The notes under the pieces are model-generated. The model worked only from the letters and a program-made list of their open reading frames with translations. It did no database searches and was not told the DNA's origin. A stretch of 64,000 nucleotides of DNA from Gordonia sp. (in: high G+C Gram-positive bacteria). GTDB taxonomy: Bacteria; Actinomycetota; Actinomycetes; Mycobacteriales; Mycobacteriaceae. The stretch is from NCBI RefSeq assembly GCF_047600565.1, contig NZ_JASGKN010000001.1, forward strand, positions 221,628 to 285,627, read 5' to 3'. This document shows, one piece after another, positions 1-64,000 of the stretch. Position 1 is the stretch's first letter; every line of letters starts with the position of its first letter. Both the position numbers and the translations under genes were made by a program.

Positions 1-1
1 G

Positions 2-1525
2 ATCAATCAACTGGTCGCGACCACCGAGGGTGAGTCGTATCTGATGTGGCGGCGCCTGAACGCGGTCGCCGACCTCCTCGAACGACGCGCACCGGTCGAT
101 CCAGCAACCGCCAAGGACTCGGTCGAGTTCACCCGCCTGTGCGACCCGCGTACGAAACTGGTCACCAGTATCGCCACCACTTTGGCGGTCAGTACGTATC
201 TGGCGGAGAAGCTGGTGACCGAGGGCGAAGCCCTACGCCACCGCCTGCCGCAGACCGGAGTGTTGTTGCGGGACGGGGTCTTGAGTCCGCGAGCATTCTC
301 TGCGGTGGTGTTCGAAACCACCGCCGTCATCGACCCAGGTCTGATGGTGCAGATCGATCACCGGATCGCCGACGAACTCACCGCCTCCGGCATACGCACC
401 GTGACCGCCGTCGCCGACCTCGCACGCCGGATCGTCGCCGACGTCGATGCCGAAGCAGCCCGGGCAGAGCGGGAAGCAGCCAAGAAGGCGGCCGGGGTGG
501 TGAGCTATCCGACCCGCGGCGGCATGGCGGTCCTGGAAGTCACCGACACCGCAGAACGGATTGCGGTGATGGAAGCGGCGATCACGGCTGCGTCAGCCAA
601 GACCGACGAGACGGACACCCGCAGCAGTGGGCGCCGCCGCGCCGATGCCGCTTACGACCTACTCACCGGTGACGGCACTGGTCCCGGTTCCCGGATCATC
701 GTGAACGTCATCACCGACGGATCCACGCTTGAGGGCGGCGACACACCCGGGCACCTCGACGGCCACGGAACCATCTCCGCCGACCACGTCCGCGACATCG
801 CATCGACGCCCGGCACCGTCGTGCGGCCCCTCGACCTGACGCGGCTGGCTGATCACACTGCGCAGGCGGCGGACCCGTACCGGCCGACCGCCCTGCTGGA
901 CACAGTGGTGCGTGGCTTGTTCGGAACCTGCACCTGGCCGGGTTGTTCACGCCCCGCTCACCGTTGCCAGCTCGATCACGTCACCGAATACAACCACCAG
1001 AACCCCGACACCGGTGGTGCGACGTGTTGGTGCAACCTCAACCCCAAATGCGTGTTCCACCACCAGATCAAAACCTTCGCCGACGGCTTCCTCGACGATC
1101 AGGTCATCGACGCGAACGGCCAGATCTGGACCGAAATCACCACTCCCGAAGGATTCACTACCCGAACCCGGGCACCCAACACCTGGCTACTACCCGGTCT
1201 CGGATTGATTCCGTGCCGGCATGGACCGCCCCAGGATCTCCTTTCGACAGGCTCAAGGAGCGGGTCAACAGACCCAGCGAACGGGACTGCACCGGAACGC
1301 TCCTCGGGCGCGCCGCAACGCTCCTTGAGCCTGTCGAAAGGAGCCGAACCGCAACGCGCCCGAACCCGCACGGAGGCCAAACACGCCTACCGGATGCACC
1401 TGCGTGCCCAGAACCGGCGAGCTCGCTTCGACAGGCTCAACGAGCGGACGAACCAGCTCAACGTGCGAACCGATGAGCAGGCGACGATCCCGGCATTCGC
1501 CGACGACGGTCCACCGCCGTTCTGA
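2..1525 (+). CDS. DUF222 + HNH endonuclease-domain protein (REP13E12-like), 5' end cut by the window edge
   Basis: The frame is open from base 2. The C-terminal Cys/His cluster CTWPGCSRPAHRCQLDHVTEYNHQNPDTGGATCWCNLNPKCVFHHQIKT is an HNH nuclease signature. The longer paralog at 50688-52331 shows the true start lies upstream of the window. Confidence 0.8.
   Translation: MNQLVATTEGESYLMWRRLNAVADLLERRAPVDPATAKDSVEFTRLCDPRTKLVTSIATTLAVSTYLAEKLVTEGEALRHRLPQTGVLLRDGVLSPRAFSAVVFETTAVIDPGLMVQIDHRIADELTASGIRTVTAVADLARRIVADVDAEAARAEREAAKKAAGVVSYPTRGGMAVLEVTDTAERIAVMEAAITAASAKTDETDTRSSGRRRADAAYDLLTGDGTGPGSRIIVNVITDGSTLEGGDTPGHLDGHGTISADHVRDIASTPGTVVRPLDLTRLADHTAQAADPYRPTALLDTVVRGLFGTCTWPGCSRPAHRCQLDHVTEYNHQNPDTGGATCWCNLNPKCVFHHQIKTFADGFLDDQVIDANGQIWTEITTPEGFTTRTRAPNTWLLPGLGLIPCRHGPPQDLLSTGSRSGSTDPANGTAPERSSGAPQRSLSLSKGAEPQRARTRTEAKHAYRMHLRAQNRRARFDRLNERTNQLNVRTDEQATIPAFADDGPPPF
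1238..1343. repeat. Palindromic mini-element (perfect 25-nt inverted repeat, 56-nt spacer) lying in frame inside the HNH gene
   Basis: ctcctttcgacaggctcaaggagcg (1238-1262) has its exact reverse complement cgctccttgagcctgtcgaaaggag at 1319-1343. Related full or half copies occur at 1427-1446, 10567-10585, 35409-35429, 49057-49156 and 52041-52149. Confidence 0.85.
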
Positions 1526-1584
1526 GTCGGTCGGTGGTTCGGCGTGTCGTGGAACCGTGGGCTGTCCGGACGCGTCCAACCGGC

Positions 1585-1857
1585 ATGACCGATCACCTGC
1601 ACCTCGACCTGAGTGAACTCCGGCGGCTTCGGGCCCGGCAGTATGCGGCGGCCGATACGTTGTCCGCCTGCGCCCGGAGCCTGGAACAGAGCCCGCCCTG
1701 GGCGACGGCGGCCGCCCACCGCCGGACCGCGGCGATCGTCCGGCGACGGATGACGGCCATCGCCCGCCGACTCGACGCGTCTGCGGCCGCCGCCGTCGAC
1801 CTCGCCGACCGAAGCGGGGCCCGGGCCGCCCGGCTCGCCGACCTCGACCGCACATGA
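1585..1857 (+). CDS. Hypothetical small helical protein
   Basis: Track ORF 1534-1857. I prefer the internal start MTDHLHLDLSELRRL at 1585. Its stop overlaps the start of the next ORF (ATGA at 1854-1857), which suggests translational coupling. I recognise no family. Confidence 0.4.
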   Translation: MTDHLHLDLSELRRLRARQYAAADTLSACARSLEQSPPWATAAAHRRTAAIVRRRMTAIARRLDASAAAAVDLADRSGARAARLADLDRT

Positions 1858-2402
1858 GCGTCCTCGGAGAGTTCCTGGCCGCCGTCGACCGGTGGCACGA
1901 CCACCTCGGCCCCGACATCGACCTCGATGAACTCGAAGCACCCCATCGGGCCGTCGCCGACCTCGACCTCGAAGCCTTCGGCCGCCACGCCGACCATCTG
2001 CGGGCCACCGCCGACGCACTCGACGACGCCGCCCAGGCCCTCGCCCCCGGTGACCACACCGGCTGGGACGGCGCCGGGGGAGACGGTCTCGCCGACGCCA
2101 CGCGGGCCATCGGCGACGACGTGACCGAACTGCGGGACATCCTCGCCGAACACGCACGCACGACGGCCACCGCCCACGACACCCTCGACCGGATACTGCG
2201 CGACTACCGCGCCGCCATAGCCGACGCCACCGCACCCGTGCCGGCGACCGGCACCGACGCCGTCCGCGCCGAGGTGGCGACCCGGGTGGAACTCGCCACC
2301 GCCGCCGGCACCGCCGCCGCACAGGGCGTCGACGACACGATGACGGCTCTCGCCGACGAGTACCGGAGCGCCGGGGAACTCGTCCTCGCCGGCGAACGCT
2401 GA
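1854..2402 (+). CDS. Hypothetical Ala/Asp-rich helical protein with a central W-x-G motif
   Basis: 182-aa ORF with strong GC3 bias. It contains the motif HTGWDGAGGD flanked by predicted helices and is coupled to the upstream small ORF. Confidence 0.5.
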   Translation: MSVLGEFLAAVDRWHDHLGPDIDLDELEAPHRAVADLDLEAFGRHADHLRATADALDDAAQALAPGDHTGWDGAGGDGLADATRAIGDDVTELRDILAEHARTTATAHDTLDRILRDYRAAIADATAPVPATGTDAVRAEVATRVELATAAGTAAAQGVDDTMTALADEYRSAGELVLAGER

Positions 2403-2445
2403 ACGAGTCCACGACCCTCCGCGCCCGGGGCGATAGGGTGGGACC

Positions 2446-3381
2446 GTGCTCGGGAAGAAGAAGGTCGTGGCCCCGCCGCCCGACCAGCTGTGCAAAGACC
2501 TCGCCCGCCGCGGACCCCACCCGGTCGACCGCGGTGACCTCGGCATCGTCGGCATCCCCGGCTCGGTCTACGCACCGCGGACCGGCACCGGACTGCCCGC
2601 CGTCGCCTTCGGTCATGCGTGGCGCACCGACTCCGCCGCCTACCGCGACCTCATGTATCACCTGGCGTCGTGGGGCATCGTCGTCGCCACCCCCGACTCC
2701 GAACGCGGAATCATGGCCTCCGACATCGAACTCGCCACCGACCTGCGCGCCGCCCTGACCGTCACCCAGAGCGTCTCCCTCGGCGTGCAGACCCCGATCA
2801 CCGTCGACGCCGCGAACGTCGGCCTCGTCGGCCACGGCTTCGGTGCGGCCGCCGCCGTGTACGCCGCCTCCGACCGCGTGCTCCTCGGGCGTCCGCAGAT
2901 CCCGGTCAAAGCCCTCGCCGCGCTGTTCCCGGCACCCACCACCGACGACCTGCTCCCGGCAGCGACCAAAGTCACAGCGCCGTCGCTCGTGCTCGCCGCA
3001 CCGGACCAGCTCGACTCGATGAACGGCAACGCGCTGATCCTGGCCAAGCAGCTCGGCGACGACGTCGTGCTCCGGACCGTTCCCGGATCCACCAACCGCG
3101 GACTGCTCGAACATCGGTCCATCAAGTCGCTGATCGGCGTGAACGGCGCCGAGAAGGCCACCCACAAGACCGTCCGCACCCAGCTGACCGGCTATCTTCT
3201 GGCCACCCTGACCGGCGATCCGACCTATGCGGCATTCGCCGATCCGGAAGCGATCATGCCGTCGGTGACCGCCGTCGACCTCGGCGAAGCGCGCCCCGCC
3301 GATGCCGGACACGTCGCCCAGCTCCTCGGAGTGCCCGCCTACACCGACGACGGGGGCAAGCGTCTGCCCTTCGGCAGGTAA
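2446..3381 (+). CDS. Alpha/beta-hydrolase-fold protein (dienelactone hydrolase/chlorophyllase-like) with a degenerate nucleophile elbow
   Basis: 311-aa ORF. The position of the G-x-S-x-G elbow reads VGHGFGAAAA, with Gly in place of the nucleophile Ser. Confidence 0.6.
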   Translation: MLGKKKVVAPPPDQLCKDLARRGPHPVDRGDLGIVGIPGSVYAPRTGTGLPAVAFGHAWRTDSAAYRDLMYHLASWGIVVATPDSERGIMASDIELATDLRAALTVTQSVSLGVQTPITVDAANVGLVGHGFGAAAAVYAASDRVLLGRPQIPVKALAALFPAPTTDDLLPAATKVTAPSLVLAAPDQLDSMNGNALILAKQLGDDVVLRTVPGSTNRGLLEHRSIKSLIGVNGAEKATHKTVRTQLTGYLLATLTGDPTYAAFADPEAIMPSVTAVDLGEARPADAGHVAQLLGVPAYTDDGGKRLPFGR

Positions 3382-3392
3382 ACTCGACCACC

Positions 3393-5255
3393 ATGTGCGG
3401 AATCGTCGGATACGTGGGGCAGCGCGATGCTCTCGACATCGTCATCGAAGCCCTCAGGCGGATGGAATACCGCGGTTATGACTCTGCGGGTGTCGCCATC
3501 GCCGACGGTCACGGACACATCGCCATCGAGAAGAAGGCCGGTCCGCTGGTCAATCTCGAAAAGCAGATCGCTGAGGTCGGCGCCGACACCCTGAGCGGCA
3601 CCACCGGCATGGGGCACACCCGATGGGCCACCCACGGCCAGCCGACCGACCGCAACGCCCACCCGCACCGCAGCCTGGACGGCAAGGCCGCCGTCGTGCA
3701 CAACGGCATCATCGAGAACTATGCCTCGCTGCGTGCTGAGCTGGAGTCCGACGGCATCGAGTTCGGCTCCGACACCGACACCGAGGCCGCCGTGCACCTC
3801 CTGGAGCGCGAATACACCTCGGGCGCGAACGCCGGTGACTTCGTGGCCAGCGCCTACACGGTGCTGCGCCGGCTCGAAGGCGCGTTCACCGTCGTCTTCA
3901 TGCACGCCGACCATCCGGACACCATCGTCGCCGCCCGCCGTTCCACCCCGCTCGTCGTCGGCGTCGGCAAGAACGAGATGTTCGTGGCCTCCGACGTCAC
4001 CGCATTCATCGAACACACCCGCGACGCCGTCGAGCTCGGGCAGGACGAAGTCGTCGTCATCACCGCCGACAGCTTCGACATCACCGACTTCGACGGCAAC
4101 CCGACCGGCGGCAAGCCGTTCCACATCGACTGGGACCTGGCCGCCGCCGAGAAGGGCGGCTACGACTACTTCATGCTCAAGGAGATCGCCGAGCAGCCCG
4201 AGGCGCTCACCAACACCCTCCTGGGGCATCTCGAAGACGGTCGCATCGTGCTCGACGAGCAGCGACTCTCCGACGAGGACCTCCGCGACGTCGACAAGGT
4301 CTTCGTGGTCGCCTGCGGCACCGCCTACCACGCCGGCCTGATCGCCAAGTATGCGATCGAGCACTGGACCCGCCTGCCCGTCGAGGTCGAGCTGGCCAGC
4401 GAGTTCCGCTACCGCGACCCGGTGCTGGACCGGTCGACGCTGGTCGTGGCCATCAGCCAGTCCGGCGAGACCGCCGACACCCTGGAGGCCGTCCGCCACG
4501 CCAAGGAGCAGAACGCCCGCGTCCTGGCCATCTGCAACACCAACGGTGCACAGATTCCCCGCGAGTCCGACGCTGTGCTGTACACACACGCCGGCCCGGA
4601 GATCGGTGTCGCCTCCACCAAATGCTTCCTGGCGCAGATCGCCGCCGCCTACATGGTGGGACTGGCGCTGGCGCAGGCCGTCGGCACCAAGTACCAGGAC
4701 GAGGTGGTCTCGGAGTTCCACAACCTCGAACAGATGCCGGCCGCTGTCGCCGAAGTCCTCGAGCAGATGGAACCGGTGCGCGACCTGGCCCGGGAGTACG
4801 CGAAGAGCGACACCGTCCTGTTCCTGGGCCGCCACGTCGGCTACCCGGTCGCCCTCGAAGGTGCGCTCAAACTCAAAGAGCTGGCGTACATCCACGCCGA
4901 GGGGTTCGCCGCAGGCGAGCTCAAGCACGGACCGATCGCCCTCATCGACGAGGGCCTGCCGGTGATCGTCATCATGCCGTCGCCGAACGGCCGCGCCCTG
5001 CTGCACTCGAAGATGATCAGCAACATCCGCGAGATCCAGGCCCGTGGTGCCCGCACCATCGTGATCGCCGAGCCGGACGACGACGCCGCCAAGGCGGTCG
5101 CCGACCACTTCATCCCGATCCCGGCCACCCCCACCCTGCTGCAGCCGCTGGTGTCCACCGTGCCGCTGCAGGTGTTCGCCGCGACCGTCGCCCAGGAACG
5201 CGGCTACGACGTCGACAAGCCGCGCAATCTCGCCAAGTCCGTCACCGTCGAGTAG
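3393..5255 (+). CDS. glmS: Glutamine--fructose-6-phosphate aminotransferase
   Basis: Begins MCGIVGYVGQRD (N-terminal Cys glutaminase), carries two SIS domains and ends KPRNLAKSVTVE. The start is the in-frame ATG 3393 of the 878-aa track ORF, whose upstream part is an Arg-rich artefact. Confidence 0.97.
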   Translation: MCGIVGYVGQRDALDIVIEALRRMEYRGYDSAGVAIADGHGHIAIEKKAGPLVNLEKQIAEVGADTLSGTTGMGHTRWATHGQPTDRNAHPHRSLDGKAAVVHNGIIENYASLRAELESDGIEFGSDTDTEAAVHLLEREYTSGANAGDFVASAYTVLRRLEGAFTVVFMHADHPDTIVAARRSTPLVVGVGKNEMFVASDVTAFIEHTRDAVELGQDEVVVITADSFDITDFDGNPTGGKPFHIDWDLAAAEKGGYDYFMLKEIAEQPEALTNTLLGHLEDGRIVLDEQRLSDEDLRDVDKVFVVACGTAYHAGLIAKYAIEHWTRLPVEVELASEFRYRDPVLDRSTLVVAISQSGETADTLEAVRHAKEQNARVLAICNTNGAQIPRESDAVLYTHAGPEIGVASTKCFLAQIAAAYMVGLALAQAVGTKYQDEVVSEFHNLEQMPAAVAEVLEQMEPVRDLAREYAKSDTVLFLGRHVGYPVALEGALKLKELAYIHAEGFAAGELKHGPIALIDEGLPVIVIMPSPNGRALLHSKMISNIREIQARGARTIVIAEPDDDAAKAVADHFIPIPATPTLLQPLVSTVPLQVFAATVAQERGYDVDKPRNLAKSVTVE

Positions 5256-5265
5256 GCGGACCGTC

Positions 5266-6702
5266 GTGACCGGCTACTTCTCGGTCGAGAAGATCCGCGC
5301 GGCCGAGGAGGCCACCGGCGACCTCCTGACCAGCGGTGCGCTCATGGCGCGAGCCGCGAACGGTGTCGCCCGGGTCGCCCTCGGCGAACTCCGGGCACGC
5401 GGAGCCGGGATCTACGGCCGCACCGTCGGTCTGGTGATCGGAGCCGGCAACAACGGCGGCGACGCGCTCTACGCGGGCGCGATCCTGGCCGGCCGCGGCG
5501 TCGCCTGCCATGCGGTGCTGCTCGCCCCGGACAAGACCCACGCCGACGCTCTGGCCGCCTACCGCAGGGCCGGCGGCCGAGTGATCGACGCGTTCACCGC
5601 ACCCCTCGACGTGGTTCTCGACGCCGTCGTCGGCCTCGGCGGCCGCGGGCCGCTGCGACCGGAGGCGGCGCAGGCCTTCGCATCCCGGTGCGCGGCCGAA
5701 GCCACAGTCATCGCCGTCGACCTGCCCTCCGGAATCGACCCCGACACCGGTGTCGTCAGCGACCCATCGGTGCGTGCCGACGTCTCGGTCACCTTCGGCG
5801 AACCGCGCCTCGCACACCTGCTGGCGGCACCGCAGTGCGGCCGCGTCGAGGTCGTCGACCTCGGACTCGACCTGCACGACCCGGACATCACCGTCCCCGA
5901 CGACCGCGAGAACGCCGCCCTGTGGCCGGTGCCCGGCCCCCGCGACGACAAGTACACGCAGGGTGTGGTCGGGATCGTCGCCGGCTCCGCCACCTACCCG
6001 GGTGCCGCACTGCTGGCCACACAGGCCGCCGTGGCGGCCACCTCCGGCATGACCCGCTACGTCGGCCCGGCCGCCCACGACGTGGTGAACCATCGCCCGG
6101 AAGTGGTGGCGGTCGAACGGTTCGACGACGCCGGCCGCGTGCAGGCCTGGGTCGTGGGCCCGGGCCTCGGTGCGGACTCGCGCGCCCACGACCTGGTCGA
6201 GACGGTCCTGCGCAGTGACGTTCCGGTGCTCGTCGACGCCGACGGCCTCACCATCCTCGCGTCACGGCCCGGCCTGCTGCGCGGCCGCACCGCGCCGACC
6301 CTGCTCACCCCGCACGCCGGCGAATTCGCACGACTGGCCGCGGCACCCGTCGGCGACGACCGTCTGTCCGCCGTCCGCGACCTCGCCGCGACCCTGGGCG
6401 CGACAGTCCTCCTCAAAGGCCGCATCACACTGGTCGCCGACCCCGACGGCCGCGTGGCAGGCAACGACGCGGGCGCGTCCTGGGCGGCCACCGCCGGCGC
6501 CGGAGACGTGCTGTCCGGGATCGCCGGATCACTGCTGGCGGCCGGTCTCACACCCCTGACGGCGGGCACCCTCGCGGCCCGCGCCCACGCCGTCGCCGCC
6601 CGGATCGCCAGCGGCCCGGCACCCGGACACCCCATCGGAGCCTCCGATCTGGCCGCCGCGCTGCCGGACGCGATCACGCTCCTGCGACAATCGAGACGAT
6701 GA
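5266..6702 (+). CDS. nnr: Bifunctional NAD(P)H-hydrate repair enzyme (epimerase/dehydratase)
   Basis: YjeF-N motif GAGNNGGDALYAG and C-terminal kinase-fold motif GAGDVLSG. Confidence 0.9.
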   Translation: MTGYFSVEKIRAAEEATGDLLTSGALMARAANGVARVALGELRARGAGIYGRTVGLVIGAGNNGGDALYAGAILAGRGVACHAVLLAPDKTHADALAAYRRAGGRVIDAFTAPLDVVLDAVVGLGGRGPLRPEAAQAFASRCAAEATVIAVDLPSGIDPDTGVVSDPSVRADVSVTFGEPRLAHLLAAPQCGRVEVVDLGLDLHDPDITVPDDRENAALWPVPGPRDDKYTQGVVGIVAGSATYPGAALLATQAAVAATSGMTRYVGPAAHDVVNHRPEVVAVERFDDAGRVQAWVVGPGLGADSRAHDLVETVLRSDVPVLVDADGLTILASRPGLLRGRTAPTLLTPHAGEFARLAAAPVGDDRLSAVRDLAATLGATVLLKGRITLVADPDGRVAGNDAGASWAATAGAGDVLSGIAGSLLAAGLTPLTAGTLAARAHAVAARIASGPAPGHPIGASDLAAALPDAITLLRQSRR

Positions 6703-7844
6703 CCACCGACCACGCAGCGCTCACCGCGACCGTCGACCTCGACGCCATCACCCGCAACGCCCGGGTGATCGCCGAGCGTTCCGGCGTGCCGCTGATCGCC
6801 GTGGTCAAGGCCGACGGCTACGGCCACGGAGCCCTGCCGGCGGCACGAGCCGCGCTCGCCGGCGGCGCCACGGAGGTGGGCGTCGCCCACATCTCGGAGG
6901 CGCGCGCCCTGCGGGCCGCCGGACTCACCGAACACCTCACCGCCTGGTTGCACACGCCCGATGCCGACTTCGCGGGCGCGATCGCCGACGACATCGACAT
7001 CGCCGTCTCCTCGCCGCGGCAACTGGCCGCCGTGGTCGCCGCCGCCCGGGAGGCCGGAACCACCGCGACGGTCACTGCCAAGGTCGACACCGGATTGGGG
7101 CGCAGCGGGATCGCCTACGACGAGTGGGACGACACGGCCCGGGCGATCGCCGCCGCCCAGGCGGAAGGCGCGATCGACCTGCGCGCGGCGATGTGCCATC
7201 TCGCATTCGGCGACGAACCCGACAATCCGATGAACTCGCAGCAGGCCGCGAACCTGGACCGTGCGGTCGATGACCTTCGCGGCCTCGGCGTGACACCGCA
7301 GGTCACCCACATCGCGAATTCGCCGGCAGCCCTCACCCGGCCCGACCTCGCACGGGATCTGGTGCGCCCGGGCATCGCGCTGTACGGCTGCTCGCCGATC
7401 CGCGGCCGGGACTTCGGCCTCACCCCCGCCATGACGCTGAGTGCCGAGATCGCACTGGTCAAGAAGATTCCCTCCGGACAGGGCGTCTCCTACAGTCACC
7501 AGTGGATCGCCCCGCGCGACACGACCGTCGCCGTGGTGCCGTCCGGCTACGCCGACGGTGTTCCGCGGCTGCTGTCCGGCCGGCTCGAGGTGGTCGTCAA
7601 CGGGCGCCGTTTCGCGGGCGTCGGCCGCATCTGCATGGACCAGTTCGTGATCGACCTGGGCCCCGACGGCGGCGGCGTCGCCGAAGGCGACCGCGCCTAC
7701 CTGTTCGGTGCCACCCCCGACGGGTCCACACCGATTCCGGTCGCCGACGACTGGGCCGACGCGATCGGCACCATCGACTACGAGATCGTCACCGGGGTGC
7801 GCGGCCGCACCGTCCGGCGCTATGTGGGGCACGGAGATGGCTGA
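6699..7844 (+). CDS. alr: Alanine racemase
   Basis: PLP-lysine motif AVVKADGYGHG and typical C-terminus IGTIDYEIVTG. The start overlaps the nnr stop. Confidence 0.95.
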   Translation: MTTDHAALTATVDLDAITRNARVIAERSGVPLIAVVKADGYGHGALPAARAALAGGATEVGVAHISEARALRAAGLTEHLTAWLHTPDADFAGAIADDIDIAVSSPRQLAAVVAAAREAGTTATVTAKVDTGLGRSGIAYDEWDDTARAIAAAQAEGAIDLRAAMCHLAFGDEPDNPMNSQQAANLDRAVDDLRGLGVTPQVTHIANSPAALTRPDLARDLVRPGIALYGCSPIRGRDFGLTPAMTLSAEIALVKKIPSGQGVSYSHQWIAPRDTTVAVVPSGYADGVPRLLSGRLEVVVNGRRFAGVGRICMDQFVIDLGPDGGGVAEGDRAYLFGATPDGSTPIPVADDWADAIGTIDYEIVTGVRGRTVRRYVGHGDG

Positions 7845-8985
7845 GCGTCGCACGCGCCGATCGGTGCGTTCGGGGTTGAGTCAGGTCGGCGCACTCGGCG
7901 CCACCACCGCCGGCACCCTGCGTAAGCGCCGCCGATCCAAGAAGACCGGTCAGGGCGGCCAGGATCCGTGGGCCGACGAAGACTTCACCCGGATCTACTC
8001 CGACGAGGCCTCCACCGTCATCGCCGACGACGGCGTCGGTCTGGCCGTCCGCACCGTGGTGACCGGCGACCGCAAGTCGGAGACGGCCCCGGAACTCACC
8101 GTGATCTTCGTGCACGGCTTCACCCTGCGGATGGCGTCCTGGCACTTCCAGCGGTACGGGCTGGCCCAGCGGTGGGCCGACCGCCGCATCCGGATGGTCT
8201 TCTACGACCAGCGCGGACACGGCCGCAGCGACCCGGCCACCCGCGCCGGCTGCACCATCCACCAGACCGCCGAAGATCTGGCCGCCGTCATGCGTGCCGT
8301 CGCACCGACCGGACCGGTGGTCCTGGTCGGTCATTCGATGGGCGGCATGACCATCATGCGGCTGGCCCGCAACCATCCGACCCTGTTCGGCTACCGGGGC
8401 CGCATCACCGGTGTCGCCCTCGTCTCCACCGCGCTGCGCGGCATCACCGAGGCCGGCCTCGGCGAGGGGCTGAACAATCCGGTGGTCGACGCCCTGCGCG
8501 TCTCCGTCCGCTACATCCCGGGACTCGTGCAGGCCGGCCGCGGCGTCACCCGGCAGGCGGTGCAGCCGGTGCTGGTCGCCGCCAGCTTCGGTCCGGACTA
8601 CTACAGTCCCGCCACCGAATCGGCGGTCGAGAAGATGATCCAGAACACCTCGATCGCCACCATGGTCAACTTCCTGAAAGCCCTGGAGAGTCACGACGAG
8701 TCGACGTCGGTGCCGGTCCTGGCACAGGTGCCGTCGTCGGTGATGTGCGGCGATCAGGACCGTCTCACCCCGCTGCCCAACTCGGTGCGCATGTACTCCG
8801 AGCTCGGCGAGGACTCGCGTCTGGTGATCGGGGAGGGCTGCGGCCACATGCTGCCGATGGAGTTCCCCGACCTCGTCAACGACGCCATCGTGAACCTCGT
8901 CGACCGTTCGCGACTGGCCCGCAACCGTCCCACCATGCGGTGGTACGGCAACCGGGAGGAGGCGGCGCATGGTGACGCGCACTGA
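7837..8985 (+). CDS. Alpha/beta hydrolase
   Basis: Nucleophile elbow VGHSMGG and oxyanion region VHGFTL. ATG 7837 overlaps the alr stop. The upstream part of track ORF 7708-8985 is out of context. Confidence 0.8.
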   Translation: MAERRTRRSVRSGLSQVGALGATTAGTLRKRRRSKKTGQGGQDPWADEDFTRIYSDEASTVIADDGVGLAVRTVVTGDRKSETAPELTVIFVHGFTLRMASWHFQRYGLAQRWADRRIRMVFYDQRGHGRSDPATRAGCTIHQTAEDLAAVMRAVAPTGPVVLVGHSMGGMTIMRLARNHPTLFGYRGRITGVALVSTALRGITEAGLGEGLNNPVVDALRVSVRYIPGLVQAGRGVTRQAVQPVLVAASFGPDYYSPATESAVEKMIQNTSIATMVNFLKALESHDESTSVPVLAQVPSSVMCGDQDRLTPLPNSVRMYSELGEDSRLVIGEGCGHMLPMEFPDLVNDAIVNLVDRSRLARNRPTMRWYGNREEAAHGDAH

Positions 8986-9421
8986 CGCCGGATCCCGCGA
9001 GTTGCCGACCGTCGCCGACACCGAGGCCTTCGGCGCGGAACTGGCCGGCATCCTGCGGGCCGGCGACCTGGTGATCCTCGATGGACCGCTGGGAGCCGGC
9101 AAGACGGCGCTGACCCGCGGCATCGCGGCCGGCCTCGGCGTGCAAGGCCGCGTCTCGTCGCCGACGTTCATCATCGCCCGCCAGCATCGGCCGGGGGAGG
9201 CCGGCGGCCCGGGCCTCGTGCACGTCGACGCCTACCGGCTCAGCGGGCTCGACGACCTCGACGCGCTGGACCTCGACACCGATCTCGACGACGCCGTCGT
9301 CGTCGTCGAATGGGGGGAAGGTGTGGCCGAACAGCTCGTCGACGAATATCTGCTGGTGCGTCTGCGCCGCGACGACGACTCGGAGGTGCGTCGGGTGACC
9401 TGGGAATGGGAGCGCCGATGA
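8969..9421 (+). CDS. tsaE: tRNA t6A37 biosynthesis ATPase TsaE
   Basis: P-loop GPLGAGKTALTRGIA and the motif VVVEWGE. Confidence 0.9.
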   Translation: MVTRTDAGSRELPTVADTEAFGAELAGILRAGDLVILDGPLGAGKTALTRGIAAGLGVQGRVSSPTFIIARQHRPGEAGGPGLVHVDAYRLSGLDDLDALDLDTDLDDAVVVVEWGEGVAEQLVDEYLLVRLRRDDDSEVRRVTWEWERR

Positions 9422-10095
9422 AGATCCTGGCCATCGACACCGCCACCCCGGCCGTCGTCACCGGTGCCGTCGACCTCTCACCGGATCAGACTCCGGTGGC
9501 GGTCGCCGAACGGGTCGTGCACGACCATCGCCGGCACGCGGAAGTGCTGACGACCCTGATGGCCGAGGTACTGGCCGAGGCCGGCTGGACCGGCGCCGAC
9601 CTCGACGCCGTGGTGGTCGGCTGCGGCCCGGGACCGTTCACCGGTCTGCGAGTCGGAATGGCCACGGCGGCCGCCTACGCCGACGCCCTCGCCGTGCCGG
9701 TGCACGGCGTCTGCTCACTGGACGCCGTGGCCGCCGCCGTCGAGGCCGACGGCGGCGAGCGGCCGCTGCTGGTGGTGACCGACGCCCGTCGCCGCGAGGT
9801 GTACTGGGCCCGCTACACGGCCGGCACCCGGAGCGCCGGCCCCGACGTGTGCGCCCCCGACGCCGTCGACCCGGCCGGCGCGGTGCTGGTCGCCGGCACC
9901 CCCGGATTCTCCGACCGCTACGGTCTGCCCGTCTCGCCCGTCGAGGTGCCGACCGCCGCCTCGCTCGTCACCGCAGCGGCCGGTGCGCTGAGGGCCGGCA
10001 CCGCACCGGAACCGCTCACCCCGCTCTACCTGCGTCGCCCCGACGCCGTCGAACTGAAGGACCAGCGACGCAAGTCGCTGCTGCCGGAGAAGTGA
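9418..10095 (+). CDS. tsaB: tRNA t6A37 biosynthesis protein TsaB
   Basis: MKILAIDTATPAVV and GPGPFTGLRVG. ATG 9418 overlaps the tsaE stop. Confidence 0.9.
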   Translation: MKILAIDTATPAVVTGAVDLSPDQTPVAVAERVVHDHRRHAEVLTTLMAEVLAEAGWTGADLDAVVVGCGPGPFTGLRVGMATAAAYADALAVPVHGVCSLDAVAAAVEADGGERPLLVVTDARRREVYWARYTAGTRSAGPDVCAPDAVDPAGAVLVAGTPGFSDRYGLPVSPVEVPTAASLVTAAAGALRAGTAPEPLTPLYLRRPDAVELKDQRRKSLLPEK

Positions 10096-10595
10096 CGGAT
10101 CAGGCCGGCTTCGTCGTCGACGACCTCGCCCTCGCCGACCTGCCGCGATGCGCGGAACTCGAAGCGCACCTGTTCGCCGGCGAGAGCCCCTGGCCCCTCG
10201 AAGGCTTCGTCAGCGAACTCGCCGCCCCCCACAACCGCTATTTCGCCCTGCGGGATTCGAGCGGCGGCGGAGAACTCGCGGGATACGCGGGCATCAGCCT
10301 GCTCGGACCGCCCGGCGAGCACGAATGCGAGATCCACACCATCGCCGTCGCCCCCGAACACCGCGGGCGCGGTGGCGGACGGATCCTCCTCGACCGGCTG
10401 CTGGAAGTTGCCGACGCCCAGGCCGCCCCGGTATTCCTGGAGGTGCGCACCGACAACACCGTCGCCCTCACCCTGTACGGCAGCGTCGGATTCACCGTCG
10501 CCGGGGTGCGCCGCAACTACTATCAGCCGTCCGGCGCCGACGCCTACGTCATGGCCAGGCCGCCGTCCGACAAGCTCAAGGAGCGTGACGCATGA
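10092..10595 (+). CDS. rimI: Ribosomal-protein-alanine N-acetyltransferase (GNAT)
   Basis: GNAT core [24 protein letters not shown] 10092 overlaps the tsaB stop. Its position in the tsaEBD cluster supports the call. Confidence 0.85.
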
Positions 10596-11620
10596 TCGTC
10601 ATGGGCATCGAGAGCTCGTGCGACGAGACCGGTGTCGGCATCGTCGGCTGGGACGGCGAGAAGGCCACCCTGCTCGCCGACGAGGTCGCCTCGAGCGTCG
10701 ACGAACAGGCCCGCTACGGCGGCGTGGTGCCCGAGGTGGCGTCCCGCGCCCACCTCGAAGCGATCGTGCCGACCATGCAGCGGGCCCGCGAGACCGCCGG
10801 CATCGACCGTCCCGACGCCATCGCCGTCACCATCGGTCCCGGTCTCGCCGGGGCACTGCTGGTCGGTGTCGCCGCCGCCAAGGCCTACGCCCTCGCCTGG
10901 GACGTCCCGCTGTACGCGTTGAACCATCTCGGCGGGCACGTCGCCGTCGACACCCTCGAGCACGGACCCCTGCCGCCGGCCGTCGCGCTGCTGGTGTCGG
11001 GCGGTCACACCCACCTGCTCGGCATCACCGACCTCGCCCAGCCGATCGACGAACTCGGCACCACCATCGACGACGCGGCCGGCGAAGCCTTCGACAAGGT
11101 GGCGCGGCTCCTCGACATGGGCTACCCGGGCGGGCCCGCCATCGACCGGGCGGCCCGCGACGGCGACCCGGAGGCGATCCGGTTCCCGCGCGGTCTGACC
11201 GGTCCGCGCGACGCCCCCTACGACTTCTCGTTCAGTGGACTCAAGACGGCTGTCGCCCGCTACGTGGAGGGCGAGGTGAAAGCCGGCCGTGAGGTGAGCG
11301 TTCCCGATGTGGCGGCCTCGTTCCAGGAGGCGGTCGCCGACGTGCTCACCGCCAAGGCGCTCCGCGCCTGCGCGGACCGCGGCGTCGACACCCTGGTGCT
11401 CGGCGGCGGCGCCACCGCCAACTCGCGGATCCGGTCGCTCGCCGAGGAACGCACCCGCGCCGCGGGCATCGATCTGCGGGTGCCCGCGCCGCGCCTGTGC
11501 ACCGACAACGGAGTGATGATCGCGACGCTCGGCGCGCACGTGATCGGCAGCGGCGCCCCGCCGTCACCCCTGACCGTGGCCACCGATCCGGGCATGAGCG
11601 TCCAGATCAGCAAGCTGTAG
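10592..11620 (+). CDS. tsaD: tRNA N6-adenosine threonylcarbamoyltransferase
   Basis: [15 protein letters not shown] and metal-binding LNHLGGHV...SGGHTHLL. Confidence 0.95.
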
Positions 11621-12424
11621 TCACTGATCCAGCGTCGCTCCACCGTCGACACGGAGATCGTGCAGGGTGATGTGCCGGGCCGCGTCGGAGGCCAGGAACG
11701 TCACCGTGGCGGCGATGTCCTCGGGCTGCGCCAGCCGCTGCAACGGGATCCCGAGCCGGTACTGGTCGGGGGTGCCGGCGATGACGGCGGCGGCGTGCTC
11801 GTCGGGGGAGCGGTCACCGGCCCACATGCCGCGCAGCATCGGGGTGTCCGTCGATCCGGGGGACACCACGTTGCAGCGGACTCCGCGCGACGACAGCTCC
11901 AGTCCGACGCTGCGGACCAGTGAGGTGACCGCGGCCTTGGTCGCACCGTAGGCACCCAATCCGAGTCGCGGGCTGGCACCCGAGTTCGAGGAGACCACCG
12001 TGATGGTGCCGCCGTCGGCGACGGTACGGGTCGCCGCGCGCAGCAGGGCCATCGTCGCGGTCGTGTTGACGGCGACGAGACGATCCCAGTCGGCGTCGGT
12101 CAGGTCGGCGATGGTGCCGGTCGTCAACACGCCCGCGGTGTGGGCGATCGTGGTGAGCGGCCCGCCCAGTCGCTGCGGCGCCTCGGCGACCAGGTCGGCG
12201 ACCGCGTCCCGATCGGCCAGATCCGCCACCAGTGCGGTGGCGCCGAGCTCACCGGCGACCTGCTCCACAGCCGGATCGACGTCCGAGAGCAGGACCTGGG
12301 CGCCGGCGTCGACGAAGGCGCGGGCGACGGCCCGACCGATGCCGCCCGCCGCACCGGTCACCAGCGCCCGCCGGCCCGCCAGTCGATCAGGCATCGGCTG
12401 ATCAGGCATCGGCTGATCAGGCAT
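11621..12424 (-). CDS. 2,3-dihydro-2,3-dihydroxybenzoate dehydrogenase-like SDR (EntA/DhbA type)
   Basis: Rossmann motif VTGAAGGIGRAV and the SDR C-terminal region NVVSPGSTDTPM. It is the last gene of the NRPS-isochorismatase operon. Three candidate ATG starts (12424, 12409, 12394) lie in a 15-bp repeat. Confidence 0.8.
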   Translation of the reverse strand: MPDQPMPDQPMPDRLAGRRALVTGAAGGIGRAVARAFVDAGAQVLLSDVDPAVEQVAGELGATALVADLADRDAVADLVAEAPQRLGGPLTTIAHTAGVLTTGTIADLTDADWDRLVAVNTTATMALLRAATRTVADGGTITVVSSNSGASPRLGLGAYGATKAAVTSLVRSVGLELSSRGVRCNVVSPGSTDTPMLRGMWAGDRSPDEHAAAVIAGTPDQYRLGIPLQRLAQPEDIAATVTFLASDAARHITLHDLRVDGGATLDQ

Positions 12425-12429
12425 CGGCG
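12385..12429. repeat. 3 x 15-bp tandem repeat at the isochorismatase/dehydrogenase gene junction
   Basis: gatcaggcatcggct occurs three times, the third copy with one mismatch. On the minus strand it reads MPDQP MPDQP MPD. Confidence 0.9.
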
Positions 12430-13070
12430 GCGGCCTTCACCCCGAGCGCGGCCAGCGCGTCGGCCGTCGCCAGCGGCACCCCGCACGTGGTGCTCACGTA
12501 GTCGACCGCGGCGCCGTGGAAGGGGGCGTTGAAGTCGGCGACCGCGTCGGTCACCAGAAACGCCTGCACGTCCTGCATGAACGCGTCCGCCGCGGTCAGC
12601 ATGACGCCGATGTGTGCGTAGATGCCGGTGATGATCAGCTGATCGCGGCCGTCATGGGCCAGCAGCGAGCGCAGATCGGTGCGCGCGAACGCCGAGTACC
12701 GCCACTTGGTGATCTCGACGTCGTTCGGGCGAGTCGCCAGGTCGTCGATGATCCGGGCCTCGTCGTCGTCTCCGATCCCGGTGCCCCAGCGTTCGGTGAG
12801 CAGACCGCGGCGCGACGGATGCTGACGTGGCGGCTGCGCGGTGTAGACGACCGGCATCCCCGCCCGGTCGGCGGCGTCGCGCAGTGCCGCGATGTTCGGG
12901 ATCACCGTGGCCAGAGGTTCGGCGCCCGGCTCGTAGGCGTCCACGAAGTAGTTCTGCATGTCGTGGATCAACAGGGCGGCCCGGTCCGGGTCGATGGTCC
13001 AGTCCAGCTGGGGCGTCGTCCGCACCGTGACGTCGGCCATGGTGTACGGCGCAATCGGGGGGATGGACAT
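12417..13070 (-). CDS. Isochorismatase (EntB/DhbB hydrolase domain only, no carrier domain)
   Basis: ALLIHDMQNYF and QLIITGIYAHIGV motifs. I prefer the start MSIPPIAPYT at 13070, which has a GGAGAA Shine-Dalgarno sequence. The protein is 217 aa, so it lacks the ArCP domain of EntB. Confidence 0.85.
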   Translation of the reverse strand: MSIPPIAPYTMADVTVRTTPQLDWTIDPDRAALLIHDMQNYFVDAYEPGAEPLATVIPNIAALRDAADRAGMPVVYTAQPPRQHPSRRGLLTERWGTGIGDDDEARIIDDLATRPNDVEITKWRYSAFARTDLRSLLAHDGRDQLIITGIYAHIGVMLTAADAFMQDVQAFLVTDAVADFNAPFHGAAVDYVSTTCGVPLATADALAALGVKAAADA

Positions 13071-13081
13071 GGGTTCTCCGA

Positions 13082-16000
13082 TCAGGATTCGGGATGGTGG
13101 TCGGTGGGAGCGGTCAGCTCGGTCAGGAGGAGGTCGGCCCACCACGGCAGGTCGTGGCCGCCGGGATAGGTGGTCAGGGACACCGGCCAGCCGGCGTCGG
13201 ACAGTTCACGGGCCAGTGCGCCGACCGGATCGACGAGCAGACGCTCGTTGAGTCCCACCGCGAGCCGAAGGGGCCGCGGGGGCGCCGACTCGAGTTCGCC
13301 GGCGATCCAGCTGCGGTCGCCGCCGACGTCGGCCGGGCGACCGGTCAGGCCGGGCTTCCACCAGAGCGACGGTGAGTAGACGATCAACTCGTCGACCGCA
13401 TCGGGATGCCAGGCGGCGGCGGCGAGCGCCGTCAGGCCGCCCAGGCTCTGCCCGGTCCACACGACCGTGGTCGGGCCCTCGAGGCGCGCCCTGGCGTGAG
13501 CCACGGTGTCGGCGACGGCGCGGACGAAGTCGCGGTTGGCGCCGAGCTGCTGCAGCCGGGCGGGACCGCCGGCCGGAGAATCGATGCCGAGCAGGGCGAT
13601 CGGGGCGCCCGAGCCGGCGCGGGCGAGAACACCGGGCAGGTCGCACACGTCGAACCACTTGTCCGCGTCCGGAACCACGACCAGTCGGGTCGGCTGCTGC
13701 CGGTCGCCGCCGGACGGTGCGATCAGCCGCCATCGGATCGGGTCGCCCGGTCCCGGCAGGACTCCTTCGGCGAGCGGTGCGGGCCGGTCGTCGCCGACCC
13801 GCCAGCCGTCGAGGTCCGGGGCGCCGTCGGTGACCAGGACCGACCCGAACGGGGAGGACTGTGCGTCCGGGTTCGTCGGATCGCTGACGGCGGCGTCGGC
13901 CACCGGCCGGGAGTAGCGGAGACGGCCGTCGACGAGAGCCGGGTCGTCGGCGCGGTACGGGTAGAAACGGTAGGTGGCCAGGGTGCCGCGCGGCACCGCG
14001 AACTCGGTGAACCACAGCGGAGTCGAACCCCAGCGACGCAGTTCGCCGTCCGGGCCGTCCGGGGCGTCGGTGATCCGGTTGACCCAGGCGTACACGCCGG
14101 CCGCGTCGTCCGGTGCCGTATGGGTGAGCAGCACCCGCTGCGACGCCGGGTCGTCGGGATGGTCGGTGATCAGCGGGGTTCCGTGGCGGCGCAGAGCGTC
14201 CATCACCTCGTCCGCGTCGGCACCGGGCTCGGTGTCGACGATGCGGGACCGCAGCGCCTCGGGGCCGTCGCCGGTGCAGCGGTCCACGGCGGGGTCGGCG
14301 AGGGCGGCCGCCACGGTGGCCAGAGTCTCCGGCGACACCATGCCGGGATGGTTCACCGGCAGCTCGGTGTAGGCCACCGAGCCCTCGATGTGAGGTTCCC
14401 ACGCTCGCGGCGAAAGGAAGTCCTCGGCGCTCTCGGCGGCCGCGTAGTGCCGCGCGTCAGCGCCGATCACCCCGGTGCGGTGCGCGCGCATGAGGGTCGC
14501 GAAGTGGGCGACGACATCGGTGATGCGGCGGACCTGTTCGGTGGTCAGACCGCCCAGGGCCGCATGGTTCTCGCGCAGCGCCGCCAGTACGTCGTCGTCC
14601 GACCGCAGGTCGTCGTCCGACGAGTCGGCGCCCGCCATGATCAGCAGGGCACGCCGCACCTCGGCGGGGGTGGCGGGCGGCTGATCGGCCCAGCATTCGC
14701 TGGGGTAGGCGTCCAGCAGCACCACCTGGCTCACCTCGCGGCCCCGCTCGGAGGCCAGGACGGCGATCTCGTGGGCGATCACGCCGCCCACCGACCAGCC
14801 GAGCAGCCGGATCGGGCCGTCCGGGGCGACCGAGTCGATGGTGTCGAGGTAGCTGCGGGCGACCTCGGTGATCGACTCGGGCAGCGGTCCGCCGTCCAGG
14901 CCGTCGGCCTGCAACGCGTACAGGCCGATCCGCGGATCGAGAACCGGAAGCAGGCCGGCGTAACACCAGCCGAGACCGCCGGCGGGATGGATCGCGAACA
15001 CCGGGGCCACCCGATCACCGGGGTCGCCGCCGTCCGGGGCCGGCCGCAAGGTGAGGAGCCGCCCGAAGGCGTCGCCGGATTCTCCGCCGTCCAGGCGGGC
15101 CGCGAGGGCGGCCACCGACGGGGCACCGAACAGGTCGGCCACCCCGAACGGTTCGCCCAGGGCCTCCGAGCATCGGCGCGCCAGCACCGAGGCGGTCAGC
15201 GACGTGCCACCGAGATCGAAGAAGCTGTCGGTCACCGACACGTGGTCACGTCCCAGGGCGGCGGCGAACAGCGGCTCCAGCGCGGCCTCCCGCGGAGAGC
15301 GCGGAGCGACCACGTCGTCGCTGCCGAGCTGCGGCTCGGGAAGTGCGCGGCGATCCAGCTTGCCGTTGCGGGTCATCGGCAGAGCGGCCAGCACCTCGAC
15401 GGCGTCGGGAACCATGTACGACGGCAGTCGGCGCGACAACCGGTCACGCAGGTCGGTGCTGTCCACCTCGACGCCGACGGCCGGGACGACGTACCCGACG
15501 ATGAGGGTGGACGGGCCGGTACCGGTGACGACCTCACGGGTGATCACGGCGGCCTGATCGACACCGTCGAGGTCGGCCAGAGCGGCCTGGATCTCGCCCA
15601 GCTCGATGCGTCGGCCGCGGACCTTCACCTGATCGTCCACCCGGCCGTCGTAGATCAGCAGACCGGCGTCGTCGCGGTGCACCAGGTCGCCGGTCGCGTA
15701 CATGCGCTCGCCGGCGACGAACGGATCGGGCACGAACTTCTGCGCCGTCAGCTCCGGCCGGCCGACGTAGCCGCGCGCCAGCTGGATACCGGCCAGATAC
15801 AGTTCGCCGACCGCGCCGGGGACCTGCGGGCGCCGGGCCGAGTCCAGCACGTAGGTGCGGGTGTTGGCGATGGGGGAGCCGATCGGCACCTCGGTGCCGT
15901 CCCAGTCCGGTCCGGGGGTCCACTCGGTGACGTCGACGGCGGCCTCGGTCGGACCGTACAGGTTCGCGATCCGCGTGCCCGGCAGAGTGTCGAGACCGCG

Positions 16001-18160
16001 GCGCAGCACGTCCGGCGGCAGCGCTTCACCGGAGCACACCACCAGCCGCAGCGGATTGGGTCCGGCATCGGCTGGGCCGGCGGCGAGGAAGGCGGCCAGC
16101 GCCGACGGGACGAAGTGGCAGACCGTGATGCCCTGGGCGACGAACTCCCGGGCCAGGCCAGCGCTGTCGCGTTCGAGTCCCGGAGTGGCCAGCACCAGGG
16201 TGGCCCCGGTGATCAACGGCCAGAAGAACTCCCATACCGAGACGTCGAACGAATACGGAGTCTTCTGCACCACCCGATCGTCACCGGTGAGCGTGAACTC
16301 CCGATCCATCCACAGCAGCCGGTTCACGATGCTGCGGTGCTCGACCAGCACGCCCTTCGGCCGTCCGGTCGATCCGGACGTGAAGATGATGTACGCGCCG
16401 TCCTCCGGGGTCGGCGGCTCGTCTCCGGTGCTCGAGTCCGGCACGTTCGGTGAGTCCGTCGACGGGAGCGACTCGATCCGCAGCGCCAGACCGTCGTGCG
16501 TCCAGTCGGGGTCGTCGCCGTCCGGCGCTGTCAGCAGGACGCGTGCCCGGGTGTCCTCGAGCATGCCGTCGATGCGTTCGGCGGGCAGTTCCGGATCGAT
16601 CGGCAGATAGGCGGCGCCGCAGTCGAGGGCGGCGAGCAGTCCGGCGACGGTCTCGGGGGAGCGGACCAGCCGGAGAGCGACCACGTCGCCGCGGCCGACG
16701 CCGCGCCGGCGCAGTTCGGCCGCCAGCGAGGAGACCGTCGCGCGCAGTCCGGCGTAGGTGAGCGCGTTCTCGCCCCAGACCAGTGCGGTGCGGTCGGCGA
16801 ATCGGTCACCGGCCGCCGCCAGCAACGCCGTCAGCGTCGTGGTGGAGGCCGTCTCCCGCAGCGCGGGATCGTCGGTGCGGTTGAGCTCGACCACCTCGTG
16901 CCGCGCCTCCTGCGCGGTGGCGATCGGCAGCGAACCCAACGTCACAGCGGCGTCGTCGGCGCTGATCCGGGAGAGCAGCGCGGCGAGGCGGTCGGCGTGG
17001 GCGTGGGACTCGTCGACGCCGTAGCGCGCCGGATTGGTCTCCACTTCGAGCACGAAGCCGCCGTCCGGCGCAGGGGAACCGGTCACCGTCAGATCGTCGA
17101 CGGGACCCATCGCGATGTTGCCGACGGTGCCGGTGGCGTCGCCGAACGTCAGCTGCGGAGTGAAGAACTTCAGGTTGGCGCTCGGTCCGAACAGCGGGGT
17201 ATCGGCCCCGACCAGACCCAGATCGCGGCGCAGGCGGTCGGCGCGATAGCCGGTGTGCGGCCGGACGGTGCGCAGCTCGGTGGCGACGGCGCCGATCAAC
17301 TCGCCGACCGTCATCGTGGGGGTCGCCTCCACCCGCAACGGCAGGATGTTGACCTCCGGCTCCATGGTGGGCGGAGCCCCCAGCCGCCGGTTGGCCCACG
17401 GGACACCGAGGGTCACCGAGGTCTCGCCGGTCAGCGTGGCGGTGTAGCAGGCCAGGGTCGCCATCAGCGATTCCGCCCAGCCCCGGTCGGTGTTGGCGGT
17501 ACGCGGTGCCAGACGCACGGTGGTGCGCCGCGCGCGTGCGGTCGCCGGGGACGGCTCGGCGCGGGACACCGACGGCGGTCGCGCCGAGTCCAGATAGCCG
17601 GCCCAGAACTCGGCATCCTCGGGCGTCGGGGCGTCGGCAGTTGGGTCGGGGGCGGCCGGGTCGGGGGTGGCGAACGGCGACTCCGGGAGGGGATCTCCGG
17701 CGGCGTCGGCCGTGTACGAGTCGGCGATCCAGCGCAGCAGTCGCGCGAACGAGTAGCCGTCCACCGCGACGTGATGGATCCGGGTGATCCAGACGTGCCG
17801 GTCGTCGCCGATCCGGACCAGGTGCTGAGCGGAGAGCTGCTCGCCCGCGATCGTGTTCGAGATCGGCGGGCAGCCCATCGCGGCATCGACGACCGCGTCC
17901 AGCTGCTCGCCGGCGTCGTGCACCACCACCGGGTGCCGGCGGGGCTCGGGGATCCGCCGCGGTCCGTCGCCGTCGTCGGTGTACCGGGCGTTCAGCGCGG
18001 GCACCTGCGCCAGGCATCGGCTCACGACGTCGGCGAAGCGTTCGGCGTCGAAGGGGCCGTCGATCTCCACCCGCTCCGCGCACTGATAGACCGGTGCGTC
18101 GGCGACCTGCTGCTGGGCGAACCACACAGCGAGCTGAGCGGGGGTCAGGTCGACGGACAA
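13082..18160 (-). CDS. Single-module NRPS (C-A-T-TE) fused to a C-terminal enterochelin-esterase (Fes)-like domain
   Basis: C domain: HHVAVDGYS at aa 129-137. A domain: YIIFTSGSTGRPKGV, NLYGPTEA, YATGDLV, GRVDDQVKVRGRRIELGEI, NGKLDRRAL. T domain: FFDLGGTSL with Ser987. TE domain: GWSVGG with Ser1123. From about aa 1305 to 1692 there is an esterase with WFTEFAVPRGTLATYRFYPY and WTGQSLGGLTAL (Ser1572). Confidence 0.93.
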   Translation of the reverse strand: MSVDLTPAQLAVWFAQQQVADAPVYQCAERVEIDGPFDAERFADVVSRCLAQVPALNARYTDDGDGPRRIPEPRRHPVVVHDAGEQLDAVVDAAMGCPPISNTIAGEQLSAQHLVRIGDDRHVWITRIHHVAVDGYSFARLLRWIADSYTADAAGDPLPESPFATPDPAAPDPTADAPTPEDAEFWAGYLDSARPPSVSRAEPSPATARARRTTVRLAPRTANTDRGWAESLMATLACYTATLTGETSVTLGVPWANRRLGAPPTMEPEVNILPLRVEATPTMTVGELIGAVATELRTVRPHTGYRADRLRRDLGLVGADTPLFGPSANLKFFTPQLTFGDATGTVGNIAMGPVDDLTVTGSPAPDGGFVLEVETNPARYGVDESHAHADRLAALLSRISADDAAVTLGSLPIATAQEARHEVVELNRTDDPALRETASTTTLTALLAAAGDRFADRTALVWGENALTYAGLRATVSSLAAELRRRGVGRGDVVALRLVRSPETVAGLLAALDCGAAYLPIDPELPAERIDGMLEDTRARVLLTAPDGDDPDWTHDGLALRIESLPSTDSPNVPDSSTGDEPPTPEDGAYIIFTSGSTGRPKGVLVEHRSIVNRLLWMDREFTLTGDDRVVQKTPYSFDVSVWEFFWPLITGATLVLATPGLERDSAGLAREFVAQGITVCHFVPSALAAFLAAGPADAGPNPLRLVVCSGEALPPDVLRRGLDTLPGTRIANLYGPTEAAVDVTEWTPGPDWDGTEVPIGSPIANTRTYVLDSARRPQVPGAVGELYLAGIQLARGYVGRPELTAQKFVPDPFVAGERMYATGDLVHRDDAGLLIYDGRVDDQVKVRGRRIELGEIQAALADLDGVDQAAVITREVVTGTGPSTLIVGYVVPAVGVEVDSTDLRDRLSRRLPSYMVPDAVEVLAALPMTRNGKLDRRALPEPQLGSDDVVAPRSPREAALEPLFAAALGRDHVSVTDSFFDLGGTSLTASVLARRCSEALGEPFGVADLFGAPSVAALAARLDGGESGDAFGRLLTLRPAPDGGDPGDRVAPVFAIHPAGGLGWCYAGLLPVLDPRIGLYALQADGLDGGPLPESITEVARSYLDTIDSVAPDGPIRLLGWSVGGVIAHEIAVLASERGREVSQVVLLDAYPSECWADQPPATPAEVRRALLIMAGADSSDDDLRSDDDVLAALRENHAALGGLTTEQVRRITDVVAHFATLMRAHRTGVIGADARHYAAAESAEDFLSPRAWEPHIEGSVAYTELPVNHPGMVSPETLATVAAALADPAVDRCTGDGPEALRSRIVDTEPGADADEVMDALRRHGTPLITDHPDDPASQRVLLTHTAPDDAAGVYAWVNRITDAPDGPDGELRRWGSTPLWFTEFAVPRGTLATYRFYPYRADDPALVDGRLRYSRPVADAAVSDPTNPDAQSSPFGSVLVTDGAPDLDGWRVGDDRPAPLAEGVLPGPGDPIRWRLIAPSGGDRQQPTRLVVVPDADKWFDVCDLPGVLARAGSGAPIALLGIDSPAGGPARLQQLGANRDFVRAVADTVAHARARLEGPTTVVWTGQSLGGLTALAAAAWHPDAVDELIVYSPSLWWKPGLTGRPADVGGDRSWIAGELESAPPRPLRLAVGLNERLLVDPVGALARELSDAGWPVSLTTYPGGHDLPWWADLLLTELTAPTDHHPES

Positions 18161-18194
18161 AGGCGTGCTTCCGGATCGGTAGTCGGACTATAAG

Positions 18195-18213
18195 TAAGGT
18201 TAGCCTATGAACT
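18195..18213. promoter_or_regulatory. Weak candidate IdeR/DtxR iron box in the divergent NRPS / DHB-AMP ligase promoter region
   Basis: TAAGGTTAGCCTATGAACT matches the remembered consensus TTAGGTTAGCCTAACCTAA at 12 of 19 positions. The left half is nearly perfect and the right half is poor. It lies in an unusually AT-rich 64-nt intergenic region. Confidence 0.3.
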
Positions 18214-18224
18214 AGAATCCCCTC

Positions 18225-20099
18225 GTGGCTGGATATCCCCCCGAGTTCGCGCAGAAGTACCGAGACGCCGGTTATTGGATCGGCCAGACCCACTCCGATC
18301 TTCTCGCCTCAGCGGCCGAAGCGCACCCCGATGCGATCGCCGTCCGCGACGACCGCCGCGCCCTGACCTACCGCGAGGTGCTCGACGGATCCCGTCGTCT
18401 CGCGCACGGCCTCATCGACCGGTACGGCCTGCGGGCCGGTGATCGCGTCGTCGTCCAGTTCCCGAACGTCGCCGAATACGTCGAGGTGATCTTCGCGCTC
18501 TTCGACGCCGGTGTCCTCCCGGTGTTCGCCCTTTCCAGTCACGGTCTCGCCGAACTCGACGACCTGGCGGCCCGCAGCGATGCGGCCGCGTTCCTGACCG
18601 TCGACTCGTTCGGCGTCACCGACTTCGGTGATCGCGCCGCCCGTCTCGCCGCGACGAGAACGCACACCTCCGATGGCCGGCCGTTCGCGACGATCGTCGC
18701 CCGCCACGGCGCCGACGACCCTCTCGGGGAGTTCCGCGGCGAGCAGACCTCCTCCACCGGCCGCTCGAGCGGACCGGAGGAGATCGCGTTCCTCCAGCTG
18801 TCCGGCGGCACCACCGGGGCGCCCAAGATGATCGGCCGCACCCACGACGACTACCTCTACTCGGTGCGCGAGTCGGCCCGCATCTGCGGACTCGACGACA
18901 CCTCCGTGTTCGGCGTGGTCCTGCCGGTCTCGCACAACTTCACGATGAGTTCCCCCGGCATCCTCGGCGCGATCCACGCTGGCTCGCAGATCGTGATGGT
19001 GCCGGACACCGACGCCCGCACCGTCCTCTCGCAGATCGCCGAGCACGGGATCACGCACCTGTCGGCGGTGCCGCCGCTCGTCGCCGCCTGGCTCGATTCG
19101 GCCGAGGCCGGCCGGCACGACGTGTCGTCGCTGCAGGTGATGCAGGTCGGCGGCGCCAAACTGCTCGAGACCGTCGCCCGCCGGGTGCCGGACCTGTTTC
19201 CGTCGGTCACCCTGCAGCAGGTCTTCGGCATGGCCGAGGGACTGGTCAACTACACGCGCCTGGACGACGACGTCGACCGGATCGTCGCCACCCAGGGCCG
19301 CCCGATCAGCCCCGACGACGAGATCCGCATCGTCGATGCGGACGGGGTGGCGCTGCCCGACGGGCAGGAGGGCAGCCTGCAGACCCGGGGCCCGTACACG
19401 ATCCGCAACTACTGGGGCGGGGTCGCCGCCGACTCCTTCACGCCGGACGGCTTCTACTGCACCGGCGACCGCGTGATCCACGACGCGGCCGGCTATCTGA
19501 CGGTCGTGGGCCGCGACAAGGACCAGATCAACCGGGCCGGCGAGAAGATCGCCCCCACCGAGGTGGAGGACGTGCTGCTCGGCCACCCGGGCATCCGGGA
19601 CGCATCCGTGGTCGGCGCCCCCGACGAGCGGCTCGGCGAACGGATCGTCGCCTACGTCATCCCGTCGGCCGCCGCCCGTGCCGACGGGACCGCACTCGAC
19701 GAGTTCGGTGTCCGCGGATTCCTGCGCGAATCGGGTCTGGCCCGGTTCAAGATCCCGGACGACGTCCACATCGTCGACGAGTTCCCGACGACCGCGGTCG
19801 GCAAGATCAGCAAGAAGGATCAGCGCACGGAGGCCGCCGCAGTACCCGCGGCCGAACCCGCCGATGCCCTGGCCGCCGAACAGCTCCGCAAAGACCTGGC
19901 CGACAAGTTGATGGTCGATCCGGCCGCACTCGGCGATTCGCTGATGCTCGCCGACAGCGGCATCGACTCGCTCGCGCTGATGGCGCTGCTCGACAAGTGG
20001 CGGGCTGCCGGCGCCACCGGTCTCGACTTCGAGACCGTGGTGGCGGCACCCACCCTCGAAGCACTCTTCGACACCGTGCGGCAGGCCGGCGGCCGATGA
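18225..20099 (+). CDS. 2,3-dihydroxybenzoate-AMP ligase (EntE/DhbE type) fused to a C-terminal aryl carrier protein domain
   Basis: The N-terminus PPEFAQKYRDAGYW resembles EntE. Adenylation motifs: SGGTTGAPKMIGRTHDDY, YCTGDRV, GRDKDQINRAGEKIAPTEVE, VGKISKK. About 80 extra C-terminal residues carry the phosphopantetheine-site motif LADSGIDSLALMALL. Confidence 0.9.
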   Translation: MAGYPPEFAQKYRDAGYWIGQTHSDLLASAAEAHPDAIAVRDDRRALTYREVLDGSRRLAHGLIDRYGLRAGDRVVVQFPNVAEYVEVIFALFDAGVLPVFALSSHGLAELDDLAARSDAAAFLTVDSFGVTDFGDRAARLAATRTHTSDGRPFATIVARHGADDPLGEFRGEQTSSTGRSSGPEEIAFLQLSGGTTGAPKMIGRTHDDYLYSVRESARICGLDDTSVFGVVLPVSHNFTMSSPGILGAIHAGSQIVMVPDTDARTVLSQIAEHGITHLSAVPPLVAAWLDSAEAGRHDVSSLQVMQVGGAKLLETVARRVPDLFPSVTLQQVFGMAEGLVNYTRLDDDVDRIVATQGRPISPDDEIRIVDADGVALPDGQEGSLQTRGPYTIRNYWGGVAADSFTPDGFYCTGDRVIHDAAGYLTVVGRDKDQINRAGEKIAPTEVEDVLLGHPGIRDASVVGAPDERLGERIVAYVIPSAAARADGTALDEFGVRGFLRESGLARFKIPDDVHIVDEFPTTAVGKISKKDQRTEAAAVPAAEPADALAAEQLRKDLADKLMVDPAALGDSLMLADSGIDSLALMALLDKWRAAGATGLDFETVVAAPTLEALFDTVRQAGGR

Positions 20100-21256
20100 C
20101 CGGCACCGTCGACGTCGCCGGGCTGACGGCGCTGCGCCGCGATCTGCACGCGCATCCCGAGCTCGCGTTCGACGAGCACCGCACCGCCGGCGTCGTCGCC
20201 GACCGGTTGCGCGGCCTCGGGGCCGAGGTGACGACCGGGATCGGCGGTACCGGTGTCGTCGGCGTGCTGCGCGGAGAGCGGCCCGGCCCCACCGTCGGTC
20301 TGCGGGCCGACATGGATGCGCTACCGGTCACCGAAACCCTGCCGCGGCCGCACGCCTCCACCGTGCCGGGCGTGATGCACGCCTGCGGGCACGACGGTCA
20401 CTGCGCCATGCTTCTCGGTGCCGCCGAACTCCTGGCCGGCCGCGACTTCGCCGGCACCGCCGTCCTGGTCTTCCAGCCCGCCGAGGAGGGGGCGGCCGGC
20501 GCGAGCGCCATGCTCGACGACGGTGTGCTCGAACGCTTCGGCATCCAGCAGATCTACGGCGTGCACAACATTCCCGGCATCCCGGCCGGCGACGTCGCCG
20601 TGCGCCGCGGCACCCAGCTGGCGTCGTTCGACGATCTGGAGATCACCCTGCGCGCCGACGGCGGCCACGCCATGGCGCCGCATCTGACCGGTGACGTGAT
20701 CGTCGCCGGTTCGGCGATCGTCACCGCTTTGCAGACCGTCGTGTCCCGGAGCCTCGACCCGTCGGTGCCGGCCGTCGTCTCGATCACGCGGTTCGACGCC
20801 GGCTCCACCAACAACGTGCTGCCGCCGACGGCACTGCTGGCGGGGACCGCTCGCTGCCTGTCCGCGGACGCCCGCGACACCATCGAACGATCGGTCCGGC
20901 GCATCTGCGAGTCGGTGGCCGCCGCTCACGGCGTCCAGGTCGACGTCCGCTATGACCGCCGCTATCCGTGCACCGTCAACGATGCCGCCGCCGCGGTCCG
21001 GGTCGCGGACGTCGCGACCGCACTGCTCGGCGCCGATCGGGTGGATCCGGACTGCGCCGGCATCATGGCCGCCGAGGACTTCGCCTTCTTCCTGGAGAGG
21101 ATTCCCGGCGCCTACGCGTTCATCGGGAACGGCCCGGTGACCGCTGAATCGGGCCCGGTGCACAGCCCGGCCTACGACTTCAACGACGACGTCCTCGAGA
21201 CCGGGGCACGGCTCCTGGATGCGATCGCCAGGCGGGCGCTGAGCGACCTCGGATGA
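20096..21256 (+). CDS. M20-family amidohydrolase (hippurate hydrolase / N-acyl-amino-acid amidohydrolase type)
   Basis: LHAHPELAFDEHRT and MHACGHDGH metal-binding motifs. ATG 20096 overlaps the stop of the upstream ligase-ArCP gene (ATGA). Confidence 0.85.
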   Translation: MTGTVDVAGLTALRRDLHAHPELAFDEHRTAGVVADRLRGLGAEVTTGIGGTGVVGVLRGERPGPTVGLRADMDALPVTETLPRPHASTVPGVMHACGHDGHCAMLLGAAELLAGRDFAGTAVLVFQPAEEGAAGASAMLDDGVLERFGIQQIYGVHNIPGIPAGDVAVRRGTQLASFDDLEITLRADGGHAMAPHLTGDVIVAGSAIVTALQTVVSRSLDPSVPAVVSITRFDAGSTNNVLPPTALLAGTARCLSADARDTIERSVRRICESVAAAHGVQVDVRYDRRYPCTVNDAAAAVRVADVATALLGADRVDPDCAGIMAAEDFAFFLERIPGAYAFIGNGPVTAESGPVHSPAYDFNDDVLETGARLLDAIARRALSDLG

Positions 21257-21308
21257 CGCCGCGCACCTGCGGTCCCGATCTGATAACAGGGTTTGTTAGG
21301 ATACCCTC

Positions 21309-22421
21309 ATGAATCTTCGCACCCCCCTCGTGGCACGCGCCGGCGTGGCGACCTGCGCCGTCGCCGCCGCTTCCGTGCTGATCGCCCCGGCCACCGCCTC
21401 CGCGGACACCGGGTACACGCTCGAGTCGGTTCCGGCCGGCGTCGTCAGCGGCGGTGAGCTCGCCATCGACCAGGGCCGCGACAAGCTGTTCATCACGGAC
21501 AACAACGCTCCGATGCAGACGACCGGCTCGGACGTCATCGTCACCAAGAGCCCGGTCGATCCCGCCGTGTCGGTGTTCGACACCACCAGCGGAAAGCCGG
21601 TCCGCAAGATCGATCTGTCGAACCAGCCCGGCGGCATGATGCTGATCGGCAAGGTGCCGGCCGTCCCGACCCCGCAGGTGCCCGACGGCATCGCCGTGGA
21701 CACCAAGCGTGCCCGCGTGCTGGTCACCAACGCCCACGCCAACGGCGTGACCGTGTTCGGTGAGAACACCAAGGCCGTCACCCCGAAGAACCTGACGTCG
21801 CTGCCCGAGTCGCACCCGATGGGTGCCGCCGCCGATGAGCAGCACGGCAAGTTCTACGTCGGCCTCAACGCGGGTTCGGAGGTCGCCGTCTTCGACTCGG
21901 CGAGCGGCCGCAAGGTCAAGGACATCAAGAACCTGCCGTACGCGGCCTTCGTCGACGTCGACGAGTCGCGTCACCGCGCCTATGTGGGCAGCGCCGACTA
22001 CGAGTCGAAGAAGAACAACTTCGTCGCCGTCATCGACACCGACACCGACACCGTCGTCAAGAAGATCCCGGTGCCGAACAACGCCCGCCCGAAGGTCGAT
22101 CCGGCCACCGGCAAGGTGTGGGTCGCGAGCTTCGCCACCGGCAAGATCGTGATCATCGATCCGGATTCGCTGAGCGTGGTCCAGACCATCGAGACCACGA
22201 CGACCCCCGCCAAGCTGGCGATCGACTCGGTTCACCGCCGCGTGTACACCTCGAACCTGCAGAAGAAGACGATCACCGTCCTCGGCGCCGATTCGGGCGC
22301 GATTCTGACCACCCTGAAGCCGGGTGTCGCGGTCCACACGCTCGCGGTGGACGAGAAGACCGGCATCGTCTACGGCACTCAGCACATGCGCGGCGACCTC
22401 ACCGTCGTCACTCCGAACTGA
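21309..22421 (+). CDS. Secreted beta-propeller repeat protein (YVTN / YncE-like)
   Basis: Signal peptide ending APATASA/DT. Repeated blades of the type VDxxxxxxYVxN ([39 protein letters not shown]). Confidence 0.65.
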
Positions 22422-22444
22422 GCTTCGCCGACCACAGTTGAGCG

Positions 22445-22471
22445 CTGGCACTCTCATGGGTAGAGTGCTAG
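22445..22471. promoter_or_regulatory. CIRCE (HrcA operator) overlapping the groES promoter
   Basis: CTGGCACTC-N9-GAGTGCTAG against the consensus TTAGCACTC-N9-GAGTGCTAA. It is flanked by TTGAGC (22438-22443), 17 nt, then TAGAGT (22461-22466). Confidence 0.85.
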
Positions 22472-22563
22472 ACGGCATGGTGATCCGCCGCGGCACCCGC
22501 GACGACGCGGTGGCAGATCCACGCCGAACACGTTTCAACTCATCACAAAGAAGGACTGACATC

Positions 22564-22863
22564 GTGGCAGGTGTGAACATCAAGCCGCTCGAGGACAAGA
22601 TCCTCGTTCAGGCCGTGGAAGCCGAGACGACCACCGCCTCCGGCCTGGTCATCCCGGACTCCGCCAAGGAGAAGCCCTCGGAGGGCAAGGTCATCGCCGT
22701 CGGCCCCGGCCGCTGGGATGAGGCCGGCGAGAAGCGGATCCCCGTCGACGTCACGGAGGGCGACACCGTCGTCTACTCCAAGTACGGCGGCACCGAGATC
22801 ACCTACGGCGGTCAGGACTACCTGATCCTGTCGGCTCGCGACATCCTCGCCGTCGTCGGCTGA
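22564..22863 (+). CDS. groES: Co-chaperonin GroES
   Basis: [38 protein letters not shown]...[13 protein letters not shown] is almost identical to mycobacterial GroES. GTG start with an upstream AAGAAGGA. Confidence 0.97.
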
Positions 22864-22881
22864 CACCGACGTACGTCGTGA

Positions 22882-22911
22882 AGAACCCCGGTGGATCTCC
22901 ACCGGGGTTCT
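22882..22911. terminator. Bidirectional stem-loop terminator between groES and whiB3
   Basis: agaaccccggtgg-atct-ccaccggggttct forms a perfect 13-bp stem, followed by ttcg on the plus strand. Confidence 0.7.
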
Positions 22912-22939
22912 TTCGTGTCTGTGGGCGCGCCAGGCGCGC

Positions 22940-23239
22940 TCAGGAGGCGAGCGGGCGGCTCACCTGCCGACGGCGAATGAGATTGCGCTCATGCTCGGTC
23001 AGGCCGCCCCAGATCCCGTAGGTCTCATCGACCGACAGTGCGTGCTTGCGGCACTGGGCGATCACCGGGCAGGCGTTGCACACCTGCTTGGCGCGACGCT
23101 CACGCTGGGCGCGCGCATGACCGCGCTCGCCCTCCGGGTGGAAGAAGATGGACGAGTCGAGTCCACGGCATTCGCTCAGGCGCTGCCAATCCCAGAAGTC
23201 GGCATTCGGGCCGGGAAGTCGGTCGGCGGTGGTGGTCAC
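22940..23239 (-). CDS. whiB3: WhiB-family Fe-S redox-sensing regulator (WhiB3/WhiD type)
   Basis: LPGPNADFWDWQ, four Cys (C-x30-CxxC-x5-C), the GIWGG turn, and a position matching M. tuberculosis whiB3. Confidence 0.88.
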   Translation of the reverse strand: MTTTADRLPGPNADFWDWQRLSECRGLDSSIFFHPEGERGHARAQRERRAKQVCNACPVIAQCRKHALSVDETYGIWGGLTEHERNLIRRRQVSRPLAS

Positions 23240-23561
23240 GGCGCGCTCCTCAAGGTCGTCGGATCCGGGGTGGAATCCCGTCTACACGGCTCACGCTAGA
23301 TTCTGGAAAATCGACGAGTCAAACAGCCTCGGCCCGCGTCATATAGTGCTCTGAACTGCAAGTTTGCCGACAGGTTAACGGCTGGAGCGGGTTGGGCGAA
23401 TCAGTCGGGAACGGGTAACGTCGGCGCAACACGGGAGTGACCGGCGAGCAATGCGGACCACGCGATGGACGCCATTTGTTAAGCGTCGTGAAAATCGGCG
23501 ACGGCCTCCGGACGCAATGAGATCTGTGCCACATCTGCGGTGGCACTCGGCAGGGGGTGCG

Positions 23562-24356
23562 ATGACGGTGGAACCGGCGGACATCACCGCCTGGCAGCGT
23601 GCCGTCGACCTCGGCGCCCTCGGCCGGGCCGCCGCGGCCCGGGTCCGGCTGCAGGCGATCATTGCAGACCGCGACGCATTTGTCGCGGCGAAGTCGCTCG
23701 CGTACTCCACACACGGCTCACTGACCCGTCAGGCCGGTGGCCACGCCCTCGCCCGTCGCGCCGACGGCGCCGCCTGCCGGATGCTGGCCGGCGTCGCCGA
23801 CAAGAACCGTGATCCGTGGACCGCCGCGGCCTGGGCGGACGCCCTCATCGGGGTGGCCGCCGACGACCTCGGTGTGGGCGATCTGCGCGCCAGTGACCTG
23901 CTCCTGGACCGCGCGGCCGCACACCTGGCGGCCTGCGGCGACGCCGGCGACTGGCGGACGGTGCCGCGCGTCCGCCTGCGTCTGGCGTGGGTGCGCACCG
24001 AACGTCGCCTGTACGGCGGCGACCCGGCCGGGGCCGCCGCCGCGTTCGCCGTCGCGGCGCCGCTCGCCGCGGCCGTCCCGTCGCCTCGTCACCGGGTCAA
24101 GACCGACCTGATCGGCGCGGCCGTCCAGGCCGCCGCGGGGGACACCGAGCTCGCCCGGCGCAGCGCGCTCCGGGTGTACGAACGGACGGGTGATCTGCAT
24201 CTCGAGCCGCTGCGATGGGCCGCCGCCTCGATGCTGGCCGGTCTCGACCCGGGCGCGCCGGAATATCCCTTCGAGATCTCGCGTCTTCGCAGGTCGATGG
24301 CCCGATCAGGGATGCCCTTCACGCCCCTGCAGCCCGGCGAACACCAGTCTGGTTAA
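23562..24356 (+). CDS. Conserved hypothetical protein (Rv3415c-like by position)
   Basis: Ala-rich ORF upstream of sigD with good GC3 bias. Start taken at ATG 23562 after AGGGGG. The alternative is 23451. Confidence 0.5.
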   Translation: MTVEPADITAWQRAVDLGALGRAAAARVRLQAIIADRDAFVAAKSLAYSTHGSLTRQAGGHALARRADGAACRMLAGVADKNRDPWTAAAWADALIGVAADDLGVGDLRASDLLLDRAAAHLAACGDAGDWRTVPRVRLRLAWVRTERRLYGGDPAGAAAAFAVAAPLAAAVPSPRHRVKTDLIGAAVQAAAGDTELARRSALRVYERTGDLHLEPLRWAAASMLAGLDPGAPEYPFEISRLRRSMARSGMPFTPLQPGEHQSG

Positions 24357-24438
24357 GGTGGATCGGTGCCGTGCCCGCCGCTGACGACTCGCTCGTGGGC
24401 TACTCGCATCTCCGCACCTGTAACACTTCGGACACCCG

Positions 24439-25020
24439 GTGACGATGAAACTGACAGGTGAGGCACTGGACCAGAAGGTCCGGGAAGCGGGCGACGGGGA
24501 CCGCCAAGCGCTGAGCCTGGTGCTCGAAAGTGTGCGGGACCCCGTCCTGCGCTACTGCCGGGCACGAATGGGTGCCGGAGAGCGGCATCTGTTTTCGGCG
24601 GATGATGTGGCGCAGGAGGTGCTCATGGCGGTGATGACAGCCCTTCCCCGGTACGAGGACCAGGGCCGGCCGTTCATGGCCTTCGTCTACGGCATCGCCT
24701 CGCACAAGGTCGCCGACGCCATGCGCTCGGCAGCACGCATCAAGGCCGATCCGGTGGAATCCGTCCCGGAATCGGTCGACATCTCCTCGGGTCCGGAACA
24801 GCAGGCGCTCGACAGCGACGCCGGCCGCCGGATGCGGGAACTCCTGGACACCCTGCCGGACAAGCAGCGCGAAATCCTCGTGCTGCGTCTGGTGGTCGGC
24901 ATGTCCGCGGAGGAGACGGCGGAGACGGTCGGGAGCAGCCCCGGTGCCGTGCGAGTCGCACAGCACCGTGCACTGGCGAAGCTGAAGAAGCTTCTCAGCC
25001 AGGGAGGTGACCCGCGATGA
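24439..25020 (+). CDS. sigD: ECF sigma factor SigD
   Basis: Region 2 DDVAQEVLMAVMTALPRYEDQGRPFMAFVYGIASHKVADAMR and region 4 LPDKQREILVLRLVVGMSAEETAETVGSSPGAVRVAQHRALAKLK closely resemble M. tuberculosis SigD. Confidence 0.9.
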   Translation: MTMKLTGEALDQKVREAGDGDRQALSLVLESVRDPVLRYCRARMGAGERHLFSADDVAQEVLMAVMTALPRYEDQGRPFMAFVYGIASHKVADAMRSAARIKADPVESVPESVDISSGPEQQALDSDAGRRMRELLDTLPDKQREILVLRLVVGMSAEETAETVGSSPGAVRVAQHRALAKLKKLLSQGGDPR

Positions 25021-25868
25021 CCCACCACGACGACGTCCACGACGCGACCTCGGTCGATCTCACCGCCGTCCACCACGACGACGCATTCCTCGACGCCCTG
25101 GTCTCGGGTGCGCCGCTGCCGCCCGCAGACCAGAGTGAAGCCGATCTCGGCGCGCTCCTGTTCGCCTGGCGCACCGACGCGCTGGCCGCACCGGTCCCGG
25201 CGGCCCCGACCCTCGCCGACGTGGAGCAGGGGATCGCCGACGACGAGAAGAACCGTAAGCGCAACGCCACCATGCGCCACCTGCGCCTGATCTCGGGTGC
25301 CGCCGCCGTCACCGGCGTCGCCGCCGCCGGCCTGCTCGTGCTGTCGGAGGGTTCGCAGCCCGGTGATCCGCTGTGGGGCGTCAAGAAGGTCGTCTTCACC
25401 GAAGAGGCCAAACAGACCGAGGCGACGGTCAACGTGCAGAGCAATCTGGAGGCCGCCGAGCAGGCCCTCGCCGTCGGCGACACCGATCTCGCCGCGGCGC
25501 ACATCGAGAAGGCCCAGCAGGAACTGCAGCCGGTCCGCGATCCGCAGACCCGCGAGCGCATGAACCAGTGGATCAAGCGACTCAAGGGTGACGACGACGG
25601 CAAGGACAAGAAGGACGCCGCCCGTCGTTCGGCCGACCGGTCGAAGGACAAGACCACGGCCACGACACTGCCGTCGACCGTGACCGGTGACCCCACCACG
25701 TCGGTGACCGTCACGCCGACCAGCCCGTCGACCTCGGAGCCGACCACCGAGCCGAGCACGTCGCCGTCGTCGTCGAGTTCGAGCTCGAGTTCCAGCTCGT
25801 CGGAGGCGCCGTCCAAGCCGGCGTCGAAGTCGCCGGTCTCGGCCGAGACGACCGTTCCCAGTTCCTGA
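25017..25868 (+). CDS. rsdA: Anti-sigma-D factor RsdA-like, single-pass membrane protein with a Ser/Thr/Pro-rich tail
   Basis: The start overlaps the sigD stop (ATGA). N-terminus VDLTAVHHDDAFLDAL, TM segment ISGAAAVTGVAAAGLLVL, and a C-terminal run of 12 Ser. Confidence 0.75.
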   Translation: MTHHDDVHDATSVDLTAVHHDDAFLDALVSGAPLPPADQSEADLGALLFAWRTDALAAPVPAAPTLADVEQGIADDEKNRKRNATMRHLRLISGAAAVTGVAAAGLLVLSEGSQPGDPLWGVKKVVFTEEAKQTEATVNVQSNLEAAEQALAVGDTDLAAAHIEKAQQELQPVRDPQTRERMNQWIKRLKGDDDGKDKKDAARRSADRSKDKTTATTLPSTVTGDPTTSVTVTPTSPSTSEPTTEPSTSPSSSSSSSSSSSSEAPSKPASKSPVSAETTVPSS

Positions 25869-26310
25869 GCCGGATCACCGCATCGTGGGTGACCACCGCG
25901 AACGTCGAGTAGTCGCCGCGCGCGGCGAGCGCATCGAGTGCCGCCGTCGCACGATCACGCACACGGTCGGAGGGTTCCACCCCCGGGGCGGCGTCGACAC
26001 TGCCGAACTCGGCGACCACGTCGGCGCGCGGATGTCCGGTCCATTCGCCGTAGTCGCGGTCGTTGAACCCCGGATCCACCGCATGCGGCGCACCGCTGGG
26101 TGCGGCGACGATCTCGGCGGTCACCACCGCGCGCTGCAGCGGACTGGAGGCCACGTATTCGAGGCGATACGGCGCCAGTGCCGCGGCGGTCGCCTCGGCC
26201 TGGGCGATGCCGGTCGCATCCAGTTCGGGATCGGCCAGACCACGCAGCCGGTCCTCGGCATTGAGCACGGTACGGCCGTGCCGGACGAGCAGAACGGTGC
26301 TCGATGTCAT
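25711..26310 (-). CDS. Histidine phosphatase (phosphoglycerate-mutase superfamily)
   Basis: LLVRHGRTVLN (RHG motif) and VVTHDAVIR (second catalytic His). Shine-Dalgarno GAGGAG. It is the only real part of the 1786-aa track ORF. The last roughly 50 codons are low-complexity and overlap rsdA. Confidence 0.7.
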   Translation of the reverse strand: MTSSTVLLVRHGRTVLNAEDRLRGLADPELDATGIAQAEATAAALAPYRLEYVASSPLQRAVVTAEIVAAPSGAPHAVDPGFNDRDYGEWTGHPRADVVAEFGSVDAAPGVEPSDRVRDRATAALDALAARGDYSTFAVVTHDAVIRLRNWERSSRPRPATSTPAWTAPPTSWNSSSNSTTTATCSARWSAPRSTGWSA

Positions 26311-26324
26311 GGGATCTCCTCTTC

Positions 26325-27632
26325 TCAGGCCAGGCCGTAGCGCAGGCCGGGACGGTCCAGCTCGATCTCGGTGAGCCGGTTGTACTTGGCGACGCGTTCC
26401 CCACGCGCCGGGGCACCGGACTTGATCTGCCCGACGCCGGTACCGACCACCAGGTCGGCGATGAACGTGTCGACGGTCTCGCCGCTGCGATGGGAGACCA
26501 TGGCGGCCATGCCCAGCTCGCGGGCGGTCGCGACGGCCGCGAACGTCTGCGACACGGTGCCGATCTGATTCGGTTTGATCAGGACCGCGTCGGACCAGCC
26601 CTTCTCGGCGCCCGCCCGGATCCGTGCAGGGTCGGTCACGTACAGGTCGTCGCCGACGGTCTGCACCCGCCAGGATCCGTCCGGCCGGCGAAGCGCCTCG
26701 CCCATGGCGGTCCAGCCGTCGCCGTCGTCCTCGGCGAAACCGTCCTCCAGACTGCGGATCGGATAGTCGTCGAGAAGCGTGAGGTAGTAGTCGACCAGCT
26801 GATCGCGACTCAGCTCGTCGCCGACGCGGTACCGGCCGTCCCCGAGAGAGAAGCCGTTGGCCGCCGGATCGAGAGCGATCGCGACGTCGTCGGTGCCGGG
26901 CCGGCGCCCGGCCTCGACGATCGCCTCCACCAGCAGGTCCAGTGCTTCCCGGGGATCGGCGAGCGGGGGAGCGAAACCGCCTTCGTCGCCCAGCCCCGCG
27001 GTGCCGAACCGGTCGGCGACCAGGGCGCGCAGCACGTGGTAGACCTCGGCGCCGGTGTCGACGGCCTCCCGTTCGGTGGCCGCACCGACCGGGGCGATCA
27101 TGAACTCCTGGAAATCGAGCGCATTGGCGGCGTGTGCTCCGCCGTTCAGGACGTTGAAGTGCGGCACCGGGAGCAGTTCGTCCGCGCCGGTCGTCGTGGA
27201 GATCCACGTGTGCAACGGCTGTCCGGCGGCGTGCGCGAAGGCGCGGGTCGCCAGGATCGACACCGCCACCACCGCGTTGGCACCCAGGCGCCGGTACCCG
27301 GACGTGCCGTCCAGCTCGGCCAGCGCACCGTCGACCTCGTCGATGCTCGACCACCGGCGTCCGGTGATCAGGGGAGCGATCTCGTCGTCGAGACGGGTGA
27401 TCGCGACGTTCACGCCACGGCCGGAGAACGCGGAGCCTCCGTCCCGCAGCTCCACCGCCTCGTGCTCGCCGGTGGAGGCGCCGGCCGGAGCCGCCGCACG
27501 CAGCTCGGTTCCGTCGGCGAGTGTGCCGCGCACCTCGAGGGTGGGGAAACCGCGGGAGTCGAGAATCGAGCGGGCGCCCAGTTCGGTCACGCTGATGGGC
27601 TCGATGGCGGTGGTGGGGGTGCTGGTCGACAT
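26325..27632 (-). CDS. Enolase-family protein (divergent paralog with the catalytic residues retained)
   Basis: LDSRGFPTLEV, AGASTGEHEAVELRDG, FQEFMIAP, GDEGGFAP, SLEDGF, VGDDLYVTD, LIKPNQIGT, SHRSGETVD, QIKSG. Start at ATG 27632 after AGGAGA. Confidence 0.85.
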   Translation of the reverse strand: MSTSTPTTAIEPISVTELGARSILDSRGFPTLEVRGTLADGTELRAAAPAGASTGEHEAVELRDGGSAFSGRGVNVAITRLDDEIAPLITGRRWSSIDEVDGALAELDGTSGYRRLGANAVVAVSILATRAFAHAAGQPLHTWISTTTGADELLPVPHFNVLNGGAHAANALDFQEFMIAPVGAATEREAVDTGAEVYHVLRALVADRFGTAGLGDEGGFAPPLADPREALDLLVEAIVEAGRRPGTDDVAIALDPAANGFSLGDGRYRVGDELSRDQLVDYYLTLLDDYPIRSLEDGFAEDDGDGWTAMGEALRRPDGSWRVQTVGDDLYVTDPARIRAGAEKGWSDAVLIKPNQIGTVSQTFAAVATARELGMAAMVSHRSGETVDTFIADLVVGTGVGQIKSGAPARGERVAKYNRLTEIELDRPGLRYGLA

Positions 27633-27763
27633 CGTCGTCTCCTGCCTTCCGCGCACGCTGGCGCAACCTGGCAGGGACTGTTGTCGGAGGATTCCGAGGT
27701 TCGGGTACGGCGAGCCCCACCGCCGCGACGCCGGTCAGGCGTCGGAATTCATTGTGGCACGGA

Positions 27764-29727
<1,964 letters not shown>

Positions 29728-29751
29728 GCGAGCCGACAGAAAGGCGCCGTC

Positions 29752-30918
29752 GTGCGTGACCTCGTCGAATTCGGCATGGGGCGGACCGCCCGCCGGACCT
29801 ATGAACTCGAAGACATCTCGATCGTCCCGTCCCGCCGGACACGGTCGTCCAAGCACGTCTCCACCGCGTGGCAGATCGACGCCTACCGGTTCGACGCGCC
29901 GATCCTGAACCATCCGACCGACGCCATCGGCTCGCCGGACGCGGTGATCGCGCTCGGCAAGCTCGGTGCGATGGGTGTGCTGAACGGCGAAGGCCTGTGG
30001 GCGCGCCACAAGGACGTCGAGAAGAAGATCTCCGAGCTGGTCGACATCGCCGACCAGAACCCCGATCCCACCGCCGCCGTCCGTGCGCTGCAGAAGCTGC
30101 ATTCGGCGCCGGTCCAGACCGAACTGGTCGCCGAGGCCGTCGCCAAGATCCGCGAGGCCGGCGTCACCACCGCGGTCCGCGTCAGCCCGCAGCACGCGCC
30201 CGAACTGACCCCGGCGCTGCTCGAGGCCGGCCTCGAGATCCTGGTGGTGCACGGCACCATCATCTCGGCCGAGCACGTGGTGCTGGTGCCGAGCGGCGAC
30301 AGCGACGACCTGATCGACGAGCCGCTGAACCTCAAGACGTTCATCGCCGAACTGGACATCCCGGTGATCGCCGGCGGCGTCCACGACCACCGCACCGCCC
30401 TGCATTCGATGCGGACCGGTGCGGCCGGTGTGATCGTCGGGTACGGCTCCGCCGAGGGCGCCACCACCACCAACGAGGTGCTCGGCATCGGGGTGCCGAT
30501 GGCGACCGCCATCGCCGACGCCGCCGCCGCCCGCCGCGACTACCTCGACGAGACCGGCGGCCGCTACGTGCACGTCATCGCCGACGGCGACCTGCACACC
30601 TCGGGCGACCTGGCCAAGGCCATCGCCTGCGGTGCCGACGCCGTCTCGCTGGGCACCCCGCTCGCGGCATCGGCGGAGGCTCCCGGACGCGGCTGGTACT
30701 GGCCGTCGGCCGCCGCCCACCCGGACACCCCGCGCGGTGCGCTGCTGCAGGTGGCCGAGGAGTCGGACCGGCCGAGCCTCGAACAGGTGCTGACCGGTCC
30801 ATCGGACGATCCGGACGGTGGCCTGAACCTGGTGGGCGCGCTGCGCCGGTCGATGGCCAAGGCCGGCTACGCCGACCTCAAGGAGTTCCAGAAGGTCGGC
30901 CTGTCCGTTCGCGGCTGA
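29752..30918 (+). CDS. guaB3: GuaB3-type IMP dehydrogenase-related protein
   Basis: YELEDISIVPSRRTRSS and a TIM-barrel without a CBS pair. It follows guaB directly, as Rv3410c does. Confidence 0.8.
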   Translation: MRDLVEFGMGRTARRTYELEDISIVPSRRTRSSKHVSTAWQIDAYRFDAPILNHPTDAIGSPDAVIALGKLGAMGVLNGEGLWARHKDVEKKISELVDIADQNPDPTAAVRALQKLHSAPVQTELVAEAVAKIREAGVTTAVRVSPQHAPELTPALLEAGLEILVVHGTIISAEHVVLVPSGDSDDLIDEPLNLKTFIAELDIPVIAGGVHDHRTALHSMRTGAAGVIVGYGSAEGATTTNEVLGIGVPMATAIADAAAARRDYLDETGGRYVHVIADGDLHTSGDLAKAIACGADAVSLGTPLAASAEAPGRGWYWPSAAAHPDTPRGALLQVAEESDRPSLEQVLTGPSDDPDGGLNLVGALRRSMAKAGYADLKEFQKVGLSVRG

Positions 30919-30930
30919 GCGCCCTCTCGC

Positions 30931-30994
30931 TGAGCCGGGCGAGGAACGAGCCCGTGTCCCGCTCGTTGGTTGAGCCGGGCGAGGAACGAGCCCG
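30931..30994. repeat. 24-nt direct repeat x2 with an internal hairpin, intergenic between guaB3 and choD
   Basis: tgagccgggcgaggaacgagcccg occurs at 30931-30954 and 30971-30994. aacgagc/gctcgtt can pair between the two copies. Confidence 0.8.
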
Positions 30995-31060
30995 AGTCGA
31001 AACCAAGTTAGGTAACACTTCCTTTCCGGACCGTGACAACGGTCATTAGAGTGATGTGGC

Positions 31061-32839
31061 ATGGCACACACCGACTATGACGTCATCATCATCGGCTCCG
31101 GATTCGGCGGCAGCGTCAGTGCGTTGCGCCTGGTGGAGAAGGGCTACAAGGTCGCCGTCATCGAAGCGGGACGCCGTTTCGAGGACGACCAGTTCGCCAA
31201 GACCAGCTGGCGTCTGAACAAGTACGTGTGGGCCCCCAAACTCGGTCTCTACGGCGTTCAGCGCATCCATGCGCTCAAGGACGTCATGATCATGGCCGGT
31301 GCCGGTGTGGGCGGCGGTTCGCTGAACTACGCGAACACGCTGTACAAGCCGCCGACCCCGTTCTTCACCGACCCCCAGTGGAATCACATCACCGACTGGG
31401 AGAGCGAACTCGACCCGTTCTACGACCAGGCGCGCCGGATGCTGGGTGTCGTGGAGAATCCGACCTTCACCAACGCCGACAAGGTGATGAAGGAGGTGGC
31501 CGACGACATGGGTGTCGGCGACACCTTCGTGCCCACCCCGGTCGGCGTCTTCTTCGGCGAGAAGACCGGCGGCCAGGGCAAGCCGGGCCAGACCGTCGAC
31601 GACCCGTACTTCGGCGGTGTGGGACCGAAGCGGACGGCGTGCACCGAGTGCGGCGCCTGCATGGTCGGCTGCCGCGTCGGCGCCAAGAACACCCTCTTGA
31701 AGAACTACCTCGGCCTCGCCGAGAAGGCCGGCGCCACCATCATCGACCGCACCACCGTCGACCGGCTCGAAGAGCGCAGCGACGGCAGCTGGGTGGTCTC
31801 GACGCACGGATCGTCGTCGTGGGGTCCGTTCGGCGCCCGCCGCCGTCAGCTCACCGCCGACAACGTGATCGTCGCCGCCGGCACCTTCAACACGCAGCGG
31901 CTGCTGCACCACGCGAAGTCCTCGACGCTGCCGAAGCTGTCGAACGTCGGCGTGCTGACCCGCACCAACTCCGAGTCCATCCTCGGCGCCATGTCCAAGA
32001 AGGTCGACCCGAACAACGACCTCACCCAGGGCGTCGCGATCACCTCGTCCTTCCACCCGAAGTCGAATACGCACATCGAACCGGTCCGCTACAGCAAGGG
32101 CAGCAACGCGATCGCCTTCCTGCAGACGATCCTGACCGACGGCGGCACAGTGCCTTCACGCTTGAAGCAGTTCCTGCTGCAGGTGATCAAGAATCCGTTC
32201 CTGCTGGTCCGCATGCTGGTGGTGAAGGGCTGGAGTGAGCGCACCATCATCGCGCTGGTGATGCAGAACAACAACAACTCGCTGACCACCTATGTGCGCC
32301 GGCGCGGCCCGTTCAAATACATCACCTCCAAGCAGGGCATCGGCGAGCCCAACCCGACCTGGATCCCGGAGGGCAACGACGCGGTGCGCCGGATGGCCGC
32401 CAAGCTGCCCGACGGCATCGCGGGCGGCACCTGGGGCGACATCTTCAACATGCCGATGACTGCGCACTACCTCGGCGGCTGCGCCATCTCCGACAGCCCG
32501 GAGAACGGCGTCATCGATCCGTACCACCGCGTGTGGAACTACCCGACGCTGTATGTGACCGACGGCGCCGCGATCTCGGCGAATCTGGGCGTGAACCCGT
32601 CCCTGTCGATCTCCGCGCAGGCCGAGCGGGCCGCCTCGCTGTGGCCCAACAAGGGCGAAGCCGATCCGCGTCCCGCGCAGGGCGAACCGTACCGGCGCAT
32701 CGACCCGGTGAAGCCGAACAGCCCGGTGGTGCCCGAGGGGGCACCCGGCGCGCTGCGTCTGTCGATCACGCCGGTGACCTCGACCGCGGCACGCACCGCC
32801 GCCAAGAACGCCACACCCACCAAGGCCGGCAAGGCCTGA
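31061..32839 (+). CDS. choD: GMC-family oxidoreductase (cholesterol oxidase ChoD-like)
   Basis: FAD motif DVIIIGSGFGGSVSALRLVEKGYKVAVIEAG. 592 aa. Position after guaB3 as in M. tuberculosis. Confidence 0.8.
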   Translation: MAHTDYDVIIIGSGFGGSVSALRLVEKGYKVAVIEAGRRFEDDQFAKTSWRLNKYVWAPKLGLYGVQRIHALKDVMIMAGAGVGGGSLNYANTLYKPPTPFFTDPQWNHITDWESELDPFYDQARRMLGVVENPTFTNADKVMKEVADDMGVGDTFVPTPVGVFFGEKTGGQGKPGQTVDDPYFGGVGPKRTACTECGACMVGCRVGAKNTLLKNYLGLAEKAGATIIDRTTVDRLEERSDGSWVVSTHGSSSWGPFGARRRQLTADNVIVAAGTFNTQRLLHHAKSSTLPKLSNVGVLTRTNSESILGAMSKKVDPNNDLTQGVAITSSFHPKSNTHIEPVRYSKGSNAIAFLQTILTDGGTVPSRLKQFLLQVIKNPFLLVRMLVVKGWSERTIIALVMQNNNNSLTTYVRRRGPFKYITSKQGIGEPNPTWIPEGNDAVRRMAAKLPDGIAGGTWGDIFNMPMTAHYLGGCAISDSPENGVIDPYHRVWNYPTLYVTDGAAISANLGVNPSLSISAQAERAASLWPNKGEADPRPAQGEPYRRIDPVKPNSPVVPEGAPGALRLSITPVTSTAARTAAKNATPTKAGKA

Positions 32840-32860
32840 GCGCGGCGTAGGCTCGGACGC

Positions 32861-33202
32861 ATGAGCGATTGGCGTGACGAGCGTGCCGAGCAGATCCGCC
32901 GGCTGATCCTGGCCGCCGACGACGGCATCGTCGAAGAGGTCAAGTGGCGCAAGCCGTCGAATCCCGACGGGGTGCCCACCTTCAGTGCGGACGGGCTGAT
33001 CTGCACTCTGGAGACCTACAAGGACAAGATCAAGACGACGTTCGCGTACGGCGCCTCGCTGCCCGATCCGGCGCACGTCTTCAACGCCAGCCTGACCGCC
33101 GGCACACGCCGGGCGATCGACCTCACCGAGGATGCGGCACTGGACGAGGACGCCTTCACCGCGCTGGTCCGGGCGGCCGTCGCACGCAATCGCGACAAGT
33201 AA
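32861..33202 (+). CDS. Small DUF1801-like protein
   Basis: 113-aa ORF with IVEEVKWRKPS...FAYGASL, resembling the YdhG/DUF1801 family. Confidence 0.5.
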   Translation: MSDWRDERAEQIRRLILAADDGIVEEVKWRKPSNPDGVPTFSADGLICTLETYKDKIKTTFAYGASLPDPAHVFNASLTAGTRRAIDLTEDAALDEDAFTALVRAAVARNRDK

Positions 33203-33242
33203 CGCCGTTCGGCTCGCGCGCGGACCCCGGCCCGCTTAGGGT

Positions 33243-33836
33243 GTGCTCATGACTGAACCCCGTACCCGTGTCCGCTGGACGTTCCTCGGCACTCTGCCGT
33301 TCGCCGCAGCGGTCCTCGTGCTCATCAACGCCGTCTACATCACCCTCGTCGCCATCGGCAACATCACCGACTACGACACCAACTACGAGTTCGTGAAGGG
33401 TGTCCTCTCGATGGACACCATCAACTTCGAGGACGCCGCACACGCCGGCCAGGACCTCGACCCCGACGTCTCCTGGCGCGCCATCCACAGCCCGGTGCTG
33501 TGGAACATCGGCTACATCCTGGTCATCGTCTGGGAGTCGCTGGCCGGCCTGGTGCTGCTGTTCGCGTCGTACAAGTTCGCGCGTGCCTTCATCAAGGACG
33601 AGCCCTTCGCTTCGGCCCGTCGCTGGGGCAGCGGCGGTCTGCTGATGATCGTGGCGCTGTTCGCCGGCGGCTTCATCGCGATCGGCGGCGAGTGGTTCCA
33701 GATGTGGCGCTCGATCGTCTGGAACGGCGAGGAGGCGGCGCTGCGCAACGCCCTCATCGCGCTGCTGGGCATCGTCCTCATCCACATCGCCTCCCCGGCC
33801 TGGAAGAAGGGCCACCAGGGAGAACTGTCCTCCTGA
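33243..33836 (+). CDS. Small integral membrane protein (DUF2165-like)
   Basis: Four predicted TM segments and the motif ITDYDTNYEFVKGVLSMDT. Confidence 0.5.
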   Translation: MLMTEPRTRVRWTFLGTLPFAAAVLVLINAVYITLVAIGNITDYDTNYEFVKGVLSMDTINFEDAAHAGQDLDPDVSWRAIHSPVLWNIGYILVIVWESLAGLVLLFASYKFARAFIKDEPFASARRWGSGGLLMIVALFAGGFIAIGGEWFQMWRSIVWNGEEAALRNALIALLGIVLIHIASPAWKKGHQGELSS

Positions 33837-33850
33837 CCCTCACGAACGCC

Positions 33851-33882
33851 GAACGCCCGGACGAGAAATCGTCCGGGCGTTC
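33851..33882. terminator. Bidirectional stem-loop terminator
   Basis: gaacgcccggacga-gaaa-tcgtccgggcgttc forms a perfect 14-bp stem between convergent genes. Confidence 0.7.
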
Positions 33883-33894
33883 GCGTATCCGATG

Positions 33895-34461
33895 TCAGAT
33901 GTAGAGCGCCGGTTCGGCGTACGGGTCCACGTCGTCGCCGTCGTGCCCGGGCCGCGCTTTGGCGGCCACACCGACGGCCACATAGCCGGGCGGGACGTCC
34001 CGCACGACCACCGCGTTGGCGCCCACCTTCGCGTCGTCGCCGACGGTGATGGGGCCGAGGACCTTGGCGCCGGCGCCGATCAGCACCCGATCACCGACGG
34101 TCGGATGGCGCTTGCCCTTGTTCATGCTGGTGCCGCCGAGAGTGGATCCGTGGAACATGACCACGTCCTCGCCGACCTCGGCGGTCTCGCCGATCACCAC
34201 GCCCATGCCGTGATCGATGAAGAAGCGGCGGCCGATCGTCGCCCCCGGATGGATCTCGATACCGGTGACCGTGCGACCCAGCTGCGACAGCAGGCGGGCA
34301 GGTAACCGGAATCCGGCCTCCCACAGTCCGTGTGCGACCCGGTGGAACCAGAGTGCGTGCACCCCGGGGTAGGCGAGGGCCACCTCCACGAGAGACCGGG
34401 CGGCCGGGTCACGGTCGCGTGCGGTCTGCAAGTCCTCGCGGAGGGTGCCCAGAAGCCCCAT
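33895..34461 (-). CDS. cysE: Serine O-acetyltransferase
   Basis: N-terminal RDRDPAARS...[15 protein letters not shown] and hexapeptide repeats [26 protein letters not shown]. Confidence 0.9.
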
Positions 34462-34463
34462 CG

Positions 34464-35402
34464 TCAGTCCACGAGCCCTTCGAACAGGACCGTCGACAGG
34501 TAGCGCTCACCGAAGTCCGGCAGCACGACGACGATGGTCTTGCCCTTCGACTCCGGACGCTTGGCGACGTCGATCGCGGCCTTGAGTGCGGCACCGGACG
34601 AGATGCCCACGAGCAGCCCCTCCTCGGTGGCGGCGCGGCGCGCCCACGCGACCGCATCCTCGGCGTTGACGTCGAGCACCTCGTCGTACACGTCACGGTC
34701 CAGGACGTCGGGCACGAAGTTGGCGCCCAGACCCTGGATCTTGTGCGGTGCCGGGTTGCCGCCGTTGAGGATCGGCGATTCGGCCGGCTCGACGGCGATG
34801 ATCTTCACTTCGGGCTTGCGTTCCTTGAGCACCTGGCCGACACCGGTGATGGTGCCGCCGGTACCGATGCCTGCGACGAACACGTCGACGCCGCCGTCGG
34901 TGTCGTTCCAGACCTCCTCGGCGGTGGTCTTACGGTGGACGTCGGCGTTCGCCGGGTTGGCGAACTGTCGGGCCAGCACGGCGCCCGGACGCTCGGAGGC
35001 GATCTCCTCGGCCTTCTTGACCGCGCCGGCCATGCCTTCGGCGGCCGGCGTCAGCACCAGTTCGGCGCCGAAGGCACGCAGCAGTGCGCGCCGCTCCTTC
35101 GACATCGACTCGGGCATCGCGATGACGACCTTGTAGCCGCGCGCGGCACCGACCATCGCCAGCGCGATACCGGTGTTGCCGGAGGTCGCCTCGACGATCG
35201 TGCCGCCGGGCGGCAGGGTGCCGTCGGCCTCGGCGGCGTCGATGATGGACACCGCGATGCGGTCCTTCACCGAGTTCGCAGGGTTGTACGACTCGAGCTT
35301 GGCCAGCACGGTGGCGCCGGCGCCGTCGGTGATCCGGTTGAGGCGCACGAGCGGGGTGCGGCCGACGGCCGCGGTCACATCGTCGAAGACGTTCTGAGGC
35401 AT
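34464..35402 (-). CDS. cysK: Cysteine synthase A (O-acetylserine sulfhydrylase)
   Basis: PLP-lysine motif [11 protein letters not shown], plus [10 protein letters not shown] and [10 protein letters not shown]. Confidence 0.95.
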
Positions 35403-35460
35403 TGATCTGCTCCTTGAGCTTGTCGAAAGATGCCGGAAAGGACTGGTGCTTCGAGCCTAG

Positions 35461-36066
35461 TCAGTCGAGACCGCGGGCCGCCAAGGTGTCCGCGTACCCG
35501 TCGGCGACGTCGAGGGCGGCGAGGACCACCGGCACGAACAGGACGCGGGGACCGGCCCGCAACCCGCGGGCCCGGCGCGCCTGATCGACCTGCGTGACCA
35601 GTCCGGCGATCACCGGCACCGAACGGAGGGTCAGAGCGAATCCCATCGCGATCAGATCGGTGCGCACCCCGAGCCGGGCGAGCGGCGACAGGGCGACCAC
35701 GATCGCGTCGATCAGGTCGGACGTGCGGGTGGTCAGGGTGACCACCGCGGCCAGGGCGATCGAGGCCAGCAGGACCGCGGAGACGACGGTCGCCGATCGC
35801 AGGCCGGCGACGATCAGCTGTGCGACGAAGATGATCGCCACCGTCAGCAGGGTGCCACGCATGAGCGGCCAGGCCGCCTTCGGTCCGACACCCGCCAGCG
35901 CGAACACCGCCACCACCGCACCGAGGGCCACGGCGCCGCCGACCGGGGTCTTCACGGTGACCGTCATCGCGACGATCGCCGCGATCAGGGCGATCAGTTT
36001 GACTCCTGCGGGCAGCCGGTGGATCGGGGAGGTCCCGGGCACATAGGTGCCCAACGGTGTGGTCAT
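35461..36066 (-). CDS. ecfT: ECF transporter transmembrane (T) component
   Basis: Polytopic CbiQ-like protein overlapping the stop of the upstream ATPase. It completes a bioY-ATPase-T operon. Confidence 0.7.
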   Translation of the reverse strand: MTTPLGTYVPGTSPIHRLPAGVKLIALIAAIVAMTVTVKTPVGGAVALGAVVAVFALAGVGPKAAWPLMRGTLLTVAIIFVAQLIVAGLRSATVVSAVLLASIALAAVVTLTTRTSDLIDAIVVALSPLARLGVRTDLIAMGFALTLRSVPVIAGLVTQVDQARRARGLRAGPRVLFVPVVLAALDVADGYADTLAARGLD

Positions 36067-36746
36067 CGGGCCATCAACCGCCGGTAGTGGGCGATGGCCG
36101 GGGCGGGGGCGTCGTCGGCGACGATCCGGCCGCCGTCGAGCACCAGCACCCGGTCGTAGCCGGCGAGCAGGTCGAGATCGTGGGTGAGGACGATCAGCTG
36201 TTCGTCCAGCCGGTCGAGGGCGCCCTCCAGCATGGCCGCGTTGCGCAGGTCGAGCATGGTGGTCGGTTCGTCCGCGACCAGGATCGACGGTCCGATCACC
36301 ATGATCGAGGCGAGCGCCAGCAACTGCTTCTGCCCGCCGGACAGTGTGTGCGACGGTTGATCGGCGTGGTCGGCCAGACCGAAATCGCCGAGGGCGGCCA
36401 AGGCGCGGGTCCGCCGTTCGTGCTTGTCCTTGACCGTGCGGGTCAACGACAGCTCGATGTCTTCGAGGACCGTCGGCATGATGATCTGCCGATCCGGATC
36501 GGAGAAGATGAATCCGACCCGCCGTCGCACGTCGCGGGTCTTCTTCTTCACGTCGAGGCCGTCGACCGTGACCGTGCCGGAGTCCGGAACGATCAGGCCG
36601 TTGATCATGCGGGCGAGCGTCGACTTCCCGCTGCCGTTCGCGCCGACGACGCCGATCCGATGCTCGGTGAGTTCGACGGTGACGTCGCGCAGCACCTCGC
36701 GGTCGCCGAAGGCGTGCGAGACGCCGTCGAACGCGATGGACCCCAT
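36063..36746 (-). CDS. ecfA: ECF transporter ATPase component
   Basis: Walker A GANGSGKST, signature LSGGQKQ and Walker B ILVADEPT. The start MGSIAFDG is at 36746; the rest of the 466-aa track ORF is artefact. Confidence 0.85.
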   Translation of the reverse strand: MGSIAFDGVSHAFGDREVLRDVTVELTEHRIGVVGANGSGKSTLARMINGLIVPDSGTVTVDGLDVKKKTRDVRRRVGFIFSDPDRQIIMPTVLEDIELSLTRTVKDKHERRTRALAALGDFGLADHADQPSHTLSGGQKQLLALASIMVIGPSILVADEPTTMLDLRNAAMLEGALDRLDEQLIVLTHDLDLLAGYDRVLVLDGGRIVADDAPAPAIAHYRRLMAR

Positions 36747-36757
36747 GATCGGCCCGG

Positions 36758-37360
36758 TCAGTCCTCGACGGCGGCCGGGGAGGTGCGGCGTAGGCGGAGC
36801 GGGGCGACGAGGCCGGGGCGTCCGCGGTGGACGGCGGCGGCCACGAGCGACGCGACGAGTGCTTTGAGGAGGTCGCCGGGCACGAACGAGGCGTTGGCGG
36901 TGATGATCACGTACTCGAGCGACTCGTCGGTGCGGATGAGCAGCCCCACGATGCCGCAGGCGTAGTCGATGAGGATTCCGCCGATGACGGCGGCGAGGAA
37001 ACCCCAGACGATGCTGTAGCGCGGCATCAGCATTGCGGTGAGCAGGCCGATGACGATGACGGCCGGCAGGAATCCGACGAAGTATCCGGCGGTCGGGGCG
37101 GCCAGCGACGTCAGCCCGGTACGGCCACCGGCGAGGACCGGCAGACCGGCGATCGCCAGCACCATGAAGATGACCACCGCGAGGGCGCCCTTCTTGGGGC
37201 CGAGGACGAGGCCGGCGAGCATGATGCCCATCGATTGCAGGGTGATCGGTACGCCGGACGACAGCTGGATCTGCCCGGGCAGTCCGAGCACCACGATCAG
37301 GGCGGCGAAGACGGCCGCCTGCGTCAGGTCGGCGATGGAGAACTTGAGGAAGCCAGGCAC
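36758..37360 (-). CDS. bioY: Biotin transporter S component BioY
   Basis: LGLPGQIQLSSGVPITLQSMGIMLAGLVLG and TAGYFVGF are typical of BioY. Confidence 0.8.
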   Translation of the reverse strand: MPGFLKFSIADLTQAAVFAALIVVLGLPGQIQLSSGVPITLQSMGIMLAGLVLGPKKGALAVVIFMVLAIAGLPVLAGGRTGLTSLAAPTAGYFVGFLPAVIVIGLLTAMLMPRYSIVWGFLAAVIGGILIDYACGIVGLLIRTDESLEYVIITANASFVPGDLLKALVASLVAAAVHRGRPGLVAPLRLRRTSPAAVED

Positions 37361-37432
37361 CCGTCAAGGTTATGGCACCGGGTGTCGGTCGTGGTGAGGG
37401 TGCCCTGATCCCGGACGGCTTACGATCGGGGA

Positions 37433-38197
37433 ATGGAGCCGGTGAGCAATGAACGGGTGGCACAGGCGCTGTCGCTGTGGGCGCAGCGCAAAGACCATCA
37501 GGTGTTCGCCGAGGTGATGCGCCGGGCCGTGGTCGGCGAGCTGCTGCTCGACTCGACCGGCACGTCCATCGCCGATCCGGCCGTAGGCCTGCAGAAGGGC
37601 GACACCCTCACGATCGGCTCGCATCTCGACAACACCGGTCGCCGCCTGCTGGTGGTGTTCACCGACAACCACGAACTGACCCGCTACCTGGAACATCCCG
37701 GGGCGTCCCTGGTGCAGCCGGCCGCCGCCGTCCTGCAGATGGCGATGGACGACTACGAAGGCATCGTCATCGACGGCCGCTCCGACGGTGCGTTCATCGC
37801 CTACGCCGATGAGATCCGCCAGCAGTTCGACGGTGACCCGTCGACCGCCGGCCGGCTGGCCTCGATGACCGTCGAGCAGTCGGTGCCGTTCGACGCCTTC
37901 CTCGCCCAGCTCGCCGCGACGCGGGTCCATCTGCCGTTTCAGGTCCAGCGCGACGAGCACGGCCGCGAAACGGTGGTTCCGTTGTTCACGACCGGTCCCG
38001 ACGGCGCGTCGTACGCGGTGATCGGTACCGCGCCCGCCGAGGTGTGGGCGTGGAACAGCGCCTGCGGTTCCCAGCCGGTGACGCTCGCCGAGGTGGCGCG
38101 AATCGCCCTCGACGCCGGACAGCAGGGGGTGGTCGTGAACCCGGCCGGCCCGGCGACGGTCATCGGGGCGGACAGACTGCGGACGATCCCTGGCTGA
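37433..38197 (+). CDS. SseB-family-like protein
   Basis: 254-aa ORF with [14 protein letters not shown] and a second related half. Family assignment is from memory only. Confidence 0.45.
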
Positions 38198-38231
38198 CCG
38201 ATGGGCGCCGGCTGCCGATAGACTGGCCGTC

Positions 38232-39818
38232 GTGACGGATACCTCGCCTGACCAGCCACGCCCTGTTCTCGTCGTCGACTTCGGCGCGCAGTACGCCCAG
38301 CTCATCGCACGACGTGTCCGTGAGGCGCGAATCTACTCCGAGGTGATCGCGCACGACGCCCCGATCGAGGAGTACCGGGCCAAGAATCCGGCCGCTCTGG
38401 TGCTGTCGGGCGGACCCGCCTCGGTGTACGCCGACGGCGCCCCCACGATCGACCCGCAGCTGTTGGAGCTGGGCATTCCGGTGTTCGGCATCTGCTACGG
38501 CTTCCAGAAGATGACCGACCTGCTGGGCGGCACCGTCGCCAACACCGGTGGCCGCGAGTTCGGCCGGACCATGATGGACGTCGCCGGCGATGGCGGCGTC
38601 CTGCACCACGGACTCAGTCAGTCCCAGCCGGTGTGGATGAGCCACAACGACGCCGTGCAGGAACCCCCGCAGGGCTTCACCGTCACCGCCTCCACCCCGG
38701 GCGCTCCGGTCGCGGCGTTCGAGTGCGTCGAGAAGAAGATGGCCGGCGTCCAGTACCACCCGGAGGTGCTCCACACCCCGCACGGTCAGGAGATCCTGAC
38801 CCGTTTCCTCTACGAGGTGGCCGGCTTGAAGCCGACCTGGACGGCCGCGAACATCGCCGAGTCGCTGATCGCCGACGTCCGCGAGCAGGTCGGCGACGAC
38901 GGTCTCGCGATCTGCGGCCTGTCCGGCGGTGTCGACTCCGCGGTCGCCGCCGCGCTGGTGCAGCGTGCCATCGGCGATCGCCTCACCTGTGTCTTCGTCG
39001 ACCACGGTCTGTTGCGGGCCGGCGAGCGCGAGCAGGTGCAGACCGACTTCGTCGCCGCCACCGGTGCCCGTCTGGTGACCGTCGACGCCGAAGACACGTT
39101 CCTCTCCGACCTGGCCGGCGTCTCCGACCCGGAGGCCAAGCGCAAGATCATCGGCCGCGAGTTCATCCGCTCCTTCGAGGGCGCCGTGTCCGAGGTCCTG
39201 GGCGATCAGGCGGCCGCGGGCAAGAAGGTCGACTTCCTGGTGCAGGGCACGCTGTACCCGGACGTCGTCGAGTCCGGCGGCGGCAGCGGCACCGCCAACA
39301 TCAAGAGTCACCACAACGTCGGCGGCCTGCCCGAGGACCTCGAGTTCACGCTCGTCGAACCGTTGCGGCTGCTGTTCAAGGACGAGGTGCGTGCGGTCGG
39401 CCGTGAACTCGGGCTCCCCGAAGAGATCGTCAGCCGACAGCCGTTCCCCGGCCCTGGCCTGGCGATCCGCATCGTCGGCGAGGTCACCAAAGACCGCCTC
39501 GACCTGCTGCGCAAGGCCGATCTGATCGCCCGCGAAGAACTGTCGGCCGCCGGACTGGACGGCCAGATCTGGCAGTGCCCGGTGGTGCTGCTCGCCGACG
39601 TCCGCTCGGTGGGCGTGCAAGGCGACGGACGCACCTACGGTCACCCGATCGTGCTGCGCCCGGTCTCGTCCGAGGACGCCATGACCGCCGACTGGACTCG
39701 CGTGCCCTACGAGGTGCTCGAGACCATCTCCACCCGCATCACCAACGAGGTGGAAGACGTCAACCGCGTGGTCCTCGACGTCACCAGCAAGCCGCCGGGC
39801 ACCATCGAGTGGGAGTGA
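38232..39818 (+). CDS. guaA: GMP synthase (glutamine-hydrolysing)
   Basis: GATase motif GICYGFQ, PP-loop SGGVDSAV, and C-terminus KPPGTIEWE. Confidence 0.97.
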
Positions 39819-39830
39819 CCCCCGCGCAGG

Positions 39831-40052
39831 TCAGCTGCGTCGCAGGCCGCTGATCACCAGAACCACACCGACCAGAACGCCGACGCCGATCAGGATCCAC
39901 GGCACCAGGTTCAGGTCGGGGAGGTTCACGCCGCCGGTCAGACCCCACGCGGAGACGAGCAGGGTCACGATGCCGGCGAGCGCCAGAAACGGGGATCGCC
40001 GGGTGGGCGCGGCATCGGGTTCCGGTGTGGTCTCGGTGCTGTTCGGGTTCAC
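39831..40052 (-). CDS. Small two-TM membrane protein coupled to the PspC-domain gene
   Basis: GTG 40052 overlaps the upstream stop (GTGA). Two hydrophobic segments: FLALAGIVTLLVSAW and WILIGVGVLVGVVLVI. Confidence 0.5.
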   Translation of the reverse strand: MNPNSTETTPEPDAAPTRRSPFLALAGIVTLLVSAWGLTGGVNLPDLNLVPWILIGVGVLVGVVLVISGLRRS

Positions 40053-41316
40053 TTCGTCATCTCCACATCTCCCAGGCCGTTGCGGGCCTGGATGGTCAGG
40101 ATCGGGCCGTCGCCGTCGCCGACGATGCCCTGCGGGCAGCTGATGTCGCCGACCCCGGTGCTGCACTCGGCGCGGACACGCACCTTCTCGGGCAGCCGGA
40201 CCGTCAGATCGCCGACGCCCTGCTGGACGCTGATGGTCCGGTCGTGGCCGATCGACGGCAGATCACTCAGGTCGAGGACCGACGAGCCGACCCCGAGCCG
40301 GTAGGAGCTGAGCAGATCGGATTCGCTGTGCGGCCGCCATTCGCGGTCGCCGATGCCGCCGCGGGCGACGGAGAAATCGTTCTGGTGCGCAAGGGTGGCC
40401 ACCACGGCGATCGCCGCGGTGAGCAGCGCCAGACCGACGAGTCCGTCGGCGTGCCCGCCGGAGGGGCGACGCTGCAGCGACGCGATCAGCATGCCGATAC
40501 CCAGGACGGCGAGCGCCAGGGACGCGATCCGGCCGACGGTGAACCATTCGATGCCGACCGCGTGACCGGCGGCACCGGCGGCGGCCGTCAGCACGGCCAG
40601 TCCGGGCACGATGTAGGTCAGCGCATTCTTGGGCTGCTTCTCGCTGGTGGTCGCCGATGTCGGCGGCTCCGGCAGATCCCAGGCGAAGGGTGCCGCGCCG
40701 AGTGGATCCCAGGACGGCGGGACCGGGCGCTGCGGGACCGAATGATCGGGTTCGGCGACCGTCGGGACGGTCTCCGCGGCCGGCTGCTCTGCACTGTTCT
40801 CGGCGTACTGGTCGGCGGGCACCGGTTCCTGGGGGCCGTAGACGGGTGCGGTCGTCGCCGCCATCGCGGCCCGCTGGTCGGCGGCCGTGCCTTCCGGCGC
40901 GGTCGGCGTGCGCTGGTACAGCAACCACCAGCCGACCAGCATCAGTACGAAGCCGGCGATGCCGCCGAACTCCACATCGACCCGCCCCGAACGGTGGACA
41001 CCACCACGACGGCGACCAGAATCCACAACACCAGCGGGGAGACGCCCCACGGATGCTTGCCGCGGTGCGCACGGCGCCGTTCCATCCGGAGCGGAGCGCC
41101 GCTGCCGGGCAGTGACGGCAGGGCGATGACGGCCAGGATGTACAGCAGGACGCCGCTGCCGCCGAAGATGGTCGCCACGATGAAGGCGACGCGGATCAGG
41201 GTCGGGTCGACGTCGTAGCGGGCACCGAAGCCCGAACAGACGCCGGCGACCTTGTGGCCGTCGCGGCGCCGGAGGGGACGCGTCGCCCAGAGATCGGACA
41301 GAGTCGAGCTGTTCAT
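40049..41316 (-). pseudogene. PspC-domain membrane protein, reading frame broken by an apparent 1-nt deletion
   Basis: The N-terminal PspC domain (KVAGVCSGFGARYDVDPTLIRVAFIV) is in one frame (41316 down to about 40990). The TM and C-terminal part (VDVEFGGIAGFVLMLVGWW ... GDVEMTK) continues in another frame down to 40049. The switch is at the C/G run 40981-40989. Confidence 0.7.
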
Positions 41317-41432
41317 GTCTTCGATCCTGGCCTTCTGGCGGCGCCGGGGGATCGGGAAGAACCCTGAGATGCTCCCTGAACTCCGTGCCGGGGAGGTTCC
41401 CGGGGGCGCCGGACGTGCCAGTATCGGAGGTG

Positions 41433-42674
41433 ATGAAACGCGCGATGCTCGACGACGGCACCCGTGCGCCCCGACTGGTGCGGCGCAACGGGGGACGTGT
41501 CATCGCCGGTGTCTGCGGTGGTGTGGCCGACGAACTCGGCGTCGACGTCTTCCGGGTCCGTGTCGTGTTCGTGGTGCTGGCCGCCCTCGGTGGCGCCGGC
41601 GTCCTCGCCTATGCGCTGCTGTGGTTCTTCTGTCCGCAGGGCGACGACGTCGCCCCGGTGCCGCCGGCACAGCGCCGCCAGGCGTGGGGTCTGGCCGCCA
41701 TCGGGATCGCGGCACTGGTCGCGAACGCCATGTTCGCCGCCAACGCCCCCGCCCAGCAGACTCTCGCCGTCATCTTCGTGCTCGGCGGCATGGCGCTCAT
41801 CTGGCGGGAAGCCGACGTCACCGGTGTCGCGTCGCACCGGTCGGTCACCACGTGGATGCGTGTCGGCCTGGGTGCGGCCCTGGTGGTCGGTGGCCTGGTG
41901 GTGATGGTGGTCGCCAGCGATTCGGTACTCGGCGGCTTCAGCTCGACCGTGCTGGCCGTGCTCGCCACGATCATCGGCGTGCTGCTGCTGACCGTGCCGC
42001 TCTGGATGCGGTTGCTGCGGGCCCTCGACGCCGAACGCGCGGCCCGCATCCGCACCGACGAACGCGAACAGATCGCCTCCCACCTGCACGATTCGGTGCT
42101 GCAGACGCTCGCCCTCATCCAGAAGCAGTCCGGCGACCCGGAGACGGTCGCCCGTCTGGCGCGGCGTCAGGAACGCGAACTCCGCGCCTGGCTGTTCGGC
42201 GACCCGGCACAGCGCCGCGAATCCTTCTCGGCCGCCGTCACGGCCCTGTCCGCCGAGGTGGAGGAGTCCTACGGCACCGAGATCGAGGCGGTGACCGTCG
42301 GCGACACCACGCCCGAGGAGATGCGCGACGAACAGTTCGCCACCGCGGCCACCGCCCTCATCGGTGCCACCCGGGAGGCGCTCGTCAACGCCGCCAAACA
42401 TTCCGGCGCCGGCAAGGTCGACGTCTACGCCGAAGTGCTCGACGACCGGGTGGAGGTGTTCGTGCGGGACCGCGGCACCGGGTTCGACGTCGACGCCGTC
42501 GACGAGGACCGGCAGGGTCTGGCCCTCTCCATCCGGGGACGGATGGAACGGGCGGGCGGCACCGCCGACATCACCTCGGCGCCCGGGCGCGGCACCAACG
42601 TGTCGCTGATGATCCCGCGGACCGCGATCGCCGACGCGGCTGTGACCGAATCCGATGTGAAGGAGGCGTCATGA
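41433..42674 (+). CDS. Sensor histidine kinase with an N-terminal PspC domain (LiaS/NarL-class HisKA_3)
   Basis: PspC motif VIAGVCGGVADELGVDVFRVRVVF, H-box REQIASHLHDSVLQTLALI, and ATPase NAAKHSGAG...DRGTGF. ATG 41433 follows GGAGG. Confidence 0.85.
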   Translation: MKRAMLDDGTRAPRLVRRNGGRVIAGVCGGVADELGVDVFRVRVVFVVLAALGGAGVLAYALLWFFCPQGDDVAPVPPAQRRQAWGLAAIGIAALVANAMFAANAPAQQTLAVIFVLGGMALIWREADVTGVASHRSVTTWMRVGLGAALVVGGLVVMVVASDSVLGGFSSTVLAVLATIIGVLLLTVPLWMRLLRALDAERAARIRTDEREQIASHLHDSVLQTLALIQKQSGDPETVARLARRQERELRAWLFGDPAQRRESFSAAVTALSAEVEESYGTEIEAVTVGDTTPEEMRDEQFATAATALIGATREALVNAAKHSGAGKVDVYAEVLDDRVEVFVRDRGTGFDVDAVDEDRQGLALSIRGRMERAGGTADITSAPGRGTNVSLMIPRTAIADAAVTESDVKEAS

Positions 42675-43327
42675 CGCTTCGGGTGTTCCTGGTCGACGAC
42701 CACGCGGTGTTCCGGTCCGGTGTCCGCGCCGAACTGGCCTCCTCCGACGGGATCGAGGTGATCGGCGACGCCGGCACCGTGCCGGAGGCGGTCGCCGGGA
42801 TCGTTCAGTCGACGCCCGACGTCGTACTGCTCGACGTGCACATGCCGGGTGGCGGAGGCGTCGCCGTGCTGCGCGGTGTGACCAATGCGCTCGGCTCGGA
42901 CGCGCCGGTCTTCCTGGCGCTGTCGGTGTCCGACGCGGCCGCCGACGTCATCGCCACCATTCGGGCCGGCGCGCGCGGATACGTCACCAAGACCATCGAC
43001 GGCGACGAGCTGGCGGACGCGGTACGGCGGGTGGCCGACGGCGACGCGGTGTTCAGTCCGCGGCTGGCCGGCTTCGTGCTCGACTCCTTCACCGGACGCT
43101 CGCCGGTGCCCGAACCGGCCCTCGATCCGGAACTGGATTCGCTGACCCGCCGCGAGATGGAGGTTCTCCGTCTGCTGGCCCGCGGCTACACCTACCGCGA
43201 GATCGCCGAGGAACTGTTCATCTCGGTCAAGACGGTGGAGACGCACGCCTCGAACGTGCTCCGCAAGACGCAGCAGTCGAACCGCAACGCGTTGACGCGG
43301 TGGGCGGTCAATCGTCAGCTCGGGTAG
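42671..43327 (+). CDS. NarL/LuxR-family response regulator
   Basis: The receiver domain starts MTLRVFLVDDH, with VLLDVHMPG. HTH: LTRREMEVLRLLARGYTYREIAEELFISVKTVETHASNVLRK. The ATG overlaps the kinase stop. Confidence 0.9.
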   Translation: MTLRVFLVDDHAVFRSGVRAELASSDGIEVIGDAGTVPEAVAGIVQSTPDVVLLDVHMPGGGGVAVLRGVTNALGSDAPVFLALSVSDAAADVIATIRAGARGYVTKTIDGDELADAVRRVADGDAVFSPRLAGFVLDSFTGRSPVPEPALDPELDSLTRREMEVLRLLARGYTYREIAEELFISVKTVETHASNVLRKTQQSNRNALTRWAVNRQLG

Positions 43328-43853
43328 TCCGCAGCGAGAAGGCCGCGGCGGCGCACAGGACGGCGAGGACGATCAGGAGGATCGCCTCGACCACCAGGAC
43401 CGGGGTCTCCAGGACGTCCCGCGCGATGTGGAAGTGCGGGTCGCGGATCAGGTCGCCGACGCCGCCGCGATCGAACATCGCACCGTGATACCAGGTCGGC
43501 GCGATCAGGATGCCGACCGGCACCGCGGTCGCGGCGAGTGAGGCCATCGCGGCTACCGACAAGGCGATCTGCGCATACGGCCGGGTCCGTTCGAGCAGCA
43601 GGGATCCGGCGGCGAGGAGGGCCACGATCCCGGCCCCGATCACATACCAGCCCAGCGGATTCGGGCCGCCGGTCAGTCCGTCGACCGACGACGTGTGGCC
43701 CAGGCCGTTCCAGCTGATCGGGAAGCCGATGCCGTTCATATTCATCCACGGCATACCGGTGACGGCCATCGCCAGGACGGCGACCACGGCGATCGCGATC
43801 GCGTACAGCTTCCGCGACTCGATCCGGCGGGAGAAGGGCTGTGCGGTCGTCAT
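43308..43853 (-). CDS. Hypothetical polytopic membrane protein
   Basis: 181 aa from MTTAQPF with five hydrophobic segments. The upstream part of the 249-aa track ORF covers the SOS promoter and is unlikely to be coding. Confidence 0.5.
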   Translation of the reverse strand: MTTAQPFSRRIESRKLYAIAIAVVAVLAMAVTGMPWMNMNGIGFPISWNGLGHTSSVDGLTGGPNPLGWYVIGAGIVALLAAGSLLLERTRPYAQIALSVAAMASLAATAVPVGILIAPTWYHGAMFDRGGVGDLIRDPHFHIARDVLETPVLVVEAILLIVLAVLCAAAAFSLRTTRADD

Positions 43854-43871
43854 GGGAACCGAATCTACCCG

Positions 43872-43916
43872 TTGACTCGCGGCCACCCGGAACGCTAGAA
43901 TCGAACAAAAGTTCGA
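43872..43916 (+). promoter_or_regulatory. SOS-regulated promoter of imuA'-imuB: -35/-10 plus a LexA (Cheo-type) box
   Basis: TTGACT (43872-43877), 18 nt, then TAGAAT (43896-43901), overlapping the perfect palindrome TCGAAC-aaaa-GTTCGA (43901-43916). Confidence 0.85.
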
Positions 43917-43962
43917 ACACGGCATCTTCCCTGCCGCCGGATCGTCAGGCGAGGGGAAGCGC

Positions 43963-44691
43963 ATGCCCGATCTCAGATCATCCACCACGGTGGAAGCCCT
44001 GCGGCGACAGCTGTCGCAGTTGCAGGGGACGCCGGCCGAGCGGCCGGCGTCGCGCACGGTGCTGCCGGTGCCCGGTCCACTCGCCGGTCTGCTGCCGCGC
44101 CGCGGTCTGCCGCCCGGTTCGGTGGTGGAGGTGGCGGGGGCATCGACGGTGGCGATGGCCGTGCTGGCACAGGTCAGCGCCGCCGGATCGACGGCGGCCC
44201 TGATCGGCCTGCCGCAGCTGAACCTGGCCGTCGCCGAAGACCTGGGTGCCGACCTGAACCGGATCGCGGTCGTGGAGCAGCCCGGTGTCGACGCCCTCGA
44301 CGTGGCCGCCGTACTGCTCGACGGGATCGATCTGGTGCTGGTGGCCGCGCAGCGGGTGACGCCGTCGCGGGCCCGGGTCCTCGCCGGTCGAGCCCGCCGG
44401 CAGTCGTCGGTGCTGCTGGCCGTCGGGGAGTCCGGATGCTGGCCGGGGGCGGCGATCCGGTTCGAGGGCCGGGTGGCGGGCTACCGGCATGTGCTGGGCA
44501 CCGGCCACCAGCCCAGCGGTTACGGACGGATCGGTGGTCTGGAACTGGAGGTGCGCGTGTCCGGGACGGGCCTCGCGCCGTCGACCGTGCGCTGCGAGCT
44601 GACGGAACCCGGTCTGGGTGAGCCCGGTCGTCCGGAACTGGTGGAGATCGACGTCGCGACCGGCCGGCCGCGGTTGGCGGTGGCGAACTGA
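43963..44691 (+). CDS. imuA': ImuA'-like SOS mutasome accessory protein (Rv3395c-like)
   Basis: 242-aa protein directly upstream of, and overlapping (TGATG), imuB, behind a LexA box. Contains RGLPPGSVVEVAG, a degenerate RecA-like loop. Confidence 0.75.
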   Translation: MPDLRSSTTVEALRRQLSQLQGTPAERPASRTVLPVPGPLAGLLPRRGLPPGSVVEVAGASTVAMAVLAQVSAAGSTAALIGLPQLNLAVAEDLGADLNRIAVVEQPGVDALDVAAVLLDGIDLVLVAAQRVTPSRARVLAGRARRQSSVLLAVGESGCWPGAAIRFEGRVAGYRHVLGTGHQPSGYGRIGGLELEVRVSGTGLAPSTVRCELTEPGLGEPGRPELVEIDVATGRPRLAVAN

Positions 44692-46277
44692 TGCAGCGGA
44701 TTCTCGTTCTCTGGTGCCCCGACTGGCCGGCGGTCGCGGCCGCACAGGCCCTCGGCGGCGATGGCACCGCACCGGTGGCGGTGCTGGCCTCCGGGGCGGT
44801 GGCGGCCTGCTCGCGTACCGCCCGGGAGGCGGGCGTGCGCCGCGGTATGCGCAAGCGGCAGGCGCAGTCGGCCTGCCCGGAACTGTGTGTCGTACCGGCC
44901 GATCAGCACCGGGACGGCCGGCTCTTCGAGCCGGTGGTCGCGGCGGTCACCGGTGTGGTCCCGATGACCGAGGTGCTGCGGCCCGGACTGCTGGCCGTGG
45001 CCGCCGACCGGGCGGTGCGCGCCTTCGGCGGGGAGGAGGAGCTGTCCGAGGCGGTGATCGCCGCCGCCGAAGCGGTGGGTGTCACCGCGCGGGCCGGAGT
45101 CGCCGACCAGCTGTTCACCGCGGTGCTCGCCGCCCGCAGTGGACGATGCGTTCCACCCGGTGGCGACGCCGGCTTTCTCCGGGACCGTCCGATCGCCGAT
45201 CTCGCGGTGGAACCGGCGCTGTCCGGGGCGGGTCGTGACGACCTGGTGAATGTGCTGTGGCGGCTGGGGATCCGCACCCTCGGCGCCTTCGCCGATCTCG
45301 ACCCCGTCGACGTCGCCTCCCGGTTCTCCGCCGATGCGGCCGCCGTGCACCGGCTGGCCTCCGCCCGTCCGGGCCGCCGGCCGAGCCGTGCACCGATCCC
45401 GGCGGAACTGGAGGTGGACCACGACTGCGACCCGCCGGTCGACCGCATCGATGCCGCCGCCTTCCTCGGTCGGCGGCTGGCCGACGAACTGCATCGTCGT
45501 CTCGCTTCGGCGGGGCTGGCCTGCACCCGACTGACCGTGCACGCGATCACCGAGCTCGGGCAGCGCCACTCCCGGACCTGGCGCTGCGCCGAACCCCTCA
45601 CCCCGGACGCCACCGCCGATCGGATCCGCTGGCAGCTCGAAGGCTGGCTCACCCGGGCCGCCGGCACCCAGGACGCGCCGGACTCGCCGCTGGTAGGGCT
45701 GATCCTGGAGCCGACGGAACTGGTGGATCCCGGCGCCCTGCAGCATGCGTTGACCGGCGCCGGTCTGCCGCCCGAATCGGGGATCGGGGGACTGGGCGAC
45801 CAGGCCCGCCGCGCCCTGGTGCGCGTCCAGGGGCTGTTGGGCGGGGACGCCGTCCGGGTTCCGGTGCGCAGTGGGGGTCGGGGGCCGGCCGAGCGGGTGT
45901 CGTCGGTGGTCTTCGGCGACGAGAAGGTTCCGGCGCGTCCGGTGGACGCCGCCTGGCCGGACCGCCTGGCCGGTCCGCTGCCGACACTGCTGTGCCGCGA
46001 CGCCGCCGAACTCTTCGACGCCCGCGGTGACGCTGTGGGCGTCACCCCGCGCGGCGGATTCACCGCCGAACCCGTCGACGTCGCCGTCGGCGGCCGCCGC
46101 AGCCGGATCCGGTGGTGGGCCGGGCCGTGGCCGTTCGGAATCGATGCCCCCGCGAGGTCGGCGGATGCCCGGCCCGTCGCGGTCGCCGCCCGGGCGCAGG
46201 TGCTTCTCGACGACTCCCGCGCCCTGCTGCTCTGCTATCGCGGCGCGCACTGGACCGTCGAGGGCGTCTACGAATGA
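44691..46277 (+). CDS. imuB: ImuB, Y-family-polymerase-like mutasome adaptor
   Basis: The N-terminus MQRILVLWCPDWPAVAA is typical of ImuB/Rv3394c. 528 aa. Operon context with imuA' and a LexA box. Confidence 0.85.
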   Translation: MQRILVLWCPDWPAVAAAQALGGDGTAPVAVLASGAVAACSRTAREAGVRRGMRKRQAQSACPELCVVPADQHRDGRLFEPVVAAVTGVVPMTEVLRPGLLAVAADRAVRAFGGEEELSEAVIAAAEAVGVTARAGVADQLFTAVLAARSGRCVPPGGDAGFLRDRPIADLAVEPALSGAGRDDLVNVLWRLGIRTLGAFADLDPVDVASRFSADAAAVHRLASARPGRRPSRAPIPAELEVDHDCDPPVDRIDAAAFLGRRLADELHRRLASAGLACTRLTVHAITELGQRHSRTWRCAEPLTPDATADRIRWQLEGWLTRAAGTQDAPDSPLVGLILEPTELVDPGALQHALTGAGLPPESGIGGLGDQARRALVRVQGLLGGDAVRVPVRSGGRGPAERVSSVVFGDEKVPARPVDAAWPDRLAGPLPTLLCRDAAELFDARGDAVGVTPRGGFTAEPVDVAVGGRRSRIRWWAGPWPFGIDAPARSADARPVAVAARAQVLLDDSRALLLCYRGAHWTVEGVYE

Positions 46278-46280
46278 CGC

Positions 46281-47360
46281 TTAGCTGTTGGCGCCGCGGG
46301 CGATCAGCGGCCAGCGTTCGAAGCCGGTCGCGGTGGCGGCGACCAGTTCGTCCGCGAGATTCACCGCCGAACAGACGTGGTTCGGGATCACCCGGACCTG
46401 CTCACCCCGACCGGGCAGCCCGGCCGCACCGACGGGGTTCTCCACGACGGCATGATGTTCGGACAACGACACGATCCTGGCGTCCGGGAAATCGGGGAGC
46501 CGGCCGAACCCGGTGGTCCAGGCGGGACGGTCCGCACCCAGTGTCTTGCTCCCCGAATCCAGCACGATCCGCTCGCCGTCACCGTCGGCGGCCACACTGA
46601 CGACGGTGGCGATCGCCGCCAGCGAGACGTCGTCGACGCCGCACGAGCCGAGCTCCACCTGCTGGGCGTCGTTGAACGGGTAGACGCCGGGCCGGATCTC
46701 GGTGAGCACACCAGGGTCGGCGAACTCGACGGTCGGCGTCGAACCACCGCTGATCACATGCGGCACGATGCCGGCGTAGCGCAGCGCCTCGGCCGCCTCG
46801 GCCAACGCGTGCGCCTCCGCCCCGGCGGCGTCACGTCGCGCCGACCCGGGACCGTAGCCGTGACCGGGAAAGGTGAACACGCCCACCACGTTCAGGCCGG
46901 CGTCCGCCGCAGCAGACGCCACCGCACCCGCGCGTTCGGGTGCCACCCCGGACCTCCGCATACCCGAATCCACCTCCACCACCGTCTCGATCGCACCGGC
47001 GCCGCGGCCCAGTCCGGCGGCCAGCGCCCGGGCCGACTCGGCCGAGTCCACGCCCACCCGCAGGCTCGTGTGAGAGCTGAGGAGCCGCAGTCGCTGCGCC
47101 TTCTCCGGCGACGGCCACAGCGGGTAGGCGAGAAACAGATCGGTGAAACCGGCGTTGGCGAACGCCTCCGCCTCGCCGACCGTCGCCACCGTCAGCCCGA
47201 TCGCCCCCGCATCGATCTGCCGCTGCGCGACCTGCACGCACTTGTGCGTCTTGGCGTGCGGACGCAGCAGAAGCCCCTGCTCGGCCGCCCAATCGCTCAT
47301 CCTGTCGATGTTGTCGCGCAGGACATCGTCGTCGACGCGGAGATACGGGGTGTCGGTCAC
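46281..47360 (-). CDS. PLP-dependent enzyme with an alanine-racemase-type N-terminal barrel (D-threonine aldolase / D-serine dehydratase-like)
   Basis: LLRPHAKTHKCVQVA carries the PLP lysine; C-terminal motif IPNHVCSAVN. GTG 47360 overlaps the upstream stop (GTGA). Confidence 0.7.
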   Translation of the reverse strand: MTDTPYLRVDDDVLRDNIDRMSDWAAEQGLLLRPHAKTHKCVQVAQRQIDAGAIGLTVATVGEAEAFANAGFTDLFLAYPLWPSPEKAQRLRLLSSHTSLRVGVDSAESARALAAGLGRGAGAIETVVEVDSGMRRSGVAPERAGAVASAAADAGLNVVGVFTFPGHGYGPGSARRDAAGAEAHALAEAAEALRYAGIVPHVISGGSTPTVEFADPGVLTEIRPGVYPFNDAQQVELGSCGVDDVSLAAIATVVSVAADGDGERIVLDSGSKTLGADRPAWTTGFGRLPDFPDARIVSLSEHHAVVENPVGAAGLPGRGEQVRVIPNHVCSAVNLADELVAATATGFERWPLIARGANS

Positions 47361-49366
47361 GCCTTCGATGTTCCCAGCGATGCCGCCGATTCGCCGAACA
47401 GCAGATACTCCTGGTGCACGGCGCGGGTGGTCAGTCGCGGGGTGAAACGGTGGCCCAGTTCGGCGATGTCGCCGAGCGCGGTGCTCACCCGGTGCGGGCG
47501 CTTGACGATCGCCCGCAGCACCCGGCTCGCGGCCTTGTCGGCGCTCCAGACGCCGCTGGCCCGGTTGTAGCCGCCGGTCGGCGCGATCATCGGGGTCCGC
47601 ACCAGCGGCAGCCGCACATTGCTGAAGGTGACGTGATCGGACAGGGTTTCGGCGGCCGTCACATCGGCGAACGCCTCCAGTGCCGCCTTCGACGCGGTGT
47701 ACGCGGCGAACCGGGCGCCGCGCGACTGGACCGCCATCGACGACACGTTCACGATGTGCCCGCACTGCCGCTCGATCATGTGCGGCAGCACGGCCAGCGT
47801 GAGGTCGACCGCCCCGAAGTAGTTGATGGCCATCACACGCCGATAGTCGTGGGCGCGGTCGACGGAGTTGACGGTGGCGCGGCGGATGGAACGGCCGGCG
47901 TTGTTGACCAGAACGTCGATGTGGTCGTGTTCGGCGATGATCGCCTTGACCAGCGTCTGTGCGGCCGACTCGTCGGCGAGATCGGCGGGATAGGCGTATG
48001 CGGCCCCGAGTGGCAACCCGTCCTTGGGCGTCTCACCGGAGAGCTCGTCGACGGTCTCGGCCAGTTTCTCGGCGTCGCGGGCCACCAGCATGACGTTCGC
48101 GCCGCGCTCCACACACATGCGGGCGGTCGCCTTGCCGATGCCCGACGATCCGCCGGTGATCACGATGTTCTTTCCGACCAGCGGCCCGCGCGGGTCGCGG
48201 CGGCGGTACCGGGCCGGGTTCAGGTGCTCCCGCCAATACGTCCACAGCCGCGGTACGTAGCCGTCGAAGTCGGGCAGCGTCACGCCCAGCGAACCCAGCA
48301 CCCGGGTGGTGGTGTCGGCGCGGAAGTCGACCGGCAGCGACACCACGTCGAGCATCACCGGCGGAATGCCCAGCTGTTCCACGATGAGGTCCCGGCCGTA
48401 ACGGACCGGGCCGTGTCCGGTCGCGTCGACCAGAGGCCGCACGAGGGCGCTCGGCACCGCATCGAAGCCGCGCGGGGCCCCGTACGCCGGGGCGAGCGCA
48501 TTGAACAGGTCGGTGGTGGTGCGGTGGACCGGGTCGGACAGATGGAACACCAGATCGCTCACCTCGGGCCGATGGACGGCGAGCGCGACCAGTGCGTCGG
48601 CGACGAAGTCGACCGGCACCATGTTCACCCGCCCCAGGTCGGGCATCGGCAGCCGCAGGAACGACGGCAGCTTCCGGAACTCCGACAGCAGGCCGAAGAA
48701 GAAGTACGGGCCGTCGAGCTTGTCCATCTCCCCGGTCGCCGAATCGCCCACGACCGCCGACGGCCGGTACACGCGCCAGCGGAGCCCCGGTGTCTCGCGC
48801 ACCGCCTTCTCCGCCTCGAACTTGGTCTGGTGATAGGCGGTGGGGAAGCCCTGGCCGCGATCGAAATCGTTCTCGGTGAACACCCCGTCGAAGTCACCGG
48901 CCACGGCGATCGACGACACGTGATGCATCATCGCGTCGTGGGCGGCGGCGAACTCGGCGACACGGCGGGTCCCGTCGACGTTGGGGCCGCGCTGCTGCGC
49001 GTCGCCGACGGTGAGGTCGTAGATCGCGCCGAGGTGGACGACGTGATCGATACGCTCCCCGCTCTCCGCGTCTGTCGCCTCTCCGCTCCTCGAGTCTGCC
49101 GACTCTCCGCTCCTTGAGTCTGCCGGCTCTCCGCTCCTTGAGCCTGTCGAAAGGAGTCCCAGCCCGTCCTCGGTCAGGTCGCCGACGACCGTGCGCACCG
49201 CACCGGAGTCGGCATGGCCGATGTCCTCGAGCAGCCCGGCGAACGCGGGCAGGGAGGCCGACCGCACCAGGGCGATCACCCGGTTGTCGTCGTCGGCGAG
49301 AAGGCGTTCCAGGACGCGGCGACCGATGAAGCCGGTCGCGCCGGTCACGAAGTAGGTCGTGGTCAT
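47357..49366 (-). CDS. Two-domain SDR: N-terminal extended-SDR reductase + C-terminal classical SDR (AcrA1/Rv3391-like fatty acyl-CoA reductase)
   Basis: FVTGATGFIGRRVLERLL at the N-terminus and NIVITGGSSGIGKATA around aa 395. 669 aa. An in-frame repeat insertion reads SRSGEPADSRSGESADSRSGEATD. Confidence 0.8.
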   Translation of the reverse strand: MTTTYFVTGATGFIGRRVLERLLADDDNRVIALVRSASLPAFAGLLEDIGHADSGAVRTVVGDLTEDGLGLLSTGSRSGEPADSRSGESADSRSGEATDAESGERIDHVVHLGAIYDLTVGDAQQRGPNVDGTRRVAEFAAAHDAMMHHVSSIAVAGDFDGVFTENDFDRGQGFPTAYHQTKFEAEKAVRETPGLRWRVYRPSAVVGDSATGEMDKLDGPYFFFGLLSEFRKLPSFLRLPMPDLGRVNMVPVDFVADALVALAVHRPEVSDLVFHLSDPVHRTTTDLFNALAPAYGAPRGFDAVPSALVRPLVDATGHGPVRYGRDLIVEQLGIPPVMLDVVSLPVDFRADTTTRVLGSLGVTLPDFDGYVPRLWTYWREHLNPARYRRRDPRGPLVGKNIVITGGSSGIGKATARMCVERGANVMLVARDAEKLAETVDELSGETPKDGLPLGAAYAYPADLADESAAQTLVKAIIAEHDHIDVLVNNAGRSIRRATVNSVDRAHDYRRVMAINYFGAVDLTLAVLPHMIERQCGHIVNVSSMAVQSRGARFAAYTASKAALEAFADVTAAETLSDHVTFSNVRLPLVRTPMIAPTGGYNRASGVWSADKAASRVLRAIVKRPHRVSTALGDIAELGHRFTPRLTTRAVHQEYLLFGESAASLGTSKA
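49057..49156. repeat. 24-bp x 4 tandem array ending in a full arm of the 25-nt palindromic element, in frame inside the reductase gene
   Basis: Units begin at 49057 (degenerate), 49081, 49105 and 49129: ctccgctcct[c/t]gagtctgccg[a/g]ct. The last unit runs into cgctccttgagcctgtcgaaaggag (49132-49156). Confidence 0.9.
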
Positions 49367-49528
49367 TGCGACAGATTCTCACAGATGTCCCTACTGGCGG
49401 GTGCGATACGTGCGGTCGGTGCGCTTTATGAGGTATGTCGTGCCTGGTGAACAGCTGTTTTCGTGATCGGAGACGAGTAGCCTGGTGGCGTCTGCAGGGT
49501 CGGGGAACACGAAACGGAAGGACCTTCG

Positions 49529-50071
49529 ATGTCACCGAACCGTATGCGGAAACTGCTTCTCACCGCCGGGGCCGGCGCCGCCGTCGTGGCGATCGCCGTG
49601 GGATCCGGTCCGGCCGCCGCCGCGACCCGCGCGACGATCACCGAACCGCGCAACGACTACACGCTGCCGTACCTGGACTCGGTCCGCGCGACCGTCGACG
49701 TCGACGCGGCTGCCGGTCATCTGCGCGTGACCATCGCCCATCGCGGGATCCGGCCGCCGCAGGAGATCGGTTGGCGCTACTACACCGAAGGCGTGGTCTT
49801 GCGGAGCGGTGCCTCCGACTCGTCTCCCGGCATCCAGTTGAGTTATGGACGTCAGCCCATGAACGGCAAGACCTCGCAGGCTCTCGTCGACGGTCCGAAC
49901 GGTCAGGTCAGGGTGCCCGTGAACGTGGTCGAGAACGGTTCGTCGACCACCTACACGGTGAACTCCGCGGCCTTGAAGACGCTGAATCCGCACTATCTGT
50001 CCGGCTGGACGAGCGATGGAATCCTCGGTCTGCCGGCCTTGTCGGACACCATGCCGCGGAAACGCTTCTGA
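49529..50071 (+). CDS. Secreted hypothetical protein
   Basis: Signal peptide MSPNRMRKLLLTAGAGAAVVAIAVGSGPAAAA. Shine-Dalgarno GGAAGGA. No family recognised. Confidence 0.55.
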   Translation: MSPNRMRKLLLTAGAGAAVVAIAVGSGPAAAATRATITEPRNDYTLPYLDSVRATVDVDAAAGHLRVTIAHRGIRPPQEIGWRYYTEGVVLRSGASDSSPGIQLSYGRQPMNGKTSQALVDGPNGQVRVPVNVVENGSSTTYTVNSAALKTLNPHYLSGWTSDGILGLPALSDTMPRKRF

Positions 50072-50075
50072 GCAC

Positions 50076-50492
50076 ATGACGTTCCGGGCCGCGACGGTCG
50101 ACGACGTCCACGAACTGGCCGCCGCGATGCCGCATGTGACCGTCGTCCACGGTGGGCAGGGCAACCCCGTCTACCAGGTGGGTGGGAAGTCGTTCGTCTT
50201 CTTCCGCACTCCGCGACCAGATGCCTGTGATCCTGTGTCAGGAGAGAAGTACGACGACGTGATCGTGTTCTGGGTCGAATCCGATGAGACGAAAGCCGCC
50301 CTGGTCTCCGATCCGGCGTCGCCGTACTTCACCACGTCGCACTTCGATGGCCACCCGTCCGTGCTGGTGCGTGCCTCCCGGTTGGGTGAGATCGGCCGGG
50401 ACGAACTCGCCGAGGTCGTCGCCGACGCGTGGCTGTCGCGAGCATCGACGCGTCGCGGTGCGCAGTGGCTGCAGGAACAGGGGCTGACGTAG
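50076..50492 (+). CDS. MmcQ/YjbR-like protein
   Basis: 138 aa from MTFRAATVDDVHELAAAMPHV. Contains the KSFVFF and FTTSHFDGHPSVLV pattern, which resembles the YjbR family from memory. Confidence 0.5.
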   Translation: MTFRAATVDDVHELAAAMPHVTVVHGGQGNPVYQVGGKSFVFFRTPRPDACDPVSGEKYDDVIVFWVESDETKAALVSDPASPYFTTSHFDGHPSVLVRASRLGEIGRDELAEVVADAWLSRASTRRGAQWLQEQGLT

Positions 50493-50521
50493 GGCGGTCC
50501 GACGCTCTGAATCGAGTCTGT

Positions 50522-50546
50522 GGGAGCGTCCTGTCGCAGGACTCCC
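50522..50546 (+). terminator. Candidate stem-loop terminator after the YjbR-like gene
   Basis: gggag-c-gtcctg-tcg-caggac-tccc gives an 11-bp stem with one bulge. Confidence 0.45.
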
Positions 50547-50648
50547 CGGTTCCCTCAATACCCTCCAAAGTTCCGGCTGAAACGTTGGAGTAATCCCCTC
50601 CCCGGCCGGGCTGGAAATTGTCGTAGGCCTGCGTAAACTAGAAGGCAG

Positions 50649-50664
50649 TCGAACACATGTTCTA
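50649..50664. promoter_or_regulatory. LexA (SOS) box upstream of the second HNH gene
   Basis: TCGAAC-acat-GTTCTA has one mismatch to TCGAAC-N4-GTTCGA. It lies 24 nt upstream of ATG 50688. Confidence 0.7.
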
Positions 50665-50687
50665 GTCAACGAAAAGGGGGTGTGGGC

Positions 50688-52331
50688 ATGAGTCGACGCA
50701 AGCACTCACGAAGCCCGAAACGCTGGCGCGATGCCGACCTCACACCCCTGGGTTTAGGGCCTGTACCGGACGGGCTGTCCGATCATGACGCTGACGTGGC
50801 GGCGATCAATCAGCTCGTGGCGGCGTGTGCGGGTGAGTCGTATCTGGTGTGGCGGCGCCTGAACGCGGTTGCCGACCTCCTCGAACGACGAGCCCCTGTT
50901 GATCCGGCAACCGCGGAGGATTCGGTCGAGTTCACCCGTTTATGTGACCCGCGTACGAAGCTGGCCACCAGTATTGCCACCACCTTGGCGGTCAGCACGT
51001 ATCTGGCCGAGAAACTGGTGACCGAGGGCGAAGCGCTGCGCCATCGCCTCCCACACACCGGCGTGTTGTTGCGAGACGGGGTCTTGAGTCCCCGGGCGTT
51101 CTCTGCGGTGGTGTTCGAGACCACCGCCGTGATCGACACGGCCTTGATGGTGCAGATCGATCATCGGATCGCCGACGACATCACTGCCTCCGGTGTGCGC
51201 ACCGTGACTGCCGTGGCTGATCTCGCCCGCCGGATCGTCGCGGACGTTGATGCCGAAGCAGCCCGCGCCGAACGCGAAGCGGCCAAGAAGTCGGCCGGAG
51301 TGGTGAGCTACCCGATCCGCGGAGGGATGGCGGTTCTGGAAATCACCGATACCGCAGAACGTGTTGCGGTCATGGACGCCGCGATCACCGCCGCATCCCA
51401 GAAGACCGACGAGACTGACACCCGCAGTAGTGGGCGCCGCCGCGCCGATGCCGCCTTCGACTTGTTGACCGGGGACGGCACTGGACCCGGTTCCCGGATC
51501 GTCGTGAACGTCATCACCGACGGATCCACGCTTGAGGGCGGGGACACACCCGGGCACCTCGACGGGCACGGAACCATCTCCGCCGACCACGTCCGCGACA
51601 TCGCGTCGACGCCCGGCACCGTCGTGCGGCCCCTCGACCTGACGCGGCTCGCTGATCACACTGCTCAGGCGGCAGATCCGTACCGGCCGACCGCCCTGCT
51701 GGACACGGTGGTGCGCGGTTTGTTCGGAACCTGCACCTGGCCGGGTTGTTCACGCCCCGCCTCACGGTGCCAGCTCGATCACGTCACCGAATACAACCAC
51801 CAGAACCCTGATGCGGGTGGTGCGACGTGTTGGTGCAACCTCAACCCCAAATGCGTCTTCCACCACCAGATCAAAACCTTCGCCGACGGATTCCTCGACG
51901 ACCAGGTCATCGACGCCCACGGCCAGATCTGGACCGAAATCACCACCCCAGAAGGATTCACCACCCGAACCCGGGCAGCCAACACCTGGCTGTTGCCTGG
52001 TTTGGGGTTGATTCCCTGTAGGCATGGACCACCCCAGGATCTCCTTTCGACAGGCTCAAGGAGCGTTCAGCCCCGCTCCTTGAGCGTGCGGTGCCCTGAG
52101 CATGCGTGGCGGAGCTTGCTCCGACACGCGGTCGAAGGGTCGAAAGGAGTCGAACCCACCCGCGCCCGTACTCGCACGGAGGCCAAACACGCCTACCGGA
52201 TGCAGCTGCGCGCTCAGAACCGGCGAGCTCGCTTCGACAGGCTCAACGAGCGGACGAACCAGCTCAACGAGCGAACCGATGAGCCGGCGACTCGCACGGC
52301 ATTCGCCGACGACGGACCACCACCGTTCTGA
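50688..52331 (+). CDS. DUF222 + HNH endonuclease-domain protein (REP13E12-like), full-length copy
   Basis: Paralog of 2-1525, with about 20 substitutions over about 400 aligned residues by my manual count. Same HNH cluster. ATG 50688 is preferred over GTG 50682 because of spacing from the GGGGG Shine-Dalgarno sequence. Confidence 0.85.
   Translation: MSRRKHSRSPKRWRDADLTPLGLGPVPDGLSDHDADVAAINQLVAACAGESYLVWRRLNAVADLLERRAPVDPATAEDSVEFTRLCDPRTKLATSIATTLAVSTYLAEKLVTEGEALRHRLPHTGVLLRDGVLSPRAFSAVVFETTAVIDTALMVQIDHRIADDITASGVRTVTAVADLARRIVADVDAEAARAEREAAKKSAGVVSYPIRGGMAVLEITDTAERVAVMDAAITAASQKTDETDTRSSGRRRADAAFDLLTGDGTGPGSRIVVNVITDGSTLEGGDTPGHLDGHGTISADHVRDIASTPGTVVRPLDLTRLADHTAQAADPYRPTALLDTVVRGLFGTCTWPGCSRPASRCQLDHVTEYNHQNPDAGGATCWCNLNPKCVFHHQIKTFADGFLDDQVIDAHGQIWTEITTPEGFTTRTRAANTWLLPGLGLIPCRHGPPQDLLSTGSRSVQPRSLSVRCPEHAWRSLLRHAVEGSKGVEPTRARTRTEAKHAYRMQLRAQNRRARFDRLNERTNQLNERTDEPATRTAFADDGPPPF
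52041..52149. repeat. Palindromic mini-element, variant copy at the same codon position of the second HNH gene
   Basis: The left arm ctcctttcgacaggctcaaggagcg (52041-52065) is identical to the copy-1 arm. The right arm is split into cgctccttgagc (52074-52085) and tcgaaaggag (52140-52149) by unrelated sequence. Confidence 0.8.
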
Positions 52332-52332
52332 G

Positions 52333-52361
52333 ATGGGTTGGCACTGAATCATGGGTTGGCA
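52333..52361 (+). repeat. Duplicated dnaE2 start: ATGGGTTGGCA twice, 18 nt apart
   Basis: The first copy (52333-52343) opens a mini-ORF ATG GGT TGG CAC TGA (MGWH-stop). The second copy (52351-52361) is the real dnaE2 start, MGWHNGP. Confidence 0.9.
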
Positions 52362-55300
52362 TAACGGGCCGCTGAACTGGTCGGAGATGGAGCGGGTGCT
52401 CTCCGGCCGGCCGCCCACGCCCAGGGAACTCGCCAGGCCCTATCTGCCGGGTGGTGACGGCGGGGATTCGCCGGCCTGGTCGCGCAAGCGGGGAGCCTTC
52501 CAGCCGGAGGATGTGCAGCCGGTGGCATCGTCCATCGACTACGCCGAACTCCATGCGCACAGCGCCTACAGCTTTCTCGACGGCGCCTCACTGCCCGAGG
52601 AGATGGTGACCGAAGCGCGCCGCCTGGGCCTGACGGCGCTCGCACTCACCGACCACGACGGCTTCTACGGGGTGGTGCGGTTTGCTGAAGCGGCCCGCGA
52701 ATACGGCCTGCCTACCGTCTTCGGTGCCGAACTCTCCCTCCAGCGAGACTCGGCCAGAGCCGGTTCCGTGGACCCTCCCGGCGAACATCTGCTGGTCCTC
52801 GCCAAAGACGCCGAAGGCTACCGGCGACTGTCCCGGGTGATCGCCGACGCGCACATGAGCGGCGGCGCCAAAGGGCTGCTGCGCTACGACCACGATCTGC
52901 TCACCTCGTCGGCGGCCGGGCACTGGCTGATCCTCACCGGCTGCCGCAAAGGGGTGGTGCGCCGGGCGCTGGCCCGCGGCGGCATCACCGCGGCGCGGGC
53001 CGCACTCGGCGATCTGGTGCAGCGGTTCGGCCGGGAGACGGTGATCGTCGAACTGACCGCCGACGGCGGATCCGGCGACGACGAACGCAATGCGATCCTG
53101 GCCGGTCTGGCCGCCGAGTTCTCGCTGCCGGCGGTCGCGACCACCGGCGCCCACTTCTCCGGACCGCATCGCCGTCGCCTGGCCCAGGCCGTCGCCGCGA
53201 TACGGGCCCGCACCGACATCGACACCATCGCCGGCTGGCTGCCCGGCATCGGGGGCTCCCATCTGCGCAGCGGCGACGAGATGGTGCGTCTGCTGCCGGC
53301 GCACCGCGACGCCGTCGAGAACGCCGCCGGCATCGCCGCCGACTGCGCGTTCTCCCTGGAACTGATCGCCCCGAACCTTCCGCCGTTCGACGTCCCCGAC
53401 GGGCACACCGAGGCGAGCTGGCTGCGGCACCTGACCGAGGAGGGGGCACGCCGGCGCTACGGCACCCGCGAAGAGCGACCGGATGCCTACCGGCAGATCG
53501 AGCACGAGCTGAACGTCATCGAGACGCTCACCTTCCCCGGCTACTTCCTGGTGGTCCACGACATCGTCAGGTTCTGCAAGAAGAACGACATCCTGTGTCA
53601 GGGCCGGGGGAGCGCGGCGAACTCGGCGGTCTGTTACGCCCTCGGCGTCACCAACGTCGACCCGATCGCCAACCACCTGCTCTTCGAACGGTTCCTCGCC
53701 CCGGAACGGGACGGACCGCCGGACATCGACGTCGACATCGAATCCGACCGCCGGGAGGAGGCGATCCAATACGTCTACAGCCGGCACGGCCGTGAGTTCA
53801 GTGCGCAGGTCGCCAACGTCATCACCTACCGGGGACGGTCGGCGATCCGCGACTCCGCGCGGGCCCTCGGCTACGACCCCGGTCAGCAGGACGCGTGGAG
53901 CAAAGTGCCCGATTCGGCGCCCGACGACGTCCGTGCCATGGCCGCCGAGATCGCCTCCCTGCCCCGCCATCTGGGTATCCACTCCGGGGGCATGGTGATC
54001 TGCGACCGGCCGATCGCCGACGTCTGCCCGACCGAATGGGCGCGGATGGAGGGCCGCAGCGTCCTGCAATGGGACAAGGACGACTGTGCGTCCGTGGGCC
54101 TGGTCAAGTTCGATCTGCTGGGCCTCGGCATGCTCTCGGCGCTGCACTACGCGATCGACCTGGTGGCGCAGCACAAGGGCCTCGACGTCGACCTGGCGAC
54201 CCTGGACCTGTCCGAACAGGCCGTCTACGACATGCTGTGCCGCGCCGACTCGGTGGGCGTGTTCCAGGTGGAGTCGCGGGCACAGATGGCGACGCTGCCG
54301 AGGCTCAAACCGCAGAAATTCTACGACCTGGTGGTGGAGGTGGCGCTGATCCGTCCCGGACCGATCCAGGGAGGATCGGTGCACCCGTACATCCGCCGCC
54401 GCAACGGGCACGAGGATTCGGACGTCGAGCATTCGTCGATGGAGAATGCGCTCGGCCGCACTCTGGGCATTCCGCTGTTCCAGGAACAGCTCATGCAGCT
54501 GGCCGTCGACGTCGCCGGATTCGACACCGCGGAGGCCGACCAGTTGCGGCGGGCCATGGGATCCAAACGATCGCCGGAGAAGATGGAGCGTCTCCGGGCC
54601 CGCTTCTACGAAGGGATGGCCGCCACCCACGGCATCACCGGCGACATGGCCGATCGGGTCTACGAGAAGATGGCGGCCTTCGCCAACTTCGGTTTCCCGG
54701 AAAGCCATTCACAGAGCTTCGCGTCACTGGTGTTCTATTCGGCCTGGTTCAAGCTGCATCATCCGGCGGCGTTCTGCGCGGCACTGCTGCGGGCGCAGCC
54801 GATGGGCTTCTACTCCCCGCAGTCCCTGGTGGCCGACGCGCGCCGGCACGGGGTGGTGGTGCACCACCCGGACATCAACTCCTCGCTGGTGCACGCGAAC
54901 CTGGAGAACGCGGGACTCGAGGTGCGAATCGGTCTGGGCGCGATCAAAGGCCTGGGCGAGGCCGGTGCGCAGCGAATCGTCGACGATCGGGAACGGCGCG
55001 GACCGTACGCCGGCGTCACCGACCTGTCGCGGCGAGCCGAGCTGACCGGCACCCAACTGGAGGCACTCGCCACCGCGGGCGCGTTCGGATCACTCGGGCT
55101 CGATCGGCGGTCGGCGTTGTGGGAGGCGGGGGCGGCAGCCGGCCTGCGCGAAGACCAGTTGGAGGCAGTGTCCCCGCGCGGGGCGCCGGCACTGCCCGGG
55201 ATGAGCGAGGTGGAACTGGCGGCGGTCGACGCCATGTCGACGGGCATCACCCCGCACACCTACCCGACGCAGTACCTGCGTCCCCGCCTGGACGCGATGG

Positions 55301-55614
55301 GGGTGACCCCCGCCGACCGGCTGCTGTCGGTGCCCGACGGGACCCGCGTGACGGTCGGGGGAGCGGTCACCCATCGTCAACGCCCGGCCACCGCGTCCGG
55401 CGTCACCTTCGTGAACCTCGAAGACGAGACCGGGATGGTGAACGTCGTCTGCTCGGTGGGACTGTGGTCGCGGTACCGAAAACTCGCCCAGACCGCGTCG
55501 GCACTGCTGATCCGCGGAAAAGTGCAGAACGCGGAAGGCGCGGTGACCGTCGTCGCCGACCGTCTGCAGCGACTCGACCTCCGCGTCGGCACACGATCGC
55601 GGGACTGGTGCTGA
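52351..55614 (+). CDS. dnaE2: Error-prone DNA polymerase DnaE2 (ImuC)
   Basis: PHP domain YAELHAHSAYSFLDGAS. 1087 aa. Pol III alpha core motifs GRGSAANSAVCYALGVT and IDVDIESDRRE. Confidence 0.95.
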   Translation: MGWHNGPLNWSEMERVLSGRPPTPRELARPYLPGGDGGDSPAWSRKRGAFQPEDVQPVASSIDYAELHAHSAYSFLDGASLPEEMVTEARRLGLTALALTDHDGFYGVVRFAEAAREYGLPTVFGAELSLQRDSARAGSVDPPGEHLLVLAKDAEGYRRLSRVIADAHMSGGAKGLLRYDHDLLTSSAAGHWLILTGCRKGVVRRALARGGITAARAALGDLVQRFGRETVIVELTADGGSGDDERNAILAGLAAEFSLPAVATTGAHFSGPHRRRLAQAVAAIRARTDIDTIAGWLPGIGGSHLRSGDEMVRLLPAHRDAVENAAGIAADCAFSLELIAPNLPPFDVPDGHTEASWLRHLTEEGARRRYGTREERPDAYRQIEHELNVIETLTFPGYFLVVHDIVRFCKKNDILCQGRGSAANSAVCYALGVTNVDPIANHLLFERFLAPERDGPPDIDVDIESDRREEAIQYVYSRHGREFSAQVANVITYRGRSAIRDSARALGYDPGQQDAWSKVPDSAPDDVRAMAAEIASLPRHLGIHSGGMVICDRPIADVCPTEWARMEGRSVLQWDKDDCASVGLVKFDLLGLGMLSALHYAIDLVAQHKGLDVDLATLDLSEQAVYDMLCRADSVGVFQVESRAQMATLPRLKPQKFYDLVVEVALIRPGPIQGGSVHPYIRRRNGHEDSDVEHSSMENALGRTLGIPLFQEQLMQLAVDVAGFDTAEADQLRRAMGSKRSPEKMERLRARFYEGMAATHGITGDMADRVYEKMAAFANFGFPESHSQSFASLVFYSAWFKLHHPAAFCAALLRAQPMGFYSPQSLVADARRHGVVVHHPDINSSLVHANLENAGLEVRIGLGAIKGLGEAGAQRIVDDRERRGPYAGVTDLSRRAELTGTQLEALATAGAFGSLGLDRRSALWEAGAAAGLREDQLEAVSPRGAPALPGMSEVELAAVDAMSTGITPHTYPTQYLRPRLDAMGVTPADRLLSVPDGTRVTVGGAVTHRQRPATASGVTFVNLEDETGMVNVVCSVGLWSRYRKLAQTASALLIRGKVQNAEGAVTVVADRLQRLDLRVGTRSRDWC

Positions 55615-55627
55615 CAGACTGGCGGTC

Positions 55628-55855
55628 ATGACCGAGACGGTGACGGTGCTGGTGAAGCCCAACAGCAAGAAGGGCCCACTGGTCGATCACGGCGACGACG
55701 GTGTGCTCACCGTCTACGTGCGCGAACCGGCGACCGAAGGCAAAGCCAACAAGGCCGTCGGTCTCCTGCTCGCCAAGCACTTCGGCGTACCCAAGTCGAC
55801 GGTCGAACTGGTCGGCGGAGCCACCAGCCGGCACAAGCGGTTCCGGATCGGCTGA
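55628..55855 (+). CDS. DUF167 (YggU-like) small protein
   Basis: VKPNSKKG...VREPATEGKANKAV...VELVGGATSRHKRFRI matches the UPF0235/DUF167 pattern. Confidence 0.8.
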   Translation: MTETVTVLVKPNSKKGPLVDHGDDGVLTVYVREPATEGKANKAVGLLLAKHFGVPKSTVELVGGATSRHKRFRIG

Positions 55856-55898
55856 GGTCGGCTGCGGCACCGGCGCCGGTCCGGCAGAATCGGCCGGA

Positions 55899-56046
55899 GG
55901 CGGACGGTGCGAGAGGGATCGAGGATCCGTCTCAGGGGCTACCCCTGGGTACATGAACGGTTCGGCATCGCGTCGCGCGCAGCCGGGCACACTTCGTGTG
56001 CTGCACTGCGCGCCGAAGACGACAAGTCGTGGTCGCACCGTCCGCC
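55899..56046 (+). ncRNA. Candidate retron msr-msd non-coding RNA bounded by a1/a2 inverted repeats
   Basis: a1 GGCGGACGGTGCGA (55899-55912) and a2 TCGCACCGTCCGCC (56033-56046) are perfect reverse complements. Inside are three hairpins: 55916-55928, 55933-55947, and a long interrupted one at 55975-56013. The RT reading frame starts 19 nt downstream. Confidence 0.55.
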
Positions 56047-56064
56047 ACCGACCGAAAGGGACAC

Positions 56065-56278
56065 GTGACCGGAGCCGGACTGTCGCCGCCGGCGCGTTTC
56101 AGCCCGGCCACCATCGCACGAATGGTCCGGACGGTCGCCGAGGTGCCGTGGGAGCGGACCGAAGTGAACGGTGCGCTCGTCACCGTCATCGATCCGGTCG
56201 ACGCCGAGGAGGTCACCACCGTCCTCCTCGCGGCCTTCTCCTCACATCCCGATCTCCTCACATCCCGATCCGGAGGAC
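56065..56278 (+). other. Coding-looking 5' segment that would fuse in frame to the RT if one 16-bp repeat copy were removed
   Basis: GTG 56065 follows GAAAGGGA. Strong GC3 bias through ...EEVTTVLLAAFSSHPD. In the present sequence this frame then runs out of phase across the RT gene to 56685. Confidence 0.45.
56238..56269 (+). repeat. Perfect 16-bp tandem duplication
   Basis: ctcctcacatcccgat occurs twice (56238-56253 and 56254-56269). Because 16 is not a multiple of 3, it shifts the frame by one. Confidence 0.95.
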
Positions 56279-57340
56279 ATGACCGGACTGGTGGCCGCCC
56301 TGCCGGCGCCCACCCGAGTGTGGTCACCCCAACCGCCGACCGGCCGTCCCCGGTTCGGTGTTCCCACGATCGACGACGTGGCCGCCCTGGCGGCGTGGCT
56401 GAACCTGAGTCTCGAAGAACTGGACTGGTTCGCGGCGCGCGGCCGCTGGTCGGTGCGGGCGGCGCCCCGGCTTCGGCACTACCGGGTGGCGCGGATCGCC
56501 AAACGCGGTGGCGGGGTACGGATCATCGAGGCGCCGAAGGAACGACTCGCCACGATTCAGCGCACGATCCTCGACCACATCCTGATCGCGGTGCCACCCC
56601 ACCCGGCGGCACACGGATTCGTCCGCGGGCATTCGGTGATCGACTTCGCGCAGCCGCACACCGGACGTCGTGTCCTCGTCCGTGAAGACCTCCGGCACTG
56701 CTTCGAGCATGTGACCTATCCGCGGGTGAAAGCGGTGTTCGGTGCGATCGGCTATCCGCCGCCGGTGGCGACCTATCTGGCCGGTCTGTGCACCACGGTG
56801 GTGGCGGTCGCCGACAGGACGGGCCTCACCCCGCTGCACGCCGCGCTCCTGCGGGAACGGCACCTGCCACAGGGTGCGCCTCCATCACCGGCGCTGCTGA
56901 ACCTGGTCCTGCGCCGCCTGGACTTCCGGATCGCCGGATACGCGGCCGCACACCACCTGACCTACACCCGGTACGCCGACGACCTGGCCTTCTCCGGTGA
57001 CGAGGTCGATGTGGGCGCACTGCGCTGGTTCATCGGCCGGGTGGTGGCGAGCGAGGGCTTCGTGGTCCACCCCGACAAGACCCAGGTGATGTACGACCAT
57101 CAGCGGCAACGACTGGGAGGCCTCGTCGTCAACGAGGGGGTGCGGGCGAGTCGCCACGACTTCGACGCCCTCAAAGCGCTGCTGCACAACGCCGCCCGGA
57201 CCGGTGGTGAAGCGCAGAACCGTGCCGGACTGCCCGATTTCCGCGCCCACGTGTACGGCCGCATCGAATGGGTGTCGACCGGGTCGCCGGAACGTCGGGC
57301 ACGGCTCCTCGCGATGGCCGGCCGCGTCGACTGGGGCTGA
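56279..57340 (+). CDS. Retron-type reverse transcriptase
   Basis: RT motifs [18 protein letters not shown] (1-2), VREDLRHCF (A), [20 protein letters not shown] (4), [11 protein letters not shown] (YADD at 56972-56983), and KTQVM...RLGGLVVNE (6-7). Block-by-block resemblance to retron Ec86 RT as I remember it. The minimal start is ATG 56279; the true start may be 56065. Confidence 0.85.
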
Positions 57341-57341
57341 C

Positions 57342-57806
57342 TCAGACCGCGCCGTCGAAGCCGTTCTGCCGCCACGCCTCGTAGAGGGCGACGCTGGTGG
57401 CGTTCGCCAGATTCATGGAGCGACGGTCCGGCAGCATCGGGATACGCAACTGGTCGGTGATGTGCGTGTCGGACAGAACCTCGTCGGGCAGCCCGGTGGG
57501 TTCGGGACCGAACAACAGCACGTCGCCGGGCCGGTAGTCGACATCGGTGTAGAAGCGGGTGGCGTGTGCGGTGAACGCGAACACCCGTTCCGGTGCCAGA
57601 ACCGTCCACGCGGTCTCCAGATCCGGGTGCACCGTCACGTTCGCCATCTCGTGGTAGTCGAGGCCGGCCCGTTTCACCTGGGTGTCGGTCATGGTGAACC
57701 CGAGCGGCTCGATCAAATGCAGCTCGCAGCCGGTATTGGCGGCGATGCGGATCGCATTACCGGTATTCGGCGGGATGCACGGCTGGTAGTAGACGATCCG
57801 GAACAC
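57342..57806 (-). CDS. trmL: tRNA (cytidine/uridine-2'-O)-methyltransferase TrmL (SpoU family)
   Basis: [26 protein letters not shown] and [11 protein letters not shown]...RIPM...[19 protein letters not shown] start at 57806. The rest of the 458-aa track ORF is antisense to folD. Confidence 0.9.
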
Positions 57807-57839
57807 GGCCTCGACCTTACGGCGTGGAAGAATGGCAGC

Positions 57840-58715
57840 GTGACGGCGACACGACTGGACGGCAAGACCACCCGCGACGAGATCTTCGACGACCTCAAGG
57901 TCCGGGTGGACCGGCTCCGCGAGAACGGGATCACCCCCGGACTGGGCACGATCCTGGTGGGCGACGATCCCGGCTCGCACTCCTACGTCAAAGGCAAGCA
58001 CGGCGACTGCGCCAAGATCGGTGTCGCATCCATCCGCAAGGATCTGCCGGCCGACATCACCACCGATGAGCTGAACGCGGCGATCGACGAACTCAACGCC
58101 GACCCCGCCTGCACCGGCTACATCGTGCAGCTGCCGCTGCCCAAGCATCTCGACGAGAACGCCGCCCTCGAGCGGATCGCGCCGGAGAAGGACGCCGACG
58201 GCCTGCACCCGATCAACCTGGGCCGGCTGGTCCTCGGCAAGGACTCCACGCTGCCCTGCACGCCGCGCGGTGTGATCCACCTGCTGCGCCGTTACGACAT
58301 TCCGATCGACGGTGCCCACGTGGTGGTCGTGGGCCGCGGCGTCACCATCGGCCGCCCGATCGGTCTGCTGCTGACACGACGCAGCGAGAACGCGACGGTC
58401 ACCCTCTGCCACACCGGCACCCGCGACCTGGCCGCCGAGGTCAAGCGCGCCGACATCGTGATCGCCGCCGCCGGCGTCGCGCACCTGATCACGCCCGACA
58501 TGGTGAAGCCGGGTGCCACCGTCATCGATGTGGGCGTCAGCCGCACCGAAGACGGGCTGGCCGGCGACGTCGATCCGGGAGTCTGGGAGGTGGCCGGCGC
58601 GGTCTCGCCGAACCCGGGCGGCGTGGGTCCGCTGACCCGCGCCTTCCTGCTGGTGAACGTCGTCGAGCGGGCCGAGGCCGAGCTCGCCGCCCAGCAGGAA
58701 ACAGTCGGGCTCTGA
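57840..58715 (+). CDS. folD: Bifunctional methylenetetrahydrofolate dehydrogenase/cyclohydrolase
   Basis: [29 protein letters not shown], and [17 protein letters not shown] 57840 lies inside track ORF 57204-58715. Confidence 0.95.
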
Positions 58716-58716
58716 C

Positions 58717-59040
58717 ATGGCCGGCTACGACGTCGAACGCATCACGCGGGCACGGAGACGGTTCCGGATCATCCGGCAGATCCCGTACTTCGTGGTGCTC
58801 GCGGTCGTCGCCGTGGCCGCGATCCTGGTTCTGATGGATCGCTGGCGCCGCGGCACGTTCGTGTTCGGATCAGCCCTCATCCTGGGCGCGATCTTCCGCG
58901 CGGTGATGCCGGCCGAACGGGTCGGACTGCTCGCCGTCCGCAGCCGGGCGTTCGACGTCACCACGATGGCCGGACTCGGCATGCTCGTGATCTGGTTGTC
59001 GACCTCGATCGACTCGCTGGGCACCGGCGACCACCTGTAG
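58717..59040 (+). CDS. DUF3017-like small membrane protein
   Basis: 107 aa with three TM segments, directly after folD as in mycobacteria. Confidence 0.65.
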   Translation: MAGYDVERITRARRRFRIIRQIPYFVVLAVVAVAAILVLMDRWRRGTFVFGSALILGAIFRAVMPAERVGLLAVRSRAFDVTTMAGLGMLVIWLSTSIDSLGTGDHL

Positions 59041-59067
59041 CCGCGCAGGCCGTTCCCGGAGCCGCTC

Positions 59068-60213
59068 TCAGGAGTTGCGGCGGGCCAGGTCCAGCGTCTG
59101 CCGCAGCAGTTCGCCGATCGGCTCCTTCTCGGTGAGGAAGCCGTCGTGACCGGCCGCCGAATGCACCACCTGCAGTCCGCCGACGCAGTTGCCGAGGTCG
59201 GCCGCCAGTTCGGCCTGCTGGTACAGCGGGTAGAGGCGGTCGGAGTCGATGCCGCCGACGACCGTGGGTACCGGGCAGCCGTTGAGTGCCGTGGTGACGC
59301 CACCGCGTCCGCGGCCGACGTCGTGGCTGTTCAGGACATGGGTGAGGGCCACGTAGGCGCCCGGGTCGAAGCGCTTCTGCAGCTTTTCGGCCTGATACTC
59401 GAGGTAGCTCTGCACCGAATAGCGCCCGTCGGTCAGCGGATCCTCGTCGCCCTGGGGGAGGTTCTGGAAGCGGGCATCCAGTTCGGCGTCGCTGCGGTAC
59501 GACAGGTGCGCGATACGGCGGGCGATGCCCATGCCGTCCATCGGGGCCTGGCCGGTGCCGTAGTAGTCGCCGTTCTGCCAGCGCGGATCGGACGTGATGG
59601 CCGCGATCTGCGTGGTCTGGGTGCCGATCTGATCGGCCGACGCCCGGGCGCCCACGGCCAGCACGAGCGCCGCGCCGACGCGGTCCGGGTACGACACCAT
59701 CCACTCCAGGACGCGGGCGCCGCCCATCGAACCGCCGGCCACCGCGGCGAACCGGGTGATGCCGAGCTTCTCGAACGCGCGGGCTTCGGCGTCGACGGTG
59801 TCGCGCACGGTGAGGCGCGGGAATCGGGAACCCCACGGCTTGCCGTCAGGAGCCTCACTGGCCGGACCGGTGGAGCCGTAGCAGCCGCCGATCGAGTTGG
59901 GGGCGAGCACACACCACTCGTCGGTGTCGACGACGCAGCCCGGGCCGACCAGCCCGTCCCACCAGCCGGCCATCACGTACTTGCCCTGCGGCGGGCCGGT
60001 GACGTGCGAGTTGCCGGTCAGGGCGTGCAGTGCGAGGACGAGATTGTCTCGATCGGCGGTGGGGGTTCCCCAGCGCTGGAAGGTGACGGTGACGTCTTCG
60101 AGCCGTTCACCTGATTCGAGCTCGAGGTCGCCGATGGGGACGGCGATCTCGGCCCCGTCCGGACCGGAGGTCCAGTCGGGGCCGACGATCGTGTCTCCGG
60201 CGGGCTTGCTCAC
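59068..60213 (-). CDS. metX: Homoserine O-acetyltransferase
   Basis: [13 protein letters not shown], nucleophile elbow GGSMGG, and C-terminal AGHDGFL. Confidence 0.9.
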
Positions 60214-61520
60214 TTGGCTGCGGCGAAGCCCTGGTCGAGGTCGGCGAGGATGTCGTCGATGTTCTCGATACCGACGGCCAGGCGCACCAGGCCGGGGGTG
60301 ACACCGGCGGCCGCCAGCTCGGATTCGTTGAGCTGGCTGTGTGTGGTGGAGGCCGGATGGATCACCAGCGAACGGACGTCACCGATGTTGGCGACCAGAC
60401 TGTGCAGGGTGAGGGCGTCGACGAACTTCTTGCCCGCCTCGGCGCCACCGTCGATCTCGAAACCGATCACCGCGCCCTGGCCCTTCGGCAGCAGCTTCTG
60501 GCCGATCTCGTAGTACGGCGACGACTGCAGGCCGGCGTACGACACCGAGGTCACCTGCGGGTGCTTCTCCAGGTAGTCGGCCACCTTCTGGGCGTTCGCC
60601 ACGTGGCGTTCGACGCGCAGGCTGAGGGTCTCGATGCCCTGGGCCAGCAGGAAGGCGTTGAACGGCGAGATGGCGGCGCCGGTGTCGCGGAGCAGCTGGA
60701 TGCGTGCCTTGAGGGCGTAGGCGGGGGCGCCCAGGTCGGCGATCACCAGACCGCCGTAGCTGGGGTCCGGGGTGGTGAAGCCCTGGAACAGCGACTCGCC
60801 GTCACGCTGCTGGGTCCAGTCGAAGCTGCCGCCGTCGATGAGCACGCCGCCGATGGAGGTGCCGTGGCCGCCGATGTACTTGGTGGCCGAGTGCACGACG
60901 ACGTCGGCGCCGTGCTTGAGCGGGTTCAGCAGGTACGGGGTCGCGACGGTGTTGTCGACGATCAGCGGCAGGTTGTTCTCGTGGGCGACGCCCGCGACGC
61001 CCTCGATGTCGAGGACCTGGTTGTGCGGGTTGGAGATGGTCTCACCGAAGACCGCGCGGGTGTTCGGCTTGATGGCCTTGCGCCACGAGTCCAGGTCGTC
61101 GGGATCCTCGACGAAGATCACCTCGATGCCGAACTTGGGCAGCGTGTGCTGGAACAGGTTGTAGGTGCCGCCGTAGATGCGGGGGCTGGCCACCACGCTC
61201 TGGCCGGCTTCGACGATGTTCTGGATCGCGTAGGTGGTCGCGGCCTGGCCCGAGGCGAGCAGCAGTGCCGCGACACCGCCTTCGAGGGCGGCGAGACGCT
61301 GCTCGACGGCGTCCTGCGTCGGGTTGGTGATGCGGGTGTAGATGTTGCCCGGATCCGACAGGGCGAAGCGGGCCGCCGCGTGGTCGGTGTCGTCGAAGAC
61401 GAACGAGGTGGTCTGGTAGATCGGGAGGGCCCGGGCGCCGGTGTCGGAGTCGACCGTCTGGCCGGCGTGCACCTGCAGGGTTTCGAAGCTCCACTTGCTG
61501 GCGTCAGTCATGGACGTCAT
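60210..61520 (-). CDS. metY: O-acetylhomoserine sulfhydrylase (aminocarboxypropyltransferase)
   Basis: [20 protein letters not shown], and the PLP site [11 protein letters not shown]. Confidence 0.9.
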
Positions 61521-61574
61521 CGCTTTCTCTCGGTCGGCCGGACAACGGTCCGGTTCTTCTGGGTCCGACCATCG

Positions 61575-61694
61575 GACCCGCGCTTGCCTCAGTCTGCCAG
61601 GGGCGGCTGTGGCCAGGTCATCACCCGGAGCACCCCACCGCGGTTGGAGGGTTGCCGGTCAGCGAGCCGGGGCTTGGCGCTGACACTCTTGACC
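61575..61694 (-). promoter_or_regulatory. SAM-IV riboswitch in the metY-metX leader
   Basis: The minus-strand RNA GGUCAAGAGUGUCAGCGCCAAGCCCCGGCUCGCUGACCGGCAACCCUCCAACCGCGGUGGGGUGCUCCGGGUGAUGACC...GGCAAGCGCGGGUC is nearly collinear with the mycobacterial SAM-IV sequence I remember. It ends 54 nt upstream of the metY ATG. Confidence 0.85.
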
Positions 61695-61902
61695 TGCCTT
61701 GAAGAATATCCCACCGGGTCAGGCGCAGGAAAAGAGCAAACCCGGCGTGAGCAAAACCCTGGTCGGCGTCCGCGAAGCCGATCCGCGACACGCGGAGATA
61801 TGATTTGCGCAACTAGCGGACAAAGAACGTGACAGGGGTCATACTTACTGCCTAGTAAGGAAGTCCGTCGGGGACCTCCTCCCAGCCCGGGGAGATGTAC
61901 AC

Positions 61903-63663
61903 ATGCGCACGATCGGCATGTCAGTGCTGCGCAACAGCAGCGTTCGTAAGGGGACGGTCGTTCTGGCCGCCGCAGCTCTCGTCGGCAGTGCCGGCCTGCT
62001 CAGTGGAGTCGGCAACGGTACGGCGTCGGCGTTCGATTGCTCCAAGAGCGGTGCGGTGTTCAGCGTGCCGGGAACCAACGATCCCGGCGGTGCCGGCATG
62101 ACCGGGGCCGAGCAGCGCTATCGCGGCAACGGCTACGACGTCGTCAAGATTGAATACAAGACGACGCTGTGGCCGCTCGGCTCCCCGGGATACGACGAGG
62201 ACGTGCGTCAAGGCATCGCCGAGACCAAGAAGCAGATCGCGGCCTACAACGCGGAGTGCAATAAGGACGGCGACAAGAAGATCGTCGTCATCGGCTACTC
62301 GCAGGGCGCGCGCATCGCCGGCGACGTCCTCTCCGACATCGGCACCGGCCGCGACGACCTCGGCCTCGACCACGACGACGTCTCCGGTGAACTGTGGTCC
62401 GATCCGCGACGCGACGGCGACAAGACCGGCCGCGGTATCGAGGTCGCGTTCCTCGGCGTGATCCCCGGTCTGACGATGAACGGCAAACGAGACGGCGGCT
62501 TCGGCGACGTCGCCGTCAACGAGTACTGCCGCTCCGGCGACGGAATCTGCGATCTGCCGGACATCGTCCACGACCCGGCCGGTGTCATCAACAGCTTCAT
62601 CGGCTACTTCACCCGCCACACCTGGTACCCGAGCCAGATGGGTCTGGACTACTCGCAGTGGACCTGTGACAAGACGACGAAGGGCAAGACGAACGACTGC
62701 TTCGTCGAGGACCGGTCCACGATCGCCGAACTGCGGAACGGTTTTGTCAACGACTTCCGCCACCTGGTCGGGCTCCCGGACCGGACGGTGATCGACTTCT
62801 GGAGCATGATCCCGAACGCCGACCACATCCTGCCGAACGTGACGGTGTCCGATCTGCAGCCGGTGATCAAGCCGGTGCTCGATCTGCTTCCGCAGCTGCC
62901 CCAACTCGGTTACGGCGGCTACCTGCCGGACCTCTTCATGTTCACCGACATCCTCAACGGCGTCGTGAACCTCGACCCCGGCCTCGTCGGCGAGGGTGTG
63001 AAAGAGGTGGCCGGCAGCCTGTTGTCGATCGTCAAGATGCCGGTCGTCTTCGTCGACCGCTGGGGCAAGCGGATCGTCACCACGGTCGAGAAGCTGATCG
63101 ACCCGAAGGACACGGAGAGCAAGCAGCTGGTCTCGGCGCTCGGCACCTCGGCCGGCGACGACGCGACGGCGAAGGACGGGGGCTTCACCCTGGATCTCGC
63201 GGCCACCAGCCGTGCAGTGAGCGCCGGCGTGCAACTCGACGAGAAGGCGTTCAACGGCAAGTCGGCGCTGACGCTCGATCAGCCGACGCTCAGCCGGCTC
63301 GGCGAGCCGACGCTGACGCGCCTTGCCGACACCGGCTCGTCCGGCGACGCCACGCTCGAGTACGCGCCGCCGACCACGACCACGGCTACCGCGCCCTCGG
63401 CGACGGGCGGCCCGGAGCTCAGCTACGCGCCGGCCCCGAAGACGTCGTCGGGCCAGCCGTCGGTCACGCAGTCCTCGCCGGTGCCGGCGCCGGTCGCTCC
63501 CGCGCCGCCGACCTCCAGCCCGCCCGCGCTCACCGGCGGCTCGCAGCCCAGCGCCGAGCCGGCGCCCGCTCCGCAGGTGCCGGTGGCACCGGAGTCGCCG
63601 TCGGCCCCCGACGCCTCGGTGTCCGGTGGCGGAGGCGGACAGTTGGAGTCCGCGGTCGGCTGA
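61903..63663 (+). CDS. Secreted cutinase / PE-PPE-like serine hydrolase with a Pro/Ala/Ser-rich C-terminal tail
   Basis: Signal peptide VVLAAAALVGSAGLL...GTASA, nucleophile motif VIGYSQGARIAG, and a low-complexity tail of roughly 110 aa. Confidence 0.7.
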   Translation: MRTIGMSVLRNSSVRKGTVVLAAAALVGSAGLLSGVGNGTASAFDCSKSGAVFSVPGTNDPGGAGMTGAEQRYRGNGYDVVKIEYKTTLWPLGSPGYDEDVRQGIAETKKQIAAYNAECNKDGDKKIVVIGYSQGARIAGDVLSDIGTGRDDLGLDHDDVSGELWSDPRRDGDKTGRGIEVAFLGVIPGLTMNGKRDGGFGDVAVNEYCRSGDGICDLPDIVHDPAGVINSFIGYFTRHTWYPSQMGLDYSQWTCDKTTKGKTNDCFVEDRSTIAELRNGFVNDFRHLVGLPDRTVIDFWSMIPNADHILPNVTVSDLQPVIKPVLDLLPQLPQLGYGGYLPDLFMFTDILNGVVNLDPGLVGEGVKEVAGSLLSIVKMPVVFVDRWGKRIVTTVEKLIDPKDTESKQLVSALGTSAGDDATAKDGGFTLDLAATSRAVSAGVQLDEKAFNGKSALTLDQPTLSRLGEPTLTRLADTGSSGDATLEYAPPTTTTATAPSATGGPELSYAPAPKTSSGQPSVTQSSPVPAPVAPAPPTSSPPALTGGSQPSAEPAPAPQVPVAPESPSAPDASVSGGGGGQLESAVG

Positions 63664-63708
63664 TGGGCGAACTCACAACCTACTGACAGGTAACCGCAAG
63701 GTTTCGCG

Positions 63709-63741
63709 CTGTGGAGCCAAACACATTCCGTGTTTCCACAG
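63709..63741 (+). terminator. Candidate stem-loop after the hydrolase gene
   Basis: ctgtgg-agcc-aaacac-attcc-gtgttt-ccacag gives 6+6 bp with a bulge. There is no U-tract. Confidence 0.35.
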
Positions 63742-63809
63742 ATTGAACATTGAAGTCAGAGCGGTTCCAGCGGTTGCCGGATGTACCAGGCTGCCTCGGA
63801 ATAGCCTGT

Positions 63810-64000
63810 GTGGCAAAGAAACTCAGCTCAAGGTCCAAAAAAGCGGTGCCGCTGGTCGTCGTCGCGCTCGCACTAGTACCCCCAGGCGCGGCGTTCGCCG
63901 GCGGCGACACCTCCGCAGGCTGCGGTGAGGGCGCCGCGGTGATCGTGGCGGGAACAGGTGCACCTCGCAATCACGAGGGACTGCCGACCGGCGGCGTCGA
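63810..64000 (+). CDS. Possible 5' part of a second secreted (cutinase-like) protein, cut by the window end
   Basis: From GTG 63810 the frame reads VAKKLSSRSKKAVPLVVVALALVPPGAAFAGGDTSAGCGEGAAVIVAGTGAP. This is signal-peptide-like, followed by a Cys and VIVAGT reminiscent of a cutinase N-terminus. It is not in the ORF track because no stop is reached. Confidence 0.35.
   Translation, partial: MAKKLSSRSKKAVPLVVVALALVPPGAAFAGGDTSAGCGEGAAVIVAGTGAPRNHEGLPTGGV

Follow-up and report, generated by a model that had tools for sequence, protein, structure and literature searches.

A siderophore synthetase and a Fes-like siderophore esterase joined in one reading frame in Gordonia

The synthetase and the esterase of catecholate siderophore metabolism are both textbook parts of this pathway, and in E. 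coli the esterase gene, fes, is a separate gene located upstream of ybdZ-entF. In a Gordonia genome assembled as a single 2.93-Mb contig, an earlier note placed the two enzymes in one polypeptide, in which condensation (C), adenylation (A), carrier (T) and thioesterase (TE) domains are followed by a tail resembling Fes. This raises the questions of whether the two genes are truly joined, how the joining came about and whether the tethered esterase takes part in synthesis. The window, i.e., the whole stretch of DNA that was analysed, is 64,000 nucleotides long and contains the fused gene with the following parts:

13082..18160, minus strand: whole fused gene, an EntF-like NRPS module plus a Fes-like esterase (ORF list, translation, Pfam architecture)
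16955..18151, minus strand: condensation domain, aa 4-402, with HHVAVDG at aa 129 (Pfam PF00668, E 1.5e-26)
15359..16813, minus strand: adenylation domain, aa 450-934, code DVWHVSLVDK (PF00501, PF13193, TIGR01733)
15092..15274, minus strand: peptidyl carrier (T) domain, aa 963-1023, with the phosphopantetheine Ser987 in GGTS (PF00550, E 1.5e-11)
14333..15004, minus strand: thioesterase domain, aa 1053-1276, with Ser1123 (GWSVGG), Asp1150 and His1271 (PF00975, E 5.1e-24)
14258..14296, minus strand: fusion junction or linker, aa ~1289-1301, DPAVDRCTGDGPE (junction comparison of 12 Gordonia loci)
13802..14260, minus strand: N-terminal part of Fes, two short helices and the Enterochelin_N beta-sandwich, aa 1301-1453 (PF11806, AlphaFold model)
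13085..13777, minus strand: Fes alpha/beta-hydrolase, aa ~1462-1692, with Ser1572 (GQSLGG), Glu1639 and His1669 (GGHD) (PF00756)

The open reading frame at 13082-18160 on the minus strand encodes 1692 aa from a TTG start with zero internal stops, according to the ORF list and the translation, and its N-terminus aligns with those of Gordonia homologues that also start at TTG. Pfam orders the domains of the protein as C, A, T and TE, then Enterochelin_N and the esterase alpha/beta-hydrolase, with all matches above the gathering score. Strong codon bias runs along all 1692 codons, which hold no stops and no frameshifts. Third-position GC (GC3) stays at 0.85-1.00 in a single frame across the junction of TE, linker and Fes, and is 1.00 in the common frame across the linker itself. 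Because GC3 is continuous in one frame and the fusion recurs in independent assemblies of other species, it is neither a chance open frame nor a likely indel artefact, and on the sequence evidence the gene is a genuine in-frame fusion of NRPS and fes. A frameshift or stop hidden at the TE-Fes junction, which the earlier note had named as the case that would leave two ordinary adjacent genes, is ruled out for this genome by the continuous codon bias and the recurrence in other assemblies. Such fused proteins are currently annotated only as 'amino acid adenylation domain-containing protein'.

Within the synthetase half, the adenylation domain comprises AMP-binding (aa 450-798) and AMP-binding_C (aa 856-934) matches in Pfam and scores 425.8 bits against TIGR01733, above the cut-off of that model. 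Its specificity code, read from a HMMER alignment to the EntF structure 5ja1, is DVWHVSLVDK and predicts serine as the substrate. The TE triad (S1123/D1150/H1271) is intact in alignments to the NRPS TE 7crn and the EntF TE 3tej, ruling out that Fes has replaced the TE. With 719.9 bits, the protein does not reach the NCBIfam EntF equivalog cut-off of 2400 (NF007605), and the NRPS half is, judged by its profile scores, a homologue with EntF architecture and not a certified equivalog.

The esterase half displays the two domains of Fes. Enterochelin_N (PF11806) matches aa 1350-1453 with 38.4 bits against a cut-off of 27.1, and Esterase (PF00756) matches aa 1550-1682 with 31.1 bits against a cut-off of 22. 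The AlphaFold model of the tail, with a pLDDT of 89.8, contains the beta-sandwich, and when it was compared with the PDB using Foldseek, the best 11 matches were all Fes structures (3c8d, 2b20, 3c87, 3mga; E ~1e-22, TM 0.67-0.74), with EstA and EstB giving weaker fold and sequence matches. S1572, E1639 and H1669, which we take to be the Fes triad, are invariant across 13 fused and stand-alone relatives (alignment A1) and align with Fes 2b20. The NCBIfam enterochelin esterase model PRK10439 could be aligned over positions 10-408 of 418 (E 2.5e-22), and the Fes half scored 79.4 bits against the equivalog cut-off of 222 (NF007758). Since all NCBIfam equivalog cut-offs were missed, by the EntF-like and the Fes-like half alike, the profile scores do not establish functional identity with the E. 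coli enzymes. The Fes half is the sole Enterochelin_N gene in the 2.93-Mb genome.

The C-A-T-TE-Fes order proposed in the earlier note is thus confirmed by profile, sequence and fold evidence. The motifs quoted there were all found, i.e., HHVAVDG at 129, GGTS (Ser987), GWSVGG (Ser1123) and GQSLGG (Ser1572), and the roughly 390 residues counted beyond the EntF-like module correspond to the Fes tail at aa 1301-1692, which has 392 residues. The coordinates given for this tail, 13082-14248, do cover the Fes part, yet its limits are better placed at 13085-14260. Both families expected from a Pfam search of the tail matched above the gathering score, and with Fes folds as the top structural matches they bear out its described two-domain enterochelin-esterase look. 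The first four code positions had been read correctly as D-V-W-H in the A domain, and the serine-type assignment is supported by identity with E. coli EntF at nine of the ten positions of the full code aligned to 5ja1.

Homologues fused in the same manner, at 42-66% identity, are found in G. araii, G. defluvii, G. asplenii, sp. X0973, sp. NPDC003424, several MAGs and two Logan assemblies; the spread of the fusion in databases, which had been put forward as a check, comes to about 10 other Gordonia proteins. Across 92 Gordonia species genomes, this type of fes is present in 21 and fused in 8 of them. In the split Gordonia, the NRPS stop overlaps the fes start by 4 nt (ATGA or GTGA), leaving two ORFs, and comparison of 12 Gordonia loci shows that the linker stands where the split relatives have the ATGA stop/start overlap. 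The split locus L002 and the fused locus L003 are sisters with 100/100 support, and their junctions differ by a short deletion across the overlap, in which TCGATGAC was lost. L002 itself contains a 1445-aa frame around fes, which was considered as a further fusion and rejected as a frame open by chance in DNA of high GC content; in L002 the NRPS lies in a different frame and ends at the ATGA overlap.

These comparisons indicate that the fusion derives from split, overlapping NRPS and fes genes of the kind kept in related Gordonia. The ancestral state is a pair of translationally coupled neighbours with overlapping stop and start codons, and a small indel across the overlap deletes the stop and places fes in frame with the NRPS. 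Fused and split forms are interleaved in the Fes tree as well as in the NRPS tree, each tree needing at least four state changes, and a single origin of the main-clade fusions receives a p-AU of 7.7e-8 in the AU test. One fusion origin within the main clade is ruled out by both trees and this test, and fusion, or its reversal, has taken place several times in Gordonia. Linker length and sequence vary among the fused species, of which G. asplenii and sp. X0973 have lost the N-terminal Fes helices. A candidate internal restart for a separate Fes is the GTG found in frame at V1292 within the linker, but no Shine-Dalgarno-like sequence precedes this codon.

The fused gene is located in an island of genes related to 2,3-dihydroxybenzoate (DHB), with a divergent promoter on one side:

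18161..18224, no strand: 64-nt AT-rich divergent promoter with a putative IdeR/DtxR-type iron box, TAGGCTAACCTTA on the NRPS strand (sequence)
18225..20099, plus strand: DHB-AMP ligase (EntE-like) fused to an aryl carrier domain, the partner enzyme (Pfam AMP-binding and PP-binding)
12417..13070, minus strand: isochorismatase, EntB-like without ArCP (PF00857, E 1.8e-39)
11621..12424, minus strand: 2,3-dihydro-2,3-dihydroxybenzoate dehydrogenase, EntA-like (Pfam SDR)

The ligase matches TIGR02275 (DHB_AMP_lig) with E 1.3e-171, below the equivalog cut-off, and the EntA-like protein matches NF006074 and TIGR04316 with E ~1e-79, just below theirs. The ATG of the isochorismatase, at 13070, lies 11 nt past the NRPS-Fes stop and is preceded by a GGAGAA ribosome-binding site. 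At least 14 Gordonia loci keep NRPS and fes adjacent, along with the DHB genes and the iron box. The putative iron box of the window agrees with 12 of 19 consensus positions and was recognised solely by comparison with relatives, as a strict search of the window with the 19-mer IdeR consensus, allowing ≤3 mismatches, gave no match. A TAGGCTAACCTAA-like half-site is found at the same place of the promoter in 9 Gordonia loci, and the right-hand consensus is matched 13/13 in L002, L004 and L006. The island is without an isochorismate synthase, and isochorismate must be supplied from outside it, by one of the four chorismate-utilising genes that the rest of the genome contains; one of these is PabB, and L041, considered as an isochorismate synthase, was identified as PabB. 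No MbtH-like protein was found in the genome, while E. coli EntF depends on one. The island also contains no exporter or uptake genes, whereas in the split relative L006, Peripla_BP_2 and FecCD genes adjoin the cluster.

The reading that is probably correct is that of a genuine fusion between an EntF-type NRPS and a complete Fes, with the two halves acting as the separate enzymes would. The protein consists of a single, presumably iterative module, C-A(Ser)-T-TE, connected by a linker of ~12 residues to a complete Fes-type esterase with beta-sandwich and alpha/beta-hydrolase. Under iron starvation, IdeR would let go of the divergent promoter, the EntE-ArCP protein would load 2,3-dihydroxybenzoate, and the NRPS half would join it to serine, after which the TE may oligomerise and release an enterobactin-like (DHB-Ser)n catecholate. 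Once the catecholate has been exported, has bound iron and has been taken up again, the esterase half would cleave its serine ester backbone in the cytoplasm and thereby free the iron. Domain order, intact catalytic residues, fold, origin and distribution are shown by the sequence and structure comparisons, while the product, both activities and the control by iron are inferred. The fusion would set a 1:1 stoichiometry, which translational coupling may already approximate, and it would change little mechanistically, because close relatives switch between the fused and the split form and the linkers differ in length and sequence. Against this reading stand the missing isochorismate synthase and transport genes of the island, the missing MbtH-like protein and the missed equivalog cut-offs; in addition, a tethered cytoplasmic esterase could destroy the apo-product, in which case the halves would not be independent.

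It could be speculated that the tether serves built-in processing, such that Fes acts in cis on the fresh trilactone or on TE-bound oligomers, either delivering the linear DHB-Ser trimer, dimer or monomer or clearing stalled intermediates, although this is unlikely. The esterase begins ~12 residues after the TE and would encounter substrate at a high local concentration, the Fes triad is intact, and the fusion is kept without decay in several species at 42-66% identity. Moreover, Fes also hydrolyses apo-enterobactin, and IroE linearises salmochelins ahead of secretion. However, sister taxa can differ in being fused or split, which suggests that the tether is not required for anything essential. 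The unconserved linkers and the loss of the N-terminal Fes helices in G. asplenii and sp. X0973 likewise speak against it; no dedicated interface between the domains is suggested, and two separate proteins, coupled in translation and sharing a cytoplasm, would come into contact with this substrate as well. That the tethered Fes is a functional part of the assembly line, tailoring or recycling in cis by opening the trilactone or hydrolysing ester-linked oligomers on or just off the TE, appears quite unlikely. If such processing did take place, fused species would secrete linear DHB-Ser oligomers or salvage unexported product at once, a previously undescribed NRPS off-loading logic that could be compared directly with split sister species.

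A further alternative, in which the esterase half is used to pirate xenosiderophores or acts on some product that is not a serine trilactone, its link to the NRPS being a genomic accident, is very unlikely. Closely related fes genes without an adjacent NRPS do occur in G. hirsuta, Tsukamurella and Streptomyces, and with no isochorismate synthase in the island and no MbtH in the genome, the biosynthetic half might be weak or inactive. Yet the NRPS core motifs and the Ser code are all intact, and an accidental link fits poorly with NRPS and fes remaining neighbours, together with DHB genes and iron box, in the at least 14 loci noted above. Decay of the fusion, with one half catalytically dead and carried as a passenger, might be suggested by the small genome (2.93 Mb) and an island without transport genes, but is highly improbable in view of 1692 codons without stops or frameshifts, strong codon bias throughout, the presence of all catalytic residues of C, A, T, TE and Fes, and a high-confidence model of the Fes part. 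Finally, a long-read indel error joining an NRPS and a fes that are in truth separate is scarcely credible. A single 2.93-Mb contig would fit an assembly from long reads, L008, which is the closest relative, is an ONT MAG whose A domain is interrupted by a frameshift, and at an ATGA overlap a lone +1 or -2 indel is enough to join the frames. However, no ATGA or GTGA remnant is found in the matching register, the linker exceeds that of the split relatives in length and has a GC3 of 1.00 in the common frame, and the same fusion is present in isolates assembled independently, among them G. araii, G. defluvii and G. asplenii.

In the literature searched, neither an NRPS-Fes fusion nor a catecholate cluster of Gordonia is described, and siderophore synthetases joined covalently in nature to the esterase that degrades their product are apparently undescribed. 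Gordonia offers a natural experiment, in which sister lineages carry fused forms or split, translationally coupled forms and the converting mutation is visible. This makes it testable how tethering affects product spectrum, flux and futile hydrolysis, how multidomain NRPS proteins gain terminal domains, and how easily a stop/start overlap becomes a domain linker. If the halves are simply independent, the value lies mainly in annotation and in a clean example of gene fusion through loss of an ATGA overlap.

Among known systems, E. coli EntF (5ja1, 5t3d) is the best solved relative (HMMER alignment over aa 5-1160, E 1.4e-195) and shares the single-module C-A-T-TE order, the Ser/Asp/His of the TE and, with DVWHFSLVDK compared with DVWHVSLVDK here, nine of ten code positions. 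It differs in that the Gordonia protein has ~390 extra C-terminal residues forming the Fes esterase, that no MbtH/YbdZ partner is encoded in this genome, and that the aryl carrier resides on the EntE-like protein instead of on EntB. Fes of E. coli, Shigella and Salmonella (2b20, 3c87, 3mga) shares the N-terminal beta-sandwich and the esterase-D-type alpha/beta-hydrolase, with the GxSxG serine, the Glu and the GGHD histidine aligned, yet identity is only ~20-22% and the esterase is here covalently attached to the synthetase. IroD, IroE, BesA, PfeE and the fungal EstA/EstB/SidJ likewise combine an esterase-D-type fold with hydrolysis of a siderophore ester backbone; to our knowledge all of them stand alone, and none is fused to its synthetase. 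Tandem terminal hydrolases are known as the TE-TE of lysobactin and arthrofactin and the tri-TE of enduracidin (PMC13320435). These NRPSs also place a second serine hydrolase after the terminal TE in one polypeptide, but, as far as domain families are compared, their extra domains are thioesterase paralogues for off-loading or proofreading, while the Gordonia protein has a product-degrading esterase of the Fes family with its beta-sandwich. Further counterparts are the split NRPS and fes pairs of G. amarae, sp. ABSL1-1, sp. VNK21 and the MAGs L002, L004 and L006, which are orthologous genes in the same cluster with the divergent EntE-ArCP gene and iron box; their Fes proteins share 41-63% identity with the Fes half here, and their NRPSs up to 73% with the NRPS half.

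The earlier note had proposed a siderophore synthetase and a siderophore esterase fused in one polypeptide (C-A-T-TE-Fes), and this architecture is borne out by a single ORF within a window of ~70% G+C. All expected Pfam domains are present above the gathering score, including the Enterochelin_N and Esterase families anticipated for the C-terminal part.

13082-18160, minus strand: NRPS-Fes gene, single ORF of 1692 codons with a TTG start
aa 4-402: Condensation
aa 450-934: AMP-binding and AMP-binding_C
aa 963-1023: PP-binding
aa 1053-1276: Thioesterase
aa 1350-1453: Enterochelin_N
aa 1550-1682: Esterase

The top NCBIfam match of aa 1-1160 is EntF, with a score far under the equivalog cut-off, while the last 393 residues alone match only the enterochelin esterase PRK10439 (E 2.5e-22), spanning profile positions 10-408 of 418 with a score under the cut-off. 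The two parts are therefore called EntF-like and Fes-like rather than the same enzymes, yet all structural and motif criteria tested identify them as homologues of EntF and Fes.

The C domain contains HHVAVDG, the T domain GGTS (Ser987), and the TE domain GWSVGG (Ser1123), LLDAYP (Asp1150), and NHPGM (His1271). Using a HMMER alignment to the EntF structure 5ja1, the A-domain code was read as DVWHVSLVDK from FDVSVWE, HFVPS, VVCSGEAL, NLYGPTEAAVDV, and NGKLDR, confirming the serine-type D-V-W-H previously counted by hand. As the code agrees with that of EntF (DVWHFSLVDK) at 9/10 positions, serine is the predicted substrate. In the Fes tail, GQSLGG (Ser1572), GLNERL (Glu1639), and GGHD (His1669) line up with the Fes residues of 2b20, and none of the three varies among 13 aligned relatives, which include fused and stand-alone proteins. 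From this alignment, AlphaFold2 modelled the tail with a mean pLDDT of 89.8 and a pTM of 0.88, and the 11 best Foldseek matches of the model in the PDB were without exception Shigella and Salmonella Fes structures, spanning both tail domains (E ~1e-22, TM 0.67-0.74). Below these ranked CBM48-feruloyl esterases and, lower still, fungal siderophore esterases.

An assembly artefact is very unlikely to account for the fusion, as a single frame keeps GC3 at 0.85-1.00 through the TE domain and the linker (GC3 1.00) and into Fes, and full-length fused homologues, 42-66% identical in Fes, are present in Gordonia araii, G. defluvii, G. asplenii, Gordonia sp. X0973, sp. NPDC003424, several MAGs, and two Logan assemblies. 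As for how widespread the fusion is, fes of this type was found in 21 of 92 Gordonia species genomes and is fused in 8 of the 21, counting the genome studied here (GCF_047600565.1); among these eight, one gene is truncated at a contig end and another, from an ONT assembly, carries a frameshift in the NRPS. The closest relative of the protein, at 4037-9176 of locus L008 (Gordonia MAG 5N007, ONT), keeps the TE-Fes fusion, and its A domain is interrupted by a frameshift (~aa 752-772), which is either the result of faulty assembly or the mark of a pseudogene. When the tail alone was searched against 1.84 billion representative proteins, its closest relatives were stand-alone Fes-like proteins of ~400 aa. 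Among the best 150 matches, linkage to an NRPS was confined to the cluster of the query and a fragment from a different Gordonia fusion, and the remaining long proteins were Fes-Fes tandems. Four distant Fes-like proteins of 870-1000 aa (P0044, P0058, P0064, and P0129) are such tandem duplications, in each of which the Enterochelin_N and Esterase stretches both occur twice.

In all other Gordonia found to carry both genes (G. amarae, sp. ABSL1-1, sp. VNK21, and MAGs L002, L004, L006, and L037), the NRPS gene (~1280-1320 aa) is immediately followed by fes in a different frame. At the five junctions read in sequence (L002, L004, L006, ABSL1-1, and VNK21), the stop codon of the NRPS and the start codon of fes overlap, the shared string being GTGA in VNK21 and ATGA in the other four. 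Fused genes lack this overlap and bridge the frames by a short, unconserved linker; the fusions of G. asplenii and sp. X0973 also lack the first helices of Fes. In maximum-likelihood trees of both the Fes part (36 sequences) and the NRPS part (15 sequences), fused and split members are interleaved, requiring at least four changes of state, and forcing the seven main-clade fusions together was 145 log-likelihood units worse (p-AU 7.7e-8). Fused L003 and split L002 are sisters (support 100/100), and the junction reads ...LEGR-PQRLD... in L003 versus ...LEGRR-stop overlapping MTAPRFD in L002, a difference that would be explained by loss of ~8 nt (TCGATGAC) across the overlap. The junction string GTCGATGACCG is common to L002 and L004/L006. 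From the interleaved trees, the L002/L003 junctions, and this shared string, we think that the split state was probably ancestral in the main clade and fusion repeated, the parsimony alternative being a single early fusion with two later fissions. Inside the fused clade, Gordonia hirsuta DSM 44140 carries a fes orthologue (L009 8001-9074, 57% identical) with no NRPS across 8 kb upstream, suggesting that biosynthesis was lost and the esterase kept.

The gene lies in an island with the following neighbours.

13070-12417, minus strand: isochorismatase without carrier domain, 11 nt past the NRPS-Fes stop, behind a GGAGAA site
12424-11621, minus strand: EntA-like dehydrogenase, after the isochorismatase
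18225-20099, plus strand: DHB-AMP ligase fused to an aryl carrier domain (EntE-ArCP), upstream and divergent from NRPS-Fes
20096-21256, plus strand: M20 amidohydrolase (TIGR01891 above cut-off), starting within the EntE-ArCP stop codon region
beyond the amidohydrolase: YncE-like beta-propeller

The aryl carrier domain resides on the ligase and not on the isochorismatase, an A-ArCP arrangement also seen in L006. A perfect 15-bp tandem repeat (12385-12428, 2.9 copies, 100% match) falls exactly on the isochorismatase stop/dehydrogenase start overlap. A recycling role is conceivable for the M20 amidohydrolase, through cleavage of N-aroyl amino acids (DHB-Ser, for example). The divergent gap between NRPS-Fes and the ligase is 64 nt long, AT-rich, and contains TAGGCTAACCTTA. 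TAGGCTAACCTAA or a near variant occurs at the equivalent position of nine Gordonia loci; it corresponds to the IdeR/DtxR consensus over its right-hand 13 nt and marks a putative iron box. A strict search for the full-length consensus gave no match. The island directly abuts tsaD (ends 11620) and contains no FecCD permease or Peripla_BP_2 genes; the L006 cluster includes both (1115-2395 and 9182-10180), and three siderophore-type binding proteins are encoded elsewhere in the genome under study.

This genome is a single contig of 2.93 Mb, in which NRPS-Fes is the only Enterochelin_N gene. No isochorismate synthase is found in the island, and four chorismate-utilising genes, one of them PabB, lie outside it. 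A chorismate-binding gene (G000:C1:1909602-1910382, L042/L043) has its last ~30 profile positions in another open frame, perhaps through a frameshift or because it is a pseudogene; the gene is a candidate for the MenF/EntC-type enzyme missing from the island. E. coli EntF depends on YbdZ, and no MbtH-like gene occurs anywhere in the 2.93 Mb despite the EntF-like A domain.

The best-supported reading of these sequences is a bifunctional protein whose halves would do what EntF and Fes do as separate proteins. The NRPS half, with its EntE-ArCP partner, would form an enterobactin-like DHB-Ser catecholate, and, once the ferric complex has been re-imported, the esterase half would hydrolyse its ester backbone in the cytoplasm; the two halves would both be under iron control. 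Starting from a stop/start overlap, fusion would be a cheap mutational outcome, fixing a stoichiometry already supplied by translational coupling. In the main rival explanation, the esterase acts in cis on the nascent product, linearising it, salvaging it, or clearing stalled oligomers, which we consider improbable. For the bifunctional protein, we argue that the tether itself is probably close to neutral, because fused and split forms alternate between sister taxa and the linkers are unconserved.

A full-text literature search turned up neither a synthetase-Fes fusion nor a Gordonia catecholate cluster, and the names given to the fused proteins in public records go no further than adenylation-domain protein or putative NRPS. 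The chief value of the system is a natural comparison of fused and split forms. Tandem C-terminal hydrolases have precedents in other NRPSs, including TE-TE and the enduracidin tri-TE (PMC13320435); however, compared by domain family only, the extra domains in those enzymes are thioesterase paralogues, whereas the extra part here is Fes-like.

Follow-up and report, generated by a model that had tools for sequence, protein, structure and literature searches.

In a Gordonia genome, dnaE2 has lost its own operator and promoter and may be transcribed from those of a REP13E12-like DUF222 element

In the Gordonia genome analysed here, the native operator and promoter of dnaE2 have been destroyed and, judging from the sequence, the operator-bearing promoter of a REP13E12-like DUF222 element apparently stands in for them, which is the new aspect of this locus. 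The gene is probably co-transcribed with the DUF222 gene of the element from the element's LexA-controlled promoter. The analysis covered a 64-kb stretch of DNA (hereafter the window), and all features described below lie on its + strand. The LexA box TCGAACACATGTTCTA (50649-50664) is found 9 nt downstream of a -10 hexamer, TAAACT (50634-50639), and deviates by one mismatch from the actinobacterial SOS box TCGAAC-N4-GTTCGA. It is followed by a Shine-Dalgarno (SD) sequence, AAGGGGG (50674-50680), and by the DUF222 open reading frame (50688-52331; 547 aa, ATG at 50688, TGA at 52329-52331). Only 19 nt separate this stop codon from the ATG (52351) of dnaE2 (52351-55614), which encodes an error-prone Pol III alpha paralog of 1087 aa on the same strand. 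An earlier note on this DNA had given the same positions for the box, the stop codon and the dnaE2 start, with the same gap, and all of them hold. Its description of a near-perfect SOS box upstream of a nuclease-like gene is also apt, as the lexA, recA and ruvC boxes of the same genome carry one mismatch each, and the GTTCTA variant seen in this box is used in the dnaE2 operators of many congeners as well. LexA boxes with at most one mismatch occur twice in the window, compared with 0.13 expected from shuffled sequences. The second one, TCGAACAAAAGTTCGA (43901-43916), is perfect and precedes imuA' (43963-44691; NCBIfam NF058630, E 1.9e-44) and imuB (44691-46277; IMS domain), which are both intact and retain their own operator. 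On the left, the locus is flanked by a conserved YjbR-family gene (50016-50492; Pfam YjbR) that is co-oriented with dnaE2. A hairpin without a U-tract, GGGAGCGTCCTGTCGCAGGACTCCC (50522-50546), lies 3' of this gene, and the element starts directly after it.

The extent of the element (50547/8-52331) was defined by tblastn and by an alignment of its nine copies together with their flanks. These copies are spread over the complete 2.93-Mb genome, measure 1.67-1.83 kb each and share sharp, identical boundaries, with 88-90% identity at the protein level and about 90% at the nucleotide level. The left end, (C)GGTTCCCTCAATACC, lies about 100 nt 5' of the box (window position 50547/8), while the right end coincides exactly with the stop codon of the open reading frame, ...CCGTTCTGA (52331). 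All nine copies carry the box, in the form TCGAACAC(C/A)TGTTCTA, at a constant internal position, 9 nt downstream of the -10 hexamer, which is itself invariant, and the stretch CTGGAAATTGTCGTAGGCCTGCGTAAACTAGAA together with the box is nearly invariant across the family. Since the box and the promoter are common to all nine copies, the box is part of the element and not of dnaE2. Of the two origins that the earlier note had considered for it, this result favours the one in which the element brought its own SOS box, located about 100 nt inside a sharp boundary in 9/9 cases. Genome-wide, nine of the 37 boxes with at most one mismatch sit before element copies. The copies differ by in-frame indels in a palindrome-containing C-terminal segment (52041-52149), whose hairpin (52055-52084) is located inside the open reading frame and lacks a U-tract. 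A search of the nine flanks revealed neither terminal inverted repeats nor target-site duplications nor a common target motif. The eight copies outside this locus exhibit no preference for damage genes: one is located 42 nt before an SDR gene, and at least four occupy gaps between the ends of convergent genes. A 1087-aa open reading frame downstream of another copy was considered as a second dnaE2 and rejected, as it represents an over-extended UvrA-like gene about 1 kb away.

The protein encoded by the element matches DUF222 (Pfam PF02720) over residues 52-310, with an E-value of 7.5e-20 and a score of 71.9 bits against a cut-off of 24.4. The earlier designation of an HNH/DUF222 gene is therefore sound in its DUF222 part. 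Its HNH part is based on the signature CTWPGC...C..DH...N.N..C..HH..K, visible at residues 349-396 (51732-51875), and on the names of some relatives, which are annotated as "HNH endonuclease signature motif containing protein", others being named DUF222; HNH models of Pfam and NCBIfam did not match the Gordonia protein even at E<=10. No relative was found in the PDB. The relatives all come from Gordonia and its neighbours, and a contig scan with the protein returned a single, distant match from Glycomyces. As judged from their divergence (dS about 0.33, dN/dS about 0.13), the nine copies are old paralogs encoding a selected protein. Purifying selection on the open reading frame among these paralogs in turn indicates that it is translated to its stop codon. 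The subfamily is confined to the source genome, the next relatives and every named protein outside it being at most 58% identical.

How dnaE2 is controlled elsewhere in the genus was derived from 17 congeneric genomes whose DnaE2 proteins are 74-85% identical to the present one. The earlier note had proposed a comparison with related upstream regions, and here it gave a uniform result: 17/17 genes have their own LexA box, which ends 11-13 nt before the start codon (e.g. TCGAACGTACGTTCTAAAATGATTCGGTG in the congener G007, TCGAACTGGTGTTCTAATATGGGTTCGGTG in G095 and TCGAACATACGTTCTATAATGGTCCGGTG in G045). The final two bases of this box in the congeners are shared with a TAnnAT -10 hexamer, whose end lies 7 nt ahead of the start codon, and an SD sequence is absent. 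From this geometry of box, -10 and start codon, we infer that the native dnaE2 mRNA has little or no leader. In 38 of 65 metagenomic dnaE2 loci the same arrangement was found, with a box start near -28, and imuB is located directly upstream of dnaE2 in 22 more of them.

In the source genome, this arrangement is disrupted at the junction GTTCTGAGATGGGTTGG (52325-52341), in which the last bases of the element, including the TGA, lie over the native 3' half-site and -10; the counterpart in G095 reads GTTCTAATATGGGTTCG. A MAFFT alignment sets CCGTTC-TGAGAT-GGGTTGG-CACTGAATCA-TGGGTTGG of the present locus against GTTC-TAATAT-GGGTTCGG-TGGGATGG of the congeners. The terminal ...CGTTCTGA of the element now fills the position of the native 3' half-site ...GTTCTAA, the left half-site of the native box is gone, and the former -10 hexamer TAATAT has become TGAGAT through the stop codon of the element, with a G at the critical position -11. 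Additionally, 10 nt, CACTGAATCA (52342-52351), are inserted before the dnaE2 start relative to the congeners. This insertion creates a mini-ORF, ATGGGTTGGCACTGA (52333-52347; MGWH followed by a stop), which begins 1 nt after the DUF222 stop codon and ends 3 nt before the dnaE2 ATG. Inspection of the sequence thus identified no recognisable SD, -10 or operator of dnaE2's own, and the earlier suggestion that dnaE2 lacks a promoter and operator of its own appears correct. A GTG to ATG change at the dnaE2 start was considered as an adaptation and dropped, given that about 17 other Gordonia also appear to use ATG. The coding sequence itself is intact: it is full length, has no internal stops and encodes a protein 85% identical to that of the closest congener. 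The presence of PHP, Pol III alpha, finger, HhH and OB domains, together with orthology and the imuA' and imuB partners, identifies this protein as DnaE2/ImuC. No exact match to it was found in public assemblies.

The closest syntenic congener is G007, in which yjbR (76% identical ortholog) is likewise located upstream of dnaE2. Two opposite-strand genes for a winged-helix regulator and a membrane protein lie there between yjbR and the dnaE2 box, and both are absent from the whole source genome. The simplest history would begin with the insertion of the element downstream of yjbR. With or after this insertion, a microhomology-mediated deletion of about 0.9 kb between CGTTCTGA of the element and CGTTCTAA of the native box would have fused the two sequences in the 3' half-site of the dnaE2 box, at a microhomology of CGTTCT(G/A)A. 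This event would have removed the two genes as well as the left half-site, and it would have cost the native promoter, which was probably leaderless, its A at -11. The microhomology comprises 6/7 nt only, and part of the junction is alternatively readable as a duplication of the dnaE2 start. The reconstruction is based on the one syntenic congener and short alignments, and the promoter calls are motif-based.

The signals available for transcription of dnaE2 point to the element. Only two TANNNT hexamers are present on the + strand between 50540 and 52360, TACCCT at the edge of the element and TAAACT at 50634, and none occurs between 50640 and 52360. Within the 1.8 kb preceding dnaE2, TAAACT is thus the sole plausible -10, and no terminator-like site was found on the + strand upstream of the gene. 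A scan with the sigma-70 consensus over 50400-52500 yielded no promoter; the promoter assignment consequently rests on the conserved TANNNT hexamer and on a comparison with recA. [quoted passage not shown] As in PafBC hybrid promoters, it is located upstream of a TAnnnT -10 without a -35 element, and a pafB-pafC-like pair of WYL genes is present in the genome. The PafBC consensus is tGTCgg(N10)tA(N3)T, with 12 nt from TGTC to the -10 (PMC8635444). In contrast to this consensus and to recA of the same genome, which also has 12 nt, each of the nine copies has a spacer of 11 nt, with the GTC triplet and the -10 present. Given the 11-nt spacer, PafBC dependence of the element promoter is only a possibility. 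A genome-wide scan with the strict RecA-NDp pattern TTGTC[AG]GTG-N7-9-TANNNT gave no match, the local variant being TTGTCGTA(G/C).

With this arrangement of signals, the element would carry a DNA-damage promoter composed of a -26-like 9-mer, the -10 hexamer TAAACT and a LexA box that covers the predicted transcription start near 50646. Two genes on the same strand, a gap of 19 nt, and no TANNNT hexamer or + strand terminator ahead of dnaE2 would be compatible with a DUF222-dnaE2 bicistron. As dnaE2 lacks a recognisable promoter, operator and SD of its own, the most economical interpretation places it second on a transcript that would begin near 50646. LexA bound to the element box would block initiation at this promoter and would be released after DNA damage, so that, with one operator substituted for another, the mutasome polymerase would remain under SOS control. 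Without an SD, translation of dnaE2 would require ribosomes to terminate at the DUF222 stop codon and at the end of the 4-codon mini-ORF and to re-initiate thereafter.

The first alternative is that dnaE2 is expressed independently of the element promoter, either from a cryptic promoter located at the junction or towards the 3' end of the DUF222 gene, or by read-through from yjbR, and that its SOS control is lost or partial. Actinobacterial promoters can be weak or atypical, and sequence scans may miss one in the 3' end of the DUF222 gene. The crippled native hexamer TGAGAT keeps the T at -12 and at -7, and yjbR lies on the same strand with a hairpin that has no U-tract, which would permit LexA-independent read-through. 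The lack of any TANNNT hexamer over the whole interval and the replacement of the key A at -11 by G nevertheless argue against such expression, and it would be strange for the catalytic partner to escape regulation while imuA'-imuB keep a perfect box. Independent expression is consequently regarded as unlikely, though worth serious attention. Less probable still is that the insertion silenced dnaE2 and that the gene is heading for decay in a shrinking genome. The losses of its own promoter, operator and leaderless start context and the missing SD would fit such a fate, as would the size of the genome, which is the smallest complete one in the genus sample, and the disappearance of two neighbouring genes. 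Against decay stand a full-length dnaE2 with all domains, no stops and high identity to its closest congener, as well as intact imuA' and imuB. The dS among the element copies suggests, without dating it, an old insertion after which the dnaE2 reading frame is still open.

It was also asked whether DUF222 and dnaE2 represent a conserved unit. A search of 92 Gordonia genomes with junction DNA located the DUF222-dnaE2 junction in none of the about 90 others; among the matches listed, those to dnaE2 start at query position 202-203, which is the start codon, with a single one at 196, 6 nt upstream. A DUF222-dnaE2 unit is thus not conserved in the genus. Among the 65 metagenomic loci, two (L108 and L117) have a DUF222-HNH gene directly upstream of dnaE2 on the same strand, at distances of 86 nt and 27 nt, respectively. 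These two belong to the five loci that have neither a box of their own nor imuB upstream. Between the two, DnaE2 identity is 74%, against 52-53% with Gordonia DnaE2, and their DUF222 proteins share 30-43% identity with that of Gordonia. In L108, a box-like site and a canonical TGTCAG-N10-TATCAT motif are present upstream of the nuclease gene. The layout thus exists independently in one distant metagenomic lineage and is not peculiar to Gordonia; statistically, 2/65 loci from a single lineage are only suggestive. The parallel also speaks for the reading of the Gordonia locus given above. A functional or targeting link, in which DUF222 elements prefer to insert at LexA operators or the nuclease cooperates with the mutasome, would account for this parallel and for a right junction that falls within the native half-site. 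It is considered very unlikely, because no promoter or operator can have existed at the insertion sites of at least four of the nine copies, which are surrounded by convergent genes, because the junction is absent from the about 90 other Gordonia genomes searched, and because two metagenomic loci of one lineage are not significant alone. Targeting of SOS promoters by the subfamily was likewise rejected on account of the copies between convergent gene ends. Finally, there is next to no chance that dnaE2 originally used the box at 50649 as its operator and was separated from it when the nuclease gene inserted, the second origin weighed in the earlier note: the GTTCTA variant does occur in native dnaE2 operators of congeners, but the copy alignment refutes this reading, with nine copies at unrelated loci having in common the box and the preceding 100 nt or so, and the native operator, 11-13 nt from the start in 17 congeners and destroyed here, has left its remnant at the 3' and not the 5' end of the element. 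Substitution of the dnaE2 operator by that of the element thus continues to be the preferred reading. The adjacency looks like a lineage-specific accident that keeps regulation rather than a conserved new unit. It is one insertion among nine in this genome and may have been tolerated since the element brought an operator of the same regulator.

[quoted passage not shown] An imuA-imuB-dnaE2 mutagenesis cassette is known as well (Erill et al. 2006, cited in PMC3381160). The same three genes are found in Gordonia and in Mycobacterium tuberculosis (dnaE2, Rv3370c; imuA'-imuB, Rv3395c-Rv3394c), where imuA'-imuB likewise have their own perfect box, and dnaE2 of Gordonia is expected to be SOS-inducible as it is there. 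In M. tuberculosis, most 13E12/DUF222 genes are bound by LexA and damage-inducible, and dnaE2 has a separate perfect box (PMC3381160). The statement in the earlier note that some 13E12 members respond to DNA damage therefore agrees with LexA control that was already published (PMC3381160). The REP13E12 genes of M. tuberculosis (e.g. Rv0336, Rv0515, Rv1702c and Rv2100) resemble the Gordonia family in being multi-copy DUF222 genes with an HNH-type signature and an SOS box in the promoter, and some 13E12 genes also carry the RecA-NDp/PafBC motif (PMC3381160). In contrast to these genes, the Gordonia copy abuts dnaE2 and has replaced its operator, and its protein has no score with the Pfam HNH model. 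While the M. tuberculosis dnaE2 has its own box near the start, that of Gordonia is destroyed and the nearest one, 1.7 kb away, is that of the selfish element upstream. The situation is reminiscent of the outward-reading promoters of insertion sequences, in which an inserted repeat supplies the transcription signals of a downstream host gene. Unlike in those cases, the element has no transposase, inverted repeats or target duplication, and the incoming operator is that of the same regulator as the displaced one, which conserves the regulatory logic.

A bolder and unlikely proposal is that DUF222/13E12 genes are SOS-regulon parasites which recurrently capture mutasome promoters, with Gordonia and the L108/L117 lineage as examples of one selected arrangement. 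If this were true, capture may use recombination at LexA half-sites, one of which is mimicked by the terminal ...GTTCTGA of the element, and the nuclease might feed the DnaE2 mutasome, e.g. by making lesions or breaks. More immediately, the locus would provide a natural case in which regulatory logic can survive the loss of a promoter. Nine diverged copies, under selection and exactly delimited, in a complete genome of small size offer a handle on the function and mobility of the 13E12/DUF222 family, and an association with the mutasome, if it proved recurrent, would be the first functional lead for this family.

The DUF222 element, a REP13E12-like repeat with its own LexA box, belongs to a family of nine copies of 1.67-1.83 kb each across the whole genome, two of which are located in the window, at about 1-1522 and, directly upstream of dnaE2, at 50547-52331. 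These elements have exact ends, starting with (C)GGTTCCCTCAAT and terminating at the stop codon of their ORF, and neither inverted repeats nor target duplications were seen in the nine-copy family. Divergence within the family amounts to a dS of ~0.33 with a dN/dS of ~0.13, and its GC3 is 0.75, in comparison to ~0.87 for host genes. A palindromic segment (52041-52149, hairpin at 52055-52084) lies in the C-terminal part of the ORF; there, the nine copies vary exclusively through indels of 27, 21, 51 and about 156 nt, all of which preserve the reading frame. Between the dnaE2 copy and the copy at genome position 2367501, the leader is 97% identical, as against 89% for the CDS, which hints at gene conversion.

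Additional copies are found outside the window. At the right junction of one of them (genome 2159896-2159935), TTCTGATCGAC, which comprises the last element bases and the flank, recurs 14 nt downstream. A similar short repeat is seen where the element meets dnaE2 (junction at 52325-52341), and the duplication may reflect templated fill-in at the 3' junctions of the elements. A second copy (genome 2365650-2365693) is positioned 42 nt 5' of a co-oriented short-chain dehydrogenase gene, and, as proposed for dnaE2, the LexA-controlled promoter of the element could allow for read-through into this gene.

In this genome, the motif of the PafBC/RecA-NDp type has the local form TTGTCGTA(G/C)-N8-TAnnnT and about two dozen sites genome-wide, three of them near-identical (TTGTCGTACccccgagaTACATT). 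It is present at recA (genome 696364-696386) and at a 54%-identical DUF222 paralog (genome 676903-676960), where the motif occurs together with the box TCAAACACCAGTTCTA.

Only ~6 kb upstream of dnaE2 is the imuA'-imuB operon (43901-46277), which is preceded by a perfect LexA box; an alanine-racemase-N/D-serine-dehydratase-like gene, a fused reductase/SDR gene and yjbR separate it from dnaE2. A retron-type reverse transcriptase gene (RVT_1, 55856-57340) follows just downstream of dnaE2. Among the sampled metagenomic dnaE2 loci, L066 and L068 have no SOS box of their own within 200 nt and neither imuB nor DUF222 across 3000 nt of flanking sequence on the upstream side; a box is likewise missing at L075, for which the upstream flank covers just 330 nt.

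Genome sizes in a set of 92 Gordonia species representatives span 2.8-7.3 Mb, and this genome, with 2.93 Mb, is the smallest complete one; the sole smaller representative (2.8 Mb) is 76% complete. Two genes that the closest syntenic congener, G007, carries between yjbR and dnaE2 have been lost here. Both the small size and this loss are consistent with ongoing genome reduction.

Follow-up and report, generated by a model that had tools for sequence, protein, structure and literature searches.

The window, i.e., the whole 64-kb stretch of Gordonia DNA that was analysed, carries a compact module in which a structured non-coding RNA (ncRNA) lies directly ahead of a reverse transcriptase (RT) gene. 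The first-pass annotation read this arrangement as the a1-msr-msd-a2-RT layout of a retron without a recognisable effector, set between a DUF167 gene and a convergent TrmL-like gene and next to dnaE2. All of these neighbours lie where they had been reported, and the stop codons of the RT gene (57338-57340) and of the TrmL-like gene (57342-57344) are indeed 1 nt apart:

52351-55614, + strand, dnaE2-type paralogue of DNA polymerase III alpha, recognised by its Pfam domains; conserved on the upstream side and treated as a neighbour, not as a module component
55628-55855, DUF167 gene, the upstream neighbour of the module
57342-57818, - strand, SpoU/TrmL-like methyltransferase gene, convergent with the RT gene; TrmL models score below their curated cut-offs

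The SpoU/TrmL-like gene follows the module only in the Gordonia/Williamsia clade and is a lineage-specific neighbour outside the module. On the other side, the ORF at 50682-52331 upstream of dnaE2 was considered as imuB and ruled out: it encodes a DUF222 protein.

The RNA is delimited by an inverted repeat and can be divided as follows:

55885-55890, + strand, -10-like promoter hexamer CAGAAT, with GG before it, assigned from positional conservation
55890-55912, + strand, a1 arm of the closing inverted repeat (core 55899-55912), helix 1 of the consensus, with compensatory changes in 13 of 16 pairs
55913, + strand, predicted branching (priming) guanosine, invariant and immediately 3' of a1; the opposing invariant G is 56032
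55916-55928, + strand, msr hairpin 1 (GGATC-GAG-GATCC), helix 2, with covariation in 4 of 4 pairs and pairing in 98.6% of cells
55931-55949, + strand, msr hairpin 2 (CUCAGGGG-CUA-CCCCUGGG), helix 3, with 100% of cells paired
55950-55970, + strand, msr-msd linker, relatively A/T-rich as read from the sequence
55971-56021, + strand, long interrupted msd hairpin (arms 55975-55992 and 55996-56013), made up of helices 4 and 5, with 8 of 9 pairs covarying
56033-56055, + strand, a2 arm of the closing inverted repeat (perfect core 56033-56046), consensus helix 1

The perfect 14-nt repeat core noticed in the first reading is present, with 120 nt between its arms, and the complementarity extends to 23 nt in each arm (91% complementary); the two short hairpins and the long interrupted hairpin drawn by eye were all found in the sequence. 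Folding of 55885-56060 gives -99 kcal/mol (z = -5.8 vs 200 shuffles). In an alignment of 37 sequences, 94.8% of the cells in the consensus structure are paired, compared with 38-46% when the partners are slid, and 28 of the 37 pairs carry compensatory changes, compared with 9-15 for slid partners; the observed values of pairing and covariation were reached in none of 500 shuffles. A covariance model has its sole match in the window at 55891-56054 (119.9 bits, E = 7e-19). Across 71 of the 82 sources, about 25 of those 71 lying outside the model-building set, it finds exactly one match per locus, on the + strand and immediately upstream of the RT. The inverted repeat occupies the same position with a different sequence in most homologous loci, and the inner length between the arms varies among them (120, 122, 123 nt and others). 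A repeat and hairpins that were not conserved, or did not covary, would sit badly with the retron reading, as had been pointed out at the start; the RNA proved instead to be a covarying, positionally fixed family. The family has no Rfam entry, since a scan of 55500-57500 at E <= 1 matched zero families.

The upstream signal is similarly fixed in position. In 67 of the 71 loci, a [TC]ANNNT hexamer begins 5-12 nt ahead of the covariance-model match, against a background of 1.07% per position, and a tGG extension precedes this -10-like hexamer, with G at -2 in 56 of the 67. The position of CAGAAT in the window would place the transcript start near the first bases of a1.

Within the RNA, msr hairpin 2 is the most conserved element, recognisable across phyla, and the apical stem-loop of the msd hardly varies within Actinobacteria. 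G23 and G142 of the alignment (55913 and 56032 in the window) are invariant in 37 of 37 sequences, and the opposing G/G arrangement is also visible by eye in the acidobacterial and planctomycete copies. The bases that precede the predicted branch G are GCGA here, and TTA in the common form; GCGAGAGG at the a1 edge may resemble the branch site of Ec86. The RNA has the plan of a retron transcript: it is contiguous, its a1/a2 duplex encloses msr hairpins and one long msd hairpin, and a priming-type G at the inner end of a1 is matched by an opposing G before a2. By analogy with retron biology, 55913 would serve as the branch point; the long msd hairpin is the predicted msDNA template, and the A/T-rich linker is the likely zone in which reverse transcription stops. 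RT-DNA termination is reported to fall typically just before an AT-rich stretch (Khan et al., PMC10849725).

Downstream of a2, the RT gene is divided between two frames:

56065-56252, + strand, ancestral 5' part of the RT gene, with a GTG start, a Shine-Dalgarno-like GAAAGGGA at 56054-61 and most of a family-specific N-terminal four-helix domain
56237-56268, + strand, perfect 16-bp tandem duplication (TCTCCTCACATCCCGA x2; copies 56237-56252 and 56253-56268), which shifts the frame by +1
56269-57340, + strand, RT core, read in the second frame; it retains the thumb and the full set of catalytic motifs, is otherwise free of lesions and is called from ATG 56279 (353 aa)

The first-pass annotation had assigned every RT motif to an ORF that begins 19 nt after the repeat. 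This assignment fails, as the frame entered at GTG 56065 is a different one and closes at 56685. The motifs themselves (LPQGAPPSP and others) are present, but in the frame of the ORF 56171-57340. What had been missed is the 16-bp duplication (+16), which separates the N-terminal domain from the RT core. Deletion of one copy joins both frames into a single 419-aa protein; homologues are 415-440 aa long and cover 93-100% of this repaired protein, end to end. The closest relative (locus L082) has a 16-nt gap precisely at the second copy of the duplication, and the repaired junction, SSHPD followed by PED, aligns with SSHPDPGD of homologue P0002. Judged from its sequence, the locus cannot make the full 419-aa RT: the frame is broken after residue 63, no uninterrupted RT frame runs from the family start codon to the stop in the window, and this copy of the gene in the Gordonia genome is probably crippled or disabled. 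At best, internal initiation at ATG 56279 could yield a 353-aa, N-terminally truncated RT. The core keeps every residue that is invariant in the family, and the RNA, by its covariance score, is on par with those of intact relatives in its own clade. The inactivation appears recent because the RNA is intact and the RT core is free of other lesions.

Among RT lineages, the enzyme falls with the retrons and retron-like RTs and not with those of group II introns, DGRs, Abi/UG or the CRISPR-associated kind; the profile scoring that the first reading had called for identified it as a retron RT, and so did sequence and fold comparisons. In PADLOC, two models, RT_other (E = 1.6e-157) and the "retron" model RT_outgroup (E = 1.4e-148), score best and stand far ahead of the typed retron models; the repaired RT covers positions 6-407 of the 407 in RT_outgroup, whose E values range from 1e-148 to 1e-152. 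Pfam RVT_1 matches the RT core with E = 2e-17. A profile search of the PDB places the Ec86 RT first (3.6e-48), followed by Ec67, Kva2, Ec83, Ec78 and Eco8, with group II intron RTs only at ~1e-13, about 35 orders of magnitude weaker, and the top 18 Foldseek matches are all retron RTs. The RT tree of the family follows taxonomy. An apparent second RT gene in locus L003 was an artefact of single-linkage clustering; the ORF encodes an HTH plus citrate-synthase-like protein.

Two motifs had been flagged as unusual, FAQPH in region X and LGG in region Y. They do differ from the canonical NAxxH and VTG, but they are the normal versions for this family and keep the H and the G. The family consensus of region X is FAxPH, with the N replaced and the H invariant in 38 homologues; that of region Y is LAG(LVVN), in which V and T are not kept and G is nearly invariant. 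The H of NAxxH and the G of VTG are the most conserved residues of these motifs (Mestre et al., 2020; PMC7736814).

The first reading also suggested an extra N-terminal segment of about 70 aa; the family does have one, but in this genome it is cut off from the RT. It forms a ~70-aa four-helix bundle (AlphaFold pLDDT 88), previously unremarked, and is the only extra part of the RT. A fold search with this domain alone found no significant match in the PDB (best E = 1.6), and Pfam matched nothing on it; no mention of the domain or of the dnaE2-side synteny was found in the portions of the clade 11 literature consulted. Every Mycobacteriales homologue examined keeps the domain, with a confidently predicted fold. 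The Amycolatopsis homologues (~341-355 aa) are without it and start a few nt after their own ncRNA.

The search for a partner gene in homologous loci, another check proposed at the outset, covered ~80 loci and ~260 neighbours and revealed no conserved partner. The 127 upstream neighbours fall into 109 Pfam families and the 135 downstream neighbours into 114, none of them common across lineages; gene-order clustering of the loci likewise yielded zero common neighbours across lineages, and few neighbours match PADLOC defence models. Next to the RT, neither a conserved effector gene nor a fused effector domain was found. The family looks mostly vertically inherited and resides among housekeeping genes.

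The region is probably an effector-less, mostly actinobacterial retron of RT clade 11 (Mestre et al., 2020) that has suffered a recent disabling mutation. The layout claimed for it is supported by the identity of the RT, the covarying RNA and the lack of a conserved partner; its being out of the ordinary is not, as stand-alone (msr-msd)-RT cassettes with predicted ncRNA structures, largely restricted to Actinobacteria, have already been catalogued as clade 11 (Mestre et al., 2020; NAR 48:12632, PMC7736814). A 2026 survey distinguishes msr/msd families A and B within this clade and finds clade 11-A in Pseudomonadota, Actinomycetota and Acidobacteriota (bioRxiv 10.64898/2026.05.14.725207). That the family belongs here is suggested by its top PADLOC models, both untyped (RT_other/RT_outgroup), by its taxonomic range and by its stand-alone architecture. 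Like clade 11, it combines a retron-type RT with an a1/a2-bounded RNA directly upstream and no effector gene, is found mainly in Actinobacteria, with Acidobacteriota and other phyla, and bears signs of vertical inheritance; the window copy differs in its frameshifted RT. The window retron is best taken as a new member, probably a disabled one, of a stand-alone family that had been catalogued before.

In an intact member of the family, such as the copies of Gordonia phthalatica, Williamsia muralis, Nocardia or Rhodococcus spp., the extended -10 promoter (here CAGAAT, 55885-55890) would, judging by its positional conservation, start a transcript at about the first base of a1. The a1 arm pairs with a2 and encloses the two msr hairpins and the msd hairpin, as the covariation shows. 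By comparison with characterised retrons, the RT would be translated from the same transcript at GTG 56065 and bind the msr, probably at the near-invariant hairpin 2; it would prime on the 2'-OH of G 55913 and copy the msd leftwards, from ~56032 to the A/T-richer linker at ~55960, producing a branched msDNA of roughly 65-75 nt. Khan et al. assayed retrons of every RT clade for RT-DNA in E. coli and graded clades other than 2, 9, 10, 3 and 4 as "intermediate" producers, which would include clade 11 (PMC10849725). The family might act in defence with a partner encoded elsewhere or have been domesticated for a cellular function.

The alternative that fares best against a disabled retron is that the module still works, with a ~353-aa RT made from the internal ATG 56279 (or GTG 56291) acting on the intact ncRNA, as the short Amycolatopsis RTs presumably do. 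Such an enzyme would retain the undamaged core with all family-invariant residues and could use an RNA with a score as good as in intact relatives; some lineages, Amycolatopsis among them, can do without the N-terminal domain, and a GGAGGA motif stands just upstream of ATG 56279. With a spacing of just 1 nt to the ATG, however, this motif is nearer than a normal Shine-Dalgarno would be, and the internal start lies 224 nt past a2, inside the translated out-of-frame ORF that runs to 56685. The retention of a folded N-terminal domain in all Mycobacteriales homologues examined argues that it matters in this lineage, and continued function is, on balance, unlikely.

A second alternative places the fault in the data: the 16-bp duplication would be an assembly or sequencing artefact, and the real genome would encode an intact 419-aa RT and a fully functional module. 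An artefact is conceivable because the duplication is known from one assembly only (a single protein member, one contig) and a metagenome scan for the duplication junction or the single-copy form returned 0 matches, i.e., neither form; the gene is, besides, otherwise perfectly intact. A perfect 16-bp tandem duplication would nevertheless be atypical as a sequencing error, the typical ones being homopolymer indels or substitutions. The two nearest relatives carry lesions of other kinds, hairpin 2 being deleted in L082 and the msr degenerate in locus L002, which points to relaxed selection in this Gordonia sub-lineage. We hold an artefact to be improbable, and read the duplication as a probably genuine, disabling lesion in a putative clade 11 retron.

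The surroundings of the module invite a different view of its purpose, namely that a domesticated module, passed on vertically, has its role in the response to DNA damage and not in phage defence. In Gordonia/Williamsia and Pseudonocardiales, i.e., in two actinobacterial orders, dnaE2 lies directly upstream, with a gap from its stop codon to the ncRNA as short as 27-88 nt; in Tsukamurella that position is taken by polA, and in three Gordonia species the module has recA/recX beside it in divergent orientation. The RT tree tracks taxonomy, the neighbours are housekeeping rather than defence genes, and domestication was proposed by Mestre et al. themselves (PMC7736814). A RecA-NDp-like TGTCR-N8-hexamer stands before the RNA in the G. 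terrae group and locus L075. These are, however, the only loci with that motif, which is neither general to the family nor present upstream of the RNA in the window. No general LexA box (GAAC-N4-GTTC) was found upstream of the RNA across the family, and none in the window; full boxes occur only in the three loci that share an intergenic region with recA. Adjacency to dnaE2 may reflect ancestral synteny, as pentapeptide and DUF3017 genes are common to the same dnaE2-side block, and the neighbours are unrelated in most lineages (Nocardia, Rhodococcus, Dietzia and all non-actinobacteria). With so few independent contexts, any enrichment is statistically weak, and a search for literature on dnaE2 together with a retron found no paper. 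A damage-related role is accordingly given little credence. The same small weight attaches to its fullest version, in which the retron would be an ancient vertical resident of Mycobacteriales and Pseudonocardiales, anchored beside the SOS mutasome gene dnaE2 (elsewhere beside polA or recA), whose msDNA would serve a DNA-damage or mutagenesis function and not toxin-based phage defence, the lesions in the Gordonia sub-lineage marking loss of that function.

The least credible alternative is that the RNA is another kind of RT cofactor or leader, either a different cDNA template (DRT2-type) or a cis-regulatory 5' UTR of the RT mRNA: as in DRT2, the module has no part besides an RT and an ncRNA, its arms in the window are 120 nt apart, a multiple of 3, and msDNA of this family is not shown in the literature consulted, but all canonical features of a retron RNA are present (terminal a1/a2 stem, msr hairpins, msd hairpin, opposing invariant Gs). 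The RT is far closer to retrons (PDB retron RT 3.6e-48 vs DRT2 2.4e-06; NCBIfam Drt2 only 1.3e-06) and the inner lengths of 120, 122, 123 nt and others are not kept to a multiple of 3, and on these two grounds a DRT2-like rolling-circle or concatemer-ORF template was rejected.

To our knowledge, every retron whose mechanism is understood guards a toxin, yet partner genes are missing from whole clades (clade 11 and the Ec107-like group), and retrons without an effector are an open problem. For a stand-alone clade, the analysis contributes a covariance-supported RNA model that comes with predictions of branch G and promoter, as well as the N-terminal four-helix domain, together with evidence of mostly vertical inheritance, of housekeeping surroundings and of a place beside dnaE2 kept across two actinobacterial orders. 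The role of stand-alone retrons becomes testable in tractable hosts: Rhodococcus, Gordonia and Nocardia. The window locus is itself a poor experimental subject because its RT gene is broken, and is better seen as an example of recent decay.

Among typed retrons, the next-best PADLOC model is RT_XIII (2e-95). Type XIII (Mx162, Mx65, Sa163, Ne144) is reported as the other group of retrons whose phylogeny follows that of the hosts (Mestre et al., 2020; PMC7736814); it differs in having SWIM/winged-helix and HEAT/ARM partner genes, of which none was found near the window family. Retron-Eco5 (Ec107)-like orphans of clade 2 are likewise effector-less (msr-msd)-RT cassettes, for which it was left open whether their partners are encoded elsewhere or they have another function (Mestre et al., 2020; PMC7736814), but they belong to another RT clade and other hosts, and RT_Ec107-like matches the window RT only at 4e-53. 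Of the RTs with a solved structure, that of Retron-Eco1 (Ec86), type II-A3, is nearest both in sequence (E = 3.6e-48) and in fold (Foldseek 8e-21). The two retrons have in common the block LPQGAPxSPxLxNL, one 11-residue block and the RNA plan of a1/a2 stem, msr hairpins and msd hairpin. Ec86 uses a nucleoside deoxyribosyltransferase-like effector, whereas the Gordonia module has no partner. Relative to Ec86, the window RT has an extra ~95 aa at the N-terminus and a ~19-aa insertion ahead of LPQG, and the NAxxH and VTG of Ec86 are replaced by FAQPH and LGG.

The first-pass annotation read this locus as a retron. This interpretation is supported, and what was observed is genuine and far from chance. 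The neighbours it named are as claimed: a DUF167 gene on one side of the module, a SpoU/TrmL-like gene on the other, and a dnaE2-type gene nearby; the RT and trmL stop codons lie 1 nt apart. The features, in window coordinates, are:

50682-52331, + strand: ORF for a DUF222 protein (Pfam E = 7.6e-20), just upstream of dnaE2
52351-55614: dnaE2-type polymerase gene
55628-55855: DUF167 gene
55885-55890: -10-like hexamer CAGAAT, upstream of the RNA
55987-56001: msd apical stem-loop (columns 113-127 of A2, the alignment of 37 actinobacterial RNA copies)
56800-56860: insertion of ~19 residues in the RT (residues ~240-260 of the repaired protein, with one copy of a 16-bp duplication removed)
57342-57818, minus strand: SpoU/TrmL-like methyltransferase gene
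57840-58715: folD, after the SpoU/TrmL-like gene
58717-59040: DUF3017 gene, after folD

An imuB identity, suggested for the ORF at 50682-52331 by its position, is rejected by the DUF222 match.

The perfect 14-nt inverted-repeat core claimed earlier (55899-55912/56033-56046) is present, and its arms reach 23 nt (55890-55912/56033-56055; 91% complementary), enclosing 120 nt; both short hairpins are found as well, as is the long interrupted one (arms 55975-55992/55996-56013). The segment 55885-56060 folds at -99 kcal/mol, compared with -73 +/- 4 kcal/mol for 200 dinucleotide shuffles (z = -5.8). Rfam holds no family matching the window RNA.

A relatives scan covering one genome per species found an RT relative in at least 592 genomes, and 80 loci were fetched from Actinobacteria (Gordonia, Williamsia, Nocardia, Rhodococcus, Dietzia, Tsukamurella, Nakamurella, Amycolatopsis and other Pseudonocardiales), Acidobacteriota, Planctomycetota, one myxobacterial MAG and one gammaproteobacterial MAG. 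Nearly all carry an inverted repeat at the equivalent position, spanning 142-181 nt and varying in sequence among loci, with 330-400 nt between its a2 end and the downstream ELxWFA motif. RNAalifold on the 37 actinobacterial copies yields the a1/a2 stem, msr hairpin 1, a near-invariant hairpin 2 (CUCAGGGG-YAA-CCCCUGGG) and the msd stem. The structure is conserved: paired cells make up 94.8% (38-46% with partners slid), and compensatory changes occur in 28 of 37 pairs (9-15 with partners slid); none of 500 shuffles reaches the observed values. Covariation in helix 1 is biased because the inverted-repeat search picked this helix; helices 2-5, which the search did not select, likewise covary. A covariance model built from this alignment matches 71 of 82 sources, each locus exactly once, on the + strand and immediately ahead of the RT (~25 of the matching loci lie outside its building set); the single match in the window is 55891-56054 (119.9 bits). 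In 67 of the 71 loci a -10-like hexamer [TC]ANNNT, mostly with tGG in front of it, begins 5-12 nt upstream of the match (background 1.07% per position), a location that makes the first bases of a1 the likely transcript start.

Although msd stems are usually described as variable, the msd apical stem-loop is near-invariant across the 37 copies (GCACGCUnCGCGUGC; window version GCACACUUCGUGUGC), which hints at sequence-specific recognition. Also invariant in this alignment are the Gs directly after a1 (window 55913) and directly before a2 (56032), which match the 'two opposing G' arrangement of retron RNAs (Mestre et al. 2020, PMC7736814, Figure 2 legend).

The RT gene is interrupted. The ORF claimed to carry all RT motifs from GTG 56065, a start preceded by a good Shine-Dalgarno-like sequence (GAAAGGGA), ends at 56685 without any of them; the motifs sit in another frame (mechanical ORF 56171-57340), and the point where one frame gives way to the other is a perfect 16-bp tandem duplication (TCTCCTCACATCCCGA x2, 56237-56268). 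Deleting one copy yields a 419-aa protein, which four findings identify as the ancestral product: it covers residues 6-407 of the 407 of PADLOC RT_outgroup (53-407 only for the unrepaired ORF), homologues of 415-440 aa cover 93-100% of it, at the junction its SSHPD|PED lines up with SSHPDPGD in P0002, the closest homologue (74% identity), and in a DNA alignment the P0002 locus, L082, lacks precisely 16 nt where the window has the second copy. The proposed extra N-terminal segment of ~70 aa thus exists in the family and is severed from the RT in the window, where the gene caller's product (P0001, 353 aa) starts at ATG 56279. The duplication may be an assembly artefact, as it is carried by one assembly only and a metagenome scan gave no hit to the junction in duplicated or in single-copy form; however, a perfect 16-bp duplication is atypical as a sequencing error. 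The window copy of the module is probably disabled. In alignment A1 (columns ~255-345), the middle part of P0060, an RT encoded by one Gordonia humi assembly, is out of register with P0008, the protein of the other G. humi assembly; a further frameshifted allele or a difference between assemblies explains this.

Three genomes within the window's sub-clade, the window and its two nearest relatives, differ in their lesions. In the window it is the RT frameshift. In L082 (5832-5985; 60 bits with the covariance model) the otherwise invariant hairpin 2 is missing and a1 is weakened by a partial loss, though this locus comes from a MAG and the lesion could be an assembly error. L002 has a degenerate msr (5661-5847; 34 bits). 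The RT genes of L082 and L002 look intact. The differing lesions suggest relaxed selection and decay of the module in this Gordonia sub-lineage.

Scored against RT profiles, the protein best matches the untyped PADLOC models RT_other (1.6e-157) and RT_outgroup ('retron'; 1.4e-148), followed by RT_XIII (2e-95) and RT_III-A (~1e-60). A PDB profile search places the retron Ec86 RT on top (3.6e-48), then Ec67, Kva2, Ec83, Ec78/St85 and Eco8, with group II intron RTs at ~1e-13 and DRT2 at ~1e-06; the 18 best Foldseek matches of the AlphaFold model of P0002 (mean pLDDT 88.3) are all retron RTs. The hallmark motifs read FAxPH and LAG in the family, keeping the H and G that are their most conserved positions (Mestre et al. 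2020, PMC7736814). A four-helix domain is predicted with confidence for residues 10-75 (pLDDT 88 and pTM 0.75 when modelled alone), with a disordered linker after it; this domain has no Pfam match and no significant PDB match in a fold search (best E = 1.6). Amycolatopsis homologues (~341-355 aa) lack it, and only a few nt separate their start from the RNA. The ~19-residue insertion just before LPQGAP is a feature of this family that Ec86 RT does not have.

The absence of a visible effector extends to the homologous loci, where crude gene calls and clustering reveal no neighbour common to different lineages. The two upstream neighbours per locus (127 proteins) fall into 109 Pfam families and the two downstream (135 proteins) into 114; the most frequent ones are lineage-specific (SpoU, 7 loci; pentapeptide, 4; RecA, 3), and only a handful match PADLOC defence models. 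The module is thus stand-alone, outside defence islands. Among the 11 retron RT clades defined by Mestre et al. 2020 (PMC7736814), stand-alone (msr-msd)-RT cassettes occur in clade 11, which is largely actinobacterial and for which consensus ncRNA structures were detected, as well as in one branch of clade 2. A 2026 survey (bioRxiv 10.64898/2026.05.14.725207) works with clade 11 msr/msd families A and B, reports 11-A from Pseudomonadota, Actinomycetota and Acidobacteriota, and regards the clade as low in novelty. Based on the untyped PADLOC matches together with its architecture and range of hosts, we infer that the window module belongs to clade 11; it is no new kind of system and adds a member to a catalogued effector-less clade. 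Khan et al. (PMC10849725) tested retrons of each clade for RT-DNA and found intermediate production outside clades 2, 9, 10, 3 and 4; the branch nucleotide and first copied base are usually G, and termination precedes an AT-rich stretch, patterns that the points predicted from the window sequence fit. Clade function, the role of the N-terminal helical domain and the meaning of the position beside dnaE2 are worth pursuing in intact relatives.

In a rough neighbour-joining tree of RT cores, sequences cluster by taxon (Pseudonocardiales; Nocardia with Skermania; Rhodococcus; Tsukamurella; Dietzia; two Gordonia groups; Williamsia), which points to mostly vertical descent; some retrons have been suggested to be perhaps vertically inherited and domesticated (Mestre et al. 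2020, PMC7736814). In the window's Gordonia clade and in Williamsia the gene immediately upstream is dnaE2, and the distance from its stop to the RNA can be as short as 27-88 nt; Actinocrispum, Kibdelosporangium (gap 41 nt) and Amycolatopsis also have dnaE2 there. This block repeatedly contains pentapeptide and DUF3017 genes too. Ancestral synteny is the simplest reading of this position. Other upstream genes, and a sequence arrangement upstream of the RNA, are:

L019 2873-5620, L020 3018-5765, L034 1198-3891: polA, directly followed by ncRNA-RT (Tsukamurella)
L012, L024, L029, about 4270-5370, minus strand: recA/recX, divergent from ncRNA-RT (Gordonia otitidis, G. sputi, G. aichiensis), with a LexA box (GAAC-N4-GTTC) in the intergenic region
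L014, L022, L033, L038, L075: TGTC(G/A)NNN-N8-[CT]ANNNT, 16-20 nt upstream of the ncRNA -10 hexamer (Gordonia terrae group and one Pseudonocardiaceae MAG)

The last arrangement, missing from the window and most loci, resembles the mycobacterial RecA-NDp (PafBC-type) damage-inducible promoter; neither LexA nor RecA-NDp motifs are general across the family loci. Three DNA-repair genes (dnaE2, polA, recA) recur as neighbours of the module; this is suggestive, but the independent contexts are few. One locus labelled Kitasatospora arboriphila (L011, NZ_JNYV01000003.1) is near-identical to those of Williamsia muralis (L016, L017) in gene order and sequence across dnaE2, ncRNA, RT and trmL; the assembly is probably mislabelled or contaminated.
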